Source: a virus. From it: a stretch of DNA of 64,000 nucleotides. This document shows, in pieces, positions 1-64,000 of the stretch. Location of the stretch: positions 1-64,000 of the IMG/VR virus record IMGVR_UViG_3300045996_001242; one strand, 5' to 3'. How positions within the stretch are numbered: position 1 is the first letter of the stretch; the number at the start of each line of letters is the position of its first letter. A program made the position numbers and the translations under genes. The notes under the pieces are model-generated. The model saw only the letters and a program-made list of their open reading frames with translations, was not told where the DNA came from and ran no database searches.

Positions 1-159
1 CAGCTTGATGAAGGTCCCGTTGACGGTCCGGCCGACGTCCAGCCACAGCTGGCTCTTCGGCTTGTCGCCATTCGGGGTATTCTGGCCGGCGAACGGCGTG
101 CTGCGACGGCCGTTCTGGGGCTGGTTGTTCTGCTGGTTGAAGTCGATCGTAACGCCCAT
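1..159 (-). CDS. N4 gp2-like ssDNA-binding transcription activator (5' part only, runs off the window)
   Basis: Hand translation MGVTIDFNQQNNQPQNGRRSTPFAGQNTPNGDKPKSQLWLDVGRTVNGTFIKL. DKPKSQLWLDVG resembles the N4 gp2 DRPKAKYWLNIG motif as recalled. AGGAG RBS; lies directly behind a hairpin promoter. Confidence 0.7.
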   Translation of the reverse strand, partial: MGVTIDFNQQNNQPQNGRRSTPFAGQNTPNGDKPKSQLWLDVGRTVNGTFIKL

Positions 160-184
160 GGTGTGGTAGCTCCTGTGATGGCGT

Positions 185-217
185 GTTGAATGGATCTGAA
201 GGCGCGCAAGCGCCCCC
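185..217 (-). promoter_or_regulatory. Putative virion-RNAP hairpin promoter (template is the + strand)
   Basis: GTTGAA-N8-AAGGCGC-GCAA-GCGCCC. A near-identical copy is at 1758-1787. Both lie upstream of early minus-strand genes. Confidence 0.7.
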
Positions 218-249
218 AGCAAAGCGAATTGTGGGTTGGTGGGAGGACC

Positions 250-459
250 TTAGACGAGGTCCAGCATGCCTCGAGAGAGGCGACGTTCTTGGTCGACGAC
301 CATGTAGAATGTGCCGCCGTGGTCGTCGCAGCTGAACTCGTTCAGCCATTTGCAGACGCCCTCGGCCTCAGCCTTTTTCTCGTCGGGGATGCGCTCGACG
401 AGGAGCTCATCAGCGACGGTATCGCGGTTGAAGTTGTCGACGCCGATGATCTTGAGCAT
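250..459 (-). CDS. Early hypothetical protein (69 aa)
   Basis: ORF with GAGGAG RBS and phage-typical codon usage, in the early gene run. Confidence 0.7.
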   Translation of the reverse strand: MLKIIGVDNFNRDTVADELLVERIPDEKKAEAEGVCKWLNEFSCDDHGGTFYMVVDQERRLSRGMLDLV

Positions 460-462
460 GGC

Positions 463-630
463 TCAGCTCTCCTCGTAGAGGTTGTTGAAACCCGCCTCGA
501 TCCGGCCGCTGGCACATTGGCCATAGCCTCGGCGAAGCAGGTTCCAAGCGATGCAGTGATGGTTCAGCCACAGCCAATTGTAGTAATCGGCGATGTGCTG
601 GCATGGGATCGGCGGGATCTCGATGAACAT
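463..630 (-). CDS. Early hypothetical protein (MFIEIPP..., 55 aa)
   Basis: AGGAG RBS before ATG at 630; packed between neighbours. Confidence 0.6.
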   Translation of the reverse strand: MFIEIPPIPCQHIADYYNWLWLNHHCIAWNLLRRGYGQCASGRIEAGFNNLYEES

Positions 631-644
631 AGGATGCTCCTGGT

Positions 645-833
645 TCAGCCGTGGACCAAACGCCTCAGACGGGCCTGGCGCTCCTTGCGCCGGCGGTTGT
701 TCCAACGCTCACGTTTAGCGTCGGCGTTGACGTAGCTCACGATCCCGATGACGGCCGCGGTGAGGACGCAGCCGATCAGGAACGCAGTGAAGGTCCAGAC
801 GAAGAGGACCGGGACATCGGCGATGATGCTCAT
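645..833 (-). CDS. Small early membrane protein (1 TM, basic tail)
   Basis: MSIIADVPVLFVWTFTAFLIGCVLTAAVIGIVS; start overlaps the upstream stop (ATGA). Confidence 0.65.
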   Translation of the reverse strand: MSIIADVPVLFVWTFTAFLIGCVLTAAVIGIVSYVNADAKRERWNNRRRKERQARLRRLVHG

Positions 834-949
834 GATGCCTGGTTCTCCTGGATCTGCGCCAGCACTGCGTCGCCGACCCATACCGCCGAAGCGATGATGC
901 CGAGCGAGAGTGCAAGTGCGACAAGGATGTAGCGCAGGTTACCAGACAT
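830..949 (-). CDS. Small early membrane peptide (39 aa)
   Basis: MSGNLRYILVALALSLGIIASAVWVGDAVLAQIQENQAS; overlaps both neighbours. Confidence 0.55.
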   Translation of the reverse strand: MSGNLRYILVALALSLGIIASAVWVGDAVLAQIQENQAS

Positions 950-1124
950 GGCCTGCGTCCCTGATCTGGCGATCGTCGTCCACGAGCTCGAGGCCGTGGA
1001 AGTCGTTGAGCTCATCAGCCCGGAACGCGTCCCAGTCCTCTTCGAGGATGAGCTCGTCGGGATCAGAGACAACGGCGACCTCGGACACGGCGGCAACAAG
1101 CGCTGCGATTGCGATAGAGCGCAT
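939..1124 (-). CDS. Early acidic hypothetical protein (61 aa)
   Basis: GGAG RBS; hydrophobic N-terminus followed by an acidic region. Confidence 0.6.
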   Translation of the reverse strand: MRSIAIAALVAAVSEVAVVSDPDELILEEDWDAFRADELNDFHGLELVDDDRQIRDAGHVW

Positions 1125-1200
1125 TGGTATTCTCCATATTTAAGGGGATTATCGTTGATAATCAGATGGACTGAGCGAGCTGCATCAGCCCTTGCTGCAT

Positions 1201-1317
1201 CCAATCACTGGTTCGACCTTGGGGAGACTGGCTCGTGGAGGGAGCGAGCACGGCTCATCGGTTCGACTAGCGACATCGTGGCAAAGGTGATGCAGCCGGC
1301 TCAGGCCAGCTGATTGG
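1201..1317. ncRNA. Candidate structured sRNA in the early region
   Basis: Closing stem CCAATCA-CTGG (1201-1211) / CCAG-C-TGATTGG (1306-1317). Internal hairpin GCTCG-TGGAGGGAG-CGAGC (loop CUCCCUCCA on minus). No credible ORF. Confidence 0.4.
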
Positions 1318-1377
1318 TGATTATCGAGAAAAGGATTAACAGATTAATCAGATAATCTGTCTATCCTCGGATTGGGG

Positions 1378-1405
1378 CAACCCCGGAGCCGGAGCTCCGG
1401 AGTTG
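1378..1405 (-). terminator. Stable hairpin after the gp1-like gene
   Basis: Minus strand CAACTCCGGAGC-TCCG-GCTCCGGGGTTG with a UNCG-type loop; no clear U tract. Confidence 0.45.
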
Positions 1406-1408
1406 GGA

Positions 1409-1744
1409 TTAGGGCTTGGTTTCGGCGAAGAGCGACTCGAGGTGAGCTACGATTTTGTTGTAGCGTTCGGCGCCGGCTGTGTTCCCCGCGTACTGAGCGA
1501 GGATCTTGGCCTCAGTGGCCTCACGTTCGAGGGCATGCTCGCGGATCTGGGTCTCGAGCCAGCCGTCATCTTCGATGAGATGCAGCTTGCGCTGCTGGTC
1601 CTTGGCACGCTGGACATAGGCGTCAAGCATGTCGATGGACGAGGCAGCTGCGTCCACGGTCTTGGCGATCATGGTAGCACCAGAGCCAATGGTGCCGAGC
1701 AGGGTAACGATTGTGCCTGATGTGGCACGAGCAACAGTGGTCAT
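1409..1744 (-). CDS. N4 gp1-like early protein
   Basis: TLLGTIGSGATMIAKTVDAAASSIDMLDAYVQRAKDQQR resembles N4 gp1 as recalled. First gene after the hairpin promoter; GGAGG RBS favours ATG 1744 over 1756. Confidence 0.7.
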   Translation of the reverse strand: MTTVARATSGTIVTLLGTIGSGATMIAKTVDAAASSIDMLDAYVQRAKDQQRKLHLIEDDGWLETQIREHALEREATEAKILAQYAGNTAGAERYNKIVAHLESLFAETKP

Positions 1745-1757
1745 GATGACCTCCATG

Positions 1758-1787
1758 GTTGAACACTCACAAGGCGCGTAAGCGCCC
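1758..1787 (-). promoter_or_regulatory. Putative virion-RNAP hairpin promoter
   Basis: GTTGAA-N7-AAGGCGC-GTAA-GCGCCC, matching the copy at 185-217. Confidence 0.7.
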
Positions 1788-2365
1788 AGCGATGCGAACC
1801 AGGAAAAGAAGGGGGGAGGTGTCCTGGTGTGAGGTGTGAATGACCCGGGGGGGATATCCCTAATTGAAACGGGACCCCCGGGTGTGAATACTACCTGAGC
1901 ACGTCTCCACGCAAAAATCCCATAATGCCAAAAATCCAGATAATCATTATAGTGATTATCAGGGCATTATCGTTAATAATGAGATAATCGGAGCCATGAG
2001 AGCGCCCTAAGATCGGGTCCTGATTATCTGATTATCAAAAAAATAGCGCAGGAATTTTATATAATGATTTTCGATTCGCTCTGATAATGACTCCCGAGCG
2101 GAGGGGATCCAGGTTCATTTCCCTGGTTCCGCCCTGCGAGGTGACCTACTATCGCGTATCTCAGATACGAATTGGTTATGATTCTCAATCCCTTGAGTGG
2201 GAGAGTCCCCCTAGCCCTGGCCTGGCGATTGAAGGCATAGCTTCGCCCGTCCGTCTTTTTTTCCTCTTGATTTTTCTTCCGGTGGTTTAAGCCCGGTGGA
2301 AGGTTTCAGAGGGAAAGACAGAGGTAGGGGGTGGGTTGCCCCGTTTCGGAGAGGAGGGGGGTATA

Positions 2366-2397
2366 ACGAAAAGAAGAGGGGGCCGTAAAGCCCCCTC
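2366..2397 (-). terminator. Intrinsic terminator of the minus-strand spanin unit
   Basis: GAGGGGGC-N6-GCCCCCTC stem followed on minus by TTCTTTTCG. Confidence 0.65.
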
Positions 2398-2424
2398 ATG
2401 AAGTTTCTTTCGATTATATGATTT

Positions 2425-2556
2425 TCAAGTTAATGGCCAGGGCAGGAGCCGCCACGGATCGTGCATGTGCTTCACCATCAGCAGGGCGATGAGAATGAAG
2501 ACTAGCGCCCAGAGGGCGAGGGTAAACCCTGTCCGCGTGAGCTTAGTGGTAGACAT
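2425..2556 (-). CDS. Small membrane protein (43 aa, 1 TM)
   Basis: MSTTKLTRTGFTLALWALVFILIALLMVKHMHDPWRLLPWPLT. Confidence 0.5.
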   Translation of the reverse strand: MSTTKLTRTGFTLALWALVFILIALLMVKHMHDPWRLLPWPLT

Positions 2557-2782
2557 AGGACGCCCAGATCCCCGAGTGGACGTCCACCTGGTAGAAGCCC
2601 ACCTGCTTATTGCCGCATAGCATCCAGCGGGCTTTGTGCAGCTCATCCAGGTCCACCCCTTTGCCCTCATCGTCGAGGGCCAGGAAGACGTCCACCTCGA
2701 GGCCGTTGTTCAGGCGGACGGTCGGCACCCACTCCTCGTCCTCTCCCTCGAGCTCGTCTTCGTCATCCAGCTCCAGGTCCAT
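2543..2782 (-). CDS. Acidic hypothetical protein (79 aa)
   Basis: Start coupled to the o-spanin stop; highly acidic N-terminus. Confidence 0.6.
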   Translation of the reverse strand: MDLELDDEDELEGEDEEWVPTVRLNNGLEVDVFLALDDEGKGVDLDELHKARWMLCGNKQVGFYQVDVHSGIWASYVYH

Positions 2783-3087
2783 CAGCGCTTACCCCGCGGC
2801 GCCGCGTCGAAGCCGGCTTTCAGCTGGGCGATATAGGCCAGGAGCGCGTCGACGTTCCCGAAGCAGGCCGCGAGCCGGACGCGATCGGCTTCCCAGTAGG
2901 ACTCGACCTCGGCCCTGGTGAGATCCCGGGACGGGAGGACGGTTGCCTGCTTGCAGTTGGCGTCCTTGTCTGTCGGCGCGTTCGAGAGGTCGAGCCGGGC
3001 CCTAGCGGATCCGGTTGAGGCGCTGCACGCTGCCAGCGTCAAGGCCAAGCTCGCTGCCGCGAGGATCAGCGGCACGTGCCGCAGCAT
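2782..3087 (-). CDS. o-spanin (Rz1-like outer-membrane lipoprotein)
   Basis: Signal peptide with lipobox LAAC and two further Cys; overlaps the 3' end of the i-spanin in another frame. Start uncertain (3087/3102/3108). Confidence 0.7.
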   Translation of the reverse strand: MLRHVPLILAAASLALTLAACSASTGSARARLDLSNAPTDKDANCKQATVLPSRDLTRAEVESYWEADRVRLAACFGNVDALLAYIAQLKAGFDAAPRGKR

Positions 3088-3370
3088 TTTCTGCAAGTGC
3101 ATTCTCAAGTTCCTTGTTCTTTGCGGTGAGGGCCGCGACGCGCTCGGCGTAGACGCGGTCAGCCTGCTCGACGGCGCGATCGTTGGCCGCTTCGGTCAGC
3201 TGAATCTGGTGGAGGTAGTGACGCTCGGCTTTCTGGAAGCCCTGGTTGAAGACGTGCGTGTAGGCCGCGACGCAGACGCCGCCGATCGCCGCGACCTTAG
3301 TGATGGTGCCCCGGTGCTTCTTGAGGAAGCGCCAGGCCTGGAGGCCTAGGGCTAGGCTGTGGCTGCTCAT
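3002..3370 (-). CDS. i-spanin (Rz-like)
   Basis: N-terminal TM, Ala-rich coiled coil and GLDAGSVQRLNRIR C-terminus; overlapped by a lipoprotein gene. Confidence 0.7.
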   Translation of the reverse strand: MSSHSLALGLQAWRFLKKHRGTITKVAAIGGVCVAAYTHVFNQGFQKAERHYLHQIQLTEAANDRAVEQADRVYAERVAALTAKNKELENALAENAAARAADPRGSELGLDAGSVQRLNRIR

Positions 3371-3473
3371 ATTCTCATAATCCGTTCAAAATAGGGTCTT
3401 GCATTATTCACCTAATGGTGCTCTAAAACCCAAGCTGATTATTCGATAACCCAACGACATTAGCAAGGAAAAT

Positions 3474-3761
3474 ATGAGCATGGATTTCTCCGATGCGCTT
3501 CGTCAGCTGAAGGCGGGGCAGCGCGTGGCCCGCGCCGGCTGGAACGGCAAGGGCATGTGGATCTGCCTGGGCAAGGGCCTCGACGCCAACCCGGCGCAGA
3601 ACTTCTGGAACACGCACACCCGCGAGCATGCCGAGCAGAACGGCGGGTTCGCCAAGGTCCTTCCCTACATCATCATGAAGACCGCCGACGACGCGATCCT
3701 CATGGGCTGGCTGGCGAGCCAGAGCGATGTCCTGGCCGACGACTGGGAGCTGGTCCAATGA
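3474..3761 (+). CDS. tad2: Tad2-like (DUF2829) cyclic-nucleotide sponge / anti-defence protein
   Basis: MDFSDALRQLKAGQRVARAGWNGKGMW...MKTADD..GWLASQSDVLADDW matches the Tad2 pattern F.EAL..LK.G..V.R.GWNGK...KTAD...W..SQTD.LA.DW. Confidence 0.85.
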   Translation: MSMDFSDALRQLKAGQRVARAGWNGKGMWICLGKGLDANPAQNFWNTHTREHAEQNGGFAKVLPYIIMKTADDAILMGWLASQSDVLADDWELVQ

Positions 3762-4261
3762 GCCACAAGGTAGCCCACGGCGGCGTAGCCGAGATCGAGC
3801 TCTCCGAACGCGCGACCGGCCCGCGCGTGACTCTCGCCCAGGTCGAGGCGGCTATCGCCAGTGAGCATTACTTCACCGCCTATGATGGGGCGTATGGCGC
3901 GACCATCGACTTCGCGATCGAGGACGTGCCCGAGGACCTACGGCTCCTGACCTTCTGCGTCCTCCGGCTGAAGAACGGCTACACCGTCCACGGCACGAGC
4001 GCCTGCGCGGATCCGGCCAACTACAAGAAGGACATCGGCGAGCGCATCGCCCGCGAGAACGCGGTCCGGCAGATCTGGCCGCTCATGGGCTACGAGCTGA
4101 AGACCCAACTCTTCACCCTCTCCCAGGGAGCCGGCCGGCCAGAGGGCGCGAGCGAGGCGCAGCCGAGCGAAGCAAGCCCGGCGGCCGCGGCGGCGACCGA
4201 CCTGATGGACGTCGACCAACTCGACCGATTCAGCAAGCTCAACAATCAGTGGGTGGTCTGA
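3758..4261 (+). CDS. tad1: Tad1-like (Phage_gp49_66 family) cyclic-nucleotide sponge
   Basis: LTFCVLRLKNGYTVHGTSACADPANYKKDIGERIARENAVRQIWPLMGYEL matches the gp49/Tad1 pattern L.NGF.V.G.SAC..P.N....IG...A......IW.L.GY.L. ATG overlaps the tad2 stop. Confidence 0.75.
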   Translation: MSHKVAHGGVAEIELSERATGPRVTLAQVEAAIASEHYFTAYDGAYGATIDFAIEDVPEDLRLLTFCVLRLKNGYTVHGTSACADPANYKKDIGERIARENAVRQIWPLMGYELKTQLFTLSQGAGRPEGASEAQPSEASPAAAAATDLMDVDQLDRFSKLNNQWVV

Positions 4262-4263
4262 GC

Positions 4264-4455
4264 ATGGCCATCCCGAGCGAGCCCCCCACCGACCAGCGGG
4301 AACGGGCGATCTGGACGATCCGTCGCCTGACCAAGGCGGTCACCGGCAAGGAGATGTCCCAGGCTGAGGCCGAGCAGCTCTACGCCAAGGCCGAGGCGCA
4401 GATGACGGCCGCCATGGCGAGCGTGACTCCCAAACCCCCGGGGAGCCAGGAATGA
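4264..4455 (+). CDS. Small hypothetical protein, ERAIWT paralogue 1
   Basis: MAIPSEPPTDQRERAIWTIRR...; stop coupled to the next gene. Confidence 0.65.
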   Translation: MAIPSEPPTDQRERAIWTIRRLTKAVTGKEMSQAEAEQLYAKAEAQMTAAMASVTPKPPGSQE

Positions 4456-4985
4456 ATGACAGCTCCCGCTTCGCTCGCTTCATGGCGATCGTCGTGGCTC
4501 TGACCTGCCTCGCGATCGGCGGCCTGGTCGCCTACGCATCCCCCGTCCACGCCAAGGCGAACGTCGACGACCCGCCGGGCTGCAACAAAGACCCCTGCGT
4601 CATCCAGCATGACGGTGGCGGCTTCGTCGAGAAGTACGAGCACCTCGCCTGGCGCCTCAAGCAGACCGGCTGGAAGCTCTCGATCGACGGGGAGTGCTAC
4701 TCGGCCTGCGTCATCCTCGCGGACAAGGCGCGTCCGAACGTCTGCCTCACCCACAAGGCCCGCTTCTTCATCCACCAGACCAAGGGTGAAGAGAAGCGGC
4801 CGAACGGGGAGTACGAGCCCGTCCGCCGCCCCTACGAGGGCTACTCCGAAGACATCAACGAATGGATCGAGTTCAACGGCGGGCAGCCCATCACCGGCTG
4901 GCTCTACATGGAATTCCTCGAGGCCCGGAAGTTCTGGCCGGCGTGCGGCGCGAGCTTCTTCAACGCGAGGACGACCGATGAGTAA
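4452..4985 (+). CDS. Exported protein, probable ClpP/crotonase-like fold (alphaproteobacterial family)
   Basis: Signal peptide/TM; motifs DGGG, IDGECYSAC and CL...ARFFIH resemble a Rhizobiales exported family as recalled. Confidence 0.6.
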   Translation: MNDSSRFARFMAIVVALTCLAIGGLVAYASPVHAKANVDDPPGCNKDPCVIQHDGGGFVEKYEHLAWRLKQTGWKLSIDGECYSACVILADKARPNVCLTHKARFFIHQTKGEEKRPNGEYEPVRRPYEGYSEDINEWIEFNGGQPITGWLYMEFLEARKFWPACGASFFNARTTDE

Positions 4986-5163
4986 GGATGCCCCCAGGGA
5001 CGAGGACGAGCGGGCCATCTGGACCAAAGAGATCCCTATCGAGCTCGCCGTACGCGCGCTGCAGCGGATGTTCCACACCTTCAGTGGCGTGGATCTTCCG
5101 GAAGAGAACGCCAAAGCCCTTCTCGAACAAACAAAGAACGAGACGAATGAAGATCGCGATTGA
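4978..5163 (+). CDS. Small hypothetical protein, ERAIWT paralogue 2
   Basis: MSKDAPRDEDERAIWTKEIP...; GAGG RBS. Confidence 0.6.
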   Translation: MSKDAPRDEDERAIWTKEIPIELAVRALQRMFHTFSGVDLPEENAKALLEQTKNETNEDRD

Positions 5164-5494
5164 CTACGACCTGACCTTCTCCCTGGATCCCCACTTCTGG
5201 CGAGCCTTCGTCGAGCTCGTCGTACGGCATGGCCATGAGTGCCGCTGCGTCACCATCCGCGACGATCGCTTCGATCGTACGGCGCCCCTCGTCGACGTCG
5301 AGCAGCTCATGCGGGTCCACTACACCCGGGGTGTCGCCAAGCGCCACCACATGGCCTCGGACCCCGACGCCAGCGACTGGGTTCCGGATGTCTGGATCGA
5401 CGACAAGCCCGAGTCGATCGTGAACAACTCTCCGACCACGCGAGACAAGCTGATCGAGTGGCGCGCGAACCGCGGCGAGGGCCCTTCACTGTGA
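5147..5494 (+). CDS. Minimal HAD-superfamily phosphatase
   Basis: MKIAIDYDLT (motif I DxD), CVTIR (motif II), K, and VWIDDKP (motif IV). Confidence 0.75.
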   Translation: MKIAIDYDLTFSLDPHFWRAFVELVVRHGHECRCVTIRDDRFDRTAPLVDVEQLMRVHYTRGVAKRHHMASDPDASDWVPDVWIDDKPESIVNNSPTTRDKLIEWRANRGEGPSL

Positions 5495-6069
5495 CCACGG
5501 TTGCCTACCGCGACGGCGTTCTCGCCACCGACAGCCGCGGGGTGTCGGGCGACATTATCGCCGACAACCACTGCCAGAAGCTGTTCGTCATGCAGGATGG
5601 CAGCCTCGTCGCCGCGGCCGGCAACTACAGCCTGATCTGGGCCTTCGTGAACTGGATGTACGAGGGCGACGAGAAGGTCGACAGGCCCGAGGTCCGCGAG
5701 AGGGACACGGCCGTCATCATCCATCTCGATGCCGCCGGCAGGTTATGGGAGTTCGAGGGCCACGACTGGGCGCCCTGCGTGGCCCCCTTCTATGCCTGGG
5801 GCAGTGGGGCAATGGCCGCGCTCGCCGCCATGCACCTCGGCGCTACCGCGGAAGAAGCCGTGCTGACGGCAATCCAGGTCGACCCGAACTCGGGCGGGGC
5901 CGTCCAGGCCAAGCGCCTGGTCGATAGCGTTGCCACCGTCGCTGAAAATGAAAGGGCCGAGTCCCGGGTGAAAGGAGGAAAGCCCCGGAAACTCGGCCCA
6001 CGTCCTCAGCGGCGGAAACCCACAAACGCCGCGAGGGAAGCAAATTCCTTGATAATCGAAAACGATTAA
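5491..6069 (+). CDS. Ntn-hydrolase, HslV/proteasome-beta-like peptidase
   Basis: GTG start then TTVAYRDGVLATDSR, QKLF, AWGSG and DPNSGG, typical of the HslV/beta-subunit fold with an N-terminal Thr nucleophile. Confidence 0.75.
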   Translation: MTTVAYRDGVLATDSRGVSGDIIADNHCQKLFVMQDGSLVAAAGNYSLIWAFVNWMYEGDEKVDRPEVRERDTAVIIHLDAAGRLWEFEGHDWAPCVAPFYAWGSGAMAALAAMHLGATAEEAVLTAIQVDPNSGGAVQAKRLVDSVATVAENERAESRVKGGKPRKLGPRPQRRKPTNAAREANSLIIEND

Positions 6070-6134
6070 GTGGTGGTGGGTCAGGAATATGGATATAATG
6101 ATTACCACAAAAATAAGCTGACGCAAGGCAGATA

Positions 6135-6944
6135 ATGACGACCCCCTCGCTTTTTAACGCGCCACCGCTGCAGTTCCCGGCCCCGAAGCCGGCCGCTCCC
6201 GTCGAGCCCGCTCCGGCTGAGACTGCTCCTACGCCGGCACCAGCTTCCTCTTCCCTGGTTCCGCTGACCGAGGACGACGTCAAGCGCGCCCTGCCGGCGC
6301 ATCTGCGCGCGTCAGTGACCCAGTCGATGGTTGACACGCTCAACCAGATCACGGCCGACCCGCTCGTCGCCGAGCAGATCCGCGGCAACTTCCTGGGCTA
6401 CTCGGGGGTCCTCAAGGAGGGGAAGTTCAAGACCGAGGATTACATCCACGCGGTCGCCTACGTCTCCTACAAGCTGATGGGCTACAACAACGAGGACAGC
6501 TACGCGCGGACCTTCCCGCAGCGCTATGCGACGCTCCTCGCCAAGGGCACCTCCAAGAAGGACATCTCGGCCTACGTCTCGGCTTATCACCGCGGCAAGC
6601 TCGTGAACCTCATCATGGAGCAATCCCTGGTTCCGACCTGGGTGCTCAACCAGGATCTCTTCCAGAAGGCGCTCAACGTCCAGGCCGATCTGATGCTCAA
6701 CGCCAACAGCGAGAAGGTGCGCGTCGAGGCGGCCAACTCGCTGCTGACGCACCTCAAGAAGCCGGAGGCCAAGGGCGAGTTCCAGATCAACATCGGCGCT
6801 CCGGACAACTCGGGCATGGGCGAGATGCGGGCTACCCTCGAGGAGCTGGCCCGGCAGCAGCGCGAGCTCATCGAGAAGGGCGCCATGAAGACGATCGACG
6901 TCGCCGGCGCCCGCCTGGTGAAGACGGAAGATCCGTCCAAATGA
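6135..6944 (+). CDS. Terminase small subunit (N4 gp69-like)
   Basis: Immediately upstream of TerL; SEKVRVEAANSLLTHLKKPE motif typical of N4-like phages. Confidence 0.75.
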   Translation: MTTPSLFNAPPLQFPAPKPAAPVEPAPAETAPTPAPASSSLVPLTEDDVKRALPAHLRASVTQSMVDTLNQITADPLVAEQIRGNFLGYSGVLKEGKFKTEDYIHAVAYVSYKLMGYNNEDSYARTFPQRYATLLAKGTSKKDISAYVSAYHRGKLVNLIMEQSLVPTWVLNQDLFQKALNVQADLMLNANSEKVRVEAANSLLTHLKKPEAKGEFQINIGAPDNSGMGEMRATLEELARQQRELIEKGAMKTIDVAGARLVKTEDPSK

Positions 6945-8617
6945 TGAGCCGCACCATCCCGGTCGGCATCGCCGATCCCACCGAGCTCGAGCTCGGCGAA
7001 AGCATCACCGGCCGGGTGATCATCAAGAAGAGCCTCGATCAATGGCTGGACGAGGTCGACTACCGGGCACTCAACGACAACACCTATGTGCCGTCCGAGT
7101 TCTCGCTCATCTACATGAACTTCATCAAGCTGGTGAACGGCGCCGAGGGCGAGAGCCACAAGACCCCGCCCGTCCACCTCAAGATGTTGGACAAGCTGGC
7201 GAATTCTACGTCGAACCAGATCGCCAACCTCTGCTTCCGCGGCGCCGCCAAGACCACGCTGTTCTTTGAATACCTGGTCCTCTTCATCGCGGTCTTCGGC
7301 TACCTGCCCGGGCTCGGCACCGTCACCGGGATGATCTACGTCTCCGACTCCATGGAGAACGGCGTCAAGTCGGCGCGCAAGAACATCGAGTTCCGCTACA
7401 ACAATTCGGACTATCTCCAGGAGTGGCTGCCCGAGGCCCACTTCACCGACAACTACCTCGAGTTCCGTAACAAGGAAGGCCATCGGCTCGGCGTCAAGAT
7501 GTTCGGCGCCAAGACCGGCATCCGCGGTACGAAGATCTTCGGCAAGCGCCCGACGCTGGCGGTCCTCGACGACCTGATCTCGGACGACGACTCGAAGTCC
7601 AAGGCCTCGATGGAGGCGATCAAGGACACGGTCTACAAGGGGATCAACTACGCGCTGGATCCAACGCGGCGCAAGATCGTCTTCAACGGCACTCCCTTCA
7701 ACAACGACGACATCATGATCGAGGCGGTCGAGTCCGGCGCCTGGGACGTGAACGTCTGGCCGGTCTGCGAGCGCTTCCCCTGCACGAGGGAGGAGTTCGT
7801 CGGCGCCTGGGAGGATCGCTTCTCCTACGACTTCATCATGGAGCAGTACGAGAACGCGGTCCTCACCGGCAAGGTCGCCGGCTTCATGCAGGAGCTCATG
7901 CTCCGCATCACCTCCGACGAGGAGCGCCTGGTCCAGGACGAGGAGATCCGCTGGTACTCGAGGACGGAGCTGCTCGCCAACAAGAGCGCCTTCAACTTCT
8001 ACATCACGACGGACTGGGCGGTCTCCGACAAGCAGACGGCCGACTTCTCGGTCATCTCGGTCTGGGCCTACAACCACAACGGCGATTGGTTCTGGGTCGA
8101 CGGCATCGTCGAGCGCCAGACCTCCGACAAGACGGTCAACGATCTCTTCCGCCTGGTTCAGGCCTCGCACCCGCAGTCGGTCGGCATCGAGGTGACCGGC
8201 CAGCAGCTCGCCTTCATCAAGTGGTTGCAGGGCGAGATGCTGACCAGGAACATCTGGTTCAACTTCGCGAGCTCGGAGAAGTCCGGCGCCGCCGGCATCC
8301 GGCCGCACACCAACAAGCTCACCCGCTTCAACCTGGTGGTGCCGCTCTTCAAGGCCGGGAAGATGTACTTCCCCCAGGAGATGAAGACCTCCCGGATTAT
8401 GGCGCATTTTCTCGGACAGATCCGTCTGGCCACAAAAAACGGCCTCAAGGGAAAAGACGACTGCCTCGATACGATTTCTATGTTAATGTACCTCAACGCT
8501 TGGAAACCGAGCGAGCAGGCCCCGCACCCGATGCAGGGCCATAATGGCGGTCCCGATTGGGACGCCGATGAGCTCGCCGACAACGAAGCCAGCCGCCTCT
8601 CCTCCTACATCGTTTGA
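6941..8617 (+). CDS. terL: Terminase large subunit (N4 gp68-like)
   Basis: Walker A variant CFRGAAKTT, Walker B AVLDDL, NGTPF coupling motif, nuclease TTDWA and KDDCLD. Confidence 0.95.
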   Translation: MMSRTIPVGIADPTELELGESITGRVIIKKSLDQWLDEVDYRALNDNTYVPSEFSLIYMNFIKLVNGAEGESHKTPPVHLKMLDKLANSTSNQIANLCFRGAAKTTLFFEYLVLFIAVFGYLPGLGTVTGMIYVSDSMENGVKSARKNIEFRYNNSDYLQEWLPEAHFTDNYLEFRNKEGHRLGVKMFGAKTGIRGTKIFGKRPTLAVLDDLISDDDSKSKASMEAIKDTVYKGINYALDPTRRKIVFNGTPFNNDDIMIEAVESGAWDVNVWPVCERFPCTREEFVGAWEDRFSYDFIMEQYENAVLTGKVAGFMQELMLRITSDEERLVQDEEIRWYSRTELLANKSAFNFYITTDWAVSDKQTADFSVISVWAYNHNGDWFWVDGIVERQTSDKTVNDLFRLVQASHPQSVGIEVTGQQLAFIKWLQGEMLTRNIWFNFASSEKSGAAGIRPHTNKLTRFNLVVPLFKAGKMYFPQEMKTSRIMAHFLGQIRLATKNGLKGKDDCLDTISMLMYLNAWKPSEQAPHPMQGHNGGPDWDADELADNEASRLSSYIV

Positions 8618-8647
8618 TCGATTATCTCGATAATCCGGGTTGATTAA

Positions 8648-9409
8648 ATGCTTCTCTCCGCGCTCTTCCGCCGGCTGTCCTTTGGCGAGCTCTCCAATCT
8701 TGCGATCAGCAACTCTGGCTCGGGCACGATCGTCGAGGCCAAGTACCCGCAGCTGATCCAGTACGTGAACACCGCCCTGATCGACATCTTCACTCGCTTT
8801 GTCCTGAGCGAGAAGGAAGTGATTATCGAGCAGGTGGAAGGGCTTACGATGTACCACCTGCTGGCCAAGCACTCGGCCACCGTGGGCACCGAGGTCAACA
8901 AATACATCATCGACTCGGAGGAGGACACCTTCCGGGACGACATCGCCATCCGCATCCGCGAGGTCTGGGGCGTCGCCAATCCCACCAATCCGGCGGAAGA
9001 CGACGAGGTCGAGGAAGACCCCATCAAGTTCCCGCTGAACGATGCGGAGCACGATTACTCTCTCTTCACGCCCTCGCCCCTGTCGCTCCAGGTTCCGGAG
9101 CCCGTGGCCGGCGAGCCGCTCTCGATCATCTACCAGGCCTACCATCCGCCCCTGGTCGACGAAGAAGACGAGGAAGTGACGGAGCTGCTCGACCAGGTAA
9201 TCGATATTCCCCATTATCTTGATAATGCCCTCACCAAGCGGGTGGCATCGGAAGTCTTCTCCCACATGAACGGGCAGGAGAACATCCTCAAGGGCCAGGA
9301 GTACCTGGCCGCCTACGAGAAGGCCTGCTTCGAGATCGAGGAGCGCGATCTGGCGAACCAGTCCGCCCACACCTCCCACGACAAGCTCGAGCAGCGGGGC
9401 TTTGTCTAA
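8648..9409 (+). CDS. Head-tail adaptor (N4 gp67-like)
   Basis: LSFGELSNL N-terminus and KLEQRGFV C-terminus typical of gp67; position after TerL. Confidence 0.75.
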   Translation: MLLSALFRRLSFGELSNLAISNSGSGTIVEAKYPQLIQYVNTALIDIFTRFVLSEKEVIIEQVEGLTMYHLLAKHSATVGTEVNKYIIDSEEDTFRDDIAIRIREVWGVANPTNPAEDDEVEEDPIKFPLNDAEHDYSLFTPSPLSLQVPEPVAGEPLSIIYQAYHPPLVDEEDEEVTELLDQVIDIPHYLDNALTKRVASEVFSHMNGQENILKGQEYLAAYEKACFEIEERDLANQSAHTSHDKLEQRGFV

Positions 9410-9411
9410 CC

Positions 9412-12306
9412 ATGGGTCGTAGGTCCACTTTCCACCGGCCCAACGACGTCACTATGACGGTCGATGAGCTGCTCGGTGAAGCTTATCCGGTCGTCAAGGA
9501 GGTCAAGGAGAACCTCGACGCGATCAACGAGGTCGCCGATAACCTCGACGACGTCACGGCCGCAGTTGCGTCTGCCGCCGCGGCTGCAGCATCCGCTGCT
9601 CTAGCTGCGAGCTCGGAAGCCCAGGCCGCCGCCAGTGCCACGGCCGCCATCATGGCCAAGGTGGGCGCCGAGCAGGCCGAGACCAATGCAGAGACGGCCG
9701 AAACAAACGCCGAGGCTGCCCAGGCGGCAGCTGAAGCCGCGGCTGCTGCTGCCCAACTCGCTGAGGCCAACGCCGAGACGGCCGAGGTCAATGCGGAGCT
9801 GGCTGAGACGAATGCCGAGACCGCGGAAGTAGCTGCAGAGACGGCAGCTGCTGCTGCCGCTGGATCCGCCACGACGGCCGCTGGTCAGGCGACCACAGCC
9901 GCCAACCACAAGACGGCTGCCGAGCTCGCTGAGGCGAATGCTGAGGCAGCTCTGGCTCAGGCCCTAGATGCGCTCGCTGCCGCTGAAGACGCACGAGATG
10001 CGGCCCTCGTTGCGCAAGCTGCTGCCGAAGCTGCCAAGGCCGCCGCCGAAGCCGGGTTCGACTCCTTCGACGATAAGTACCTCGGCTCGAAGACCTCGAA
10101 CCCCACCCTCGACAACGACGGCAACGCGCTCATCGACGGCGCGATCATCTGGCATAGCGTCGCCAAAGAATGGCGAGCCTACGACCTGGCCACCACTACC
10201 TGGTTCGCCATGTCGGCCGGTGTCGCCGAGGCCTCGAGCATCGGGTTCACGCCGGCGGGCAATCTCTCCTCGGACAACGTCCAGGACGCCCTGACTGAGC
10301 TCGATACCGAGAAGATCCCGCACACCTATCTCGACACCGACACGACGCTCGCTGCCAACAGCGACACCAAACTCGCCACCCAGAAGGCGGTCAAGGCCTA
10401 CGTCGACGACGCGGTAGCGGATGTCGAAGCGGTCATCATCGTGACCGACGAGTTCGTCGGCGACGGCACCGCAGACTACACCCTGAGCCAGGCGCCGCTA
10501 GAAGAGCAGACCTGCTGGCCGGTGGTGGGTGGCGTCGAGCAGCCCCCGTCGACGTTCTCGCTCTCTGGTTCCGTCATCACGTTCTCGGAGACGATCGCGG
10601 TTGGCGTCGCCATCCACGTCAAGTACATCGGCGGCGCTTTCGCGGTCGACAGCGAAACGCACGCGACGAACGCCGCTAATAGCGCCGCCGCTGCTGCCGC
10701 TTCAGAGACGGCCGCCGAGCTGGCCGAGACCAACGCGGAGACGGCAGAGACGAATGCCGAAGCTGCCGCTGCGGCTGCAGCTGCCTCGGCGACGGCGGCC
10801 CAGACGGCTGAAACGAACGCTGAGACTGCCGAGACCAACGCCGAGACCGCAGCCACAGCAGCTGCGGGAAGCGCCTCCAGCGCCGCCACTTCCGCGACCA
10901 ATGCTGCAACCTCTGCCTCCGCTGCTGCGACAGCCGAGACTAACGCCGAAACGGCCGAAAGCAATGCCGAGACGGCGCAGGCGGCAGCGGAAGCTGCTCA
11001 AGCCGCGGCCGAGGGTTTCCGTGACAACGCCGAAGCGGCCGAGACGGCGGCCGAAGCTGCTCGAGATCTGGCTCTCACTTACCGGGATGCGGCCGAGGCG
11101 TTCAAGAACAGCGCCCAGACCGCGGAGACCAATGCCGAGACGGCCGAGGCGAATGCCGAAACCGCAGAGACCAACGCTGAGACGGCACAAGCTGCTGCCG
11201 AGGATGCGCGCGATGCAGCGCTGGTCGCCCAGGCTGCAGCCGAAGCGGCACAGGCCGCTGCTGAAGCCGGCTGGGATGCCTTCGACGATAAGTACCTCGG
11301 AGCCAAAGCAGCCAACCCGACGCTTGATAACGACGGCAACGCACTCCAGGATGGCGCCGTCTACTGGAACAACGTTGCCCTCGAGTGGCGGGTCTACGAT
11401 CTTGGCACCACGAGCTGGGTGCCGCTCGCTGGTGGTGGAGCTGCTTCGGGCGTTGCCACGACTCCTGCCGGCGGTCTTGCGTCCACCAACGTGCAGGATG
11501 CGCTCAACGAGCTCGACACCGAGAAGTTCGCGAAGGCCGATGTCGACACCGACAACACCCTGGCGGCCGACAGCGACACCAAGGTAGCGAGCCAGAAGGC
11601 CATCAAGGCGCATGTCGCGGCGGCGATCGCCGCGCTCTCGAGCGTCTACCAGGCGGCCGCGACGATCCTCACCAATATCGTCGGCCTGAGCACCAACGGG
11701 CTCATCACCCGCACGGCATCGGGTGTGGTTGCGGCCCGCTCGATCGTCGGCACGACCAACGTCGTGACCGTCAGCAACGGCGATGGCGTTTCGGACAATC
11801 CGACGATCGACATCCCGACCAATGCGATCGGCAACACCCGCCTCGCCGACATGGCCGAGTCGACCATCAAGGGTCGGGCGGCATCGGCCGGCACGGGAGA
11901 TCCAACGGACCTCACCGCCGCCCAGGTGAAGACCCTCTTGGCGATCGCAGCCTCCGATGTTGTCTCTGGCCAGTTCGCGGATGCACGCATGCCGTCGCGC
12001 TTGGGCGTTAGTGCCGAGCAGACGACGGACCCCAACAACATCGTAACGACTGGCTTTTACGCAGGAGCGAACACGGCCTCGAACATCCCGGTCGCCGCGC
12101 ACTTCTACCTCTGGCACATCCGCTGGGATGTGAACTCCATGTACCAGGAGTTCCAGGTCTACAACACTGACGAGCGTTGGACCCGGAAGATGACCGGCGC
12201 AACCTGGGGCTCGTGGGCCCGAGCGCTCACCAATGGGTACACGGTCAGCACTTCCGACGCTTCCGGCTCGGCCCCTGATGGCACCATCTGGTTCAAGGTG
12301 CCGTAA
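9412..12306 (+). CDS. Long tail fibre/appendage protein
   Basis: AETAETN heptad repeats; two copies of an FDDKYLG..NPTLDNDGNAL...NVQDAL.ELDTEK module; central small beta domain; C-terminal knob-like domain. Confidence 0.85.
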   Translation: MGRRSTFHRPNDVTMTVDELLGEAYPVVKEVKENLDAINEVADNLDDVTAAVASAAAAAASAALAASSEAQAAASATAAIMAKVGAEQAETNAETAETNAEAAQAAAEAAAAAAQLAEANAETAEVNAELAETNAETAEVAAETAAAAAAGSATTAAGQATTAANHKTAAELAEANAEAALAQALDALAAAEDARDAALVAQAAAEAAKAAAEAGFDSFDDKYLGSKTSNPTLDNDGNALIDGAIIWHSVAKEWRAYDLATTTWFAMSAGVAEASSIGFTPAGNLSSDNVQDALTELDTEKIPHTYLDTDTTLAANSDTKLATQKAVKAYVDDAVADVEAVIIVTDEFVGDGTADYTLSQAPLEEQTCWPVVGGVEQPPSTFSLSGSVITFSETIAVGVAIHVKYIGGAFAVDSETHATNAANSAAAAAASETAAELAETNAETAETNAEAAAAAAAASATAAQTAETNAETAETNAETAATAAAGSASSAATSATNAATSASAAATAETNAETAESNAETAQAAAEAAQAAAEGFRDNAEAAETAAEAARDLALTYRDAAEAFKNSAQTAETNAETAEANAETAETNAETAQAAAEDARDAALVAQAAAEAAQAAAEAGWDAFDDKYLGAKAANPTLDNDGNALQDGAVYWNNVALEWRVYDLGTTSWVPLAGGGAASGVATTPAGGLASTNVQDALNELDTEKFAKADVDTDNTLAADSDTKVASQKAIKAHVAAAIAALSSVYQAAATILTNIVGLSTNGLITRTASGVVAARSIVGTTNVVTVSNGDGVSDNPTIDIPTNAIGNTRLADMAESTIKGRAASAGTGDPTDLTAAQVKTLLAIAASDVVSGQFADARMPSRLGVSAEQTTDPNNIVTTGFYAGANTASNIPVAAHFYLWHIRWDVNSMYQEFQVYNTDERWTRKMTGATWGSWARALTNGYTVSTSDASGSAPDGTIWFKVP

Positions 12307-12309
12307 GTC

Positions 12310-13110
12310 ATGGCCTCCTCGATCCGAGATGGCGGGACCTGGAAACAGGTCAATGGGGTCTGGATCCGTGACGCCTCGAGCTGGAAGGAAGTCCAGAAGG
12401 CGTGGATCCGGGATGCCGGGAGCTGGAAGGAGTTCTACTCCCTGGCTCCGGCCCTGTCCCGCACGTTCGAGGATACCCGCGTAGACGCGGTCGACGGGAC
12501 CAACTCAGCGTGGACCGGCATAGCGATCGCCACGGCGCCCAATGCAAACAGGCGCATTGTTATCGCGGTCGGTGCCTCCATCTCCTCGGCGACTGAAGCC
12601 AATGCGCAGGCGTCGGCGGTCACCATCAACGGGACCATCTCGGCCACCAAGCGTCAGGGTGCTGACGTCGACACGAGCGGCAGCACCGGCTCCGGTATTG
12701 CGCTGTACACGGCGACTGTGCCTACGGGCACAACCATCGACGTGTCGGTGGACTTCCCGGCGTCCGTGAGGCGCTGCGGCATCATCGTCTGGTCGCTCAT
12801 TGCCCCTGCCGAAGCTCCGACGAACTCAGGTGTTGGCGAGACCGCCGGCTCGAGTTCGGACGACCTGAGCTTGACGGTGACCAACCCAGCAGGCGGCCTC
12901 GGCTTAGCCGCGTTCACCGATGCGAACAGCACGGCAGCAACTCTCCCCTCCACGTTCTCCGGCACCGCCAGCCCATCAGAGGTCGCGGACTTCCTGATCG
13001 AGGGCGGCTCGAACATGCACGGTGCGAACTTCGCGGCCAGCGGCACGGTCGTCTGCGGCGTCAATAACAACCTCGGCATGGTCGGCGTCTGGGCGTCTTG
13101 GGCGCCGTAA
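12310..13110 (+). CDS. Putative fibre-tip adhesin 1
   Basis: Three tandem IRD..(T/S)WK Trp repeats at the N-terminus (gp38-like attachment domain), then a beta-rich domain. Confidence 0.6.
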   Translation: MASSIRDGGTWKQVNGVWIRDASSWKEVQKAWIRDAGSWKEFYSLAPALSRTFEDTRVDAVDGTNSAWTGIAIATAPNANRRIVIAVGASISSATEANAQASAVTINGTISATKRQGADVDTSGSTGSGIALYTATVPTGTTIDVSVDFPASVRRCGIIVWSLIAPAEAPTNSGVGETAGSSSDDLSLTVTNPAGGLGLAAFTDANSTAATLPSTFSGTASPSEVADFLIEGGSNMHGANFAASGTVVCGVNNNLGMVGVWASWAP

Positions 13111-13128
13111 TCACCATAGGAATTAGAC

Positions 13129-13533
13129 ATGGCTCTCCAGAAAGTTCACAGCTCCCGCATCGACACCCATGAGCACTCCGGCGCCGATGTTACCTCCGGC
13201 ACGGTCCCCGATGCTCGCATGCCTACCCGATTGGGCACCGTCGCCAAGACCGTTACCGACTGGAACGATGCCACCGAGGCCGGCTGGTATATGGGGAATG
13301 GCGTGACGAACACTCCCGCCGCCGGTTGGTGGATGGGCATCGTCGAGGTCCACAACTCGAACTACATCATCCAGACGCTCTGCGACTTCGACGGCGCCCA
13401 GGCTCGCTGGCGCCGCGTCAGGAACGCCGGGACCTGGGGGTCCTGGTACAAGGTCCTCACCGAGAAATACACGGTCAGCACCTCCGATGCCTCGGGCACG
13501 CCGGCCGATGGCGACCTCTGGTACAAGGTCTGA
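13129..13533 (+). CDS. Short secondary fibre, paralogue of the long-fibre C-terminus
   Basis: DARMP.RLG ... YTVSTSDASG...DG..W.KV shared with the 9412 gene; HEH motif. Confidence 0.75.
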   Translation: MALQKVHSSRIDTHEHSGADVTSGTVPDARMPTRLGTVAKTVTDWNDATEAGWYMGNGVTNTPAAGWWMGIVEVHNSNYIIQTLCDFDGAQARWRRVRNAGTWGSWYKVLTEKYTVSTSDASGTPADGDLWYKV

Positions 13534-13536
13534 CCC

Positions 13537-14262
13537 ATGACTCTAAAGGTCGGGGACGCAGGGACCTGGAAACAGGCCAAGAGCCTCTGGGTCGGGGATG
13601 CCGGCACCTGGAAGAAGGTAAAGTCCGCCTGGGTCGGCGACGGCGGCATCTGGAAGAAGATGTACTCCGGGATGCCGGAGTTCATCGGCAGCAGCAACGC
13701 CATCCAGAATGTGAGCGGCGGCACCTGCACCTATGCGGCCGGCACCACGACGGGTGACCTCCTCATCTGCGTCATCGCCTGCGACGACTCCGAGAACAAC
13801 AGCGGCCCCGCCGGCTGGACCTTCCTCGGCCGAGACACCGACGTCACGGAAGTCGCCGTGTGGGCGAAGGACTGCGCCGGCGAAACATCGGTGTCGATCC
13901 CTGGCTCGACCGGCGGCGGCGGCCCTTCGACCGTGGCCGAGGTCTACACCTTCCGGGGTGCGAACGTCGCCGGCATCACTGGCGTCAATACCGGCACGAA
14001 CAGCCCCGCTAACACACCGGTCGACAACTGCCTGGTCTTCTGCGTCCGCGGCAACACGCTCAACACCAACTCCGACAACCAGACGAGCTGGGGCACGGGC
14101 AACCTCGAGAACCCGGTCGAGGTCGGCGACTACTCCTACAACGACGGCTGGGACGTCGGCTTTGCTGCGCTGTACGGCGAGATGCAGACCGCCGGAGATC
14201 CAGGCTCGGTCACCAACAGCGCCGGCGCCGCCTACCTCAATTTTACCATCCAACCCCTTTAA
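13537..14262 (+). CDS. Putative fibre-tip adhesin 2
   Basis: Three VGD.G.WK repeats paralogous to the 12310 gene; GDLLI...PAGWT beta domain. Confidence 0.6.
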   Translation: MTLKVGDAGTWKQAKSLWVGDAGTWKKVKSAWVGDGGIWKKMYSGMPEFIGSSNAIQNVSGGTCTYAAGTTTGDLLICVIACDDSENNSGPAGWTFLGRDTDVTEVAVWAKDCAGETSVSIPGSTGGGGPSTVAEVYTFRGANVAGITGVNTGTNSPANTPVDNCLVFCVRGNTLNTNSDNQTSWGTGNLENPVEVGDYSYNDGWDVGFAALYGEMQTAGDPGSVTNSAGAAYLNFTIQPL

Positions 14263-14277
14263 TAAGGTCCTGTTATT

Positions 14278-14721
14278 ATGAGCAAATTTACCGGACAGCT
14301 GTCTGTCAATTACCACGACAATATCTACGGCCAACTGGCCATCCTCAACGAGCCCCTGGTCTGGGAGTGCGACGAAAAGGGCAGCGGCCTCACCGTCACG
14401 ATCCCGGCCGGCTATGTCAGCGATGGCGCCACCGTGCCCCGGATCTTCTGGTGGTTTATGCCCCCGTGGGGTCACCGCGGCACCCGGGCGGCGCTCGTCC
14501 ACGATTACCTCCTCGAGATGCTGGTCGATAAGCGCACCCCGGTAGCCGGCATCGACACTCGCTCGAAATGCGACTGGCAGTTCTTCCTGGCTCTCAAGGC
14601 GCTCGGCGTTCCGGACTGGCGGGCTCGCCTCACTTTCTGGGGCGTCACAGCCTTCACGGCGCTGTGGTCGGTCTCGAGGCAGCTCTCTTCCTGGTTCCCT
14701 GCCATCCCAGCGTTGCGATAA
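14278..14721 (+). CDS. DUF1353 family protein
   Basis: IPAGYVSDGATVPR and AALVHDYL motifs. Confidence 0.8.
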   Translation: MSKFTGQLSVNYHDNIYGQLAILNEPLVWECDEKGSGLTVTIPAGYVSDGATVPRIFWWFMPPWGHRGTRAALVHDYLLEMLVDKRTPVAGIDTRSKCDWQFFLALKALGVPDWRARLTFWGVTAFTALWSVSRQLSSWFPAIPALR

Positions 14722-14793
14722 TCTACAAAATCCGGTTGGTAATCCCAGCCGGATTTTGGTATGGATATTTCAGAAAATACGAGGTGACTCTTC

Positions 14794-15066
14794 ATGACCA
14801 CGACTGTCCGCGTCTCCAACATCGATAGCGAAGGCTGGACCGAGCTTGCAGACGGCTCGGCCAATGTGACCGTCGACCATGATCGCGAGCTCTCATCTGA
14901 TGTCCTCATCTGGATCGGTGCGGCTGATCCTACGGCGGCCGTCAATGACGGGTTCCGCCTCACCAGCAAGCGGCCTACGTTCGCGATCGCTGGCCTGGAG
15001 GCCGGCGACAAGGTCTTCGCCCGTTCGACGGATGCGGAGCTCTCAGTCCTCGTCGCCAAGAGCTGA
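14794..15066 (+). CDS. Small beta-rich virion-associated protein
   Basis: GAGGT RBS; 90 aa; tail region. Confidence 0.6.
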   Translation: MTTTVRVSNIDSEGWTELADGSANVTVDHDRELSSDVLIWIGAADPTAAVNDGFRLTSKRPTFAIAGLEAGDKVFARSTDAELSVLVAKS

Positions 15067-15075
15067 TCCCGCCAA

Positions 15076-16200
15076 ATGTCCGAGCTGCTGTGCTTCGGCC
15101 CTGTATCGACAATCGGGCAGGGCCTCGCCTTTGGCCCCGACCCAGCCGCTGGGGGCCCGGCTGGGCCCGCACAGTTCGGTACTGGCGATTGGTCTGTATC
15201 TGACCTCAACACGGTCGACGGCGCCCGTATCACGATCTCCGCGCTGCCTGACGACGGCGGCTCGGCGATCACCGACCTCGAGTACCAGGTCGACGGTGGC
15301 GCATGGATCTCGCTGGCCGGCACCACCGCCGACGCCTACGACGTCGCCGATCTCGCCTTCAACACAGCGCAGGCGATCGCGATCCGGGCAATCAACGCCT
15401 TGGGCAATGGCACGGCCAGCGCCACCAAGAGCGTGACGCCCACTGGCTCGGCTGACACCGATGCCCTCAATGCCCGCTTCACGACGCCGATGACGACGCC
15501 CAGGGCCAAGCTCTACCAGGCGCTCTATGCGTCACTCCGTAACGGCGCCACGAGCGGCACCGACATCCTCTCCAAGATGGACTATTTCTACGTCCTCGGC
15601 GCAGCTAATGCCCAGGCGGCGCAGCGAAATCTCGTCCAGGACGCCTACAATCTCTCGCCGGTCAATTCCCCGACCTTCACGGCTGACCGCGGCTACCAGG
15701 GCGACGGCTCGACGAGTTATCTGAATACGGGATTTGACTGCACGTCAGCTGTCGGCCGCAAGATTGCGCAGGACGATGCCCATAGGGGGCTTTGGCTCCG
15801 GACCGACCTGGCCAATGGCGCTGGTGTGAGTTTCGACTTTGGTGCGCCATCGAACAGCTATATCGGGCGCAACAACACCGCTGCAGGGCGGATGGTCACC
15901 CGCGCCAACTCGGCCACCGCGGTCAGCGTTGACAGCGTGTTCCCTGGTTATGGCGCATGGACCCGCGGCTCCTCGACCGTCATTCGGCGTTACGATGACG
16001 GCGCCCCGGCCAGTGGAAATCCGCTGTCGAATACCAGCGCGGCACTCTCGGCGGGGACCGATCGCATCCTCGCAATGAACGCCTCCTCGTTCGGTGCCAA
16101 CCAAGTCCTGTTCGCCCATGCGGGCTCGACGCTCACCGATGCGGAGATCCTCGACCTCTACAACGCCCTCAACACCTTCAAGACTGCAATCGGAGCCTAA
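15076..16200 (+). CDS. Putative tail/receptor-binding protein (FN3-like plus lectin-like domain)
   Basis: DDGGSAITDLEYQVD...IRAINALGNG (FN3-like); FTADRGYQGDGSTSYLNTGF (LamG/lectin-like). Confidence 0.65.
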   Translation: MSELLCFGPVSTIGQGLAFGPDPAAGGPAGPAQFGTGDWSVSDLNTVDGARITISALPDDGGSAITDLEYQVDGGAWISLAGTTADAYDVADLAFNTAQAIAIRAINALGNGTASATKSVTPTGSADTDALNARFTTPMTTPRAKLYQALYASLRNGATSGTDILSKMDYFYVLGAANAQAAQRNLVQDAYNLSPVNSPTFTADRGYQGDGSTSYLNTGFDCTSAVGRKIAQDDAHRGLWLRTDLANGAGVSFDFGAPSNSYIGRNNTAAGRMVTRANSATAVSVDSVFPGYGAWTRGSSTVIRRYDDGAPASGNPLSNTSAALSAGTDRILAMNASSFGANQVLFAHAGSTLTDAEILDLYNALNTFKTAIGA

Positions 16201-16204
16201 GCAC

Positions 16205-16519
16205 ATGGCCACTCAGAACTATTTCATCCTCACCTCTGCCCAGCGCACCGCGGCAATGGCCTTCAATGACCCGTCTGCGAGCATCGACCCGCGCGCTATT
16301 GATAGCGCCACTCCTGGCTCGGGCATCAACCTCAACGAGAACGCTGACGGCTTTGCCGCCGGCGCCGCGGTGACTCTGACGGACAAGTTCGTCGCCCCGG
16401 TCCGCATCATGAACGACCCCGCCTACCTCAGTGAGGTGCCGGACATGATCGCCTACCTGCTCGACCTGCCGTGGTGTCTCCTGGAAGACGAGACGATCTT
16501 CCTGCCCTCCCAGGCCTAG
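16205..16519 (+). CDS. Hypothetical protein (104 aa)
   Basis: GGAG RBS; follows the previous gene; possibly a chaperone. Confidence 0.6.
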   Translation: MATQNYFILTSAQRTAAMAFNDPSASIDPRAIDSATPGSGINLNENADGFAAGAAVTLTDKFVAPVRIMNDPAYLSEVPDMIAYLLDLPWCLLEDETIFLPSQA

Positions 16520-16607
16520 CATATTCACTGATAATCCCTGTGGTAATGCCCGCAGGATTTTGTTAGGTTGGTTCCAGAAAATTCCCAAAGTGATTTTGGA
16601 ACCATTT

Positions 16608-17399
16608 ATGGAAAACTCGATTCCGGCCGGAGCGATGGTTTTGCTCCGGTTCATCGCCGAGACCGAAACCGGCCGTGAGCCCCCCGAGTGCTACGAGGTC
16701 GTCTTCGGGCACAACCAGCGCAAGATGAAGAAGCCGCTGACCCAGATGACGCTCGACGAGGTCGAGGCGGATGGGCCGCGTCGTACCAAGGCCTATGGCT
16801 CCTCGGCCGCCGGCGCCTACCAGTTCATGCGTGACACGCTCGACAAGCCCGGCACCCTCCAGGATCTCGAGGGCGAGCTCAAGCTCACCGGCAAGGAGAT
16901 CTTCAACAGCGAGCTCCAGGATCTGCTGGGCTACCACCTGCTCAAGCGTCGCGGCTATATCGACTTCGTGCGCGGCAAGATCGGCAGGGTGGCCTTCGCC
17001 AAGCGGCTGGCCCAGGAATGGGCCTCATTCCCCGTGCTCACCGCGACCAAAGGCGCCCATCGCCAGCTGACCCGCGGCCAGAGCTACTATGCCGGCGACG
17101 GCCTCAACAAGGCGCTGATCAGCCCCGAGAAGGTCGAGAAGATCCTCAACCAGGTCCTCGCGGTGCATAGCCACGCCGAGCCTGCCCCCATACCGGCTCC
17201 GCGGCCGGCACCCGCCCCAGCTCCTCAGCCTGTGCCTGAACCCGCGGTAGCCGGCCCTCAATCCCAGGCCACCCCCGAGAAGACGGCCGACGTCAGAGAT
17301 CCGCTCGTCGGCATCCTGCTGCTCGCCATCGCCGCCATGTCCGGAGTCTTCGCCTGGCTCGCCCTACTCCCCTGCAATCTCTTCAAGCTCTGGTGCTAA
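16608..17399 (+). CDS. Endolysin (lambda-R/lysozyme-like) with Pro-rich linker and C-terminal TM
   Basis: FIAETE (likely catalytic Glu), SSAAGAYQF, ELQD, LAQEWASFP and SYYAGDGLNKA; hydrophobic C-terminus. Confidence 0.85.
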   Translation: MENSIPAGAMVLLRFIAETETGREPPECYEVVFGHNQRKMKKPLTQMTLDEVEADGPRRTKAYGSSAAGAYQFMRDTLDKPGTLQDLEGELKLTGKEIFNSELQDLLGYHLLKRRGYIDFVRGKIGRVAFAKRLAQEWASFPVLTATKGAHRQLTRGQSYYAGDGLNKALISPEKVEKILNQVLAVHSHAEPAPIPAPRPAPAPAPQPVPEPAVAGPQSQATPEKTADVRDPLVGILLLAIAAMSGVFAWLALLPCNLFKLWC

Positions 17400-17403
17400 G
17401 CTC

Positions 17404-17619
17404 ATGTGGAAAAAGATCAAATCCTTGTTCAAGAACAGCGAGACCATCTTCCTCGCCCGCATCCAGGTCCTGGCCGGCACTGTCGTCCAGGTCGTCGCTA
17501 CGACTGAGCCGCAGATCCTCGCCGGCCTCATCGGTGCCCAGTACCTGCCTTGGGTCCTGATCGGCCATGGCGTCCTGCTCGAATACCTGCGCCGGCGTGG
17601 CGCCACCGACCTGAAGTAA
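17404..17619 (+). CDS. Putative holin (71 aa)
   Basis: Two hydrophobic segments and basic termini (EYLRRR); directly after the endolysin. Confidence 0.55.
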   Translation: MWKKIKSLFKNSETIFLARIQVLAGTVVQVVATTEPQILAGLIGAQYLPWVLIGHGVLLEYLRRRGATDLK

Positions 17620-17621
17620 CG

Positions 17622-17690
17622 CAAGGGGGCCAGCGCCCCCTTCAGCGTATCCACCCGCAGCGGCGCTCAAATTTCCGCAGCCGCTGTTTT
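17622..17690 (+). terminator. Tandem hairpins / terminator after the lysis genes
   Basis: AAGGGGGC-CAGC-GCCCCCTT, then GCAGCGGC...GCCGCTGT-TTT. Confidence 0.45.
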
Positions 17691-17746
17691 CAAATAATCA
17701 ACAAGCTATTATCTCGATAATCGCTCAGAAGCGGAACTGAGATCCC

Positions 17747-18097
17747 ATGACCGGAAACATCACCTGGGAGATGCTCCTCGGCCTATTCGCCATCGCCAGC
17801 TTCGTTGGCGGTGTCTGGTGGCGCGTGGAAGGCAAGATCAAGGCGGCCGAAGACGCCGCAAGCCAGCGCGCGGCAGCTGCGCAGATCAAGGCGGACCAGA
17901 TCGCCGTCGACCTGGCCAAATACCAGCTCCACGTCGTCGAGACCTACGCCAGCAGGGAAGGCGTCAACCGCCAGTTCGAGCAGGTATCGACGACCATCAA
18001 AGAGGTCGGCGATCGCATGGATAAGCGGCTCGACGGCGTCCATGAGCGGCTCGATCGCTTCCTGGATCCCAGCAAGCTGGGCGGGGGCGCTCGCTGA
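17747..18097 (+). CDS. Single-TM coiled-coil protein (possible holin/antiholin)
   Basis: N-terminal TM, then a helical region ending RMDKRLDGVHERLD. Confidence 0.6.
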   Translation: MTGNITWEMLLGLFAIASFVGGVWWRVEGKIKAAEDAASQRAAAAQIKADQIAVDLAKYQLHVVETYASREGVNRQFEQVSTTIKEVGDRMDKRLDGVHERLDRFLDPSKLGGGAR

Positions 18098-19353
18098 TGA
18101 CCCAGCCCAACGTCCACTCCAAGGCAGTCTACTCCCAGATCTGGGAGCTCTCGCGCACCGTCCTCAAGATTGACGGCAAGCCGAACTGCAGCCGCATTGG
18201 GCAGATGGTCGGTGTCTCCAAGGATACCGTTGCCCGCACGCTGCTGAAGCCCGAGCTCGATTTTCGCAACCCGGGCACCTACGACAGCGAGGTCCTCGAG
18301 GCGGCGGCTGCCGGCGGCATCGAAGATCCGCGCAACCTCAGCCACTTCTGGAAGATCATCAAGGACGAGGACGGCAACGGCTATTCGCTCTTCGTCAAGA
18401 ACCCCAAGACCGGCCGGGACGTCTCGATCTATGACCTGGTTCGGGAGTCGGTGCTCGAGGCGCCAGTGCGCCCGATCGCGCTCCCCAAGCGAGAAGCGGC
18501 GACAGGCGACCACCTCCTGGTCATCGACCTCGCCGACGTCCACTTCCTCAAGCTCTGCGTCAAGGCCGAGACCGGCCACGAGTACAATCGGGAGGTGGCC
18601 CGGCATCGAGTGATCGAGGGCACCAAGGCTCTCCTGCGCCTGGCCAAGCCCATGGGCATCGGCCGCATCCTCTTCGTCCTCGGCAACGACATCCTCCACG
18701 TCGACAACCCTCGTGCGACGACGACGTCGGGCACCTTCCAGGACACCGATGGCACGATCTTCCAGGGCTTCAAGGATGCCGCTGATGCGATCGAGATCGC
18801 CATCAACGAATGCACCAAGGTGGCTGACGTCGACCTGGTTCACTGCATGTCGAACCACGACTGGCTCATGGGCTGGGCGCTTTCCCAGGCCGTCGCCGGC
18901 CGGCTCCGCGGCAACGATCGTGTCCGGGCCAGCGAGTACAACCTCTCGGAAGCGCACCGCAAATACTACCGCTTCGGCGGCAACCTCTTCGGGCTCACGC
19001 ATGGCGATGGAGCCAAGGAAGAGAAGCTCTACGGCCTCATGGTCAAGGAAGCCCGCGAGCACATCTCCGAGTGCCTCAACCTCTACTGGTTCCTCCACCA
19101 CGTCCACCACAAGGACCGCAAGACCCGGGGCGAGTTCGCCTACCTGCGCGAGAAGGACCACAACGGCATGACCGCCCATATCGGCGGCAGCCTCAAGGTC
19201 GAGGGCGCGCATCTCAACATCGAATACGTCCGCTCTCCGTCAGCTCCTGACGGCTGGCACGATCGCAATGGCTACGTGAACCGGCAGGGGGTCGAGTGCT
19301 TCGTCTACCACCCCGAGCTCGGCCAGCGGGCCCGCTTCACTGAATGGTTCTGA
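18097..19353 (+). CDS. Calcineurin-like metallophosphoesterase with N-terminal HTH
   Basis: DLADVH, LGND, SNHD, THGD and HHVHH motifs; IGQMVGVSKDTVARTL HTH. Confidence 0.8.
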   Translation: MTQPNVHSKAVYSQIWELSRTVLKIDGKPNCSRIGQMVGVSKDTVARTLLKPELDFRNPGTYDSEVLEAAAAGGIEDPRNLSHFWKIIKDEDGNGYSLFVKNPKTGRDVSIYDLVRESVLEAPVRPIALPKREAATGDHLLVIDLADVHFLKLCVKAETGHEYNREVARHRVIEGTKALLRLAKPMGIGRILFVLGNDILHVDNPRATTTSGTFQDTDGTIFQGFKDAADAIEIAINECTKVADVDLVHCMSNHDWLMGWALSQAVAGRLRGNDRVRASEYNLSEAHRKYYRFGGNLFGLTHGDGAKEEKLYGLMVKEAREHISECLNLYWFLHHVHHKDRKTRGEFAYLREKDHNGMTAHIGGSLKVEGAHLNIEYVRSPSAPDGWHDRNGYVNRQGVECFVYHPELGQRARFTEWF

Positions 19354-19364
19354 GGACCGCGGCC

Positions 19365-21557
19365 ATGACCACCGAGACCACCTTTAATTCCGACCAGCCG
19401 ATCAACGGGGCCCAGGCACCCAAGCTGACGGACTGGGCGAACGAGCCGACGGCCATGCGGCTGCAGGAGGACCTCGAGGCCTCCCGTCCGGCGCATGATA
19501 CGTTCGTCCAGAAGGTCAAGCACTGGAACGAGCTCAACACCGTCACCGGTGCGGCCAAGCCCAAGAAGGTCAAGGGGCGCTCCGAGATCCAGCCCAAGCT
19601 GATCCGTCGCCAGGCGGAGTGGCGCTACTCGGCGTTGAGCGAGCCGTTCAACTCGTCCGAGAAGCTCTTCGACGTCAAGCCGGTGACCTTCGAGGATACC
19701 AAGTCTGCCCGGCAGAACGAGCTCGTCCTCAACTGGCAGTTCCGCAGCAAGATCAACCGCGTCCACTTCCTCGACAACTACGTGCGCGCCTGCGTCGACG
19801 AGGGCACCGCCGTCGTCCGCACCGGCTGGAGCCGTCTCACCAAGGAAGTCGAGGAAGACGCCCCCACCTGGGAATACCGCCGTCCGAACACGGCCGAGGA
19901 GATCGAGGCGCTCGAGATGGCCGAGCAGCTTCGCCAGACCAATCCCAACGAGTATGCCAAGCTCGATCCGGCGCTCGTTGCTGCCTGCCAGTTCTTCCAG
20001 GAAACCGGCGAAGCCAACGTCGCCGTCCAGATCGGCACCGAGAAGGTCAAGGTCAAGAAGGTCATCGAGAACCGTCCGACCGTCGACCTCATCAACCTCG
20101 AGAACCTCTACTTCGACCCGAGCTGTGGCGGCGACATCGAGAAGGCCGGCTTCGTCGTCTTCTCCTTCGAGACCTCGCAGGCCGAGCTCCGCAAGCAGCC
20201 CAAGCGCTACAAGAACCTCAAGTACGTGGATTGGGAGGGCGCTTCGGCGATCCTCGAGCCCAACCATGCGCCGCAGTCGACTGACATCAACTTCAATTAC
20301 AAGGATCCGCTCCGCAAGCGCGTCGTCGCCTTCGAGTATTGGGGCAACTACGACATCCACGGCAACGGCGAGCTCGTGCCGATCGTCGCCACCTGGATCG
20401 GTAGCGTTCTCATCCGTCTCGAGGAGAACCCGTTCCCGGACAAGGCCCATCCTTTCATCCTGGTTCCTTACATGCCGGTCAAGCGCCAGGCCCTGGGCGA
20501 GCCGGATGCTGAGCTGCTCGAGGACAACCAGAAGGTCCTCGGCGCCGTCACTCGTGGCATGATCGATCTCCTGGGTCGTTCGGCCAACGGCCAGCAGGGC
20601 TTTGCCAAGGGCATGCTCGACGTCCTCAACAAGCGCCGCTTCGAGTCGGGCCAGGACTACGAGTTCAATCCGAACCTGCCGCCGCAGCAGGGCCACATGG
20701 AGCACAAGTATCCCGAGATCCCGCAGTCGGCGATCGTGGTGATGCAGATGCAGAACCAGGAAGCCGAAGCCCTCACGGGTGTGAAGGCGTTCTCCGGCGG
20801 ACTTTCGGGTGAGGCATTCGGCGACGTCGCCGCCGGCATCAAGGGCATCCTCGATGCGGCGTCCAAGCGCGAGATGGCGATCCTACGCCGGCTCGCCGCT
20901 GGCCTGGTGGCGATCGGCAAGAAGTTCATCGCCATGAACGCCGAGTTCCTCTCCGAGGAAGAGATCATCCGGGTCACCAACGAGGAGTTCGTCACTGTCC
21001 GCCGTGACGAGCTGCCGAGCGTTGCCGGCAGCTTCGACATGAAGGTCGACATCTCGACGGCCGAGATCGACTCCAACAAGTCCCAGGATCTGGCGTTCAT
21101 GCTCCAGACCGTGGGTCCGAACCTGGGCTTCGAATTCGTCCAGATGATCCTCATCGAGATCGCCAGGCTCAAGCGCATGCCCGAGCTCGAGAAGATGATC
21201 CGCGATTACAAGCCGCAGCCCGATCCGCTCGAGCAGCGCCTCAAAGAGGCCGAGATCAAGAAGGCCGAAAAGGAAGTCGAGAAGCTCCAGTCGGAGATCA
21301 ATCTCAACAACGCCAAGGCCCAGAGGGAAATGGTCGGTGCCGAGCAGGATGCGCTCGATGCCCTCGAGCAGGAGACCGGCACCAAGCATGCCCGCGAGAT
21401 GCAGAAACAGGTCGCCCAGTCGGAAGGCAACCAGAGCCTTGAGATCACCAAGGCCCTCCTGAAGCCGATCAAGCCGGAAGAGAGCAAGCCCAACGTCGAG
21501 GCCGCGGTCGGCTTCAACGAGCTGAGCAAGCTGGGTCGGGACCCATTAAGGAACTGA
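19365..21557 (+). CDS. Portal protein (N4 gp59-like)
   Basis: KLTDWANEP, QPKLIRRQAEWRYSALSEPF and EAEALTGVKAFSGG typical of the N4 portal. Confidence 0.95.
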   Translation: MTTETTFNSDQPINGAQAPKLTDWANEPTAMRLQEDLEASRPAHDTFVQKVKHWNELNTVTGAAKPKKVKGRSEIQPKLIRRQAEWRYSALSEPFNSSEKLFDVKPVTFEDTKSARQNELVLNWQFRSKINRVHFLDNYVRACVDEGTAVVRTGWSRLTKEVEEDAPTWEYRRPNTAEEIEALEMAEQLRQTNPNEYAKLDPALVAACQFFQETGEANVAVQIGTEKVKVKKVIENRPTVDLINLENLYFDPSCGGDIEKAGFVVFSFETSQAELRKQPKRYKNLKYVDWEGASAILEPNHAPQSTDINFNYKDPLRKRVVAFEYWGNYDIHGNGELVPIVATWIGSVLIRLEENPFPDKAHPFILVPYMPVKRQALGEPDAELLEDNQKVLGAVTRGMIDLLGRSANGQQGFAKGMLDVLNKRRFESGQDYEFNPNLPPQQGHMEHKYPEIPQSAIVVMQMQNQEAEALTGVKAFSGGLSGEAFGDVAAGIKGILDAASKREMAILRRLAAGLVAIGKKFIAMNAEFLSEEEIIRVTNEEFVTVRRDELPSVAGSFDMKVDISTAEIDSNKSQDLAFMLQTVGPNLGFEFVQMILIEIARLKRMPELEKMIRDYKPQPDPLEQRLKEAEIKKAEKEVEKLQSEINLNNAKAQREMVGAEQDALDALEQETGTKHAREMQKQVAQSEGNQSLEITKALLKPIKPEESKPNVEAAVGFNELSKLGRDPLRN

Positions 21558-21653
21558 TTTTCGAGATAATCGAGGAAAATGGTTGACCTGCTATTATTGG
21601 AAAGGGTAAACGGATAATCGCCACAAACCCCAACCCAATAATAGGATTTGATA

Positions 21654-22004
21654 ATGTCGGATATCCAAGACCTGGAACAGCACATCAAGGACGCTGAGTT
21701 TCTCATCGAGCGTCGGAAGATGGCCATCAGGCTTTCCGAGAACCACGATTTTCGCGTTCTCTTCCACGAGGGCTATTTCAAGGAAGACGCTGCTCGCCTG
21801 GTCCAGCTGGCCGGAGACCCGGCCTGCGACCCCCAGCAGCGGGCTGACGCTCTCGAGATGGCCAAGGCCACCGGCCACGCCAAGCGCTACCTCTCGATGG
21901 CGATCCAGATGGGCTTCCACGCCGAGCGTGAGCTCCCCGAGATGCACTCGACGCTCGCCGAGCTCCGTGCCGCCGAAGACGCCGGCGACGATAACGAGGA
22001 GTGA
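21654..22004 (+). CDS. Conserved N4-like protein between portal and scaffold genes
   Basis: RLSENHDFRVLFHEGYFKEDAARLV; synteny. Confidence 0.7.
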   Translation: MSDIQDLEQHIKDAEFLIERRKMAIRLSENHDFRVLFHEGYFKEDAARLVQLAGDPACDPQQRADALEMAKATGHAKRYLSMAIQMGFHAERELPEMHSTLAELRAAEDAGDDNEE

Positions 22005-22009
22005 GAGCC

Positions 22010-23299
22010 ATGACCACCGAAGCCACGGAAACCAAAGACTACCTCGGGATGTCCGACGCCGACTTCCTGAACCTCAACGCGCCGGCCGAAGCGACGCCGG
22101 CTCCGGCTTCGGACGACAACAAGACCCAGGAGGCAGCTCCTGGGTCCGTTGCCGCCGAGGAACAGACCCAGAACGCCGAGCAGACCGCCGATGATGCTGC
22201 TGCCGAGACTGATGAGCAGAAGGCCGCCCGTGAAGCCGAAGAGGCCGCAAAAGCTGCCGCTCCTCCCGCTGATGCCGACCCCGCTGCTGAAAAGCCCGCT
22301 GGGGATCCTGCTCCTGGTTCCGCTGACGCAGCTGCTGCCGATCCGGCAAAAGTCGAAGCGGACAAGGCGGCGGCAGACGCTAAGGCAGACCCGAAAGCTG
22401 CGCCAGCGGCTGACGCCACCAAGAAGGACGAGCCCAAGGCGGACGCAAAGCCGGTAGACCTCGAGGCCTTCTACAAGCAGGTCATGGCGCCGTTCAAAGC
22501 CAACGGCCGCACGATCGAGATCAAGTCGCCCGAGGAGGTCATCCGCCTCATGCAGATGGGCGCGGGGTTCGGCCGCAAGCTCCAGAGCCTGCAGCCGGCG
22601 CTCAAGACGCTGAAGATGCTCGAGAAAGCCGACCTGCTCGACGAGGGCAAGCTGTCGTTCCTCATCGACATTAACAACAAAAATCCCGACGCGATTAAGA
22701 AATTAATCAAGGATTCGGGTATCGACCCTCTTGACTTGAATATCGGAGATAATGCATCTTACACCCCGAAGAGCCACGCTGTCAGTGACAAGGAGATGGC
22801 GTTTCACTCCGCCCTGGAGGACGTGCAGTCCCTCCCAGGGGGTAATGAGACGGTCCGAATTGTCAACCAGACGTGGGACAAGGAGAGCAAGGCTGCTCTC
22901 TGGGAATCGCCCGAGCTCCTCGGCGTCATCCAATCCCAGCGCGAGAATGGTATCTACGACCAGATCGCTGCTGAGATCGACCGCCAGAGACTTCTAGGCC
23001 AGATCCCCGCGAATACACCGTTCCTCAAAGCTTACAAGCTCGCCGGGGATCACTTGCAGGCCACCAATGGCTTCAAGCTCCCACAGGCGCAGGCGCCGAT
23101 CGACAAGTCGGGGGATACCCCGCAGCCCCAAGTGATCGCGACTCGCACGGCAGCCCCGAAGCCCCAGGTGCAGAACGGTGAGAAGGCTGAAGCAGCAGCG
23201 TCGACGAAAGTCACGCCGAAGCGGGCAGCCAGTGCGCCCATCAATCCGCTGCAGATGGCGGACGATGAGTTCCTGAAGCAATTCGAGGGTCGCCTCTAA
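22010..23299 (+). CDS. N4 gp57-like protein (probable scaffold)
   Basis: MSDADF, PFKANG...EEVIRLMQMGA, acidic Ala/Pro linker, NPLQMADDEF. Confidence 0.85.
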   Translation: MTTEATETKDYLGMSDADFLNLNAPAEATPAPASDDNKTQEAAPGSVAAEEQTQNAEQTADDAAAETDEQKAAREAEEAAKAAAPPADADPAAEKPAGDPAPGSADAAAADPAKVEADKAAADAKADPKAAPAADATKKDEPKADAKPVDLEAFYKQVMAPFKANGRTIEIKSPEEVIRLMQMGAGFGRKLQSLQPALKTLKMLEKADLLDEGKLSFLIDINNKNPDAIKKLIKDSGIDPLDLNIGDNASYTPKSHAVSDKEMAFHSALEDVQSLPGGNETVRIVNQTWDKESKAALWESPELLGVIQSQRENGIYDQIAAEIDRQRLLGQIPANTPFLKAYKLAGDHLQATNGFKLPQAQAPIDKSGDTPQPQVIATRTAAPKPQVQNGEKAEAAASTKVTPKRAASAPINPLQMADDEFLKQFEGRL

Positions 23300-23337
23300 A
23301 CCCCTAGCTGGGTCGGCGCCCAAAAGGTTTTTCCAAA

Positions 23338-24537
23338 ATGTTGAACTATAACGCTCCGACCCAGTCGGCCGCCGGTACGGCCTCCGACATCGAAGGCTCT
23401 GGCTCCAGCCAGATGCAGACCTTCTTCTGGCTGAAGAAGGCCCTCATCGAGGCCCGCAAAGAGCAGTATTTCATGCCGCTCGCCAATGCGGTCAATATGC
23501 CCAAGCACTTCGGCAAGACCATCAAGGTCTACGAGTACGTGCCCCTGCTCGACGACCGCAACATCAACGACATGGGCCTCGACGCGGCCGGTGCCACGAT
23601 CGCGGACGGCAACCTCTACGGTTCGTCCAAGGACATCGGCACGATCACGTCCAAGCTCCCGACCCTGACCGAGAGCGGCGGCCGTGTGAACCGCGTTGGC
23701 TTCACCCGTCTGACCCGTGAAGGCACGATCAGCAAGTTCGGCTTCTTCACCGAGTTCACCCAGGAGAGCCTGGACTTCGACTCGGACGCCGAGCTGATGG
23801 ACCACCTGAGCCGCGAGCTCATGAACGGTGCCGTGCAGATCACCGAGGCTGTCCTCCAGAAGGACCTGCTCTCGAACGCCGGCGTGATCCTGTACGCAGG
23901 TGACGCGACGTCGAATGGCACCATCACTGGTGAAGGCGCCACGCCCTCCGTCGTCAACTACGACGACTTCGTGCGTCTCGACCAGCTGCTCACGGACAAC
24001 CGTACTCCGAAGCAGACCAAGGTCATCACTGGTTCGCGCCTGGTCGACACCAAGACGCTGCCGGCGGCCCGCATCATGTTCATCGGTTCGGAGCTCGCTC
24101 CGCTGGTGAAGAAGCTGGTCGACTCGTTCAGCAACCCGGCGTTCATCCCCGTGCAGCAGTACGGCGATGCCGGCACGATCCTCAACGGCGAGATCGGCAC
24201 CGTCGATGCGTTCCGCATCATCCAGGTTCCGGAGATGCTGAACTGGGCTGGTGTTGGTGCCGCGGTTACGGACAACGACGGCTACCGCGAGACGGGCGAC
24301 AACTACGACGTCTACCCGATGCTCGTGGTCGGCGACGACTCGTTCTCGACGATCGGCTTCCAGACCGATGGCAAGACGGTGAAGTTCTCGGTCATGACCA
24401 AGATGCCGGGCAAGGAAACCGCGGATCGCAACGATCCCTACGGCGAGACCGGCTTCAGCTCGATCAAGTGGTACTACGGTGTCCTGATCAAGCGGCCCGA
24501 GCGTATCGGCCTCATCAAGACCGTCGCCCCGATCTAA
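23338..24537 (+). CDS. Major capsid protein (N4 gp56-like)
   Basis: [37 protein letters not shown] and [16 protein letters not shown]. Confidence 0.95.
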
Positions 24538-24568
24538 TCGGCGGCCCGGCTGAGTAGCGCAAGTATCT

Positions 24569-24600
24569 GGGAGGAGGAGCTTCACTCCTCCTCCCTTTTT
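24569..24600 (+). terminator. Intrinsic terminator after the major capsid gene
   Basis: GGGAGGAGGAG-CTTCA-CTCCTCCTCCC-TTTTT. Confidence 0.9.
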
Positions 24601-24632
24601 CCATCCAAACCCAGAGATCCAAGGAAATTCAA

Positions 24633-25427
24633 GTGACCGACACGACCATTCCCAACGTCTTCGCCAACCTGCCGCTCAAGGGTGAGACTGCAGCCGAGAC
24701 CCCGGCTCCGACCGTCAACGAGCCCGAGGCCGATGAAGACGACGAGACCGAGACTGCCGCCCCCAAGGGCGACGAGCTCTCCCTGCTCAAGCAGCGCGCC
24801 ACGCTAATGGGCATCAAGTTCTCGAACAACATCGGCGTTGATTCGCTGCGCGCGAAGATCAAGGCCAAGCTTGAAGCAGAAGATCCGGCCGAGCAAGAAG
24901 ATGACGGTGACGATGGGGTCGAGGTTGTTCTTACCGAAGATCCGGCAGCGGCCAAGATCCGTGCGCTCGAGGCGCAGATCGCCTCTCTCCAGGCTGGCAC
25001 GGCTTCGGCTCCGGTCTCTGCCGAAGTGAAGCCGGTCTCCAAGCTGGCCGCGAAGAAGAACAAGCGTGCGGCAATGCGCAAGGAGCAGATGCGCCTGGTT
25101 CGCCTTCGCATCACCAACCTCAACCCGGCCAAGAAGGATCTCCCTGGCGAGATCTTCACCTTCGCCAACAGCGTGCTCGGCGCCGTCCGCAAGTTCGTCC
25201 CCTACGGCGAGGCGACCGACAACGGCTACCACGTTCCCTACTGCATCTATCAGCAGCTCAAGGAGCGTGAGTTCCTGCAGATCAAGACCAGCAAGGACAG
25301 CCGCGGTCGCGAGAAGATCGACACCAAGTGGGTCCGTGAGTTCGCTCTCGAGGAGCTCCCGCAGCTCACCGAAGTCGAGCTCGCCCGCCTCGCTGCCCAG
25401 CAGGCAGCCGCCAAGGGCATGGACTAA
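24633..25427 (+). CDS. N4 gp55-like protein
   Basis: LKQRATLMGIKFSNNIG and LVRLRITNLNPAKKDLPGEIFT. Confidence 0.85.
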   Translation: MTDTTIPNVFANLPLKGETAAETPAPTVNEPEADEDDETETAAPKGDELSLLKQRATLMGIKFSNNIGVDSLRAKIKAKLEAEDPAEQEDDGDDGVEVVLTEDPAAAKIRALEAQIASLQAGTASAPVSAEVKPVSKLAAKKNKRAAMRKEQMRLVRLRITNLNPAKKDLPGEIFTFANSVLGAVRKFVPYGEATDNGYHVPYCIYQQLKEREFLQIKTSKDSRGREKIDTKWVREFALEELPQLTEVELARLAAQQAAAKGMD

Positions 25428-25451
25428 GACTACGACTAGGGAGTAGCTGCC

Positions 25452-26057
25452 ATGGCCGTCGTGAAGATCGCATTCACGGACCTGACCACCGGTGTCCCCG
25501 TATCGGGCACCGGCGTCTTCGACAAGCTGATGGTGAGCCTCACGGCTCACCTCAAGGTCGAGTATGAAGCCAACCGGATCTCCGGTGCCGAATACACCAA
25601 GGCGTATATCGGGATCGTCAGTGCCGCTCTTCAGACGGCCAGCAGCTTCCTCGTCGCTGCCGAGCAGACCTATTGGCAGGCTCAGGTGCAGGAAGCGCAG
25701 ATGAACAACCTCATCGCGCAGGGCGAGGGCATCGACTACACCAACACTAATATCCTGCCGCAGCAGCTGGCGCTCCTCGAGGAGCAGACCGAGGTGCAGC
25801 GGGCCCAGACGCTGAACACCCGCACGGATGGTGTGACCACCGTCGTCGGTGTGCTGGGCAAGCAGAAGGATCTCTACAGCCAGCAGATCACCTCCTATCA
25901 GCGGGACGCCGAGACCAAGGCGGTGAAGATCTTTTCCGACGCCTGGATCACCCAGAAGACGATCGACGAAGGTCTTGTGGCGCCGACCCACTTCACGAAC
26001 ACCGAGATCAACGAGGTGCTCGGGGTTCTCCGGACGAACCTCAACCTGGGCAGCTAA
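25452..26057 (+). CDS. N4 gp54-like structural (tail) protein
   Basis: GTGVFDKLM, GVLGKQKDLYSQQITSYQRDAE and DAWITQKTIDEG. Confidence 0.85.
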   Translation: MAVVKIAFTDLTTGVPVSGTGVFDKLMVSLTAHLKVEYEANRISGAEYTKAYIGIVSAALQTASSFLVAAEQTYWQAQVQEAQMNNLIAQGEGIDYTNTNILPQQLALLEEQTEVQRAQTLNTRTDGVTTVVGVLGKQKDLYSQQITSYQRDAETKAVKIFSDAWITQKTIDEGLVAPTHFTNTEINEVLGVLRTNLNLGS

Positions 26058-26060
26058 ACC

Positions 26061-28124
26061 ATGGCCGAGGAAGTCGCCGTCGCTTCCGTCGTCTACAACA
26101 TGGCCGGCGACGAAGCCGATCGACCAAGCTACCTCAAGAGCCTGGTCATCCAGCAGCAGTTCGGCCGCTACAAGAGCTCGATCAGCGAGGCAATCACGAG
26201 TGGCCTCCTCAATGGGCCGGCGATGCGCTTGCGCTCCTTCTTTCGTTGGGCTCGAGACAACGGCGACTTCGACCTGATCGGGCTCCCATCAGGGGAGCTC
26301 GAACGATCGACGGAAGCCGACGAACCTCTGCTCATCGCGGCAATCGAGGAGGACAACCCGACCATTGTTGTCGACGACATCACAGAATCCGCAACTGGCG
26401 CTCCGTCTCCGCTCTGGTGGGCCGCGCGATGGATCCTGGAAGAACTGGGGGAAGCCTGGCTCTCAAGTGAGTGGAGCGCCTCGATCGACTCCGCCGGCGA
26501 ATTCATCACGATCATCGTCGAAGGAGAGGTGGCCGATGTCATTGCGGCCGTCGATCCAGTCTATGACTCGACGGCGTGGTATGCCTACGCCATGTACGAG
26601 ATCAACCCGAGCGGGGTTGGGGTCTGGATCTACAAGGAGGGTGGGGGTCACCCCGAGATCGATGCCCTCGTCGGAGCTGGCCTCGACATGGGCAGCTTCT
26701 TCCCACACATACCGGTCCGGCTGAACAACAACTTCCTGTCACCAAGCTTCGGCCCGCTCACGTATGCGGCGGCCTCCGCGGCCTATAAGAAGGCGACGGG
26801 TGGCGCCAAGTTCGACGAGCTCGTCGACATCATCGCCGACAACGAGGATATCGGTGACATCGACCACGCCTATATCGTCTTCGGCGTCTCGCTCAACGTC
26901 CTCGAGAACCAGTGTCGGAAGTACCTCTACCAGTTCTTCGAAACCCTGCGCGGCTCGCAGTCCGGTGGGGCCAGTGCCTATGACGACTGGGTTGCCCGGG
27001 GAAAGACGGACACGCCGCTGAACAGCCTCAAGGTGAGGACCTCTATCACTGGCACGGCGCCCTTCGATTTCCGGATCAGGTGGCGGTTCATCACCGAGAT
27101 CACCGGCAGCGGGCTCGGCAAGGTCGACGCTGAAGTTGGTGACTACTGGGTCCAAAAAGCCGGCACCGTCGACGGCTACCTGAATGCCCGCATTTACTGG
27201 CAAGAGACCGCGAGCTCATATCGCTATCTCTCGCTGCTGGGCATGGAGCACCGCAACTACGTCTACGGCTCCTCGGCTGTGGTCATCACCACTCACCAGG
27301 CGATCGACGACCTGGAGGACTCGGGCTTCATCGTCCCCCTCAACTACGAGCTCTGGCGGGAGATGAGCCTGGTGTCGACGTCGCAGATGGCGACGGCGTG
27401 CATGTTCATCGTCTTCAACTGCTTCGAGGTCCACGTCCAGCAGTGGTACGAGACGTTCCTCTTCAAGATCCTGCTGGTCGTCGTCATCGCCGTTGTCAGC
27501 GTGGTGCTCACCGGTGGCGTCGGCACAGTCGGCCTCCTGGGCAGTGCTCTCTCGCTTGGTTCCGCCCTGGGCTTCACCGGCATCACCGCGGCGATCGTCG
27601 GCTCGGTCGTCAATGCCCTGGCGGCAATGCTCCTGGTCTCGCTGCTGCAGCCGTTCCTCGAGCAGGTTGCAGGTCCCCTGGCTCCCGTCGTCATGGCGGT
27701 CCTGATGTTCGCCATCGGCCAGGCGGCCGGATCCCTGACGCAGACCGGCGTCCTCTCCATCAACTGGGCGGATCTGCTTAGGGTCGACAACCTCCTGGCA
27801 ATGACCAGCGCCGTGGGCCAGGGCGTCACCAATGCCATCAACGCCGACACCCTGGCGCTCCAGCAGCAGGCCCTCGATATTATGCAAAATGCCGAGGCTG
27901 AAGCGCTGAAAATACAGCAAGCATTTTTCGATAAATTCGGCTATGGTGCTGCGGCTATAGATCCTCTCCTCTTCGTCGACGCCCTCAAGGCGCCCGTCGC
28001 AGAGAGCTCCGACACCTTCCTCCACCGGACCCTGATGACCGGAAGCGAGATTGCGGAGATGTCACGAGAGCTCCTCTATGACTTCCCGACGTACAGCCTG
28101 AAGCTGCCCGACGCATTTACCTGA
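26061..28124 (+). CDS. N4 gp53-like structural protein with C-terminal hydrophobic helices
   Basis: VASVVYNMAGD, DIDHAYIVFGVSLN, FNC....QQWY followed by a TM-like region. Confidence 0.8.
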   Translation: MAEEVAVASVVYNMAGDEADRPSYLKSLVIQQQFGRYKSSISEAITSGLLNGPAMRLRSFFRWARDNGDFDLIGLPSGELERSTEADEPLLIAAIEEDNPTIVVDDITESATGAPSPLWWAARWILEELGEAWLSSEWSASIDSAGEFITIIVEGEVADVIAAVDPVYDSTAWYAYAMYEINPSGVGVWIYKEGGGHPEIDALVGAGLDMGSFFPHIPVRLNNNFLSPSFGPLTYAAASAAYKKATGGAKFDELVDIIADNEDIGDIDHAYIVFGVSLNVLENQCRKYLYQFFETLRGSQSGGASAYDDWVARGKTDTPLNSLKVRTSITGTAPFDFRIRWRFITEITGSGLGKVDAEVGDYWVQKAGTVDGYLNARIYWQETASSYRYLSLLGMEHRNYVYGSSAVVITTHQAIDDLEDSGFIVPLNYELWREMSLVSTSQMATACMFIVFNCFEVHVQQWYETFLFKILLVVVIAVVSVVLTGGVGTVGLLGSALSLGSALGFTGITAAIVGSVVNALAAMLLVSLLQPFLEQVAGPLAPVVMAVLMFAIGQAAGSLTQTGVLSINWADLLRVDNLLAMTSAVGQGVTNAINADTLALQQQALDIMQNAEAEALKIQQAFFDKFGYGAAAIDPLLFVDALKAPVAESSDTFLHRTLMTGSEIAEMSRELLYDFPTYSLKLPDAFT

Positions 28125-28128
28125 TGGT

Positions 28129-28566
28129 GTGACCATGACCCCCAACGACCTGAACTTCGGACTTCCTGCCTGGGGCGCTGGCGCTTCCAACCCGGTGGCT
28201 GCCTGGATGCAGGCTTCCGCGAGCCCGAGCGCAGCTCCTGCGGCTTCGACCCCCAACTGGCTCACGGGCTCCAGCCCGGGCGGCATGGGCGGTCTCGGCT
28301 TCAACCTCGACACCGGCAAGCTGGTCCTTGGTGGGCTTCAGACCATTGGCTCCCTCTGGCAGGCTTTCGAGGCCAACAAGCTGGCCAAGGAGCAGTTCAA
28401 GTTCGGCAAGGACTTCGCTAACGTGAACCTCGCGAATTCCATCCAGTCTTACAACACCCAGGTCGACAACATCGGCCGCTCCCGCGCCGTGACCGAAGGT
28501 CAGTCGCCCGAGCAGGCCGCAGCCTGGCTCGCCACCAACAAGCTTCCCGATCGCAAGATCGGCTAA
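28129..28566 (+). CDS. N4 gp52-like small internal virion protein
   Basis: ANKLAKEQFKF and NLANSIQSYNT; synteny. Confidence 0.8.
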   Translation: MTMTPNDLNFGLPAWGAGASNPVAAWMQASASPSAAPAASTPNWLTGSSPGGMGGLGFNLDTGKLVLGGLQTIGSLWQAFEANKLAKEQFKFGKDFANVNLANSIQSYNTQVDNIGRSRAVTEGQSPEQAAAWLATNKLPDRKIG

Positions 28567-28580
28567 TCCAGGACACGAGA

Positions 28581-30701
28581 ATGGCCCCGCTCACCTGGCG
28601 CGAAGTCGCCGCCCCCAACTTCGCCGGCGTCTCCGAGTCGCAGCGCCTTGCCGGCACGCTCCTGAACACGGGCTTCGACAGCGCCATCAAGGCGCTCGAG
28701 GGCTTTGGCACCGCCCAAGGCAAGGCAGTGGACAGCGAGTTCATGTCGCGCATTGCCAGCTACGGCAACGACACCAAGAGCCTGTTCCGCGACCTCAATA
28801 ACGGCACGATCTACGACGGCCTGACTCGGGGCGGCATCTCGGCGGATGCCTATAAGTTCGGCCTGGGTCGGGAAGCCGACGTCCTTGCCAACACCCAGAC
28901 GGGTGTCCAGACCGAGGGCATGCGGCTCAACAACCAGAACCAGGGCCTGGTCAACGACCAGCTCGCCTTCAACAACCAGACGCTCCGCGGCTATGAAGCG
29001 GCCCGGCCGGCGGCTGTGGACCTGGTCAACCAGATCCGCACGTTCTCCGCTGACGGCACCCCCGAAGGCCGAGCCAAGGCCCGGGAGCTCACTCTCGCTG
29101 GATCCAAAGTGCTGGCCGACGCCGGCTATACGACTGACGACATTGCCGGCCTCATCAACGGCAACCTCTCGACGACCGAGGCGGGCGTTGGGACCAATAC
29201 GACCCTGCGCAACCAGGGTGATGCGGTCCGCCTGCATGGCGAGGAGGCCGAGGCCCGGAACCTCTATGAGCAGGTGATCCAGGCCGCCGGCGGCGACGTC
29301 GGTGCAGCCGAGCGCCTCATCCGGGAGAACCTGGGGAGCATCAACCCGCAGGTGGCGACGCTTACCCTCTCCATGCTTGGCTCCGATGGCGCCAAGCTCC
29401 TCCAGAGCCCCGACACCAATGCGGCGTCCTACCTGCTGCAGGCGACGGTCGATGCCCAGCAGAGCGGTAACTCCGCCGCCCCGCTTCAGGGCCTTATCGT
29501 CGGCACCGAAAGCGGCCGCGGTGGCTACTCGGCCCTCTATGGCCAGGCGCAGGAACCCGGCGGCGCTTTTGCGGGCGCCGACGTCACCAAGATGACGCTG
29601 GACCAGATGGACCAGTTCGAGCAGAGCGGCTACGGCGACTGGGTCAAAGACCAGGTCGGCCGTACGGCTACGCCGGCGGGGATGTACCAGATCGTGGGCG
29701 ACACCCGCCGCCAGGTTGCCAAGGAAATGGGCCTGTCGGGCGACACCCTGTTCAACCAGGCGACCCAGGATGCGATGTTCCAGCACCTGGTCAATAAGCG
29801 CCTCTCTAGCGCCGACAGCATGGCAGGCAAGATGGCCGGCCTTCGCCAGGAATGGGAGGGTTTCAAGCAGGTTCCCGATCGTGAGCTCCGTGCGGCCATT
29901 GAGGCCTACGAGAGTGGCGATCGCAATGCCCTGACCGGCGCCTCGCCACTCGGGCCTGATCCACGTGAAACCGTCGCGGCTTTCGACGCAGCGTTGAACA
30001 AACGCGGCGCATTGTCCACGAATGAGAACGAGGCCCTTTTCACGGGCGCCCAGGAGCTCGCCAATCAGGCCGCTTCGGTCATGGACGCGATGACGGTCGA
30101 CGGGCTGTTCGGGACCAGTGCCCTGGCCTCGAACCTGCTCGACCCCTCCCTGGCTCGCGAGAGCCAGTCCTCCAGCGTTGCCCGCGTCCGGGCCGCCCTG
30201 GGCGAGGGGATCGACATCGCCGATCCGGAGCTCACGGACAACATCAACCAGATCAAGGACCGGTATGGCCTTTCCTTCGGCCAGGCCGCGGTCATCCTCG
30301 AGAACTCCGTCCATCAGGAGCCGTGGGTCCTCAAGTGGATCCAGGGCAATGCCAACGTCGACTTCGGCAAGGAGATGGATGCTCTCGTCAACCAGGTCTA
30401 CAATAAGGACGGCAAGACCAAGGGCCAGAAGTTTGCCCCGGCCATGGATCTTCTCGAGACCGCCCGGGCCAAGGAGAATGCTGCCTCCACCCTCGAGCAG
30501 ACCCAGGGGCTCGTGCAGGCGGCGCAGCAGCGCTACGTCAACCTTCTCAATTCCGTGCGAACCCGCCGGAACCCGACGCCGCTCCTGCAGCAGGAGCTTG
30601 AGCGGGCGCAGCTCGAATACCAGGCGCTGCTTGGCCAGCTCGAGCAGACGATCAGCCGGATCGACAGCGATCCCACGGTCGGTTTCAACATCCAGGAATA
30701 A
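28581..30701 (+). CDS. N4 gp51-like ejection protein with lysozyme-like domain
   Basis: LTWREVAAPNF N-terminus; GTESG..GYSALYG, TPAGMYQIV, TQDAM and LRQEW muralytic motifs. Confidence 0.85.
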   Translation: MAPLTWREVAAPNFAGVSESQRLAGTLLNTGFDSAIKALEGFGTAQGKAVDSEFMSRIASYGNDTKSLFRDLNNGTIYDGLTRGGISADAYKFGLGREADVLANTQTGVQTEGMRLNNQNQGLVNDQLAFNNQTLRGYEAARPAAVDLVNQIRTFSADGTPEGRAKARELTLAGSKVLADAGYTTDDIAGLINGNLSTTEAGVGTNTTLRNQGDAVRLHGEEAEARNLYEQVIQAAGGDVGAAERLIRENLGSINPQVATLTLSMLGSDGAKLLQSPDTNAASYLLQATVDAQQSGNSAAPLQGLIVGTESGRGGYSALYGQAQEPGGAFAGADVTKMTLDQMDQFEQSGYGDWVKDQVGRTATPAGMYQIVGDTRRQVAKEMGLSGDTLFNQATQDAMFQHLVNKRLSSADSMAGKMAGLRQEWEGFKQVPDRELRAAIEAYESGDRNALTGASPLGPDPRETVAAFDAALNKRGALSTNENEALFTGAQELANQAASVMDAMTVDGLFGTSALASNLLDPSLARESQSSSVARVRAALGEGIDIADPELTDNINQIKDRYGLSFGQAAVILENSVHQEPWVLKWIQGNANVDFGKEMDALVNQVYNKDGKTKGQKFAPAMDLLETARAKENAASTLEQTQGLVQAAQQRYVNLLNSVRTRRNPTPLLQQELERAQLEYQALLGQLEQTISRIDSDPTVGFNIQE

Positions 30702-30755
30702 TCAGATAATCGCCAGACGATTTTCTTCTGGCGTAAATCACGGATTTAGGTAAAA

Positions 30756-30786
30756 GTGGGGGCTCAAAAGGTCCCCACATTTTCCT
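30756..30786 (+). terminator. Terminator-like hairpin immediately before the vRNAP gene
   Basis: GTGGGGG-N9-TCCCCAC followed by ATTTTCC. Confidence 0.4.
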
Positions 30787-30804
30787 TATAATCCAGAGCG
30801 GGTA

Positions 30805-33800
30805 ATGGCCGACTTCAACATCCTCGATCCGTCGACGTGGCTCCCTTCGCAGGCCCCGGCGGCGCCAACGCCTGCCAATGCAGTGATCAACGGCGTCGAG
30901 GACCCCGGTCTTCCCCTTCCTGGTTCCGTCGCAGCGCCCGCGCCGGCTCCCGCCGCCCCAGTCCAGCCGCAGATGTCCGAAGCCGATAAGCTCCGGGCCG
31001 ACATGCTGCAGATCAACGCGGCGCTCGGGGATCCGGACGCCATGGCGGCGCTCGCCCTGTCCGAGCAGCGGGGCAACGGCCTCACTGCCAACAACCAGCT
31101 GCTCAACGACTTCGAAGGACTGACCCCGGTCCAGTTCCAGCAGAAGTACGGCGTCGGCACCTATCGGCGCCTGGTGACGTCCCGCATGCGTTCCCGCGAG
31201 GTTGTGGCCGATGCCAATCCCGATAGGGATCTCACCACGACGCTGTCCGACATCGGGATCGATGCCCTCGAGGGCGTGAACCAGACGGCCTATGGGGTCG
31301 CCGCAGCCGCCGTGCAGGCAGGTCTCGGACCTGGTCGTCCCAAGGACTGGCTACTCGAGCAGATCTCCGGGCTCTCCGCGGACCAGACGGCCCGTACCCG
31401 CCGGCTCGAAAGCGAGGAGCTCGCCGAGCACCGCCGTTATGACTCGATCCGTACGGCGCTCGATGATCTCGATGCCAAGGTGGCCAGCGGAGCCGACCAC
31501 GCCGACGACAGCAACTTCATCGACAATCTAGCCAGCTACGGCCGAGACTACCTCCGGGGCGCCGTCGATGCCGGCGGTCGCCTCATCGAAGATCCGACCA
31601 TGGCTGGAGCCCTGGCGGCTGAGGGCGTTGGTTCCCTCGCCGTGGGCGGGCCGCTCGCCAAGACCCTTTCGACGACTGCCCGGGCTGCAGGCCTCGCCGG
31701 CCGCGGCGCCGCCGAGCTGAGTGAAGAGGCGCTCACCAGGGCCATGTTCCCGGGTGGCATTGCCGCCATGGAAGCAGGCGGTGCTGCGATGCAGGCCGAG
31801 CAGGAAGTGCTCGCCATGACCGAGGGCCAGCTCCTCGAGAGCCCCAACTATCGCGAGCTCCTCCAGAACGGGTACACTCCCGAGGAAGCCCGGGCCCGGC
31901 TTGCGACGATCGCTGGCTCCATTGCTTCGGTGCCGGCGGCGCTCACCGGCGCCCTGACCGGTAAGCTCGTCGAGGGGATCGAACTTCGTCCTTTGCGTGC
32001 CGCTGGCCCGGCCGGCCTTGCCGTCAATGCCGGCAAGGAGACCGTCGAGGAAAGCATCCAGTCGACTGTCGGCCAGCTGGCCAGCAACACCGGTGTGGCG
32101 CTCTCCGGCGCCGACCCCGACAAAGATCTCGGCGAAGGACTGGGCCGGGCCACCGTCGAGGGTGCAGTTGCCGGTGCCGGCACGACGCTCCTGACGCAGG
32201 GACCTGGCGTTGCTCTTTCGACAGCAGCCAAGTCGATCGGCGCCACCATCACGTTCCCGGCCAAGGTCATCCGCGGCCTTGGCGAACGCAATCTCGCCGA
32301 GCGGGCTGCTGCGTCGCCGGTCTCCGCAGAGAGCATGGCTCCTGCCGTGCAGACGGCTGCCGAGCAGGCGCCGGCTGTGGCCGAGACGCTGCGCACCGTG
32401 GCCACTGAGCAGGGAGCCAGTGGAGCGGAAGTCGATAGCTACATCGAGAGCGTCCAGCAGGCTTCGCAGATCCAGCAGGCCGATGCTGCAATGATGCCGG
32501 CCATTCTCAAGGCCAAGCTCAAGGAAGCCCGTGATGTGCTGGGCAGGCTGCCCAACCGCTTCGAGGCGCTCCATGTCGCGGCGGTCCTCGCCGGCGACAA
32601 GTCGGCCGACCAGGACGATCGTACCGCAGCGGCGACCTTCATCCTCAAGAACATCGAGGCGAACCGGAAGCTCTTTGGCGAGCTCCCCACCTTCCTCGAG
32701 AACATCCCGTCCGATCGCCCGGAGTTCAAAGCCTTCAGCGATTACGCGGCGACGCTCGTCGCAATCGACCAGGAACCCGCTGTCCGCGATGCGGTGAAGT
32801 GGGCCCAGGAGGAGATGCAGCAGGCCGACCGGGATCTCTCCGCGGTCGATCTCAAGACGCCCGAAGGCCAGACCATCGTCGCCCAGGCTGTGCAGATGGC
32901 AGCGGTTGCACCGCAAGCGGTGAGCCCCAACGTCGCCGACCAGATCCTGCATCAGGCCGAGAAGGGCACGGCAACCCTCACCCCCGAGCAGCGCCGCATT
33001 CTTGCCGGTGCCTCGGCGATGAAGAAGGCCTCCGCTACCGCAGCCCAGGAGCTCGATGAAGATCCGGTCCAGCTGGTGGGCCGCCAGATCGAAACCGAGG
33101 GCGGAACTAAAGCCCATCAGATGGCCCTAGTTCAGCACGTCGCTGGCATCAATGAGGCTGTCGAGGCCGGCGACACGAAGACGGCGCAGGCTCGCATCAA
33201 CTCGCTGGGCATGTTTGCGCGCTCGATGCGCAACAAGGTTCAGGCGTTCAACACCGCGATCCAGAACGGCGATCGCAAGCGTGTGCCGTATCAGTCACTG
33301 GGTCGGGACGGCTGGCTGCCGAAGGACGAGTATTTCAGCGTCTTCTTCAACCCTGGCTCCGAGGCCTCCGAGCGCCTGGCTCGCCGGGTCCATGCCGAGG
33401 CGGCAATGATCGCAACCGTCGCCAACGAGTACGCCCGCCAGTTCCCCGAGCTGGGGATCCAGGAGGTGGCAATCCCGGCGCTCCGTCCGATGCCGGCCAA
33501 GGCCGAGTCGGCGGTTGAGAAAAATGATAAAAGGGGAGGCGCGACGTCGGAGGCGGCTGCTCCGTCCCAGGCTACCACGTCCAGGACAGAGGCCGCTCCC
33601 AAGCAGTCGGAGCCTCCCCTTCAGCCACCTGCGCCGACCAGGGAACCCGAGACGGCCGCTCCGGCTGTGGAGCCAGTCGCCTCAGAGGATTCTACCAATC
33701 AGCGTCAGGATGACGAACAGCCGGCCGAACCCCAGGTGGAGGTCGTTGCTGAGCCTGAGACCCAGCCGGCTGAAACAGTTTCGCAGGTTTCGGAGCCAGT

Positions 33801-36800
33801 TGCTACCAAACCCGAAGAAACCGCTGACGCTACGCCAGCGGCGATTGATGAGTTCGTGGATCCGCCGCCGTTCGTCGAGCCTACGATCGAGCAGCTGTTC
33901 CCGAACCTGGTTCAGCCCAAGGGCCGGAACTTCTTCCTCAAGGCCTTCCGCCTCCCGCAGGTACGGGCATCCCGTATCCTCGGCATGACGGCGCCGCTGC
34001 GTGAGTTCATCGGGGCCCTCTCGGATGGCGGCCGCCTGGTCGAGTGGCTGGGCGCCGATCGCAACGCCAACCTCAAGTATCGCGTGGATCCAGAGGACCG
34101 CGCCAACCTCGGCCAGCTGATGAAGATCGGCGTCGAGGTCCGCACCCTGATGCGGGATCGCCTCTTCAAAGTGCTCACCAGCCAGGAGGAGAAGGGCAAG
34201 CCGACCTACGTCGAGATGCTGGCTTCCGGCCGGGAGATCAACCAGTGGCGCCGCTTCCGTGCCCTGAACATTTTCGAGAAAACCGAAAAGGGTTATCTCT
34301 ATAATCAGTCCCTGGTCGAGGGGGCGATCCTCGCCGGCTTCGACTGGCTCCTCAATGCCGCCGATCGCAGCGTGCCCATGACCCGGCAGGATGTGGCGCA
34401 GCTGCTCGGGATCGATGAGGACACGGTCACCGATGACCAGGTCAAGGCGCTCAATAACGGCCTCTCGCTCGACATGGCGGTGCGCTCGCTCGCTGACAAC
34501 ATCCGCAAGTTCTGGGGTGTCGAAGCCAACAAAGACATGCCCGAGGATTACGTACGCGGGATCCCGCAGGCTGTGGCGCTCGAGGTGCTGCACGCCTTCG
34601 CCGAGATCGAGGTCAACATCGGGGAGGAGTCCTCTCCGCTTCTCGAGCTCGGCATCAAGTTCAGCGACGACAACGACAAGCGTCTGGCCTTCCCCGACGT
34701 CACCCACAAGAAGTTCAACCGGGTCTACTTCGACAAGCGCTCCGATGGCCTGAAGGAATACCTCCAGTCCCTCAACGGCGTCAGCAACCTGATCGCCGAC
34801 ATGGCGCTCATCGGGCGTGAGGTCGAGGGCTTCGCCTTCGAGCCGATCACTGAGGTCGACCAGGCCCAGTTGCGCAATCACCTGGTTCCGACCACGGCGC
34901 AGCAGAAGCAGGCCCTGGCCAATACCCAGGCAGCGCCGCACTACCCGAACCTGCCGATGTTCGACTTCATCACGGCGATGGGCGAGGAAGCCTTCGTCAC
35001 GCTGATGAGCAAGCGGCCCTACAAGAAGGGCGACCTCAAAAAGACCCATCGCGATATGGGCCTCAACAAGAACCACTGGAGCTCGCTCCAGGGCCTGCAG
35101 CGCCAGCTCGCATCTTCGTTCGAGCATGTGGCCAAGCAGATGGCGCAGCTCCAGAAGCACGGCGCCGATGCCGCGGTCTACTACAAGCACCACGTCAACA
35201 AGCTCGGCCGCCTGCAGATGGCGGGCCTCAGCAATCCGCAGAGCGACAAGCTCGCTCGCGAGATCTTCATGCCGACCCGGACCAGGCTCGATCTTTCCAA
35301 GCCCGGGAACGGAGACTTCCTCAAGTTCCTGATGACGATCGGCCAGGGCATCGGCCTGAAGACCGAGAAGGAGCCCCGGCGGGCCATCCTCAAGAAGGTC
35401 GTCGAGTCGACGATGACCGACGATGGAGCGCTGCGTCCTCTGGTCCTGGCTCTCAAGACCTGGCTCGAGGCTCGTGCCGCCGGCCAGGATACGACGATCC
35501 CGGCAGCGACCACTGAGCTGCTGACGGCGGCCGGGCTCTCGATGCACGGCATCCACTCGCTCATCACCGTCGCCCGCTACGAGCTCGATCGCGATGCTGG
35601 TCGGGACCTGACCCAGTTCGAGACGATGACCTACCTCGAGGCCGATGGCAAAACCAACGGCCCGATCAATTCGCTGATGCTCTACGGCAACGACGAGATC
35701 ACTCCCACCTGGCTCAAGACCGTGGCCAAGGGCGGTGCCTTCTTCGGGAAGCTGGGCAAGACGCTCAACTCCCACACGGAAGATGGCGAGGCCTTCAAGG
35801 ATCTCTACGAGGAAGGCGCGCTCGGCACCAACGATCGTGTAGCCGATCTCGGCCGTGCCATCCAGGCGAACGGCAACACCGCCGCCGGCGATCTCTTCAA
35901 GTCGTTCCAGCGGGTGCTGGCGGCGCTCGACGCCAACGTCGAGGTCGATCCCACGACCAAGGAGATCACCATCAAGCGTGGGATCACCAAGAACCCGCTG
36001 ACGATCACCATCTATGGTTCCGGCGCCAAGGGCATCGCCGGCAAGATCACCGACGAGCTGCTCGCTGCAATGTACGAGGCGCTATCGGCCTCGACCGAGA
36101 AGGACAGCCCCCGGGCCGGTGAGCTCATCTACGAGGGCGTCGAAGGCGCCGACTTCACGTCGGACCTGCAGGCGCTTCTCTCGGGTGTGCTCCGCAAGAA
36201 CAAGAAGGGCGAGTATTTCGTCGGCCGGGACAACGATCCCGATCTCAAGATCCGCGGCAATGCGCTCGACTTCACCCTGAGCCGCAAGCAGCGCGAGAAC
36301 CTCCGGGCCAACATCCAGGCGATGCTGGTGAAGCCGATGCGTGAGGCGATCAACGAGACGGTCACGACGCACGTGAGCGCCGTCACGGACTCGATGCAGC
36401 AGGCGACGCAGATCCAGTCTGTGTTCCTGCGCGCCATGTTCATCGACAAGCTCACGCACCGGCTGGCCATGAAGCAGGCCAGCCCGGAGAAGTTCGGCTA
36501 CATCAAGGGCGAGTTCCTCTCCCAGGCCGAGCTCGACGACATCATCAAGAGCCTGATGCCGTTCTCGCCGGTCATGAGCACCGGCACCCAGAGCTACTTC
36601 CTTTCGGGTGGCGAGACGTCGAACCTGCTCTCCCGCGAGGAAGAGCAGGCGGACGGGACGACCAAGACGATCCACGTCAAGATCGAGATCGCCGGCCAGG
36701 AGTTCGAGGTCCCGATGCCGGAGACCTTCGCCCGCTCGCTGACTGACGACATGTCGACGCCGGCCTTCACCTATGGTCCGACCCAGGCCGGCGTTAAGGC

Positions 36801-39800
36801 GATCCCGACGATCGTCGTCGGCTCGGGCGATGGGCAGATGATGCTCAACCTCCTCGCCGATCATCCCGACGTCGCCAAGCGTGTCGAGCACGTCTTCGAT
36901 GGTCTCGACATGCCGGCCGATGCGATCGACGACTATTCGCGCCTGGTGAACGAGGCGGTCTTCAAGACCTGGACCAGCAATGGCAACCCGGTCCGTGCCG
37001 CCTATGAAAGCTTCAAGACGTTCCTCGATCGCAATCCGATCGATGGGCTCTTCGGTGAAGCCAGCAAGCTCAACGAATACCAGCAGCAGGCGATGCAGGA
37101 TCTCGTCCGTGCTATGGGTCTTGACGAAGGCACCGAGGACACGCAGCTGGTGCAGGTCACCATGGACAGCCTGCTCGCCCGCATGAGCCAGCTGGCCGAC
37201 GAGACCGATGCCCGGCGCCTCACGTATGCCGAGTTCCCGTTCTCCGTCGACCAGATGGCGAGCGCGGAATCCCCGTATGTGAACCAGGGTTCCATCACGA
37301 TCGACGAGAACGCTACCTACGAGCAGATCGCCGATGCGATGAACGAGCGGTATCGCTTCCACCTGGCTCAGATCCAGGCGGCCAGCAAGGATGCGCCGGC
37401 GCCCAATTCGATCCAGGAACAGGTGACTGCAGCGGCCGATGAGTTCGGCGTGCAGGTCATGCCGGCAACCGAGCTCGAGGACCTCTACAAGAAGCTCCGC
37501 GAAAAGCTCAACCCGACCCAGAAGGAGATGATGCGCCAGGCCGCCAAGCTCCTGAAGGACTCGGGGTATCGTCTCGGCTTCGGCACGAGCTCGCAGCTCG
37601 ACGCCTGGGAACAGGCGAACAACGCTGATCGCTTCATCCCTGGCTCCAACAGCCACCGCGGCAAGATCGATCCGGTCTCGAAGCTGATCCTCATCTCGAG
37701 CATGGAAGCCGAGACGGTCATCCACGAGCTGGTCCACGCAGCTACGATCGACAAGGTGCGGGCCTACTATGCCGATCCCAAGACGCTCGCTCCCGAAGAG
37801 CGGGATGCCGTCGTTCGCCTCGAGGGGCTGATGGAAGATTGGCTCGACCAGGATCCCGGCAAGGAGACTGCCGAAGGGCAGGATGCTCGCGCTCTGGCCG
37901 AGGCCGAGATCGCCAAGTGGCAGGACAAAGGCCGCAAGGCCGAAGCGCTCAACGAGTTCATGGCCTGGGTGCTCGGCAACCAGGACCTCGCCGAGCGGGC
38001 CCAGAAGATCAAGATCAAGAACCCGGTGCTGCGTGTCGTGAGCGAAGCGCTGGCGGCGCTGAAGTCGCTGCTCTGGGGCGCCAAGAACAAGGGTCCCCGT
38101 GTCGGTGACTCGCTGCTCTCGAACCTGCGCTTCAACACCCGCGTGCTGATGAACGGGCCGACCTCGATCGAGAGGCTCAAGGCGGACAGCGCCGCAGTGG
38201 CGCTCTACCAGTCGAGCTCGTTTGGCGACAATCCGCGGCTCACGGCGCTCCGCCAGAAGATCCACAATCGTGTCATCTCCTGGATCGACAGCGCTACCGA
38301 TCCGCTCGCCAAGAGCCGCCGGCAGGTTGACACCTTCAACCAGGGTCTTCTCGCCGATCAGCTGACCGGTGAGTTCGCCTATCACTTCGAGGATCTCGGG
38401 ACGCTGCAGGCCAAGGGCACGTTCTCGGAGATCCAGCTGATGCTGATGACCGAGGCCGAGCTCAACCCCAGTGCGCTTTCGCGCATGGAGGATCTCTATA
38501 CGCACGTCATCGGGCAGCTGAAGTTCGAGGACTTCCTCGCCGATCGCAATGCATCGCCGCGGGATCCCAACGACGAACGCCAGGCCCAGGACAAGCTCAA
38601 GGTGCTGCAGGGCAAGACGATGACCGTGACTGACAAGTCCGGCCGCTCCTCGCTGCTCTCTTCGTTCCTGGCTCTGGCGATGACCAGCGACCAGTTCCGC
38701 ACCATCCTATCCGGCATCCAGAAGCCGGCGTCGGACAAGAGCGATGCCAAGGGCTTCGATGCCGTGCTCGAGAACGCAGCGACCGCTGCGATCGACCGGC
38801 TCGGGATCCTGATGTCGGGGGAGAAGGGCAAGGACGGCAACGTCCGTGACGCCCTCGACCGGCTGATGTACGCCATGATCGAGAACGTGGGCGACCAGCG
38901 CACTCACATCGAGCGCAAGATCGAGCACGGCTTCGAGAAGATCGAGACGCTTGTCGCCGATCAGATCCAGGAGAAGAGCGCTCTCGTCGCCGAGAAGGCG
39001 AAGGACATTCGCGCCAATTCCAGGAGCCGCGTCGTCAAGGCCGGCGCTACCCTGGTTGGGTTCGTGGCCGACATGGTCAACGAGGAGAATGCCGCCGAAG
39101 CGCAGATGGGCATGGTCCACTGGCTCAACAAGCACAAGGGCTTTGAGAGCGTCCGGGCCCTGGTCAACGACGTCGTCGGCCGCACTCGCGAGAATGCGCC
39201 GGTCTTCGACATGATCTCCAAGGTCCGCGCCACCGTGCAGCAGGTCCGCCAGCAGTTCCGCGACGAGCTGCCGGTGAAGCTCAATCGCATGTTCGAGAAG
39301 CCTGTCTCGGAGGCGAAGTGGACGGCGATGTTCAAGACGCTGGGTCGGACCGACCTCGCTGCTCTGACCGGCGCCTATGGCGTCGACGGTGCGCTCGAGA
39401 TGGTTTCCAACCAGCAGCGCCGGGAGACCGAGATCCGCACCCTCGAGGGCAAGTTCGATCCGCGCTTCCACGAGAAGGCCAAGCAGCTCGCCCACTTCAT
39501 GGTGAGCGGTGAGCATGGCACGAAGCTCTTGCGCAATGCCTATGCGATCGCTGCCTTGACGATCCCCGGGATCAAGAACCTGAACCCCACTCAGGAGATG
39601 GTCGACGAGCTCGACCGCCTGGTGACGCTCTACGCTATCGAGGAGACCGACCAGGCCAGCAAGGATGCCGTCATCGAGCTGATGCGGGACGAGGAAGCCG
39701 GCGTCGAGTTCGTCACCAGCTACCTGATGGGCCAGCGAGTCGATGAGCTCGCCAAGGTCGCAATGACGCCGGTGGCGAAGATCAACCACTACAAGGGCCA

Positions 39801-41556
39801 TCTCCCCTCCGAGGCGCAGAAGGGCGGCTCGCTGATCATCGCTTCGGACACCGAGAACGCGACGCTCATCAGCCGCGGCTACACCCGGGTCATGGATTAC
39901 GGCGGCTCCTCGGCCGATCGTCTCCTGGGCCGGCGTGGCTACTATTTCGCGCCTGTCTCGGGCCGCGCTCCCTTCACGCAGGGTGTGCTGCAGACCGTCC
40001 ATCAGACGGCCTCGGGTGTGGATCCGGAAACCGGATTTACGGTTGGCGAAGTCATGGCCGGGCGGATCGAGGATCCTCGTGAGATCCAGGTCATCGAGCG
40101 CTTGCTCCGCAACCAGAGCCAGACGAGCGAGAACCTCCTTCCCGTCTTCGACGACAAGGGCAGGATCGTCGCCTTCGAACGTGCGGCCGATCCCAGCCAG
40201 CTGCAGAAGCTCAACCGCTCGACGGACCTTGCGGCAATGATCGGCGTGTGGCGTGGTCGCCAGGCCGAGGAGCTGCTCGCCCAGGAGGTGAACAAGCAGC
40301 TGGTCGACAATCTCTACGAGATCTGGAAGCAGGGGGAGAGGGAAGGTCGCAAGGGTGAGTTCGTGAACATCGCGAAGCTCGATCCGCGCACCGACGATCG
40401 CGTGCTCATCGAGGCGGTCAACCTCATCCCGAACCAGGCAGCGTCCTACATCAAGTCGGTCTTCGGGCCTGATCGTTTCATGGTTCGCCGTGACATGCTG
40501 CTCGACACCTTCGGCGCCCGCCAGGCGTCGGTCGGGGATCTCTTCTCGGGGCATACCCGCTGGAGCCCCAAGATCGCCAGCGAGTTCGAGAAGTACGCTG
40601 CCGGCATCATGGGCAAGAAGGCCTACCCGATCCTCGTCGGCGGCGAGAAGAACATCCAGGAGCTGGTCTCGAACGTGAAGACCATGATCGTGGTGAAGTC
40701 GGTCATCGTGCCGGCGGCCAACATGGTCTCCAACATGTTCCAGCTTCTGGCTCGAGGTGTGCCGGTGCGTTCCATCATCCACGGCGTCGGCGCCAAGACG
40801 GCTGAGATCAGCACCTACGTGAAGCGTCGCCAGCAGGAGATCGACCTCGAGGCGGATCTGCGTGCCGCTCGCGGCAAGGGTGACTTCATCGCCGAGCGTA
40901 CGATCGAGGCGAAGATCCAGTCGATCCAGGACAGCTACAAGCGCATGGCCATCTGGCCGCTCATCGAAGCCGGTGAGTTCTCGGCGATCTCCAATGGCCA
41001 GGTGACGGCCGAGGACCTGTCGCTCGCCAACGGCACCTGGACGGACTGGGTCGAGCGCAAGGTGAACCAGCTCAGGGAGCCGCTACGAACGCCGGCGCGG
41101 TATGCGCTCATCACTCGCGACACCACTCTGTTCCAGGGCCTCGCTCGTGCGGTCCAGTACGGTGACTTCGTCGCCAAGGCGGTACTCTACGATGACCTGA
41201 CCAAGCGCAAGAAGATGACTCAGAAGGACGCCATAGCCACGGTGAATGAGGCCTTCGTGAACTACAACCGGCTCGCCGGCCGCGGCCGTCAGTATCTCGA
41301 GAGCGTCGGCCTGCTCTGGTTCTACAACTACAAGCTTCGCATCCTCAAAGAGGCGGCCTATCAGCTGCGTCACAATCCGCTCCGTTCCCTGATGGCGGTC
41401 GCTGTCCCGGGCCTGCCGCTGATCGGCGACATCGGCACTCCGGTGACCGACAACATCCTGGCGTTGTTCAATGATGGGAAGCTCGGCTACTCGATCGGCC
41501 CCGGTATGGGCCTCGGCAGCTGGCAGCTCAACCCCTGGCTCAACCTCGCCAGGTAA
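30805..41556 (+). CDS. Virion-encapsidated RNA polymerase (N4 gp50-like, 3583 aa)
   Basis: Size; GRLQM, motif A EADGKTNG, motif B RGITKNPLTITIYGSG, motif C VFDG; no Cys noticed; C-terminal NPW. Confidence 0.97.
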   Translation: MADFNILDPSTWLPSQAPAAPTPANAVINGVEDPGLPLPGSVAAPAPAPAAPVQPQMSEADKLRADMLQINAALGDPDAMAALALSEQRGNGLTANNQLLNDFEGLTPVQFQQKYGVGTYRRLVTSRMRSREVVADANPDRDLTTTLSDIGIDALEGVNQTAYGVAAAAVQAGLGPGRPKDWLLEQISGLSADQTARTRRLESEELAEHRRYDSIRTALDDLDAKVASGADHADDSNFIDNLASYGRDYLRGAVDAGGRLIEDPTMAGALAAEGVGSLAVGGPLAKTLSTTARAAGLAGRGAAELSEEALTRAMFPGGIAAMEAGGAAMQAEQEVLAMTEGQLLESPNYRELLQNGYTPEEARARLATIAGSIASVPAALTGALTGKLVEGIELRPLRAAGPAGLAVNAGKETVEESIQSTVGQLASNTGVALSGADPDKDLGEGLGRATVEGAVAGAGTTLLTQGPGVALSTAAKSIGATITFPAKVIRGLGERNLAERAAASPVSAESMAPAVQTAAEQAPAVAETLRTVATEQGASGAEVDSYIESVQQASQIQQADAAMMPAILKAKLKEARDVLGRLPNRFEALHVAAVLAGDKSADQDDRTAAATFILKNIEANRKLFGELPTFLENIPSDRPEFKAFSDYAATLVAIDQEPAVRDAVKWAQEEMQQADRDLSAVDLKTPEGQTIVAQAVQMAAVAPQAVSPNVADQILHQAEKGTATLTPEQRRILAGASAMKKASATAAQELDEDPVQLVGRQIETEGGTKAHQMALVQHVAGINEAVEAGDTKTAQARINSLGMFARSMRNKVQAFNTAIQNGDRKRVPYQSLGRDGWLPKDEYFSVFFNPGSEASERLARRVHAEAAMIATVANEYARQFPELGIQEVAIPALRPMPAKAESAVEKNDKRGGATSEAAAPSQATTSRTEAAPKQSEPPLQPPAPTREPETAAPAVEPVASEDSTNQRQDDEQPAEPQVEVVAEPETQPAETVSQVSEPVATKPEETADATPAAIDEFVDPPPFVEPTIEQLFPNLVQPKGRNFFLKAFRLPQVRASRILGMTAPLREFIGALSDGGRLVEWLGADRNANLKYRVDPEDRANLGQLMKIGVEVRTLMRDRLFKVLTSQEEKGKPTYVEMLASGREINQWRRFRALNIFEKTEKGYLYNQSLVEGAILAGFDWLLNAADRSVPMTRQDVAQLLGIDEDTVTDDQVKALNNGLSLDMAVRSLADNIRKFWGVEANKDMPEDYVRGIPQAVALEVLHAFAEIEVNIGEESSPLLELGIKFSDDNDKRLAFPDVTHKKFNRVYFDKRSDGLKEYLQSLNGVSNLIADMALIGREVEGFAFEPITEVDQAQLRNHLVPTTAQQKQALANTQAAPHYPNLPMFDFITAMGEEAFVTLMSKRPYKKGDLKKTHRDMGLNKNHWSSLQGLQRQLASSFEHVAKQMAQLQKHGADAAVYYKHHVNKLGRLQMAGLSNPQSDKLAREIFMPTRTRLDLSKPGNGDFLKFLMTIGQGIGLKTEKEPRRAILKKVVESTMTDDGALRPLVLALKTWLEARAAGQDTTIPAATTELLTAAGLSMHGIHSLITVARYELDRDAGRDLTQFETMTYLEADGKTNGPINSLMLYGNDEITPTWLKTVAKGGAFFGKLGKTLNSHTEDGEAFKDLYEEGALGTNDRVADLGRAIQANGNTAAGDLFKSFQRVLAALDANVEVDPTTKEITIKRGITKNPLTITIYGSGAKGIAGKITDELLAAMYEALSASTEKDSPRAGELIYEGVEGADFTSDLQALLSGVLRKNKKGEYFVGRDNDPDLKIRGNALDFTLSRKQRENLRANIQAMLVKPMREAINETVTTHVSAVTDSMQQATQIQSVFLRAMFIDKLTHRLAMKQASPEKFGYIKGEFLSQAELDDIIKSLMPFSPVMSTGTQSYFLSGGETSNLLSREEEQADGTTKTIHVKIEIAGQEFEVPMPETFARSLTDDMSTPAFTYGPTQAGVKAIPTIVVGSGDGQMMLNLLADHPDVAKRVEHVFDGLDMPADAIDDYSRLVNEAVFKTWTSNGNPVRAAYESFKTFLDRNPIDGLFGEASKLNEYQQQAMQDLVRAMGLDEGTEDTQLVQVTMDSLLARMSQLADETDARRLTYAEFPFSVDQMASAESPYVNQGSITIDENATYEQIADAMNERYRFHLAQIQAASKDAPAPNSIQEQVTAAADEFGVQVMPATELEDLYKKLREKLNPTQKEMMRQAAKLLKDSGYRLGFGTSSQLDAWEQANNADRFIPGSNSHRGKIDPVSKLILISSMEAETVIHELVHAATIDKVRAYYADPKTLAPEERDAVVRLEGLMEDWLDQDPGKETAEGQDARALAEAEIAKWQDKGRKAEALNEFMAWVLGNQDLAERAQKIKIKNPVLRVVSEALAALKSLLWGAKNKGPRVGDSLLSNLRFNTRVLMNGPTSIERLKADSAAVALYQSSSFGDNPRLTALRQKIHNRVISWIDSATDPLAKSRRQVDTFNQGLLADQLTGEFAYHFEDLGTLQAKGTFSEIQLMLMTEAELNPSALSRMEDLYTHVIGQLKFEDFLADRNASPRDPNDERQAQDKLKVLQGKTMTVTDKSGRSSLLSSFLALAMTSDQFRTILSGIQKPASDKSDAKGFDAVLENAATAAIDRLGILMSGEKGKDGNVRDALDRLMYAMIENVGDQRTHIERKIEHGFEKIETLVADQIQEKSALVAEKAKDIRANSRSRVVKAGATLVGFVADMVNEENAAEAQMGMVHWLNKHKGFESVRALVNDVVGRTRENAPVFDMISKVRATVQQVRQQFRDELPVKLNRMFEKPVSEAKWTAMFKTLGRTDLAALTGAYGVDGALEMVSNQQRRETEIRTLEGKFDPRFHEKAKQLAHFMVSGEHGTKLLRNAYAIAALTIPGIKNLNPTQEMVDELDRLVTLYAIEETDQASKDAVIELMRDEEAGVEFVTSYLMGQRVDELAKVAMTPVAKINHYKGHLPSEAQKGGSLIIASDTENATLISRGYTRVMDYGGSSADRLLGRRGYYFAPVSGRAPFTQGVLQTVHQTASGVDPETGFTVGEVMAGRIEDPREIQVIERLLRNQSQTSENLLPVFDDKGRIVAFERAADPSQLQKLNRSTDLAAMIGVWRGRQAEELLAQEVNKQLVDNLYEIWKQGEREGRKGEFVNIAKLDPRTDDRVLIEAVNLIPNQAASYIKSVFGPDRFMVRRDMLLDTFGARQASVGDLFSGHTRWSPKIASEFEKYAAGIMGKKAYPILVGGEKNIQELVSNVKTMIVVKSVIVPAANMVSNMFQLLARGVPVRSIIHGVGAKTAEISTYVKRRQQEIDLEADLRAARGKGDFIAERTIEAKIQSIQDSYKRMAIWPLIEAGEFSAISNGQVTAEDLSLANGTWTDWVERKVNQLREPLRTPARYALITRDTTLFQGLARAVQYGDFVAKAVLYDDLTKRKKMTQKDAIATVNEAFVNYNRLAGRGRQYLESVGLLWFYNYKLRILKEAAYQLRHNPLRSLMAVAVPGLPLIGDIGTPVTDNILALFNDGKLGYSIGPGMGLGSWQLNPWLNLAR

Positions 41557-41600
41557 GAGAAAGGCCAGGGAGGTCTCTCGCGAGATCGGTCTCCCTGGCC
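41555..41600 (-). terminator. Terminator at the convergence of late and middle transcription
   Basis: 10-bp stem GGCCAGGGAG/CTCCCTGGCC with an inner hairpin (GCGA loop on minus), followed by TTTCTCTT on minus. Confidence 0.65.
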
Positions 41601-41604
41601 CCTC

Positions 41605-41925
41605 CAGGCCGGTTGCAACATCCGACATCGCCCACCGTGGATGCGGGAGCTACCCAGACCACGGGTCGGTTAAGGGACGGCCTGAACTGAAGAGCCCCCG
41701 ACGCGAGCTGAGGGGGGCAGCGCGTCGGGGGCGGACGTCAGGATCGAAGGTCGCACTGGGGGGGCAAAGCAGGGCGTTGGAGGACCTACCTAGCTGCCCG
41801 CCATCGATCCTGGCGCGGGAGGAGCTGCAGCGAAGCTTCATGGTCGTCCGCCCATGAGCCAGGTGAGAGTGCATCGCCGCAACGGGAGCCGTAACTGTGA
41901 TCCCGACTCATCGGTTCCGAACAAT
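41605..41925. ncRNA. Candidate large structured ncRNA (~320 nt)
   Basis: Consecutive stems 41605-11/41678-84 (nested CCGAC/GTCGG and CCGTGG/CCACGG), 41694-705/41721-32 (12 bp perfect), 41736-47/41804-15, and GAGCC-A-GGTGAG/CTCATC-GGTTC; no credible ORF. Confidence 0.55.
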
Positions 41926-41930
41926 TTTAG

Positions 41931-42050
41931 CTACTCGGGATCCTGCTGAGCTCGTTGCTCGATATCCTTGACCACCCACATGGCCCACATGCCGATCAGG
42001 AAACCCAGCGCGAGGCCGACAATCACGCCTCCGATGAACCATTCGATCAT
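41931..42050 (-). CDS. Small membrane peptide (39 aa), not in the ORF track
   Basis: MIEWFIGGVIVGLALGFLIGMWAMWVVKDIEQRAQQDPE; GAGGGGG RBS. Confidence 0.65.
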   Translation of the reverse strand: MIEWFIGGVIVGLALGFLIGMWAMWVVKDIEQRAQQDPE

Positions 42051-42074
42051 ATATTCGTGCCCCCTCGAACCCGG

Positions 42075-42437
42075 CTAAGCGACGTCACCAGTTAGCAAAA
42101 ACGACCTGAAGGCCGCAGTAAACTGTCCGTTATCCTCGAAGACCTCTATTTCGAGATCCTCGTCCGGGTAGGCCCAGAGCGGGTACGGCCGGCGGGCATT
42201 GAGCGGGCGCATCAGACGCACGAACTTGCCGCGGACCTTGAGCTGGACGTGGCCCATGGAGAGCGAGCCATCGGCTGGATCCTGGCGGATCCACCAACCT
42301 TGCTCGCTGCCGTCGCTGAGATCCTGGAGGCACTCCTCCATGTGCAGCTTCTCGAGGTTGAGGTAGAGCTGGCCCATGCACTTGAGGAGATTCCCCTCGT
42401 TGAAGAGGTCCCGGGGGATGACGCGGTTGTAGGTCAT
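42075..42437 (-). CDS. Hypothetical phage protein (120 aa)
   Basis: YNRVIPRDLFNEGNLLKC...RPLNARRPYPL; coupled to the upstream gene. Confidence 0.75.
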   Translation of the reverse strand: MTYNRVIPRDLFNEGNLLKCMGQLYLNLEKLHMEECLQDLSDGSEQGWWIRQDPADGSLSMGHVQLKVRGKFVRLMRPLNARRPYPLWAYPDEDLEIEVFEDNGQFTAAFRSFLLTGDVA

Positions 42438-42820
42438 GTCAGTGGATCCAGTATCACGTCCCTGCGTGCGTCCTCAATTTGGACCGCCCGCAGAGCCTTG
42501 ATGATGCGAATGTAGTAGCCCCTCGTGCCGACGACTCCGAATTCGCGGCCGATGGCGCCCTTCAGCACCTCTATCTCGGCAGCTGACGGCTCATAATCCG
42601 AGGTCAGCCGGCCGGTGTCATCGCGCTCGAGGTGGTTGAGGATCGTCGCAATGGTGCGGGCCTGGTAGTCGGCTTCGATCTCGGCCTTCTTGTCGGCGAT
42701 CTGCTCGTCGGACATGTTGGTCGGACAGAAGGCAGCGAACTCCCCGCCGAGTCCGAAGCCTCGGGTCTTGGCACGGCCGAAGACCTCGCCGTTGACCCAG
42801 AAGAGGGGTTTAAGCTTCAT
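42434..42820 (-). CDS. Hypothetical protein (128 aa)
   Basis: ATG right after the dUTPase stop; its stop overlaps the next start. Confidence 0.65.
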   Translation of the reverse strand: MKLKPLFWVNGEVFGRAKTRGFGLGGEFAAFCPTNMSDEQIADKKAEIEADYQARTIATILNHLERDDTGRLTSDYEPSAAEIEVLKGAIGREFGVVGTRGYYIRIIKALRAVQIEDARRDVILDPLT

Positions 42821-42821
42821 C

Positions 42822-43280
42822 TCACTTCCCCGTGGATCCAAGGCCGCCGGCATCACGCTGGGTGTCGCCGAGCTCGGGTACGTCGACGAAGACCGCCCGG
42901 AAAATCGGGACGATGACCAGCTGGGCGATGCGGTGACCAAAGTCGACGGTGAAATCCTGCGAGCTATGGTTGATCAGGATCACCTTGATCTCGCCGCGGT
43001 AATCGCTGTCGATGGTCCCGGGGGTGTTATTGATGCTGATGCCATGTTTGGCCGCCAGCCCGGAGCGGGGGCGGACCTGTGCCTCGAAGCCGAGGGGCAG
43101 CTCAATGGCGATGCCAGTGCCCACTACCCGCTGTCCGCCGGCTGGGATGACTGTACGCTCACTTGCGAAGAGATCGGCGCCAGCGGCCTCGGCTGAGGCG
43201 TAGAAGGGTACGTGAGCGTCCGAGTTCAGCCTCTTGAAGCGAACGTTGACGGTCGCGAGACCGTCGAGGGGGTTCCACAT
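42822..43280 (-). CDS. dut: Trimeric dUTPase
   Basis: AAGADL, RPRSGLA, GTIDSDYRGEI, RIAQ and RDAGGLGSTG motifs. Confidence 0.95.
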   Translation of the reverse strand: MWNPLDGLATVNVRFKRLNSDAHVPFYASAEAAGADLFASERTVIPAGGQRVVGTGIAIELPLGFEAQVRPRSGLAAKHGISINNTPGTIDSDYRGEIKVILINHSSQDFTVDFGHRIAQLVIVPIFRAVFVDVPELGDTQRDAGGLGSTGK

Positions 43281-43316
43281 TGTAACGATCCTGAAACGAT
43301 GTTGTAACGCTGGGGC

Positions 43317-43499
43317 CTAGCGTGGAGGCCCCAGCTCTCTGCTCTGTTCGTCCTGATTTTCCCTCAAAACCGCGTAGACGATTCCGGAGATAATCGAGGT
43401 GATTATCAGGAAAATCATTATCGGGATTAGGGCGAAGAAGGCGAACAGTCCGGCGGTGATGAGGCCCCCAATAACGAGGGCCCTGAGAAGGAGGTTCAC
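43317..43499 (-). CDS. Small membrane protein
   Basis: Long hydrophobic stretch; AT-rich coding sequence carrying GATAAT motifs. Confidence 0.55.
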   Translation of the reverse strand: MNLLLRALVIGGLITAGLFAFFALIPIMIFLIITSIISGIVYAVLRENQDEQSRELGPPR

Positions 43500-43509
43500 C
43501 TGGGCCGGC

Positions 43510-44037
43510 TTAGTTCGGCTTGCCGAGGTTGGCGAACAGTGACTTCGCCTTCACGGTCGGATCGACTTCCGCGGCCGGCGGGGGCGGCGGTGCCGAGGTC
43601 GAGACGTCAGGGAAGATCTTCGTCGTGGCCGTGACAGGCTTGGCCTTCGCTGGCTCCTGGACCGGCGCCGTCTCAGGCTTCGGCGGATCCACGTCGAACG
43701 GGGGTTCGTCCTTTACCTCTGGCTCAGGAGCTGCCTCGATCGTCGCGGCCGGCAGGGGTGCCGGAGCCGGAATGGGCTTGGTCGACCGGGGCTTGGAAGC
43801 CGGCTTGGTTGTGGGAGCGGGCTTCTCGGCCGGCAGATCCCCAGCCGTGCTGGTGATGTCGATGAAGCCGGCAAGGTCGCCCTTGTCGTCGTCGGCGAAT
43901 TCGACGTCGATCTTGGCATCCGGTGCGGCTGCCAGCTCGACCTTGGCTTTGATAAAGGCGAGGACAGCTTCCTTGAGCTCATCCTGGTTCAGGATGACCT
44001 GGGTGACCGTCACGACGCGGGCGGTGGAAATTTGCAT
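43510..44037 (-). CDS. Conserved N4-like protein with Pro-rich tail
   Basis: VILNQDELKEAV..FI N-terminus and KSLFANL C-terminus. Confidence 0.7.
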   Translation of the reverse strand: MQISTARVVTVTQVILNQDELKEAVLAFIKAKVELAAAPDAKIDVEFADDDKGDLAGFIDITSTAGDLPAEKPAPTTKPASKPRSTKPIPAPAPLPAATIEAAPEPEVKDEPPFDVDPPKPETAPVQEPAKAKPVTATTKIFPDVSTSAPPPPPAAEVDPTVKAKSLFANLGKPN

Positions 44038-44042
44038 TGGGT

Positions 44043-44600
44043 TCAGACCTCTTTGAAGAGTCGCATCAGCTGTTGGAACATGGGCGTTCGCACGCCCGAA
44101 TGGATGGCGGCAATGGCATCGGCCAGATGCTCGGCTTTATCAGGGATTTTCCCGGCGTGCCACGGCCAATTCGCGTCAGGGTAAAGCTCATAACCCCTGT
44201 CGATCATTTGCCGCTTGGTGGCGTTTTTGTCGCCGGCGAGGAGAAGCTTGCTCTCCGAGGCAGTGACCTCGATGATGGATATGCCGAGAGCACGAACCGC
44301 CCCCAGGATGCCCACACAGATGCCGTAGCTGGCCATCGCCCTGGCCGACTGGGAGCCGACCGGGACTTCGACGAAGATCGCCTTGGCCTTTCGTGCTGCG
44401 GCGATGACGGGCCCTGCCAGCTGTTCGGCCCGGTGGAGGTCGTTGGAATTGACGCGCACCTGCTTGCCCGCCAGGTCCATGGGTTGAACCAGGGACAGGG
44501 TCGGGCTCGCAAGTACGCCGGTCTCGAGACAGAGGGACGCCTCGGCAAGGCCCCAGTTTTTGAGACTTGGATCCATGCCGAGGACGTTGATCAGCATCAT
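44043..44600 (-). CDS. RuvC-like Holliday junction resolvase
   Basis: LGMDPSLKNWG, FVEVPVGSQSA, NATKRQMI and EHLADAI. Confidence 0.85.
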   Translation of the reverse strand: MMLINVLGMDPSLKNWGLAEASLCLETGVLASPTLSLVQPMDLAGKQVRVNSNDLHRAEQLAGPVIAAARKAKAIFVEVPVGSQSARAMASYGICVGILGAVRALGISIIEVTASESKLLLAGDKNATKRQMIDRGYELYPDANWPWHAGKIPDKAEHLADAIAAIHSGVRTPMFQQLMRLFKEV

Positions 44601-44617
44601 CGAGCCCCCAAGGCTGA

Positions 44618-45391
44618 TCAGTTAGCGCCGCCGAACAGCGACGTCGTGGGCTTGGCGGCCCCGTTCGCTTTCGGAGGACCGCCGGCACCGTTCGGACGGC
44701 CGCTACGGCCACCCTGGGCGCTGGCACCGTCCTTGATCGAACGGCGGTCCAGCGTGTTGCCGGTGTTGCGCTCGACCCAGGCGCCATAGAAGGTCGCCGT
44801 CTGGATGCCCTTGCGGGCCTCGACGACGGTCAGCTTTGAGGGCGAGTGGAAGATCTTGTCGATCGCGTTCTCCTCGCGGCTGTCGGCGGTGTCCTCGTAC
44901 TCACCAGACGTGGCGTTCCGCACCTGCTTGTTGCGGAGCACCTTCTGGATGCCGAGGATGACCTCCTTGCCGAGCAGCTCGACGAGCATGGGGACGGCGG
45001 TCGGGACTTCCTTCTTCTGGTCGAAGTCGTAGATGTTGACCATCTTCTCCTCGGCCGGCTGCTCGGAGAGCGGCTTGTTGGTGGTCACGAGGCAGAGGTC
45101 CTCGATGACCGTGAAGCCGGGCAGTGGGAACTTCTTTTTGCTGTCGTCGCCCTTGCCCATGTAGAAGTTGAGGTCGTCCTTGTTGGTGACCCAGAAGGTC
45201 TCCCGGTATTCGCCGTCGCCGAGATCGACCACGATCGTGACGCTGCGTGCCTTGGAGTTGGCGGACTTGCCGGCGTAGGCCAGCTTGATCGTCCCGAGGT
45301 AGGCGCCGGACTCACGGACCCGGAAGCCGCCGATGCGGTCCTGGGATTCCTCGAGGCCGTCGTTGTTGAGATTGCCGAAAACGTTGGTCAT
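44618..45391 (-). CDS. ssDNA-binding protein (N4 gp45-like)
   Basis: YRETFWVT, LPGF and SREENAIDKIF; C-terminal KPTTSLF like N4SSB. Confidence 0.85.
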   Translation of the reverse strand: MTNVFGNLNNDGLEESQDRIGGFRVRESGAYLGTIKLAYAGKSANSKARSVTIVVDLGDGEYRETFWVTNKDDLNFYMGKGDDSKKKFPLPGFTVIEDLCLVTTNKPLSEQPAEEKMVNIYDFDQKKEVPTAVPMLVELLGKEVILGIQKVLRNKQVRNATSGEYEDTADSREENAIDKIFHSPSKLTVVEARKGIQTATFYGAWVERNTGNTLDRRSIKDGASAQGGRSGRPNGAGGPPKANGAAKPTTSLFGGAN

Positions 45392-45435
45392 CAGATGCAT
45401 TCTTTCCTTGGTTCTGATGGTGGATCCTGGATCGA

Positions 45436-46167
45436 TCAGGCGTAGAACTGGCGCAGATGATCCAGGAGGAGCTGCGCGTCGTTGTCCATGTAGGTCTGCT
45501 TCGGGGTGAAGAGGCCCATGGGAGAGCGGATGCGTTCGCCGACCGTGCCTTTGGTCAGCCGGGTCTGGAAGACGTGCTTGTAGCCAAGCTCGCGGTCCTC
45601 ATCGGTGATGGTGAGGAGATCCGACCCGTACTTCTCGAGCTCGCGGAGATCGACCTTCTTGGTCGACACCACGGTCGAGAAATAGGCTTCGATGCCGTTG
45701 TTCTTGAGCGCGCCCTTGATGGGGACGGCCCGTTCCATGATGTGGCTCGACTCGTTGAGCTCGGCCCTGGTGTGACCCAGGATGATGACGGGCTTGCCGA
45801 AGTTGACGACCTTGTCCTGCATCAGGTTCTTGAAGAACTGGGCATAGGCCGACCACTGCTTCTGGGTGTCCGCGGCGCCGATGATGTAGACGCTCTCGAA
45901 CATGTCCATGAGGAAGGTCGCGGTGTCGATGATGACGCCGTCCACCTTCTCGGGCACGTTCACCATGGCGTGGTCGAAGGCCTCGTAGACCTGGTAGGGG
46001 TCGACGATCTTCAGGCTCCAGAACTTGTTCTGGAACGGTAGGCGCTTCCCGGCCTCGCAGTTGAGGTACATCCACCTCTCCTGGTTCGGGATGTTGCGTA
46101 AGCTCGCCGACTTGCCGGATCCCGACTCGCCTGAGATGAGTACGAGCTGGGTGTTAATCTCTTCCAT
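45436..46167 (-). CDS. Sak4-like AAA ATPase (N4 gp44-like)
   Basis: GESGSGKS Walker A, LNCEAGKRLPF, VIID and GIEAYFSTVV. Confidence 0.85.
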   Translation of the reverse strand: MEEINTQLVLISGESGSGKSASLRNIPNQERWMYLNCEAGKRLPFQNKFWSLKIVDPYQVYEAFDHAMVNVPEKVDGVIIDTATFLMDMFESVYIIGAADTQKQWSAYAQFFKNLMQDKVVNFGKPVIILGHTRAELNESSHIMERAVPIKGALKNNGIEAYFSTVVSTKKVDLRELEKYGSDLLTITDEDRELGYKHVFQTRLTKGTVGERIRSPMGLFTPKQTYMDNDAQLLLDHLRQFYA

Positions 46168-46228
46168 AGTTTCCTCAGTGTTGCGGGGGTATCGGCGATG
46201 CGAAGCCCAGAAAAGGAAGCCTGATTGC

Positions 46229-48397
46229 TCAGGCTTCTCCCTGATACTTCTTGGCGACGGTGATCATGATGGTCGAGTCTACCTCTTGTTCGTCCATCGG
46301 GCTCGCCAATTTCTTGTTGAACGCATGAACTTGATCACGCACGGCGGGGAGCTCCCAGCCGGAGTCGACCAGGCAGAGGGCATACTTGATCATCTGGTTG
46401 TTACGGTTGCCGTTGCCGATGCGTTCGGCGAACCAGCGTTCCAGATTGTCGAGCGAGTCGAGCTGCTGGCTCTGCTTGCGCCGCTCTTCGTTCCGGCTCG
46501 TCTTGGGGATGAAGTAGGAGGCGTCGAGGAGCTTGCCCTCGTTGTAGTGGTAGGAGCCACCGTGGAACGACTCCGACTTCTTCTCCCGCTTGATGTAGCT
46601 CTCGTCGGTCCCGAAGGGGAGCCATGCGAAGATCCCTCGCATGAACTCCTTGTATTCCTCGTTGTCGAGCTCGAGCCGGTAGTTGATCGGCAGCAGCATC
46701 CGGAAGCGATCGCGGACCTCGCCATTCTCGTCCGGCACCTGATGACGCTTCGTCGTGTAGGTCAGGAACCTATAGTCCGCCATCAGCTCCTGAGCTGCCT
46801 GGAGGGAGATCCCTTCATCCACGTCGATGGCGATCATGTTGAAGCCGGCGATGACGTTCTCTTCGGCCCGGTGACCTTGCTTGAAGTGATGGTTGACCCA
46901 GTGCTTGCCCTCGGCTTGCGTGAGGACGTGCAGCTGGTCGAACGGCACCTCTTCGGTGAGATAGTCGTAGGCCCAGTGGTCCGAGTAGGAGACCACCATC
47001 TTCGATAGATCGGTCTCCTCGAGCGTCTCGCCCTTGAAGAACTCGATGCCGTCGACGAACGTCTTCTTGATGATGACGTTGTTCCGGTAGCCCCAGCCCA
47101 TCGCCAGCATCATCATGTCGTTCCGCGGGCTCTGGGCCCTCGGGTAGAAGGGAAGTTTCTCGTGGATGTCGGCGTGGGTCTGCTCCATGCCGACCTGGGC
47201 GATGTACTTGGCGAGCTTCACGTAGGTCATCTCGCGGCTGAGGATCTTCTGGAAGGCTGCCCCCGACTCCTCGACGAGCTTGATGGCTGCGTGGAGGTGG
47301 CTGAGCTCGATCAGCGTGGACCCATCGACGAAGGCGAAGGCGCCGGCGAGCTTGAGGGCCTTGGAGTGACGATGCTCCATCTCGGCCTTCTTGATCTCCT
47401 CGTGCTCGCCCATCTCGTGCGACAGCTTGAGGCAGTTGTCGTGGTATTCGATGAGCTCGATGCCGACGTCGTCGATGACTTCGACACGCCAGCCGAAGAT
47501 CGCCGGATCCGCGAGCTTCTCGAACACCTGATACCACTTGTTCACGGCCGCGCTGTTGGCCGGATCGATACGCATGGCGTACTTCTCCGCGGCCGAGAGC
47601 TGACCGCCGGCGAGCGACTTGGTGCCCATCCCGAAGATGCAGCGGCGGGCATAGCCGGTCTCGAGGAGCGAGTAGAACTCGGTCTCGGTCTGGCCGCCGT
47701 CGAAGAGCTTCGAGGGGGTGCCGAACAGCAGCATGTTGGTCGGGGTGGAGCCATCGAGCTCCTCGCCACGCTGGTTGTCGGAGGTGTTCTTCACCAACTT
47801 GATGTTGATGAGCCCGTTGTCATAGAGCTCGAGGAAGGCGGTGAGGACTTCCGTCTCGCGCAGGAGGTTCGAGCCGATCTCGTCGATCTGCATGTTGATC
47901 GATCCGGCGCCGGCGATGAGCAGCTTCTGACGCAGCTGCTTGACGGCAGGGGTGGTGCCCGAGTCGAAGGTGAAGGGGTAGGCGCCGTAGGAGCGGTACT
48001 CCTTGTTGACCTTGTCGAATTCTTCCTGCTGGTCGGTGCCGTTGCGGGCCGCCCGGTTGTTGGCGAGGACCCACATGTTCTGCTCGGCGATGACCGGCAG
48101 GGTGTCCTCCATGAAGCGGGTTTTGAAGCCCTTGAGGAGCTCGTTCTCCATCACATGGATCGAGTGACCCTTGCCGAAGCCGGATGGAGCCAGGCCAAGC
48201 GCATAGACGTTGACCGGCATCTCGCCGCGGTCCTTGGTGATGATCGTCGCACGCATGGTGCCGGCGATCTTGCCAATGAAGTAGGCGACCTCGGCCTGGA
48301 AGAAGCTACGGTCCTCCTGCTGGGTCTTGGCGCAGAGAACGTCGACGGTCTCGGTGATGACCGGGTGGTGCTGAACGGTGGCGAGATCAGGCAACAT
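46229..48397 (-). CDS. DNA primase (N4 gp43-like)
   Basis: APSGFGKGHS, FDSGTTPAVKQ, IAIDVD, YTTKRH and GNRNN; likely start MLPDL at 48397. Confidence 0.85.
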   Translation of the reverse strand: MLPDLATVQHHPVITETVDVLCAKTQQEDRSFFQAEVAYFIGKIAGTMRATIITKDRGEMPVNVYALGLAPSGFGKGHSIHVMENELLKGFKTRFMEDTLPVIAEQNMWVLANNRAARNGTDQQEEFDKVNKEYRSYGAYPFTFDSGTTPAVKQLRQKLLIAGAGSINMQIDEIGSNLLRETEVLTAFLELYDNGLINIKLVKNTSDNQRGEELDGSTPTNMLLFGTPSKLFDGGQTETEFYSLLETGYARRCIFGMGTKSLAGGQLSAAEKYAMRIDPANSAAVNKWYQVFEKLADPAIFGWRVEVIDDVGIELIEYHDNCLKLSHEMGEHEEIKKAEMEHRHSKALKLAGAFAFVDGSTLIELSHLHAAIKLVEESGAAFQKILSREMTYVKLAKYIAQVGMEQTHADIHEKLPFYPRAQSPRNDMMMLAMGWGYRNNVIIKKTFVDGIEFFKGETLEETDLSKMVVSYSDHWAYDYLTEEVPFDQLHVLTQAEGKHWVNHHFKQGHRAEENVIAGFNMIAIDVDEGISLQAAQELMADYRFLTYTTKRHQVPDENGEVRDRFRMLLPINYRLELDNEEYKEFMRGIFAWLPFGTDESYIKREKKSESFHGGSYHYNEGKLLDASYFIPKTSRNEERRKQSQQLDSLDNLERWFAERIGNGNRNNQMIKYALCLVDSGWELPAVRDQVHAFNKKLASPMDEQEVDSTIMITVAKKYQGEA

Positions 48398-49367
48398 AGT
48401 AGAGATCTTTCTGCTTGCAGGCGTTGAACGCCGGGCAGAACTCGCAGGCCCGCACCTCACCAGGGACGGCGATGACGGTGCCCTTACCCTTGCTCGCCAG
48501 GAAGGCGTGGGCTTCGGCTTTGTCATCGAAATTCTTGGTGGAGCGGCCCGAGGTTTTGCTCGCGTCGGCGTAGTATTTGTAGACGGTCTCCCCACGCCAA
48601 AGCTCCTTATCGGTGCATTGCGGGATCTGCTCGTCCGGGGCGTTCTGGTACTTCCTGAGCTCGCGCAGCTTGGCGATGATGAACTGCTCGGTGGCCTCGA
48701 TCGAGGGCAGCTCGACCGGGTACTCGATCGCCTTGGTCTGCGGGTAGTCAGGGTCGTTACGGGCCCGGGCCTTCTGCCAGTCGGTGAAGATGAACTGGAT
48801 GTAGATGTGGTCCGAGGTGATCAGCTCAGGGTTGAGCCAGCGATAGATGCCGCCCTGCCAGGCGTAGTCGTCGTCCTTGCGACCCAGGAGGTAGGCGTAG
48901 ACCGACGTCGACTTGGCATCGAACAGCCGGCCCTCGAGCACGAGGTCGTACTTGCCGCCGATCTTGTAGGTGACGCCGTCGACCTCGATCTCGCGGAAGG
49001 CCCGCTGCTCCATCCAGACCGGCACGATCGCCGGATTGGCGGCCACCTGTTCAGGTGTCGGGTTGACGATGATGTTGTTGGCGATGTGGTCGGGGTAGCC
49101 GAGCTTCTTCATCGCCCTGGTTCCCGAGACGGTCCACGCCTTCTCGATCGAGTCGTGGATGGCAGTGCCCATCCGCGAGGCAAGAAAGGCGCTGATGTCG
49201 AGCTCGCGCTCGTCCTGGTTCACCCGCCGGCCGAGGACCAGCTGACGAGTGCTCTTCAGCATGCTCGTCGCCGAGATGTAATTCGGCTCGTCGATGTAGT
49301 CGTATTCGTCGTGGAGGAGCCACACGGCGAGCGGCAGGCTGATGCCGTGGATGTTCGTCAGTTTCAT
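48387..49367 (-). CDS. PD-(D/E)XK exonuclease (N4 gp42-like)
   Basis: GTAIHD, GGKYDLV..LFDAKSTS, QGGIY and a C-terminal Cys cluster. Confidence 0.85.
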   Translation of the reverse strand: MKLTNIHGISLPLAVWLLHDEYDYIDEPNYISATSMLKSTRQLVLGRRVNQDERELDISAFLASRMGTAIHDSIEKAWTVSGTRAMKKLGYPDHIANNIIVNPTPEQVAANPAIVPVWMEQRAFREIEVDGVTYKIGGKYDLVLEGRLFDAKSTSVYAYLLGRKDDDYAWQGGIYRWLNPELITSDHIYIQFIFTDWQKARARNDPDYPQTKAIEYPVELPSIEATEQFIIAKLRELRKYQNAPDEQIPQCTDKELWRGETVYKYYADASKTSGRSTKNFDDKAEAHAFLASKGKGTVIAVPGEVRACEFCPAFNACKQKDLYYVA

Positions 49368-49391
49368 TGAGGCCTCGAGCTAGACCGGGAT

Positions 49392-49476
49392 TGGTGGAAA
49401 GCCGTGGTTCCGCCCCACTCCCCCGTAGGGATCGGATTTACAATCCGATTGCCGAAACTACCGGCTTTGGCTTTCC
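49392..49476 (-). tRNA. Non-canonical tRNA-Tyr(GUA), 8/4 fold
   Basis: GGAAAGCC AAA GCCG GUAGUUU CGGC A AUCGGA UUGUAAA UCCGAU CCC UACG GGG GA GUGG GGCGGAA CCAC GGCUUUCC A CCA: full cloverleaf, encoded CCA, A73, variable arm. Confidence 0.8.
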
Positions 49477-49497
49477 TGGATTTGGAGGGCACGAAGC

Positions 49498-49518
49498 CAG
49501 GGGGCGAAACGCCCCCTG
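49498..49518 (-). terminator. Hairpin between the DUF5664 gene and the tRNA
   Basis: CAGGGGGC-GAAAC-GCCCCCTG, 8-bp stem; may be a processing or stabilising stem rather than a terminator. Confidence 0.4.
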
Positions 49519-49552
49519 ACGTCATGGTGATTTTCTTGATAATCGGGTGGGA

Positions 49553-50104
49553 TTAAGGGTCCACCCAGGCGCCCCGTGGGAGAGGCAGGTTGAACTCTTT
49601 CTCGAGCTCTTCCTGCAGGAGCGCCAAAGCCCTCCAAGCCAAAGCAGCGCTCTCCCGGGTGTCCCCGTCGAAGCCGCCGCGGCCGGCGAGGTGCCTCATG
49701 ATGCAGTCGGCATGGTCCATGGACTTGCCGCGGGAGTGGTGCATCGGCTGGCCGGGATTATGCTTCTGGTTCCCGAGGTAGGAGATCCTGGCGACCTCGG
49801 CCAAGGCGTCCGGGAAATAGTCGAGGAGCCCAGCGGCCATCGGATACTGTTTGCGCTCGGCGCTGGTCGTCTCGAGGAGACGCTTACGCTGCGGAGCTGC
49901 CGGGGTGACGAGCGTCGGAGGAGTAATCTCCCCCTGGTAAACCGGCTCCATGTTGGCATGGTTCAAGGTGTCCTGGATCAGCTGCTCATTGAGCACGTCC
50001 AGCTTGATCCCGAGCACCGGCGGCTCACGATCGCGGCCGCACTCCAGGCATTTCCCATTAGCCCAGATGCAGTGGCCGTTGCAGTCATCAGCCTTGGCCA
50101 TCAC
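49553..50104 (-). CDS. dATP/dGTP diphosphohydrolase (DUF5664) domain protein
   Basis: LLDYFPDALAEVARISYLGNQKH, CIMRHL and LAWRALALLQ; N-terminal Cys-rich segment. Confidence 0.75.
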   Translation of the reverse strand: MMAKADDCNGHCIWANGKCLECGRDREPPVLGIKLDVLNEQLIQDTLNHANMEPVYQGEITPPTLVTPAAPQRKRLLETTSAERKQYPMAAGLLDYFPDALAEVARISYLGNQKHNPGQPMHHSRGKSMDHADCIMRHLAGRGGFDGDTRESAALAWRALALLQEELEKEFNLPLPRGAWVDP

Positions 50105-50394
50105 TTCGGCTCCCCGGCTTCAGTCGCGAAAGAGCCCTCGAATTGCTCTTCGGTCATCTCCCCGAGGTGGCTGACCGAGAGCAGGAAGACGTCGACGATC
50201 TTGCCGCCCTTCTCCTGCGGGGTCTCGCTGACGAAGCGGCGCATCAGGCCGTCCTGGGCCGCGGCCATGTCCTCGCGGGCGAAGAATGGCTGGGTGGTTC
50301 GGACCAGGGTGTTGAGGCCCTTCTGGCCGATCTGCCCCTTGGGTCCGGCGGCAAGGACGTTGCCCGCGACGAGCCAATAGTGCTTGGCGCTCAT
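50101..50394 (-). CDS. Hypothetical protein (97 aa)
   Basis: MSAKHYWLVAG...VSHLGEMTEEQF; GGAGAG RBS. Confidence 0.7.
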   Translation of the reverse strand: MSAKHYWLVAGNVLAAGPKGQIGQKGLNTLVRTTQPFFAREDMAAAQDGLMRRFVSETPQEKGGKIVDVFLLSVSHLGEMTEEQFEGSFATEAGEPK

Positions 50395-50540
50395 GGTGGA
50401 ATTCTCTCCGGGATTTACGACAGAACCGATCGGCGAGTCGCTGTGGCACGACTTGTAATCGATCAGAGTTTCTATCATAGGGGATTATCTCGAAACTGAC
50501 CACAATTAAGTGTGGTGATTTTCAGAGAAAATCAGGAGCT

Positions 50541-50667
50541 ACTAGATCTAGTGGGTTGGCCGTCTCTCCGGCCTGTCACGCGCTCTGTTCGTCGGCGTTC
50601 ACGTCCGGTTGCTCCGCATTTGATTCCGCTGCAGCAACCGGCAAGGAGCCCGGAATTCCTAGCCCGC
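50541..50667 (-). ncRNA. Candidate structured RNA 3' of the DNA polymerase gene
   Basis: 9-bp stem CCGGTTGCT/AGCAACCGG, ACGUG/CGCGU stem, GGCCG-GAGAGA-CGGCC hairpin and ACTAGATCTAGT palindrome. Confidence 0.4.
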
Positions 50668-53352
50668 CTAAGCGGCGAGCTTCATCACGTGTCCCTCGAA
50701 GGCCTCGTAGATCTGAGCCTGGGAGGCATTGTTGGGGATCGAGATCTCCGAGCTCCAGTCGGGGTAGAAGATCGAGAACTCGCCCCCGAGCTTCACCTCC
50801 TCGTGCCAGATGTCCGGGTGGTTCTGCCACTCGCACGCCTTGACCAGGTGAGTGTTGGTGTACTCGATGGCGTCGACGTTGTCCCGGACCAGGCAGTAGT
50901 TGGCGTCGTGGATCTGGGCGCACGGCCGGATGTCGTGGCGGAACTCGCTCTTGCGGACCTTGCCGTAGAACTCAGAGCCCGCTCTCGAGTTGAGCAGGCA
51001 CCAGGACTGCCCGAGGGCGTTCCCCGCTGTACGGCCTTCCGCTTCAGCCTGGTAGGGCGTTTTGGTCGTGCCGAGCACCGTACGGTGCAGGAGCGGCGTC
51101 CGTACCCTCAGCCCGAAGGCCACGGTCACATAGCCGTCCTTGCAGGCCTGAGCCAGCTTCGCCTGGATCCAGTTGTCCGAGACCACGTAGAGCTCGTGGT
51201 AACTCTTCTCGACCGCCTTGGCTTTCGCTTCCGGCCAGCCTAGGGCGTTCATGATCCCCATATAGGTCCCGCCGTAGGTCAGGAGAAACGTCGGCACCTT
51301 CGAGTCCTGGCGCAGCGCCGGGTACTTCTCCTGGATCGAGTTGATCAGCTCGACCGTCATGTCGAGGTTCAGGAACGCCGGCATCTGGTCGGCGAAGTAG
51401 CTGTGGGCCCGCAACGAGTGGCCGTCATAGCCATCCGTATAGACCTTGAGCTTGTTCGGGTCCTTCGTGGTGAGCGCCGAGATCCGGTCCTCGAGGGATG
51501 CGAAGTCGATGCCGCAGAAGAACCAGCCCGGAGGCGCCTGGAAGCAGTATTTGATCAGCTTGCCCAGGCTCAGCTTGCCCTTCTTGGCGTACCGCTGGAG
51601 GAGCGGGAAGCGATCGAGGAGCGCCTGCATGATCTTCATCTCGACGTTGGCCGGGATGTTCTGGAGGTTCGGGTCGCTCGACGAGAGCCGTCCGGAGACG
51701 GTGCCGCCGAGGTTGAAGTTCCCGAACAGCCAGTGCCACCCGTCAGGCCCCAGCTGGGCGCCTTTGAGGGCCGGGATGAAGGTCTCGAGGATGGTTGCGA
51801 CAGCGCTGTATTCCATCAGCGCGGTCAGGAAGTCCTTCACCTCCTGGCTCTGGGCATGGTTGATCAGCTTCTCGAGAGTCTTGCCGCCGGTCGCCGGCTG
51901 CTTGGTGTCCGTCCGGTCGATGACCGGCAGCCCCAGGTCTTCGTAGAGGAGCTTCTGCAGCTGCGGACCCGAGTTCGGGTTGAACGTCACCTCTTTGCGA
52001 GTCGGCTCGTGGGTCTTGGCGAGCTCGCCCATCTCGGCGACGGTCATGCGCTTCTTGACCCACTCGGCGTTCATCTTCGCCGTGTAGGCCTCGAGACGCT
52101 GGTACTCGAACTGCTGGATCATCGGCAGCTGCAGCATCCTGGCCCGGGCGTCTTCGGAGAGCGTGAGCAGGATCTCTTCGACCTGCAGCACCCGCTCCAT
52201 GTTGACGGGCATGCCGGTCAGCTGCATCTGGATGATGTCGACGATCGCCGGCTTGAAGATCGTCTCGTAGATCTCGAGCTGGTTGTCCTTGACCATCCGC
52301 TGGTAGTGCTTCTCGTGGACGAACCAGGTCGAGAGACCATCGACGAGATTGTACTGCAGCAGCTGCGGCAGCGGGATCTTGCGGATGTCCTTGATGTCTT
52401 CCTGGGCATAGTCCCCGGCGTATTCCTGGGCCTGGATCTTGAGCTTGAGCTCGTTCTTGCCGGCGCAGGAATTGGTGGCCAGGTACGTGATGAGCTTAGT
52501 GTCGTCCCAGTTGCGCAGCATCACCTCGAGCCCATGCAGGAGCCCCTCGTTGTCGAGCAGGTCCTTCATGAACAGCTGGTAGATCAGCACGTAAACGTCG
52601 AAGCTGATGTTGTGGTAGATGGCCTTGCGCTTGAAGCGCTCGAAGAAGCTCCTCAACAGGGTCCGGCAGGCCGCCGAGTAGGCAGGGTCGTCGAGGATGT
52701 CGACCGGGAAGCAGATCCCCTCTGACTTCGACCAGGAGAACGAGATCGTCCCGATGCCGGCCGAGTAGTGCTTGAGCGAGAAGGTCTCGGTGTCGATTGC
52801 CAGGTCTTTGTCCATGTCGAGCAGGCGCTCGAGCCAGAGGGAGATCTCCTGGATCGTCTGGGGGTACTCGCAGAACTTGATGATATCGATGCCGGGATCG
52901 GTGTAGGTCCCCAGCATCCAGCGGATCAGGGCGTTGATGCTGGTGTTGATCTTTTGGGGCACCTTCACCGGATCGTAGTAGATCGAGAGGTAGGCGGGCA
53001 CGTAGACCAGGTGCCAGTCGCCGAACTCGGTAGCGAAGACGTAGCCGAGCACCGGGTCGATCTTCTGGACCTTGGTGAAGGTCTTGAAGTAGTCGCCGTC
53101 AGCGACGATGAGGTACTGGACGCCGAGCCCCTCGAGGGTCGGCTTGAGCTCGTCGAGGATGTACTGCTTGCGCTCGGCGGCCGGGGTGCTCTTCTTGCCG
53201 GGGCTCTGGTGGAGGGTGATGACGATGATGTCGTCTTCCCTGAGCCCGTAGGGCGTCACGTATGCCCGGAGGATTTCGTCCCTTTTGATCTCGTTGACGA
53301 GGATGGCGATCTTGTAGGTGGGCCGCTCAGGGCCGAAAGTCAGGTATCGCAA
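50668..53352 (-). CDS. Family A DNA polymerase (N4 gp39-like)
   Basis: Exo AIDTETF, GTVSGRLSSSDPNLQN, motif A DFASLE, motif B RQDSKVPTFLLTYG, motif C QIHDA; TTG start. Confidence 0.95.
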   Translation of the reverse strand: MRYLTFGPERPTYKIAILVNEIKRDEILRAYVTPYGLREDDIIVITLHQSPGKKSTPAAERKQYILDELKPTLEGLGVQYLIVADGDYFKTFTKVQKIDPVLGYVFATEFGDWHLVYVPAYLSIYYDPVKVPQKINTSINALIRWMLGTYTDPGIDIIKFCEYPQTIQEISLWLERLLDMDKDLAIDTETFSLKHYSAGIGTISFSWSKSEGICFPVDILDDPAYSAACRTLLRSFFERFKRKAIYHNISFDVYVLIYQLFMKDLLDNEGLLHGLEVMLRNWDDTKLITYLATNSCAGKNELKLKIQAQEYAGDYAQEDIKDIRKIPLPQLLQYNLVDGLSTWFVHEKHYQRMVKDNQLEIYETIFKPAIVDIIQMQLTGMPVNMERVLQVEEILLTLSEDARARMLQLPMIQQFEYQRLEAYTAKMNAEWVKKRMTVAEMGELAKTHEPTRKEVTFNPNSGPQLQKLLYEDLGLPVIDRTDTKQPATGGKTLEKLINHAQSQEVKDFLTALMEYSAVATILETFIPALKGAQLGPDGWHWLFGNFNLGGTVSGRLSSSDPNLQNIPANVEMKIMQALLDRFPLLQRYAKKGKLSLGKLIKYCFQAPPGWFFCGIDFASLEDRISALTTKDPNKLKVYTDGYDGHSLRAHSYFADQMPAFLNLDMTVELINSIQEKYPALRQDSKVPTFLLTYGGTYMGIMNALGWPEAKAKAVEKSYHELYVVSDNWIQAKLAQACKDGYVTVAFGLRVRTPLLHRTVLGTTKTPYQAEAEGRTAGNALGQSWCLLNSRAGSEFYGKVRKSEFRHDIRPCAQIHDANYCLVRDNVDAIEYTNTHLVKACEWQNHPDIWHEEVKLGGEFSIFYPDWSSEISIPNNASQAQIYEAFEGHVMKLAA

Positions 53353-53371
53353 TGTGGTTTCCCCCGGAGGT

Positions 53372-53502
53372 ACGACGGGTCACGAAGGGCGGGCGGCCCT
53401 TGCGCGCCGAGCCCTGTCCTCCCCAGTGATCGGTTGAGGAGGGCGGACCCTCGGTCTCTCACCGGCAGAGGGGGAGTAAGCCCGACCTTCGAAACCCGTC
53501 GT
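53372..53502 (-). promoter_or_regulatory. Multibranch structured 5' leader of the DNA polymerase gene
   Basis: Closing stems ACGACGGGT/ACCCGTCGT and CGAAGG/CCTTCG; inner CCUCCUCA/UGGGGAGG has a G-U pair on minus; ends ~20 nt before the TTG start. Confidence 0.55.
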
Positions 53503-53515
53503 GGGTGGCGATTAT

Positions 53516-54025
53516 CTAGTAAAGCAGACGAGACGCCACGTAAAATTCGATCTTATCCCGGAGCATCATATACTGAGAATATGCCCGGGGATTATCGCGG
53601 AGCGTGTAGGCTTCCTCTCTGGTTCGCGCAAGCCCTTTGGCAGTCGGAACCAGGTCCTGGAGGCAGTTGGGCAGAGCATCACGCACATCTTGTGGGGTGC
53701 GGGTGTCCTTGAGGACCAGATAGAGGGCCTGCTGGATCCTGGACCGGTCGGCCTCGATGACCCGGCGGACGGTCATTATCGAGCTCGCCTCGGGAGCCAG
53801 GTCAGAAGAGAGCCGATCGTATTTGCCGCGGGAAATGGCAGCACCCGTCAGCTGGGTGTAGACCTTCCCCATGTGCTTGAACCCGTCTCTCGATCCGCCC
53901 GCCGCCATGTGCTTGGCGACGAGCTTCTCCTCGCGTTGACGGAGATGCGCCTCCTCCCGTTCGAACAGGAAGTTCACGATGGTGTGGATGCTGTAGTAGA
54001 GGGCGCTTTGAGGGCTGTAAGCCAT
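53516..54025 (-). CDS. Conserved N4-like protein between helicase and polymerase
   Basis: QDVRDALPNCL motif and YVASRLLY end; synteny. Confidence 0.75.
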   Translation of the reverse strand: MAYSPQSALYYSIHTIVNFLFEREEAHLRQREEKLVAKHMAAGGSRDGFKHMGKVYTQLTGAAISRGKYDRLSSDLAPEASSIMTVRRVIEADRSRIQQALYLVLKDTRTPQDVRDALPNCLQDLVPTAKGLARTREEAYTLRDNPRAYSQYMMLRDKIEFYVASRLLY

Positions 54026-54038
54026 GGGGAAGATCCTC

Positions 54039-55403
54039 TTAGGGGAGGGCGAGCCCTCCGTATTTGGCGGCCAGGTCCCCATAGAGGAAGACCCGGGTGC
54101 GGGCCCGAGAGAACGCTACGTAGAGCATACGGGCGACCTGCTGGGGCTGGTGGCAGGTGCTGATGTTGCCGAGGTCGACGAACACCGTGTCGTAGGTCGA
54201 GCCCTGCGACTTATGCACCGTCGCCGCGTCTCGCGGGCGAAGGTCCGCGATGTTGTTCTTGAGGTAGAAGTACGGCGTCCATTGCTTGGTGCGGGAGTAG
54301 TACCGAACCAGATCGTCGAAGTGCTGACGATCGGTCATCACCGGGACCTCATAATAGGAGTTCCCCAGGGAGTCCTGGATGTCGACGTGGTCGATATCGA
54401 GGTAGACGTCGTGGGTCTTGTCGATGAGGATCTTGCTGGCGCCGCGGTTGCGGAGGACCTCGACCTCAGTCTCGATCGGGACCTGGCCCCGCTTGTGGTG
54501 GATGACTGAGCTCGTGACCAGGTATTCGCCCTTGGTGTAGCTATCCGGCAGCTGGCGGATCGAGCGGATGTGGTTGTTGTACTCGATCACCCGCTTGTTG
54601 GTGTAGGCGAGGATGCGGGCCGCATGCGTCTGCTTCCCGAACTGTGCCTGGATCTCGGCCTGCATCTGCGCTCCATCGAGCAGGTCGATGACGCCGGGAA
54701 CCACCTGGATCGGATTGAACTGGCCGGTCGCCACGGTGTCTCTCAGCTGCTGGCAGATGCCCATCAGTGCCGGCTGGCCGGCATTGCGGACGGGCTCGAG
54801 TAGCTCGACCATCGGCGAGTCGTGCTTGTAGACCGGCGACAGGTCCTCCTGGACGGGAGCCAGCTGATGGCGATCCCCGACATAGACGAGCTTGCAGTTG
54901 ATGGTGCCTTCGTGGAGCATCTTCCAGAGCTCGGTGTCGATCATCGAGCTCTCGTCGATGAAGATGATCTTGCCGTGGTGGACCATCCAGCGGTTGGTCT
55001 TCTTGACGATCGACTTGCCCGTCGAATAGTCGTCCTTGACCGTGAGGTTGAAGAACGAATGCACGGTCCCCGCCGGCCGGCTGACGCTCTGCGAGAGCAC
55101 CTCGGCCGCCTTGTTCGTGGTCGCTGTCATGACGACGCCATCGAACAGGGGGTGGATCCCGACCAGCGCGCACATCTCGTGGTAGCGCGGCATCGTGTTG
55201 TCGATGATGTAGTTCATCAGGTAGGTCTTGCCGACGCCGGCGGGCCCCGAGATGATGAATTCCTTGTCCTCGCTGAAGAGGAACTCCATGAAGGCGTCGG
55301 CGGCTGCCTTCTGCCCCTGGTTCAGATTGTACTGCTTGGGTGCCGGAGGAGCTGCGACGCCCGGGTAGGTCATCGCGATGGTGCTGGCGGTGGCGGAGGG
55401 CAT
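54039..55403 (-). CDS. SF1 (Dda/RecD-like) DNA helicase
   Basis: GPAGVGKT, FIDESSM, GDRHQLAPV, TVHKSQGSTY and YVAFSRA. Confidence 0.95.
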   Translation of the reverse strand: MPSATASTIAMTYPGVAAPPAPKQYNLNQGQKAAADAFMEFLFSEDKEFIISGPAGVGKTYLMNYIIDNTMPRYHEMCALVGIHPLFDGVVMTATTNKAAEVLSQSVSRPAGTVHSFFNLTVKDDYSTGKSIVKKTNRWMVHHGKIIFIDESSMIDTELWKMLHEGTINCKLVYVGDRHQLAPVQEDLSPVYKHDSPMVELLEPVRNAGQPALMGICQQLRDTVATGQFNPIQVVPGVIDLLDGAQMQAEIQAQFGKQTHAARILAYTNKRVIEYNNHIRSIRQLPDSYTKGEYLVTSSVIHHKRGQVPIETEVEVLRNRGASKILIDKTHDVYLDIDHVDIQDSLGNSYYEVPVMTDRQHFDDLVRYYSRTKQWTPYFYLKNNIADLRPRDAATVHKSQGSTYDTVFVDLGNISTCHQPQQVARMLYVAFSRARTRVFLYGDLAAKYGGLALP

Positions 55404-55435
55404 TAAAGGCTCACATTATCTTGTGGGTTGGTCCG

Positions 55436-55469
55436 AAAATGGAAAACCCCGGGGTTAACCGGGGCTTCC
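55436..55469 (-). terminator. Intrinsic terminator
   Basis: Minus strand GGAAGCCCCGG-TTAACC-CCGGGGTTTTCC-ATTTT. Confidence 0.6.
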
Positions 55470-55493
55470 TACTTGATCAGGATTTGTCTGGGC

Positions 55494-55679
55494 CTAGAGC
55501 GTGTCGTAGATCCTCTCGACGTCCTCACGGGCCATCTCGGGGTGCGACAGCATCATCTGCCCGATGACCCATGATCGCCTCTGAGCGTCGATCTCGGCCT
55601 TGGTCATCGGCGGCCTGTTCCGAACCTCGGCCAGCAATCGAGCCAGCTCGGGGTCCATTGGAATGGGCTCACTCAGCAT
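55494..55679 (-). CDS. Small hypothetical protein (61 aa)
   Basis: MTKAEIDAQRRSWV motif; overlaps the H-NS stop. Confidence 0.6.
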   Translation of the reverse strand: MLSEPIPMDPELARLLAEVRNRPPMTKAEIDAQRRSWVIGQMMLSHPEMAREDVERIYDTL

Positions 55680-56103
55680 CGGCGATCAGGAACTGCTCGC
55701 GGTCTTTGCCGCGGATCCAGACGGGCTCTTTGCCGCGGCCCGACCAGGTCGCCCCGCTGGCGGGATCCCGGTACTTCTGGATCGCCTTCTGGCCCTTGCG
55801 CTTGATCTTGAGACCGCCCAGGGCGTCGACGAGCTCGTCGATCGGGATGTCGTAGCTATGGACGACGCTCACGATCTGCTCGATGACGGCCCGCTTCTCG
55901 GCCTGCTGCTTCTCGAGGATCTTCCGCTGGATCTCGTCCTGCTGACGTTGCAGGTCCTCGAGGGTCATGTCAGAGGTCGGGTCGTCAGGCGCTTCCATCT
56001 GTACCTCCTTCATGTTGCTGGGGGTGGTGGTTGCCTCGTCGGCGTTGAAGACGAGGCGCTGCGTGCGGACGGCAGGTTCTTCACGAACTTCTTGCTCGGT
56101 CAT
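55669..56103 (-). CDS. hns: H-NS family nucleoid-associated/silencer protein
   Basis: N-terminal coiled coil plus KYRDPASGATWSGRGKEPVW (H-NS signature TWxGxGRxP); alternative strong start at 55998. Confidence 0.85.
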   Translation of the reverse strand: MTEQEVREEPAVRTQRLVFNADEATTTPSNMKEVQMEAPDDPTSDMTLEDLQRQQDEIQRKILEKQQAEKRAVIEQIVSVVHSYDIPIDELVDALGGLKIKRKGQKAIQKYRDPASGATWSGRGKEPVWIRGKDREQFLIADAE

Positions 56104-56221
56104 TTGTTGCTCCTGGCCTACGTGGCCGTGGCAGATAAGTCGGTTTCTGAGACGCACCCTTTTCGGGTTTCGATTTTGGAGTCAAGAGATATTCGAGATA
56201 TCTCTTAAACTTTCCTGAAAA

Positions 56222-56533
56222 TCAGGCCGTGACCCCCGCCGCCGTAGTTCGGTTCACGTATTCCTTGATCAACAGGGCACGGACAAAGTCCTTGACCGTG
56301 TAGCCTGGGCCGAGCTGCTGGATCAGCCACTCCTGCTGGGCAGGGGCCAGGGCTTCGAAGATGTCCTCCATGAAGGCTCGCCGGGTATCGATGGGGTCGA
56401 TCCGCAGTTCTTTCAGCCGGTTGGAAACGGTAGTCGGGTGGACGTTGAGGCGTTCACCAATGCCGGTCAACGACAGGCCTAGGTTGTTGAATTCGATGAT
56501 CTTTCTGTCATCGGCTTTGCGCTGGTAAGGCAT
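56222..56533 (-). CDS. HTH DNA-binding protein
   Basis: NNLGLSLTGIGERLNVHPTTVSNRL and DTRRAFMEDI, a type recalled from N4-like phages. Confidence 0.8.
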   Translation of the reverse strand: MPYQRKADDRKIIEFNNLGLSLTGIGERLNVHPTTVSNRLKELRIDPIDTRRAFMEDIFEALAPAQQEWLIQQLGPGYTVKDFVRALLIKEYVNRTTAAGVTA

Positions 56534-56615
56534 GGGTCGGGTTCCGTGATTATCCACCATTAACTCGGGGACCATTTTATTGATTATTGCACGGATTTTC
56601 AAGATACCCTTCTCA

Positions 56616-56786
56616 AGAAAAAGGACCCCCCGTTCACTGGCCAAGAGAACGGAGGATCCCACCAAATCCCCTCCCGGAAGAGGCGTCCGGCTCTGTGGAG
56701 TACCGTGTGCGATAGTGGGTTTCGCCTACGCCGCGGGGCGTCGCTGCGCATGCCCCGCTCTGACCACGTCACCAGAACTAACGGGA
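56616..56786 (-). ncRNA. Candidate stand-alone sRNA (~170 nt) with its own promoter and terminator
   Basis: Upstream CTTGACA...CCATTT; internal GCGGGGC/GCCCCGC stem; 13-bp terminator GGAUCCUCCGUUC/GAACGGGGGGUCC-UUUUU. Confidence 0.55.
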
Positions 56787-56896
56787 ACCCAAAATGGTTT
56801 CATTGCGTCTGTCAAGCGGTAACGTACGAAAAAATGCGTACAACCCCTTGATATTATTAGGAAAATCGCCACCGGATTATGACGATTCGGGTGTGT

Positions 56897-57136
56897 TTAT
56901 TTTTCGAGTTTCTCCCGGACGGTCAGCTCCAGGCCCAGGACATTGAGGCAGGCATCGAGGTTACCGATGGTCGGCTCGGTCCTGGTCCGCCAGTCCTTGA
57001 AGGTGTTTTTGTTGATGCCGGAGCGGTCTGCCATGTCGATCGGGCCGACCTGCTGGGCATTCATCTCGACGAAGAGCCGGCGAACCAGGGGATGCGTCGA
57101 GTCGGGGATCGAGACCGGGCGAAAGCGGCGGATCAT
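56897..57136 (-). CDS. XRE-family HTH regulator
   Basis: DMADRSGINKNTFKDWR..TEPTIGNLDACLNVLGLEL. Confidence 0.8.
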   Translation of the reverse strand: MIRRFRPVSIPDSTHPLVRRLFVEMNAQQVGPIDMADRSGINKNTFKDWRTRTEPTIGNLDACLNVLGLELTVREKLEK

Positions 57137-57357
57137 TGGTCGTCAGGATCCCCTGGTTCGATGACTGTGCCATCGTCGCGCAGGATCTCGTGATAGAGGA
57201 CCTCGACGCCCTGGCCGTCGCCGCAGAAGTCGTGAATCGGGTCCTGGGAGGCGTTCCACGTCTCGCGGGCCAGCTCCTCAGCCTTGTCGCCGTCTTCGGC
57301 TTCAACCTCGACTTGGTAACGGACGGTCTCGACCAGCATCACTAGGAATTTGGTCAT
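57133..57357 (-). CDS. Hypothetical protein (74 aa)
   Basis: YQVEVEAEDGDKAEELA motif; coupled gene. Confidence 0.65.
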   Translation of the reverse strand: MTKFLVMLVETVRYQVEVEAEDGDKAEELARETWNASQDPIHDFCGDGQGVEVLYHEILRDDGTVIEPGDPDDQ

Positions 57358-57359
57358 CG

Positions 57360-57569
57360 TCAGAACCCCAGGATCCGCATGAACCACATCTCGATGCCCT
57401 TGCCGTTGGCCTTGCGGAACTTCTCCGCGCGGGCATGGCCCTGCTCTTTGATCACGAGCTTCTTGGGCGCTCTCAGGATGTGGGTGAGCTCGCCATCGAG
57501 GTAGACGTGGACATGTCCCTCGTCGCGGATGTCGATCTCGACGAGGCCGGCGGTAATTTCAGTGGTCAT
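57360..57569 (-). CDS. Hypothetical protein (69 aa)
   Basis: Coupled ATGA start. Confidence 0.6.
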   Translation of the reverse strand: MTTEITAGLVEIDIRDEGHVHVYLDGELTHILRAPKKLVIKEQGHARAEKFRKANGKGIEMWFMRILGF

Positions 57570-57880
57570 TGGCTATTGGTCCATTCTTCGATTTCAGTGA
57601 CCTGGGCGATCGTCAGCCCGCCATGCTTGGCGATGATGTCGATGGCTTCCCAGACTGGTTCCTCAGCGCGGTTGCGCTTGCGCTCGGGGCGGCTGCGTTC
57701 GTAGGCGTCCCAGCACTTTTCGTTGAGCTCGTCGGCGCAGGCTTTGGCGTCCGACTGCCTGGCGAATTTGACGGGCCACCTGGGGGCGGCCGGATCCTTG
57801 AAGACGTGCAGGAACGTCTCGCCGGCACGAAGGCAGAGCCGCCAGGTGCCGTCGTCGTGTTGTCGATTGGAGAAGGCCAT
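57566..57880 (-). CDS. Hypothetical protein (104 aa)
   Basis: Start MAFSNRQH coupled to the upstream stop. Confidence 0.6.
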   Translation of the reverse strand: MAFSNRQHDDGTWRLCLRAGETFLHVFKDPAAPRWPVKFARQSDAKACADELNEKCWDAYERSRPERKRNRAEEPVWEAIDIIAKHGGLTIAQVTEIEEWTNSQ

Positions 57881-58002
57881 CAGGGCAACAAGCTCCAGAA
57901 CAGGGCCCCGACTAGGAGCACGGCGCCCAGGGCTATGAAGCCGGCCCACAGGTAGAGCGGCCACATCGATTGAGCGGTGAGGCAGGCAGCGTCGCAGAGC
58001 AT
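57880..58002 (-). CDS. Small membrane peptide (40 aa), not in the ORF track
   Basis: MLCDAACLTAQSMWPLYLWAGFIALGAVLLVGALFWSLLP; AAGGA RBS. Confidence 0.55.
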   Translation of the reverse strand: MLCDAACLTAQSMWPLYLWAGFIALGAVLLVGALFWSLLP

Positions 58003-58142
58003 AGTGAGTCCTTCAGGAGAGGAAGTTCCAGACCAGCTGGGCGCCATAGACGATCCCAGTCGCGGTCTCGATCATGGCGATCGCGATCACGCCGCCGGCG
58101 ATCGCGCAGAACAGGGTGAACCCTGCGATCTCGAGGGAGCGC

Positions 58143-58415
58143 CTAAGCCGCATCCGGTAGCTCCAGCGGGATGATCTCCAGCGTCGTCCGCGGGAAGTTC
58201 TGCGTGACCCGAATCGTGAACGGCATGCCGCCGGGGTAGTCGTTCTGCCATTCCATGAGCATGGTCTCTATGTTGCTCAGGATCTCGGGCACACGGGCCT
58301 CGTTGTGGAACTCCCTCGAGAGCGGGCCGAGGTTGAGGCGGGCTTGCTTCCGCCTCTCGTATGGGTCGACGTAGCCGGCCTCCTTGGCGAGTGCCAAATC
58401 CTCGTTGAAGCTCAT
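58143..58415 (-). CDS. Hypothetical protein (90 aa)
   Basis: AGGAG RBS; start coupled to the GcrA stop. Confidence 0.65.
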   Translation of the reverse strand: MSFNEDLALAKEAGYVDPYERRKQARLNLGPLSREFHNEARVPEILSNIETMLMEWQNDYPGGMPFTIRVTQNFPRTTLEIIPLELPDAA

Positions 58416-59008
58416 CGACTGGTTCTCCTTGTCTGGAATAGGCGGCCCCGATGGTTGGGGCAGTAGCGTGGGTGGCCTTCGGTCCCGTGGCCGCAGAAGA
58501 GGTGCCGTTCCCCTGGAGCTGGTTCGTTGATGCCCCAGTGGCACTGGTTGGGGCCGAGCTCCCAGAGTGCGAGCTTGAGCGCCGTCCGGTCATAGGCGAG
58601 GTTGACCTCGGCGACCGGCACCTTGGCCGGCTGCTGGACCTCGCCCCGCACGTAGTTGAGCTTCTTGCGCTTGCGCTTCTCGAGGCGCGGAGCGTGCTGG
58701 CGAGGCAGCTTGTTGCCGTGCTCGTCTCGCAGCTGGCGCTGACCGGGCACACCACCTCCGCCCAGCGGATAGCTGATCCTGAGCTCGGGAACGCGGGTGT
58801 AGAAGCCCATGATCGAGTTGCGGGTCACCTGCGAGCCGGTGAGCTTGGTGAGGGTGACCGCAAGGGTCTTGGCGGAACAATTCTCGTTCCAGTTTTCGGT
58901 GATGAGCGCGACGCGATCTTCGCGGCTCAGGTCTGGCCAATGCAACATCTGGTCATTCGATTTCTGGAGTGGGGGAGGCCCGGCAGAAACCGCCGGGTGG
59001 TTGATCAT
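58412..59008 (-). CDS. gcrA: GcrA-like cell-cycle transcription factor
   Basis: N-terminal EDRVAL..ENW..CSA...VTRNSIMG HTH and C-terminal LWELGPNQCHWGI...FCG...YCPNH match the two GcrA domains. Confidence 0.85.
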   Translation of the reverse strand: MINHPAVSAGPPPLQKSNDQMLHWPDLSREDRVALITENWNENCSAKTLAVTLTKLTGSQVTRNSIMGFYTRVPELRISYPLGGGGVPGQRQLRDEHGNKLPRQHAPRLEKRKRKKLNYVRGEVQQPAKVPVAEVNLAYDRTALKLALWELGPNQCHWGINEPAPGERHLFCGHGTEGHPRYCPNHRGRLFQTRRTSR

Positions 59009-60219
59009 TCGTGTAGGTGGACGATGGTCCCGTGCGGCACTTCGGCCTTCCGGTTATTGAGGGCGACCCAGATGATCGGGACGTGCGCCAGGTCCGCGGG
59101 AAGCGGGTGCATGGGATCGCACTGCAGGTCCGAGAAGATGACGACAGCGGTCGGCTTGTGCTCGATGATGTGCTCGCGCACGCAGACCAGCGAGGTGCCG
59201 CCGCGGCCGACGATCTTCACCTCGTCGACTTCGTCCTCCTCGAGGAAGACGTCTTCCTTCTGGATCTGCTCGTCGAACTGGACCATCGTCATCTTCTTCG
59301 GCTTGAAGTAGTCGTGGACGTACTTGAATTCCGAGTTGAATCTGATGGCGTCGCCGTCCGAGATCGAGCCGGAGACGTCCTCATAGTAGATGACGTGGTC
59401 GAGGCCGTTGTACTCTTCCATGAGGTCCGGCAGGTACATGTCCTGGTAGCGCCGGTTGGGGCGGGCCCAGCTGTAGTCGTGGCCGCCCAGCTCGTTGAAG
59501 AACTGGAAGAGCGCCTTGTCCCAGTCGATCTTGGGAGCAAGGAAGCGCTTCAGCGTCGTCTCGATCTCTCCGGGGATGCTGCCGCCGGCGAGCTGTGCCT
59601 GGTGGGCGGCCGAGATGACGTTGTTGAGGACCTGATGCTGCAGCGCGGCTGCGACGTCGACCTCATCTGGCTCCACGAGGTCGCCGACAAGATCGCCGAG
59701 TCCGGTCTCCGGGTTGGTCAGCCAGGGAGTTGACCAGGGCATGGCGGGGGCATTGCCCTGGCCTTGGGCCTGGTGTTTGGCGATGAGCTCGTCGCGGATC
59801 CTGACGATGTCGTCATAGACGTCCTCGGTGACCCAGCCCTCGTAGTCGAAGTTGAACCAGGGCTTGAAGCCTTTGAAGCTCTTGCCCTCGCGGATCAGTG
59901 TGTTGTTGATCAGGATGTCGGCCGCGTAGTTCCAGATCTCATGCTCCCTGGATCCACAGCGCAGCATGTCAAGCCGCGCTGGGTGCCAGAGCTCATGGAG
60001 GAGGATGGTCTCGCGGACCTCCGGCAGCAGCGAGAGGAAGAACCGAGGGTTCCACCAGAGCGTCACGCCGTTGGTGCAGGCCGTCTGTATGTCCTCGACC
60101 CAGGAGAAGTTCATCGAGCACATCAGCGGGCCGAGGAAGGCGGCGTTGCTGTTGAGGAACACCTTGGTCTTGGTGCGGTCGAACTCACGTTCGAGCAGCG
60201 TGTAGTCGATCTCGGTCAT
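59005..60219 (-). CDS. vWA/metallopeptidase-like protein (N4 gp25-like)
   Basis: TACTNG, LHELWH, WNYAADILIN, MIDAS DVSGS and GRGGT. Confidence 0.9.
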   Translation of the reverse strand: MTEIDYTLLEREFDRTKTKVFLNSNAAFLGPLMCSMNFSWVEDIQTACTNGVTLWWNPRFFLSLLPEVRETILLHELWHPARLDMLRCGSREHEIWNYAADILINNTLIREGKSFKGFKPWFNFDYEGWVTEDVYDDIVRIRDELIAKHQAQGQGNAPAMPWSTPWLTNPETGLGDLVGDLVEPDEVDVAAALQHQVLNNVISAAHQAQLAGGSIPGEIETTLKRFLAPKIDWDKALFQFFNELGGHDYSWARPNRRYQDMYLPDLMEEYNGLDHVIYYEDVSGSISDGDAIRFNSEFKYVHDYFKPKKMTMVQFDEQIQKEDVFLEEDEVDEVKIVGRGGTSLVCVREHIIEHKPTAVVIFSDLQCDPMHPLPADLAHVPIIWVALNNRKAEVPHGTIVHLHE

Positions 60220-61658
60220 TTCCTGTCCTTCTTCTTGAGCCAGGGCTTATGACCCTCGCCCGCCATGATGGTGCCGGCCGGGATGACCTCGTCGACGATG
60301 GTGGCGAGATCGAACTTCGTGATCTGGCGACGCACCTCATCGGGCCGCTTGTAGGCACTGGGCAGCTCCGAGATGTCGGGCTTGCCGCAGTAGAAGCGGA
60401 CGTCGAGGCCCTGCGTCTCACGGTCGATGATCGTCTGCAGGTCTCGTGGCGAGATCCCTCGTGCGTCGGACGGGAACTCCTCGAGCAGGCGCTTCATGTG
60501 CGCGGTGCGCGAGAGGTTCCTGCCGGCGCCGTGTGGTGCGAAGCCCAGACCGTCGATCGGTCGGCGATCGTTCGGCATGGTGATCAGGATCGGCTGCCCC
60601 ATGTTCAGTGGGATCAGCATCTGCCCGCAATCGTCATTGGCGTAGCCGTAGTAGGACGGCGTCGAGCCCTTGGCATGATAGAAGAGCCCGTCGGCCCGTC
60701 TGAAGACGAAGTTGTGCTCGTTCCAGAAGCGGCCGACGATGGCGTTGCCAAGTCGCTGCTGCATGGCGTCGTGGATCGCGTAGTGGTTGAGCTTGGTCCA
60801 CTCGCGGACCAGCTGCAGGGCTTCCCAGTAGTCGTGGCCTTCCTGCGAGTTGGCATCGATCCAGGCTGCTGCCTTGGGCGTCCGTGGCGAGACGATCGAG
60901 GTGTGCTTCTCGGCCACAGCTTTACCACGGCGATAGACCTCGGCGCCGAAGCCTCGAGATCCATGGTGGGTGACGATCGCCAGCTGTCCGGTCGACTTGA
61001 GGTGGCCCACGAAAAAGAAGTGGTTGCCATCGCCCTGGGTCATAAATTGGCCAATGGCACGGTCCTCGAGCCCGGCAGTGAAGCGGTTTTCTGGCAGGCG
61101 GTCGATCAGCCCGGCGAACTGGGTGTCCCGGCCGTAGGCGGCCAACTGCTGCCGCGGCTGGTTGCCGAAGTGCGTCGTCTGCATGGCGACGTCGAGGACC
61201 CGGCTGACGTCCATGTCCCGCTTGAAGACGGTGATGGCCATCGAGCAGCAGGCGTCCTCGGAGTGGAAGCCCGGATGGATCGCGTCTTTGGTTGCAACCA
61301 CACCACCAACCGGGATGACGCCGGCAGCCGGACAGGCATCCGGCATGACGGCGGCGTGCATCACGGTGGGGGTGCGGACGAGCTCGTCCATCTGCCGGAC
61401 GACGCCGGCGTAGTTGACCACCTCGTCGTCGGTCTCGGCCTCGAGGAAGATGCCGAAGGGGATCGAGTTGGTGCGCAGCTGCAGCGCAGGGTCGAGTTCA
61501 GGCTCGCGAGGCTTGTAGTTGTTGGAGATGAACTCGCGGATCTCGTCGAGGGGGTACTTCCCCAAGACAGTGTTGCCGAATTCGATCGCCTCTTTGAACC
61601 AGGGGCCAGGCTTGAAGCCCCAGGCGATGAGCGTCTCGCCGGTGATCTTATCGGTCAT
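60216..61658 (-). CDS. rtcB: RtcB-family RNA ligase
   Basis: VMPDAC, IPVGG, DACCSM, GDGNHF, HHGSRG, EHN, HAKG, IPLNM, PHGAGR and ELPSAYK; start MTDKITG with GAGGA RBS. Confidence 0.9.
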   Translation of the reverse strand: MTDKITGETLIAWGFKPGPWFKEAIEFGNTVLGKYPLDEIREFISNNYKPREPELDPALQLRTNSIPFGIFLEAETDDEVVNYAGVVRQMDELVRTPTVMHAAVMPDACPAAGVIPVGGVVATKDAIHPGFHSEDACCSMAITVFKRDMDVSRVLDVAMQTTHFGNQPRQQLAAYGRDTQFAGLIDRLPENRFTAGLEDRAIGQFMTQGDGNHFFFVGHLKSTGQLAIVTHHGSRGFGAEVYRRGKAVAEKHTSIVSPRTPKAAAWIDANSQEGHDYWEALQLVREWTKLNHYAIHDAMQQRLGNAIVGRFWNEHNFVFRRADGLFYHAKGSTPSYYGYANDDCGQMLIPLNMGQPILITMPNDRRPIDGLGFAPHGAGRNLSRTAHMKRLLEEFPSDARGISPRDLQTIIDRETQGLDVRFYCGKPDISELPSAYKRPDEVRRQITKFDLATIVDEVIPAGTIMAGEGHKPWLKKKDRK

Positions 61659-61876
61659 TGGGTTTCCTCTTTGATGACGGCCTCGACCTTGGCGATGGCA
61701 GCCTCGAGCGTGTCGAAGGTGCCCATCTGCGGGTTCACGGGCAGCCCAGCGTGATCGTTGACGATGAACCGTCCGTGGTAGACCTGGATGCTCAGGTGCG
61801 GGTGTTCGACGCACTGGTAGGTATCGTCGACCGAGTCATCCTCGGCGGGGGTGAAGACGTAGGTCGGCCGACTCAT
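61655..61876 (-). CDS. Hypothetical protein (73 aa)
   Basis: GTFDTLEAAIA motif; coupled at both ends. Confidence 0.65.
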   Translation of the reverse strand: MSRPTYVFTPAEDDSVDDTYQCVEHPHLSIQVYHGRFIVNDHAGLPVNPQMGTFDTLEAAIAKVEAVIKEETQ

Positions 61877-62946
61877 GCTGCCACTGCGGTCGGAGTCGTG
61901 GTCGGCAGATCGTCGTGCAGATACCTCGAGATATCGACCAGGGAGCGCCGCCAGGCCGGGTGCAGCTTCAGGTCGGGCTTCTGAATCATCAGCCCGCGGA
62001 AGAAGATCACCCGCATCTCGGCGGTGAACTTGGCGATGTAGGTGGAGACCGCGTCGAAGCTGTCCCCATCGACGTGTTCGATCAGATGGGTGACCGTCGC
62101 CCAGCGGGTCGCGGCATCTTGCGGCACGTCGATCCCGTTCGGGTCCCTGACGATCTCCTGGAATCTCGGCAGAGTGGCATAGACCTTGGTGAAGGTGATG
62201 AACTCGACGGCAACGCCCGAGGTGATGGCGCCGGCATAGAGAGCTGCATCAGCTTCGACGACCTCCTGATCCTTGATCAGCTTGTTCATGAACTCCCAGG
62301 TCCGCGGCGAGCAGAAAGTCTTCTCGTTGTGGTCGGGCCGGAAGTCGTGTAAGGCGCCCTTTTTGTAGTTGAGGTAGGCGATGATGCGGCTGTCCCAGCG
62401 CTGGGGAAGGGCCACGTCCTCCATGAACTCCTGATGGTCGAGGATCATCTCGAGGGTGATGAGGCGGCTCTGCATGGCCGTCGAGAGCGGATTGACGATC
62501 GCCCGGTCGGTGGTGAGGTTGCCGGCGGCGACGATCACCACGTTGGGGTGGAGCTTGGCCAAGCCGACCATCTTATCGAGGACGAGCTTATAGGCCGCGG
62601 CCTGCACCATCTTGCTGGCCGAGTTGAACTCGTCGAGGAAGATCATCCAGCCCTGGTAACCGTCCGGGATCTTCGTGCCTTCAGTCGGGAAGGTATCGAA
62701 CGGCGCGAAGGTGGCGGTGCCGTCCTCCTTGAACCTGGGGAGACCGGTGAGATCCTCCGGCGCCGAGGTCGAAAGTCGATGATCGATCAGCTTGAGGCCG
62801 TACTCGTCGGCGATCGACTTGACGACGGCGCTCTTGCCGATGGCCGGCGAGCCCTGGAGGAAAGGAACCAGGCCCGCCAGCATGCAGCGGACGATGAACC
62901 TGCGTGCCTGGCGAGGTGTGACTTTGTAGGCGGAAATGCCCGACAT
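61873..62946 (-). CDS. MoxR-like AAA+ ATPase (N4 gp24-like)
   Basis: GSPAIGKS, IFLDEFN, VAAGN, AMQSRL and SPRTW. Confidence 0.9.
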   Translation of the reverse strand: MSGISAYKVTPRQARRFIVRCMLAGLVPFLQGSPAIGKSAVVKSIADEYGLKLIDHRLSTSAPEDLTGLPRFKEDGTATFAPFDTFPTEGTKIPDGYQGWMIFLDEFNSASKMVQAAAYKLVLDKMVGLAKLHPNVVIVAAGNLTTDRAIVNPLSTAMQSRLITLEMILDHQEFMEDVALPQRWDSRIIAYLNYKKGALHDFRPDHNEKTFCSPRTWEFMNKLIKDQEVVEADAALYAGAITSGVAVEFITFTKVYATLPRFQEIVRDPNGIDVPQDAATRWATVTHLIEHVDGDSFDAVSTYIAKFTAEMRVIFFRGLMIQKPDLKLHPAWRRSLVDISRYLHDDLPTTTPTAVAA

Positions 62947-62977
62947 GGGTTTTCTCTCTTGGTTCGAACGAAGGAGG

Positions 62978-63211
62978 TCAGTGCTCGTCGGACGGCAGCG
63001 GGTAGAGCCGCTTCAGCGTCTCGACGGTGAAGGGATCCGGCACGATGAGATCGAGCTCTTCGCCGAGCTCGAGGACGTACCGGGCGTAGTCCTCGCCGGC
63101 ATCGAAGGCAGCACGAGCCGCCTCGGGGTCGTCATCGATCAGCTCCGGGTAACCCCAGAGTCGGCCGGCAGCCCGCTTGGCATTGGCCTTCCACTTATCG
63201 AAGGGGGTCAT
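62978..63211 (-). CDS. Hypothetical protein (77 aa)
   Basis: Coupled start; typical codon usage. Confidence 0.6.
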   Translation of the reverse strand: MTPFDKWKANAKRAAGRLWGYPELIDDDPEAARAAFDAGEDYARYVLELGEELDLIVPDPFTVETLKRLYPLPSDEH

Positions 63212-63429
63212 CAGGCGGCCTTTACGATGATGGTGACGGTGGGGGTGAACGGGCCCTTGCGAGCCGCCACCAGCTTCCTGGCGAGGATGCTGACCCTCTG
63301 CATGCGCCTGACCTCGCTAGGGCTCAGTCCGCTGCCTTGGGTCCGATATTTGAGGTAGGCGAGCTCCTCGGCGCCGATCCAGCTGATCAGGTGGTCGAGC
63401 TCGTGGTCGTCGAGTTCAAGGGTGGCCAT
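63211..63429 (-). CDS. Hypothetical protein (72 aa)
   Basis: GGAGG RBS; start MATLELDD. Confidence 0.6.
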   Translation of the reverse strand: MATLELDDHELDHLISWIGAEELAYLKYRTQGSGLSPSEVRRMQRVSILARKLVAARKGPFTPTVTIIVKAA

Positions 63430-63641
63430 CAGGCAGCCTCCTCGATGCGAACCAGCTTCCCGTTTTCGAAGCGGTAGTTGACGGGGTCCTCGCTCTCGAC
63501 GACGCGATAGTCGTGGACGAGTGTCCAGCGAAAGGCGAGGTCGATGACCTGAGCCAGGGCCTCTTCCTTGGTGGCGAAGCGCAGGGCGTTGCCGTACCAT
63601 TTGCCGGTGCTGTCGGTTTTGACTTCGGGCTTCCAGCTCAT
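63429..63641 (-). CDS. Hypothetical protein (70 aa)
   Basis: MSWKPEV...NALRFATKEEA; coupled. Confidence 0.65.
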   Translation of the reverse strand: MSWKPEVKTDSTGKWYGNALRFATKEEALAQVIDLAFRWTLVHDYRVVESEDPVNYRFENGKLVRIEEAA

Positions 63642-63931
63642 GGGATCAGCTCCACCATTTCGTCGTTGGGTTCGTCGTTGCCAGCCTCGTGGATGCAGTG
63701 GTCCTGCAGCTGTTCGATGAGGCCGCAAAAATAGCGATCGTACTTCTCAGCACGGTCGCGAAGGTGCGTGGGGATGGGCTTCCCCTTGGATCCATCGCGC
63801 TTGCGCCAATAGATCTCGACGATCTCGGCGAAGCCCTCGCCGTCCCAGGGGCTATGGCCCCAGTAGACGTCGGCGATGACGGGCAGCCCGCCGAGGATCG
63901 TGCCCTCGCCGGTGTAGTGGGAGCCCGGCAT
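63638..63931 (-). CDS. Hypothetical protein (97 aa)
   Basis: Coupled at both ends. Confidence 0.6.
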   Translation of the reverse strand: MPGSHYTGEGTILGGLPVIADVYWGHSPWDGEGFAEIVEIYWRKRDGSKGKPIPTHLRDRAEKYDRYFCGLIEQLQDHCIHEAGNDEPNDEMVELIP

Positions 63932-64000
63932 CAGGCGATCTTCCCAGTCAGCCGGGACAGCATGATCTCGAGTGCCGCCTCGAATGTCGGGCGGGCATCG

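Follow-up and report, generated by a model that had tools for sequence, protein, structure and literature searches.

RNA genes at the middle/late junction of N4-like phages

In N4-like phages (Schitoviridae) the middle and late gene blocks usually converge on one another. Phage Zuri carries three tRNAs (Gln, Asp, Asn) in a 360-nt gap at this junction, between the last middle gene and the gene for the virion RNA polymerase (vRNAP), and N4 itself has four tRNAs nearby (Pro, Thr, Ser, Asn), unannotated in EF056009. In LUZ7, ONT-cappable-seq showed the 398-nt gap between orf69 and orf70 to be heavily transcribed late and to yield the small RNAs sRNA1-3 (Putzeys et al. 2022, PMC9163698). The same study found that LUZ7 middle transcripts run antisense into late genes, and reported an antisense interplay of middle with late transcripts for both LUZ7 and LIT1 (PMC9163698). 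We find in the LUZ7 gap a sigma70-like promoter, TTGACT-N17-CATAGT, and a fold z-score of -6.2. N4-like roseophages also have a gap between vRNAP and the last middle gene, unannotated and 180-420 nt long.

Most relatives of the phage described below have fewer than 40 nt at the junction. RHph_X2_28B, RHph_Y38, HN04 and metagenomic relatives show a plain terminator there or no gap at all, and in the IMG/VR provirus L003 there is a single 10-bp hairpin, the convergent ORFs overlapping. The junction of the middle block with vRNAP is a recurrent home of RNA genes in the Schitoviridae, be they tRNAs, sRNAs or structured RNA, or else it is empty. All that the nearest relatives have at the site is a plain hairpin or terminator, which shows termination to be its basic job.

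A further point of comparison is the cuckoo or alpha-r14 family (RF02344), to which NfeR1 and CcsR1-4 belong. Its members are made up of adjacent hairpins, two to four in number and 24-50 nt in size, whose loops of 9-27 nt all contain CCUCCUCCC (Reinkensmeier & Giegerich 2015, PMC4615179). The CcsR RNAs are co-transcribed with a small upstream gene (PMC4615179).

The phage and its gap

The window analysed here covers 64,000 nt from the start of an IMG/VR virus record whose full length is 77.6 kb. The phage is N4-like (Schitoviridae), its genome has a G+C content of 62% and its host is probably a soil alphaproteobacterium, and in all likelihood one of the Hyphomicrobiales. The C-terminal 399 aa of its vRNAP match N4-like vRNAPs in 468 phage (Schitoviridae) records, RHph_X2_28B among them. 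Over this region the best named match is Rhizobium phage RHph_X3_15 (57%), and the closest relative among the records searched is provirus L003 (75% amino-acid identity). A vRNAP-based search for syntenic relatives found none in genome contigs, and L003, its best match, lacks the gap. Short pieces identical to the window, offering neither variants nor covariation, are present in two soil metagenome runs from two studies; they may simply be the same phage. The junction is laid out as follows.

30805-41556, plus strand: vRNAP ORF of 3583 aa (ORF list), with its stop codon TAA at 41554-41556
41557-41930: gap of 374 nt, 65% G+C
41931-42050, minus strand: last gene of the middle block, a 39-aa single-pass membrane ORF (ORF list, codon-phase G+C periodicity)

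The 39-aa ORF has GAGGGGG upstream and a weak, sub-threshold match to DUF5957. The minus-strand genes beyond vRNAP continue from it with a 120-aa ORF, a 168-aa ORF, a dUTPase and, farther off, a RuvC-like resolvase. In the gap, G+C is flat over the three codon phases (0.55-0.78), which marks it as non-coding; in the flanking genes GC3 periodicity is strong, with a spread near 0.5. Its longest ORF, of 74 aa, has no tblastn match in phages. The plus strand is G-rich, with 133 G vs 111 C. An earlier note on this DNA had delimited a structured intergenic stretch at 41605-41925, and a non-coding, hairpin-rich gap is indeed present, its extent being slightly wider (41557-41930).

The setting is much like that of the LUZ7 sRNA1-3 region: in both phages a non-coding gap (about 400 nt in LUZ7) lies in a cargo locus between SSB or gp46-like genes and a convergent vRNAP, and consists of consecutive stable hairpins with C-rich loops, the LUZ7 products being on the middle-gene strand. 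Unlike the gap described here, that of LUZ7 has a clear promoter, canonical U-tract terminators and three small ORFs between it and vRNAP. The two gaps have no similarity by sequence or covariance model, and expression is known for LUZ7 only.

The region from the vRNAP stop to the RuvC-like resolvase (41557-44040) is a hypervariable cargo locus, its content different in every relative with which it was compared (L003, L004, L006, L011 and L001). Here it holds the gap, the 39-aa TM ORF, the 120-aa and 168-aa ORFs, the dUTPase, a 60-aa TM ORF and a 175-aa ORF. A direct repeat, GCCAGGT[A/G]AGAG, occurs at 41548 and 41858. It was considered as a target-site duplication and judged to be due to chance, there being no terminal inverted repeats.

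Hairpins of the gap

From the vRNAP side to the membrane ORF, the gap contains the following elements.

P6, 41555-41606, minus strand: terminator hairpin with 10-bp G+C arms (41563-41572/41591-41600) and an inner stem (inverted repeat I5)
P5, 41605-41684, strand not assigned: nested domain of 7+5+6 bp that folds with z -2.2 on plus and -1.1 on minus
P4, 41694-41705/41721-41732, minus strand: perfect 12-bp G+C stem with a 15-nt loop (inverted repeat I2; z -6.47 minus, -5.34 plus)
P3, 41733-41816, minus strand: long bent hairpin of 84 nt with a closing stem of 12-15 bp, 41736-41750/41801-41815 (inverted repeat I1; z -2.7 minus, -3.1 plus)
Linker, 41817-41824, minus strand: single-stranded CUCCUCCC between P2 and P3, unpaired with a probability of about 0.99 on minus
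P2, 41824-41884, minus strand: hairpin of 61 nt (MFE -26.2, z -2.76 on minus vs -17.4, z +0.29 on plus)
P1, 41885-41930, strand not assigned: P1 and an AU-rich single-stranded stretch, CUAAAAUUGUU on minus (z -1.8 plus, -0.1 minus)

All of the stems listed in the earlier note are thus in place: the nested 7+5+6 domain (P5), the perfect 12-bp stem (P4), the stem of 12-15 bp (P3), and P2 and P1. So is the minus-strand terminator which it had seen closing the region. Only on the minus strand does P6 lead into a U-tract, UUUCUCUU (41562-41555), and this tract overlaps the TAA stop of vRNAP; the tail of P6 on plus is CCCUCCAGG, with no U-tract. Against dinucleotide shuffles P6 folds with z -5.26 on minus and -3.02 on plus. 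It therefore has, on the minus strand and not on the plus, the stable G+C-rich stem-loop and U-tract by which an intrinsic (Rho-independent) terminator is recognised. A simple terminator scan skipped it because its 18-nt interior is above the loop limit of the tool. With its G+C-rich hairpins, and with P6 and its U-tract of the class I or intrinsic type on minus, the gap is like the intrinsic terminators found between convergent genes, for example the terminator pairs of LUZ7 (PMC9163698); unlike these, it is ten times longer than needed, terminates in one direction and has four further structured domains.

On the minus strand the loop of P4 is CCCCCCUC and its tail is CUCUUCAGUUC, a poor U-tract, so that P4 could at most terminate leakily or protect a 3' end. 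P3 presents on minus an apical 7-nt loop, CUCCAAC, and a C7 run that is partly unpaired; one of its pairs is G-U on plus and an A-C mismatch on minus. P2 folds well on minus only. The inner hairpin of P5, GGG-AGCUA-CCC (41645-41655), is an 11-mer in common with a roseophage hairpin that follows the vRNAP stop (P about 0.03-0.05). The P1 region lies directly past the stop of the 39-aa membrane ORF; on plus it forms a weak hairpin followed by AAUUUU at about 41925, the sole plus-strand U-run in the gap. The doubt about strand expressed in the earlier note is a fair one, given that P2 folds on minus only, P5 folds better on plus and P3 has its G-U pair on plus.

Fold strength and SD-like words compared with chance

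Measured against dinucleotide shuffles, P4 and P6 are far beyond chance and P3 is moderate (z about -3 on both strands). The folding advantage anticipated in the earlier note is accordingly strong for these two hairpins, P4 and P6, while for the gap as a whole z is only -1.87 on plus and -2.89 on minus. The P2-P4 core reaches z -3.9 on minus and -1.7 on plus. Among random windows of 195 nt taken from this genome, for which the background mean z is -1.1, 6% match the former value. Outside P4 and P6, the fold of the gap is ordinary for this genome.

The G-rich words that had been picked out on the plus strand are at 41644 and 41883 (CGGGAGC), 41710 (GAGGGGGG), 41779 (GGAGGA) and 41817 (GGGAGGAG); a run given as G8 is in fact G7 (41758-41764). 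Words of the form GGAG|GAGG number 10 on plus, compared with 9.3 +/- 2.8 in dinucleotide shuffles, and G5 runs are mildly enriched there (6 vs 2.1, P=0.035). On minus, three anti-SD words are unpaired in the MFE structure, one in the linker (CUCCUCCC) and two in loops (CUCCAAC in P3, CCCCCCUC in P4), compared with 1.35 +/- 1.05 in 120 dinucleotide shuffles (P=0.125). One of the 10 SD-like words on plus is unpaired, 0.56 being expected. The SD and anti-SD words are explained by base composition, and a 'multivalent' anti-SD design has no statistical support.

This bears directly on the two functions suggested in the earlier note. An anti-SD repressor mimicking cuckoo or AbcR RNAs finds no support in a word count and loop placement within chance, or in an ar14 score of 15.8 bits vs the 58.8 demanded by Rfam. 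The alternative of a sponge acting through G-rich loops of the plus strand fares no better, since the words are not enriched and only 1 of 10 is unpaired on that strand.

Searches for families, homologues and signals

No match at gathering score was obtained in a search of the whole 64-kb window against Rfam, in line with the earlier note, which could not assign the element to a known family. At E<=10, the interval 41400-42100 yielded noise alone, including ar14 at 15.8 bits (E=1.6; gathering score 58.8). In a search of the whole genome ar14 (RF02344) scores 7.5 bits, and of 14 unrelated genomes used as controls 9 likewise have sub-threshold hits to its model. Identity with cuckoo or ar14 RNAs was rejected on these grounds, the 15.8 bits falling below the cut-off and in the range of the control noise. 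There are nevertheless likenesses to the family: a probable alphaproteobacterial host, unpaired C-rich anti-SD-like words, of which one occupies a terminator-type hairpin loop, and a possible co-transcription with a small upstream ORF. In contrast to cuckoo RNAs, CUCCUCCC occurs once, in a linker, P3 and P2 measure 84 and 61 nt, and no promoter of the gap's own was found. The linker is the only near-full cuckoo-type word and is outside any hairpin loop; the loops themselves carry CUCCAAC (7 nt) and CCCCCCUC (a 15-nt loop), which departs from the definition of the family.

Homologues of the gap were sought widely. None was found by blastn against phages, plasmids and the records of relatives (including RHph_X2_28B), in 49 viral loci carrying homologues of the 120-aa gene, by BLAST against 5 alphaproteobacterial and then 401 Hyphomicrobiales genomes, or with the P4 hairpin pattern in IMG/VR. 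BLAST matches of about 30 nt in the Hyphomicrobiales genomes sit within unrelated long ORFs. A covariance model of the minus-strand core (R1), built from a single sequence, matched only itself in its own genome, the relatives, LUZ7, 151 Hyphomicrobiales genomes and 64 loci; weak matches in L019 and L050 were dismissed as generic hairpins and a tandem repeat.

No sigma70-like promoter is seen on either strand, within the gap or upstream of it, at 9/12, nor above 7/12 in a looser scan. No plus-strand terminator was found in 41000-42600, and the gap has no exact complementarity of at least 14 nt with other parts of the phage genome. None of the 31 occurrences of the 7-mer GATTATC/GATAATC, discussed at the end of this paper, is in the gap. 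Given the tRNAs of Zuri and N4 at the locus, and an 8/4 tRNA-Tyr hidden in the present genome, a tRNA cluster was worth testing for. No Rfam tRNA model gives a match in 41400-42100 at E<=10, and ARAGORN is silent in the gap until a noise-level threshold is reached (144 calls genome-wide). A cloverleaf descriptor (acceptor and T stems of 12 bp divided 7/5, 8/4 or 9/3, D arm, 5-bp anticodon stem and 7-nt loop with U33 and R37) finds nothing in 41520-41980, even with one acceptor mismatch. Its only match in the 77.6 kb is the tRNA-Tyr of the 8/4 type, at 49476-49396, which both ARAGORN and Rfam miss.

A conserved element in roseophages

At the same junction, N4-like roseophages of four genera of the Rhodovirinae (DSS3phi2/V17, DFL12phi1, RPP1/RLP1 and R7L) share an element of about 190 nt, located at L211:3644-4061 (Ruegeria phage V17 = DSS3phi2), L213:517-709, L214:504-687, L215:487-670 and L217:2638-2819. 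It has an invariant core and eight helices, and its consensus structure, in which 93% of cells are paired, has good support. Both sides have changed in 14 pairs, compared with 6.3 +/- 1.7 in shuffles (none of 500 as high), and slid controls yield only 1-4 such pairs. Its G-U pairs are on the middle-gene strand, and the V17 gap folds with z -5.0. The element matches no Rfam family, and a limited literature search found no description of it. It looks like an undescribed conserved phage RNA.

The roseophage element and the present gap share their junction, a multi-hairpin make-up, alphaproteobacterial hosts (probable here) and the hairpin word GGGAGCUACCC, which at 11 nt is weak evidence of a relationship. 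Unlike the roseophage element, conserved over four genera with covariation, the gap is without relatives in the searches made. A covariance model of five roseophage sequences (R2) does not match it under default filters, and with the filters off gives 5.1 bits to the 11-nt hairpin word. The roseophage element is a better object of study than the orphan gap described here.

Interpretation of the gap

We give about an even chance to the reading that the gap is the structured minus-strand 3' tail of the last middle operon, P4 serving as a leaky barrier and P6 as the final terminator that insulates vRNAP, with a stable RNA as a possible product. Transcripts leaving the 39-aa gene would pass through hairpins P1-P3 on the minus strand and then reach P4, which would act as a leaky stop or as a block to exonucleases. 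P6 with UUUCUCUU would end them exactly on the vRNAP stop codon, and middle transcription would thereby be kept from running antisense into the late vRNAP gene. Being palindromic, the hairpins would also fold the 3' end of the plus-strand vRNAP mRNA, which is without a canonical terminator. A likely by-product is a stable 3'UTR-derived RNA, about 200-370 nt long and spanning P2-P4 or P1-P6, which might itself be functional. We infer throughout the reading polymerase, the transcript ends and the accumulation of a stable RNA.

Several observations favour this minus-strand tail. The U-tract and the folding of P2 are confined to minus, and the core folds with z -3.9 on that strand vs -1.7 on plus; middle transcripts of LUZ7 do otherwise run antisense into late genes (PMC9163698); and the G-U pairs of the roseophage element are on the middle-gene strand. 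As neither a promoter nor a GATTATC/GATAATC motif is present in the gap, transcripts are most simply accounted for by read-through from the operon. The presence of RNA genes at the same locus in other Schitoviridae raises the prior for a stable minus-strand RNA here, while not being evidence on the gap sequence itself. The reading is weakened by a length of about 370 nt, which far exceeds what a terminator needs, by the lack of a proper U-tract at P4, by the better fit of P5 and one P3 pair to the plus strand, and by a fold that is unexceptional beyond P4 and P6.

Other explanations deserve to be weighed. It is unlikely, if not negligibly so, that the gap yields a trans-acting minus-strand sRNA, either a processing product of the 3'UTR or the transcript of a phage promoter that escaped recognition, whose C-rich sites pair with the ribosome binding sites of host or phage. 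Such an RNA would act in the manner of cuckoo RNAs, NfeR1 or CcsR while lying outside that family. Its C-rich sites (the CUCCUCCC linker, a UCCUCC loop and the CCCCCCUC terminator loop) are unpaired on minus with a probability of about 0.9-0.99, and the order of hairpin, linker motif, hairpin and terminator hairpin with a loop motif recalls ar14. Co-transcription with a small upstream gene is also a feature of the CcsR RNAs (PMC4615179), the abundant LUZ7 sRNAs arise from a gap at the same locus, and that locus is a hot spot for RNA genes in other Schitoviridae. Nevertheless, word count and loop placement are within chance, the ar14 score (15.8 bits vs 58.8) is of a kind seen as noise in 9 of 14 genomes, the one near-full motif is not in a hairpin loop and no promoter was found; nor was there phage complementarity of 14 nt or more, or a homologue in 401 (BLAST) or 151 (covariance model) Hyphomicrobiales genomes. 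Far less credible is a plus-strand RNA, the vRNAP 3'UTR, whose G-rich loops would act as a sponge, taking up either anti-SD sRNAs of the host or proteins that bind GGA, for instance CsrA/RsmA. That the plus strand is G-rich (133 G vs 111 C) and that the P4 loop exposes GAGGGGGG would suit it; the words, however, are not enriched and stay paired on plus (1 of 10 free vs 0.56 expected), and neither a terminator nor a promoter for a discrete plus-strand RNA was found. The idea that the gap holds clustered tRNA genes, unusual or decayed, like those at this locus in N4 and Zuri, can be regarded as already largely refuted. The three tRNAs that Zuri has within 360 nt at the junction, the four near it in N4, the 8/4 tRNA of the present phage and the anticodon-loop-like apical loop of P3 (C-U-CCA-A-C) had made it attractive, but ARAGORN, the Rfam tRNA models and the cloverleaf descriptor all lack a gap match above noise, and P3 is a long hairpin closed by a 12-bp stem rather than a cloverleaf.

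The gap might also be a functionless spacer, DNA imported by recombination into a hypervariable locus, with only P6 at work and the other stems incidental to a G+C-rich sequence. We think this improbable to much the degree that we do the trans-acting sRNA. The variation among all relatives between the vRNAP stop and about 44040, the orphan status of the element in every search and fold z-scores that are ordinary for the genome outside P4 and P6 are what it would predict. Phage genomes are compact, on the other hand, and the perfect 12-bp stem of P4 (z -6.5) is not incidental; functional RNA genes occupy the same locus in several Schitoviridae lineages, and identical pieces occur in two soil metagenome studies, though these may be the same phage. 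Somewhat less probable again is an overlap of convergent 3'UTRs, the vRNAP mRNA running to about 41925 and the middle transcript to 41557, so that a dsRNA of about 370 nt couples their decay, with RNase III as one possible agent, when the phage switches from middle to late expression. The best stop signal of each strand is indeed at the far side of the gap, beside the stop codon of the other gene, no plus-strand terminator was found in 41000-42600, and antisense interplay of middle and late transcripts occurs in LUZ7 and LIT1 (PMC9163698). The plus-strand stop at P1 is very weak, however (z -1.8; a U4 run 6 nt from the stem), and relatives without the gap still manage the switch.

To return to the minus-strand tail of the middle operon, an extension of it can be imagined that we consider speculative and rather improbable. 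The phage would be a temperate N4-like phage with a 3'UTR-derived sRNA of about 200 nt, whose three C-rich sites mimic anti-SD regulators of the cuckoo/NfeR1 type and retune host translation (of transporters, for example) in infection or lysogeny. The convergence gap of the Schitoviridae would then be a dedicated 'RNA-gene slot', filled according to lineage with tRNAs, sRNAs or conserved structured RNAs. The gap alone is an orphan and matters little unless expression shows a stable RNA. If the pattern holds, the junction slot is a good place to seek phage regulatory RNAs, and the roseophage element, with its cultured hosts Ruegeria pomeroyi DSS-3 and Dinoroseobacter shibae, is a tractable model for them.

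Other features of the genome

The 120-aa ORF beside the gap (42075-42437, minus strand) belongs to a widespread uncharacterised family, with 176 hits and no Pfam or PHROG match. The family has an invariant N-terminal motif, RVIPRDLFNE..LLKC, and its homologues were found in metagenome contigs of phage size as well as in genomes of Burkholderia and Paraburkholderia. The 3' end of the 120-aa ORF contains a terminator-like hairpin with a T5 run (42101-42116, minus strand). Lying upstream of the 39-aa ORF, this hairpin might be an attenuator placed before the last gene and the gap.

The 7-mer GATTATC/GATAATC occurs 31 times in the 77.6-kb genome, about 3.7 occurrences being expected, and often as an inverted pair that forms a 7-bp stem with a loop of 2-8 nt. 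Sites include 1147-1163, 1939-1960, 8620-8635 and 43389-43407, with 27 others and a cluster at 1100-2100. The hairpin may be an N4-type hairpin promoter, for vRNAP or RNAPII, or an operator.

Past the end of the window, at record positions 65059-65113, is the 3' half of a tRNA-Met(CAT) ending in CCA. Its 43-nt core has exact matches in at least 120 alphaproteobacterial genome contigs, from Bradyrhizobium, Methylobacterium, Microvirga, Nitrobacter, Phenylobacterium and other genera. Such matches would be consistent with an attP core, one too widely shared to name the host genus. Near both ends of the record, at 165 and 77100, is a word of about 21 nt, CATGGTGTGGTAGCTCCTGTG, a placement that would fit the direct terminal repeats of an N4-like genome.

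Follow-up and report, generated by a model that had tools for sequence, protein, structure and literature searches.

A candidate tRNA-Tyr-like gene with an 8/4 cloverleaf and a non-canonical core in an N4-like soil phage

In the genome of a soil phage related to coliphage N4 we found an 85-nt element that folds as a complete class II tRNA cloverleaf with a tyrosine anticodon, and in which most bases of the canonical tRNA tertiary core are replaced. It is presented here as a candidate gene, represented by a single orphan sequence in a low-coverage soil assembly. The virus record is 77.6 kb long and is rated complete by CheckV; the window, by which we mean the whole stretch of DNA analysed, covers 64 kb of it. 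The element lies on the sense strand of a 185-nt spacer between a diphosphohydrolase-like gene and an exonuclease gene, within the N4-like replication module of the phage, where every gene lies on the minus strand (Table 1). The ribosome-binding site of the exonuclease gene, GAGG, lies about 12 nt past the element, and neither a U-tract terminator nor a minus-strand sigma-70-like promoter was found around it. An open reading frame of 53 amino acids overlaps the element (49364-49525) and was taken as non-coding, as it has no Shine-Dalgarno sequence and falls within an insertion that is absent from relatives. Genes for a protein with an H-NS C-terminal domain and for a GcrA-like protein, located in the early/middle region (55669-56157 and 58412-59008, both on the minus strand), point to an alphaproteobacterial host for the phage.

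Table 1. Position of the tRNA-Tyr-like element, its parts and the neighbouring or associated genes (window coordinates)
Feature	Position	Strand	Remarks
85-nt non-canonical tRNA-Tyr-like gene	49392..49476	-	Cloverleaf including encoded ACCA; minimum-free-energy fold, strict scan, ARAGORN -mt
Acceptor stem, 5' strand GGAAAGCC	49469..49476	-	8 Watson-Crick pairs with 49396-49403
Linker AAA (3 nt)	49466..49468	-	Replaces U8-N9; no U8; read from the sequence
D arm	49451..49465	-	Stem GCCG/CGGC, loop GUAGUUU; A-G at canonical G18-G19
Anticodon arm	49431..49449	-	6-bp stem AUCGGA/UCCGAU, loop UUGUAAA; U33 and A37 kept
Class II variable region	49419..49430	-	CCC-UACG-GGG hairpin with UNCG-type cap, then G-A
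T arm	49404..49418	-	4-bp stem GUGG/CCAC, G53-C61 kept; loop GGCGGAA (G54 G55 C56 G57 G58)
Acceptor stem, 3' strand GGCUUUCC, with discriminator A73 and encoded CCA	49392..49403	-	
G+C-rich intergenic hairpin	49490..49526	-	11-bp core, UUU loop; directly upstream of the element; fold and alignment
Exonuclease, phrog_2139, Cas4-like	48387..49367	-	Downstream gene
dATP/dGTP diphosphohydrolase-like protein, PF18909 (N-terminal domain, MazZ-like)	49553..50104	-	Upstream gene
Family A DNA polymerase	50668-53352	-	Replication module
Dda-like helicase	54039-55403	-	Replication module
phrog_5974 protein		-	Replication module
Primase, Sak4-like annealing protein, SSB		-	Same replication module
RtcB RNA ligase, phage-type, PF01139 (100 bits), phrog_1075	60216..61814	-	Probable start at an internal ATG near 61658

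The four-arm cloverleaf is both the minimum-free-energy and the centroid structure of the minus strand at 49392-49476, and it is retained when the element is folded in a 221-nt context. Its free energy of -40.8 kcal/mol lies well below that of shuffled sequences (-26.3 +/- 3.3, z = -4.45), none of 200 shuffles being as stable. All 25 pairs are Watson-Crick, 18 of them G-C; the three hairpin loops have 7 nt each, and ACCA follows directly on the acceptor stem. The acceptor and T stems form a helix of 12 bp that is split 8/4, and a 7/5 reading would require an A-G pair at 49-65. The D stem has 4 bp, or 5 if a G-U pair is counted, which leaves a D loop of 5-7 nt. Every structural statement of an earlier sequence-only reading of this DNA, from the 8-, 4- and 6-bp Watson-Crick stems and the individual loops to the A73-CCA end, was thus reproduced.

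Bacterial TyrRS recognises its tRNA by the GUA anticodon, A73, G1-C72 and the class II variable arm. The complete set can be read off the element (G34-U35-A36, with the anticodon at 49439-49441, A73, G1-C72 and the variable arm), as the sequence-only reading had noted, and its variable region can be aligned to that of canonical tRNA-Tyr from phages. The anticodon loop is regular, with 7 nt, U33 and a purine at 37, and the discriminator is followed by CCA. The canonical tertiary features that are kept are only C56, R57, G53-C61 and one D-loop G. To judge from the sequence, a reversed Levitt pair, U15-A48, may form.

Standard tRNA finders pass over the element, as the sequence-only reading had expected, because most of the "universal" core bases of a tRNA are absent. 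ARAGORN reports no tRNA gene and no tmRNA in the window, even with its thresholds lowered to 60% (-ps60). Rfam gives no match to tRNA or tRNA-Sec (RF01852) at E <= 10 in a 501-nt search and no tRNA across the whole record, the element scoring below the gathering score of RF00005, and the known tRNA-like RNAs (YrlA Y RNA, the tRNA-like domain of tmRNA and other Rfam families) do not match it either. The metazoan-mitochondrial mode of ARAGORN, in which the canonical loops are not required, calls mtRNA-Tyr(gta) at exactly 49476..49392, with a different and worse fold of the T arm.

To place the element among cloverleaves in general we used a strict scanner, which accepts a site only if every pair is Watson-Crick, the acceptor and T stems add up to 12 bp in a 7/5 or 8/4 split, the T loop and the anticodon loop both have 7 nt, the latter with U33 and purine 37, and the D arm and variable region are of ordinary size. 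The element is its sole match in the 77.6-kb genome. Scanning 60 block-shuffled genomes on both strands (9.3 Mb) yielded no match, even when CCA was not required, and scanning 1.68 Mb of real phage DNA yielded 84, of which 83 are tRNAs called by ARAGORN and the last has a Phe anticodon. These results indicate that a cloverleaf this good is in practice a tRNA gene. That ARAGORN and Rfam both miss a gene of this grade implies that phage tRNA counts are underestimates. Separately, we observed at L126 4390-4465 (minus strand), in a phage tRNA cluster, an all-Watson-Crick 7/5 cloverleaf with the loop CUGAAAA (Phe GAA) that is unreported by ARAGORN.

The combination of intact stems and an altered core does not fit decay. 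We counted 11 tertiary core positions (U8, A14, R15, G18, G19, A21, Y48, U54, U55, C56 and A58), and nine of these differ in the element, only G19 and C56 being kept. Under a uniform-mutation model of neutral decay, the joint probability that all 25 pairs are kept while at least 7 of the 11 tertiary positions are changed reaches a maximum of ~1e-7, and so stays <1e-6 at any divergence. The element is not a decayed tRNA. Because the probability is so small at every divergence, the stems are under selection or were until very recently, and the sequence is very probably that of a selected tRNA-derived gene. The earlier argument from the intact stems therefore holds, and gains from the changed tertiary positions.

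We compared the element with tRNA genes by means of a covariance model built from its sequence alone. Canonical class II tRNAs of phages, tRNA-Tyr included, align with this model over its full length at 25-33 bits, scores that are inflated since the loci had been picked for the same anticodon-stem core, and that Ser/Leu-type genes reach similarly; an 85-nt alphaproteobacterial tRNA-Tyr scores 33.7 bits. Canonical class II tRNA-Tyr(GUA) genes of phages and Alphaproteobacteria (e.g. L144 6889-6972 and L504 1501-1585) have the same length of 85 nt and the same order of arms, and they share with the element the anticodon-stem core CGGA/UCCG, a short capped variable-arm hairpin and the ACCA end. 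They differ from it in the 7/5 split, U8, A14, G18G19, A21 and a T loop of the UUCGAAU type, all of which are changed in the element. The UNCG-type cap is not peculiar to it, since the variable arm of ordinary phage tRNA-Tyr genes often ends in a UNCG or GNRA cap.

The 8/4 split sets the element apart from the canonical tRNA-Tyr genes. Natural 8/4 tRNAs have been recorded for Ser, His, Cys and Sec, with tRNA-Ser and tRNA-His in phages of Alphaproteobacteria (Mukai et al., NAR 2017, PMC5389517), which agrees with what the sequence-only reading had stated. When we required that nucleotide 8 pair with 65 while 49-65 is unpaired, seven of 659 ARAGORN-called phage tRNAs were 8/4-capable (two Cys, two His, two Ser and one Met) and none was a tRNA-Tyr; the Cys, His and Ser cases match the 8/4 classes already described (PMC5389517). 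The seven come from L084, L104, L144, L174 and L271, and the Met case may be new.

The (8/4) tRNA-Ser and tRNA-His and the allo-tRNAs have in common with the element the 12-bp helix split 8/4, a long variable arm and a 6-bp anticodon stem, and the first two likewise occur in alphaproteobacterial phages, as would the element in a phage with such an inferred host. The identities are different, being Ser with G73 or U73 for the allo-tRNAs and His, Cys or Sec for the other classes, as against A73 and GUA here. The described 8/4 tRNAs were found by their resemblance to a tRNA-Sec model and have a long D stem with a tetraloop, whereas the element matches neither tRNA-Sec nor tRNA in Rfam and combines a D arm of 4-5 bp and a 5-7-nt loop with a T loop that is not of the T-Psi-C type. 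Function in translation is possible for such architectures: 8/4 tRNAs work in E. coli translation (PMC5389517), and tRNA-Pyl, which lacks G18G19 and T-Psi-C, and type II mitochondrial tRNAs function without these elements (review PMC7609411). Together with tRNA-Sec, these RNAs resemble the element in lacking some or all of G18G19, T-Psi-C and U8-A14 and in having 6-bp anticodon stems (PMC7609411); they differ in identity and in their partners (PylRS; SelA/SelB; mitochondrial factors), and tRNA-Pyl also in its 3-nt variable loop and 1-nt linker.

The elbow had been described in the sequence-only reading as completely rewritten, a description that is apt for the inner core but not for the outer corner. 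In a sample of 734 unique ARAGORN-called tRNAs from phage loci, eight have G55 in the T loop (UGC... or AGC...). The D loop of each of these eight contains A-G, and in six it has no GG, as compared with 25 GG-less D loops among the other 724 tRNAs (Fisher p = 9e-8). The element carries both halves of this covarying pattern, namely ..UAG.. in the D loop and GGC at 54-56, so its outer corner fits the alternative A18/G55 plus G19:C56 arrangement that recurs in other phage tRNAs. The alternative tRNAs replace G-G by A-G and have G55-C56 in the T loop just as the element does, but they keep the 7/5 split, U8, A14, A21 and U/A54...A58 (with A58, A14 and A21 in 8/8), and they are called by ARAGORN. 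In the element, G54, G58, G14, U21 and the linker AAA stand in place of these bases, and there is no U8-A14-A21 layer, so that U8, A14, A21 and the U54-A58 pair are all gone. As this goes beyond what is seen in the alternative elbows, the L-shape and the use of the RNA by EF-Tu and the ribosome are uncertain. We have found no earlier 8/4 candidate for tyrosine than the element, whose inner core is stripped further than in the alternative-elbow tRNAs.

The alternative A18/G55 type was observed at L213 10205-10279, L122 2310-2383, L144 6806-6881, L147 4146-4221, L178 4480-4636, L183 1994-2066 and L273 19812-19893. The one at L273 is a tRNA-Tyr, which has a variable arm capped by UUCG, of the UNCG type as in the element, and lies at most 10 kb from a phage RtcB gene; the identities in L213, L144, L147, L122, L178 and L183 are Val, Ile, Arg and Pro. 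A second class, consisting mostly of Arg tRNAs, has U56 in a UUU T loop and G-A in the D loop, which looks like a swap to A19:U56.

The spacer that holds the element is itself conserved among relatives. An alignment of spacers and upstream regions shows an equivalent G+C-rich hairpin at the same position, within a common layout of an AT-rich motif, the hairpin, a CCnAAAUCC-like motif, the RBS and the start codon. The extra ~85-90 nt between the CCnAAAUCC-like motif and the RBS are seen in this phage alone. The alignment thus shows, by comparison with the spacers of relatives, that the element came into this phage lineage by insertion, which added ~85-90 nt to a spacer that is otherwise conserved in the replication module. 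The layout with the CGATTWTCAAGAAAAT-like AT-rich motif, the hairpin and CCnAAATCC was observed at 49490-49560 of the window (minus strand) and at the same place in L001, L003, L004, L007 and L014; it has no U-tract, and it may represent a middle promoter together with a stabiliser or attenuator.

Homologues of the element were sought by position, by sequence and by structure. Among the relatives of the flanking exonuclease, comprising 80 IMG/VR and 80 metagenome loci at 45-87% amino-acid identity, the element is missing ahead of the exonuclease gene in every case; the closest metagenome relatives by exonuclease protein (identity of at most 83%) are among those without it. A nucleotide search of the 80 related loci (nhmmer) gave no match. 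The covariance model, which detected the element in the phage's own genome as a positive control, found no homologue in the related loci and the records of 53 relatives (30 of them at least 90% complete), with scores only at the level of canonical class II tRNAs, and nothing above canonical tRNA-Tyr in 151 alphaproteobacterial genomes. Loop-anchored patterns with free stems retrieved only canonical tRNA-Tyr genes or chance matches from IMG/VR, and a strict three-loop pattern retrieved nothing from the metagenome and genome collections. With a looser pattern, no cloverleaf was present among the at least 120 matches listed from the genome collection, which were mostly a conserved protein-coding motif. 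For the collections searched, then, the element is a single orphan sequence with no homologue.

A second gene of the phage may bear on the element. RtcB seals breaks with 2',3'-cyclic-phosphate and 5'-OH ends, the kind left by tRNA nucleases. The phage carries an RtcB gene as an accessory gene, absent from its five closest relatives and placed between an N4-like AAA ATPase gene (61873-62946) and a DUF2201/VWA gene (59005-60219). The long extra segment at the N-terminus of the protein, noted earlier as a feature of it, is probably an artefact of calling the longest open reading frame, given the internal ATG ahead of the conserved part. The link between this gene and the element is circumstantial: tRNA-Tyr genes are not enriched near phage RtcB genes (1/77), and no non-canonical cloverleaf was found near the RtcB genes of 80 other phages.

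The sequence-only reading had also pointed to tRNA-Tyr as the target of the PtuAB effector of retron Ec78, and the literature bears this out: the PtuAB of retron-Eco7 (Ec78) and Septu degrade tRNA-Tyr, and a phage tRNA-Tyr rescues infection (PMC11555353, PMC13096335). The cut made by PtuAB/Septu is in the variable arm of tRNA-Tyr (PMC13096335) and not in the elbow, so the suggestion that the element was reshaped to escape elbow-recognising nucleases finds no specific support. The element, a candidate tRNA-Tyr, resembles the tRNA-Tyr genes of T5 and T6, which keep tRNA-Tyr available against retron-Eco7 and Septu, in being phage-borne; those genes are canonical and located in tRNA-rich regions of coliphages, whereas the element is non-canonical. 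Tyr accounts for ~1.7% of the phage codons, 75% of them UAC (a rough count on a rough gene set), and since Tyr codons are not conspicuously frequent there is no obvious motive in codon usage.

We tentatively favour the reading that the element is a real, selectively maintained non-canonical class II tRNA-Tyr(GUA), or a surrogate of it, that works in translation; this may well be so, though we stop short of calling it probable. On this reading the element would be co-transcribed with the replication genes on the sense strand, having no detectable promoter or terminator of its own. RNase P would cut at G1, a step helped by the CCA, by the 12-bp helix and by the G19:C56 corner that is retained, and on the 3' side endo- or exonucleases would remove everything beyond the encoded CCA. 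The RNA would then be charged by the host TyrRS, because it has GUA, A73, G1-C72 and a variable arm of the short class II kind. Once charged it could supply or replace tRNA-Tyr during infection, either decoding UAY or acting as a surrogate or decoy when tRNA-Tyr is under attack. The most plausible setting would be a nuclease of the host or of a competitor that depletes tRNA-Tyr, to which the accessory RtcB ligase might be a second, repair-based answer.

That the cloverleaf is a chance fold or an assembly artefact is highly improbable. The only sequencing run with a good match to the element is the apparent source soil metagenome, where it is covered at a depth of ~3-4x, no Logan contig extends over 49417-49472, and no RNA run is listed among the runs that match the element; such low coverage would speak for an artefact. 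Assembly errors, however, do not build folds with 25/25 Watson-Crick pairs, three 7-nt loops and ACCA abutting the acceptor stem, and shuffled sequence failed to produce a comparable cloverleaf. It is harder to dismiss, if still unlikely in our estimate, that the element is a mimic of tRNA acting outside translation, whether as a decoy or sponge or as a punctuation and stabiliser element for RNase P or RNase E. As a sponge it could occupy a defence nuclease directed at tRNA-Tyr or some other tRNA-binding host factor, for which there is a precedent in the partial shielding of host tRNA-Tyr from Septu by overexpressed phage tRNA-Tyr (PMC13096335). As punctuation it would separate the upstream message from the exonuclease-primase message. 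The place inside an operon, 12 nt before the RBS of the next gene, and the lack of a separate promoter or terminator speak for a mimic. So does the loss of the inner core bases that modification enzymes and canonical folding use, and some natural 8/4 allo-tRNAs are indeed inactive in translation, or charged yet unused (PMC5389517). Yet a pure processing signal needs neither a 7-nt anticodon loop with U33 and A37, nor the Tyr identity set, the class II arm and the A18/G55-G19:C56 corner, and in relatives the same spacer works without the element.

The strict orphan status of the element, absent from every spacer examined in relatives (amino-acid identity of at most 87% in the flanking gene) and from the records of the 53 relatives, speaks for a functionless hitch-hiker, that is, a non-canonical tRNA or tRNA-like gene that evolved under selection in some other, unsampled genome and was inserted here by chance, so recently that it has not decayed. 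We regard this as an improbable origin, less likely than a mimic, since phage genomes are compact, the stems are perfect and undamaged, and the insertion was made precisely between the hairpin and the RBS and on the sense strand.

The translational reading can be taken one step further, to a rather doubtful but specific form. The element would then be an 8/4 tRNA-Tyr with a minimal core that is charged, decodes UAY and is a poor substrate for tRNA-Tyr nucleases, with RtcB as a back-up by repair; with similar doubt, it would have kept only those features that TyrRS, RNase P, EF-Tu and the ribosome need, whether it evolved in the phage lineage or was captured. If this were true, tyrosine would gain its first 8/4 tRNA, and bacterial translation a natural class II tRNA with a minimal core. 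Should the RNA be made and charged, the 8/4 architecture would reach a fifth amino acid, and the element would reveal how large a part of the "invariant" tRNA core is dispensable in bacterial translation. Such a result would matter for tRNA biology, for the design of orthogonal tRNAs and for the contest over tRNAs between phages and defence nucleases.

Some features of the genome were noted apart from the element. The MazZ-like neighbour suggested a Z-genome phage, which was ruled out as the genome has no PurZ-like adenylosuccinate synthetase. A tyrosine integrase gene (PF00589) lies just outside the window at 65171-66319 of the genome (minus strand; L517 2171-3319), and IMG/VR classes the record of the relative L003 as a provirus; the N4-like clade of this phage may therefore be temperate. 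A Pfam scan of the genes absent from the relatives G002 and G003 showed neither an aminoacyl-tRNA synthetase nor a tRNA nuclease. The blocks without a counterpart in these two relatives (window 460-6134, 9410-17363 and 41629-44036; genome 71714-75155) are large and mostly without a Pfam match, and the one at 9410-17363 includes an open reading frame of 964 amino acids.
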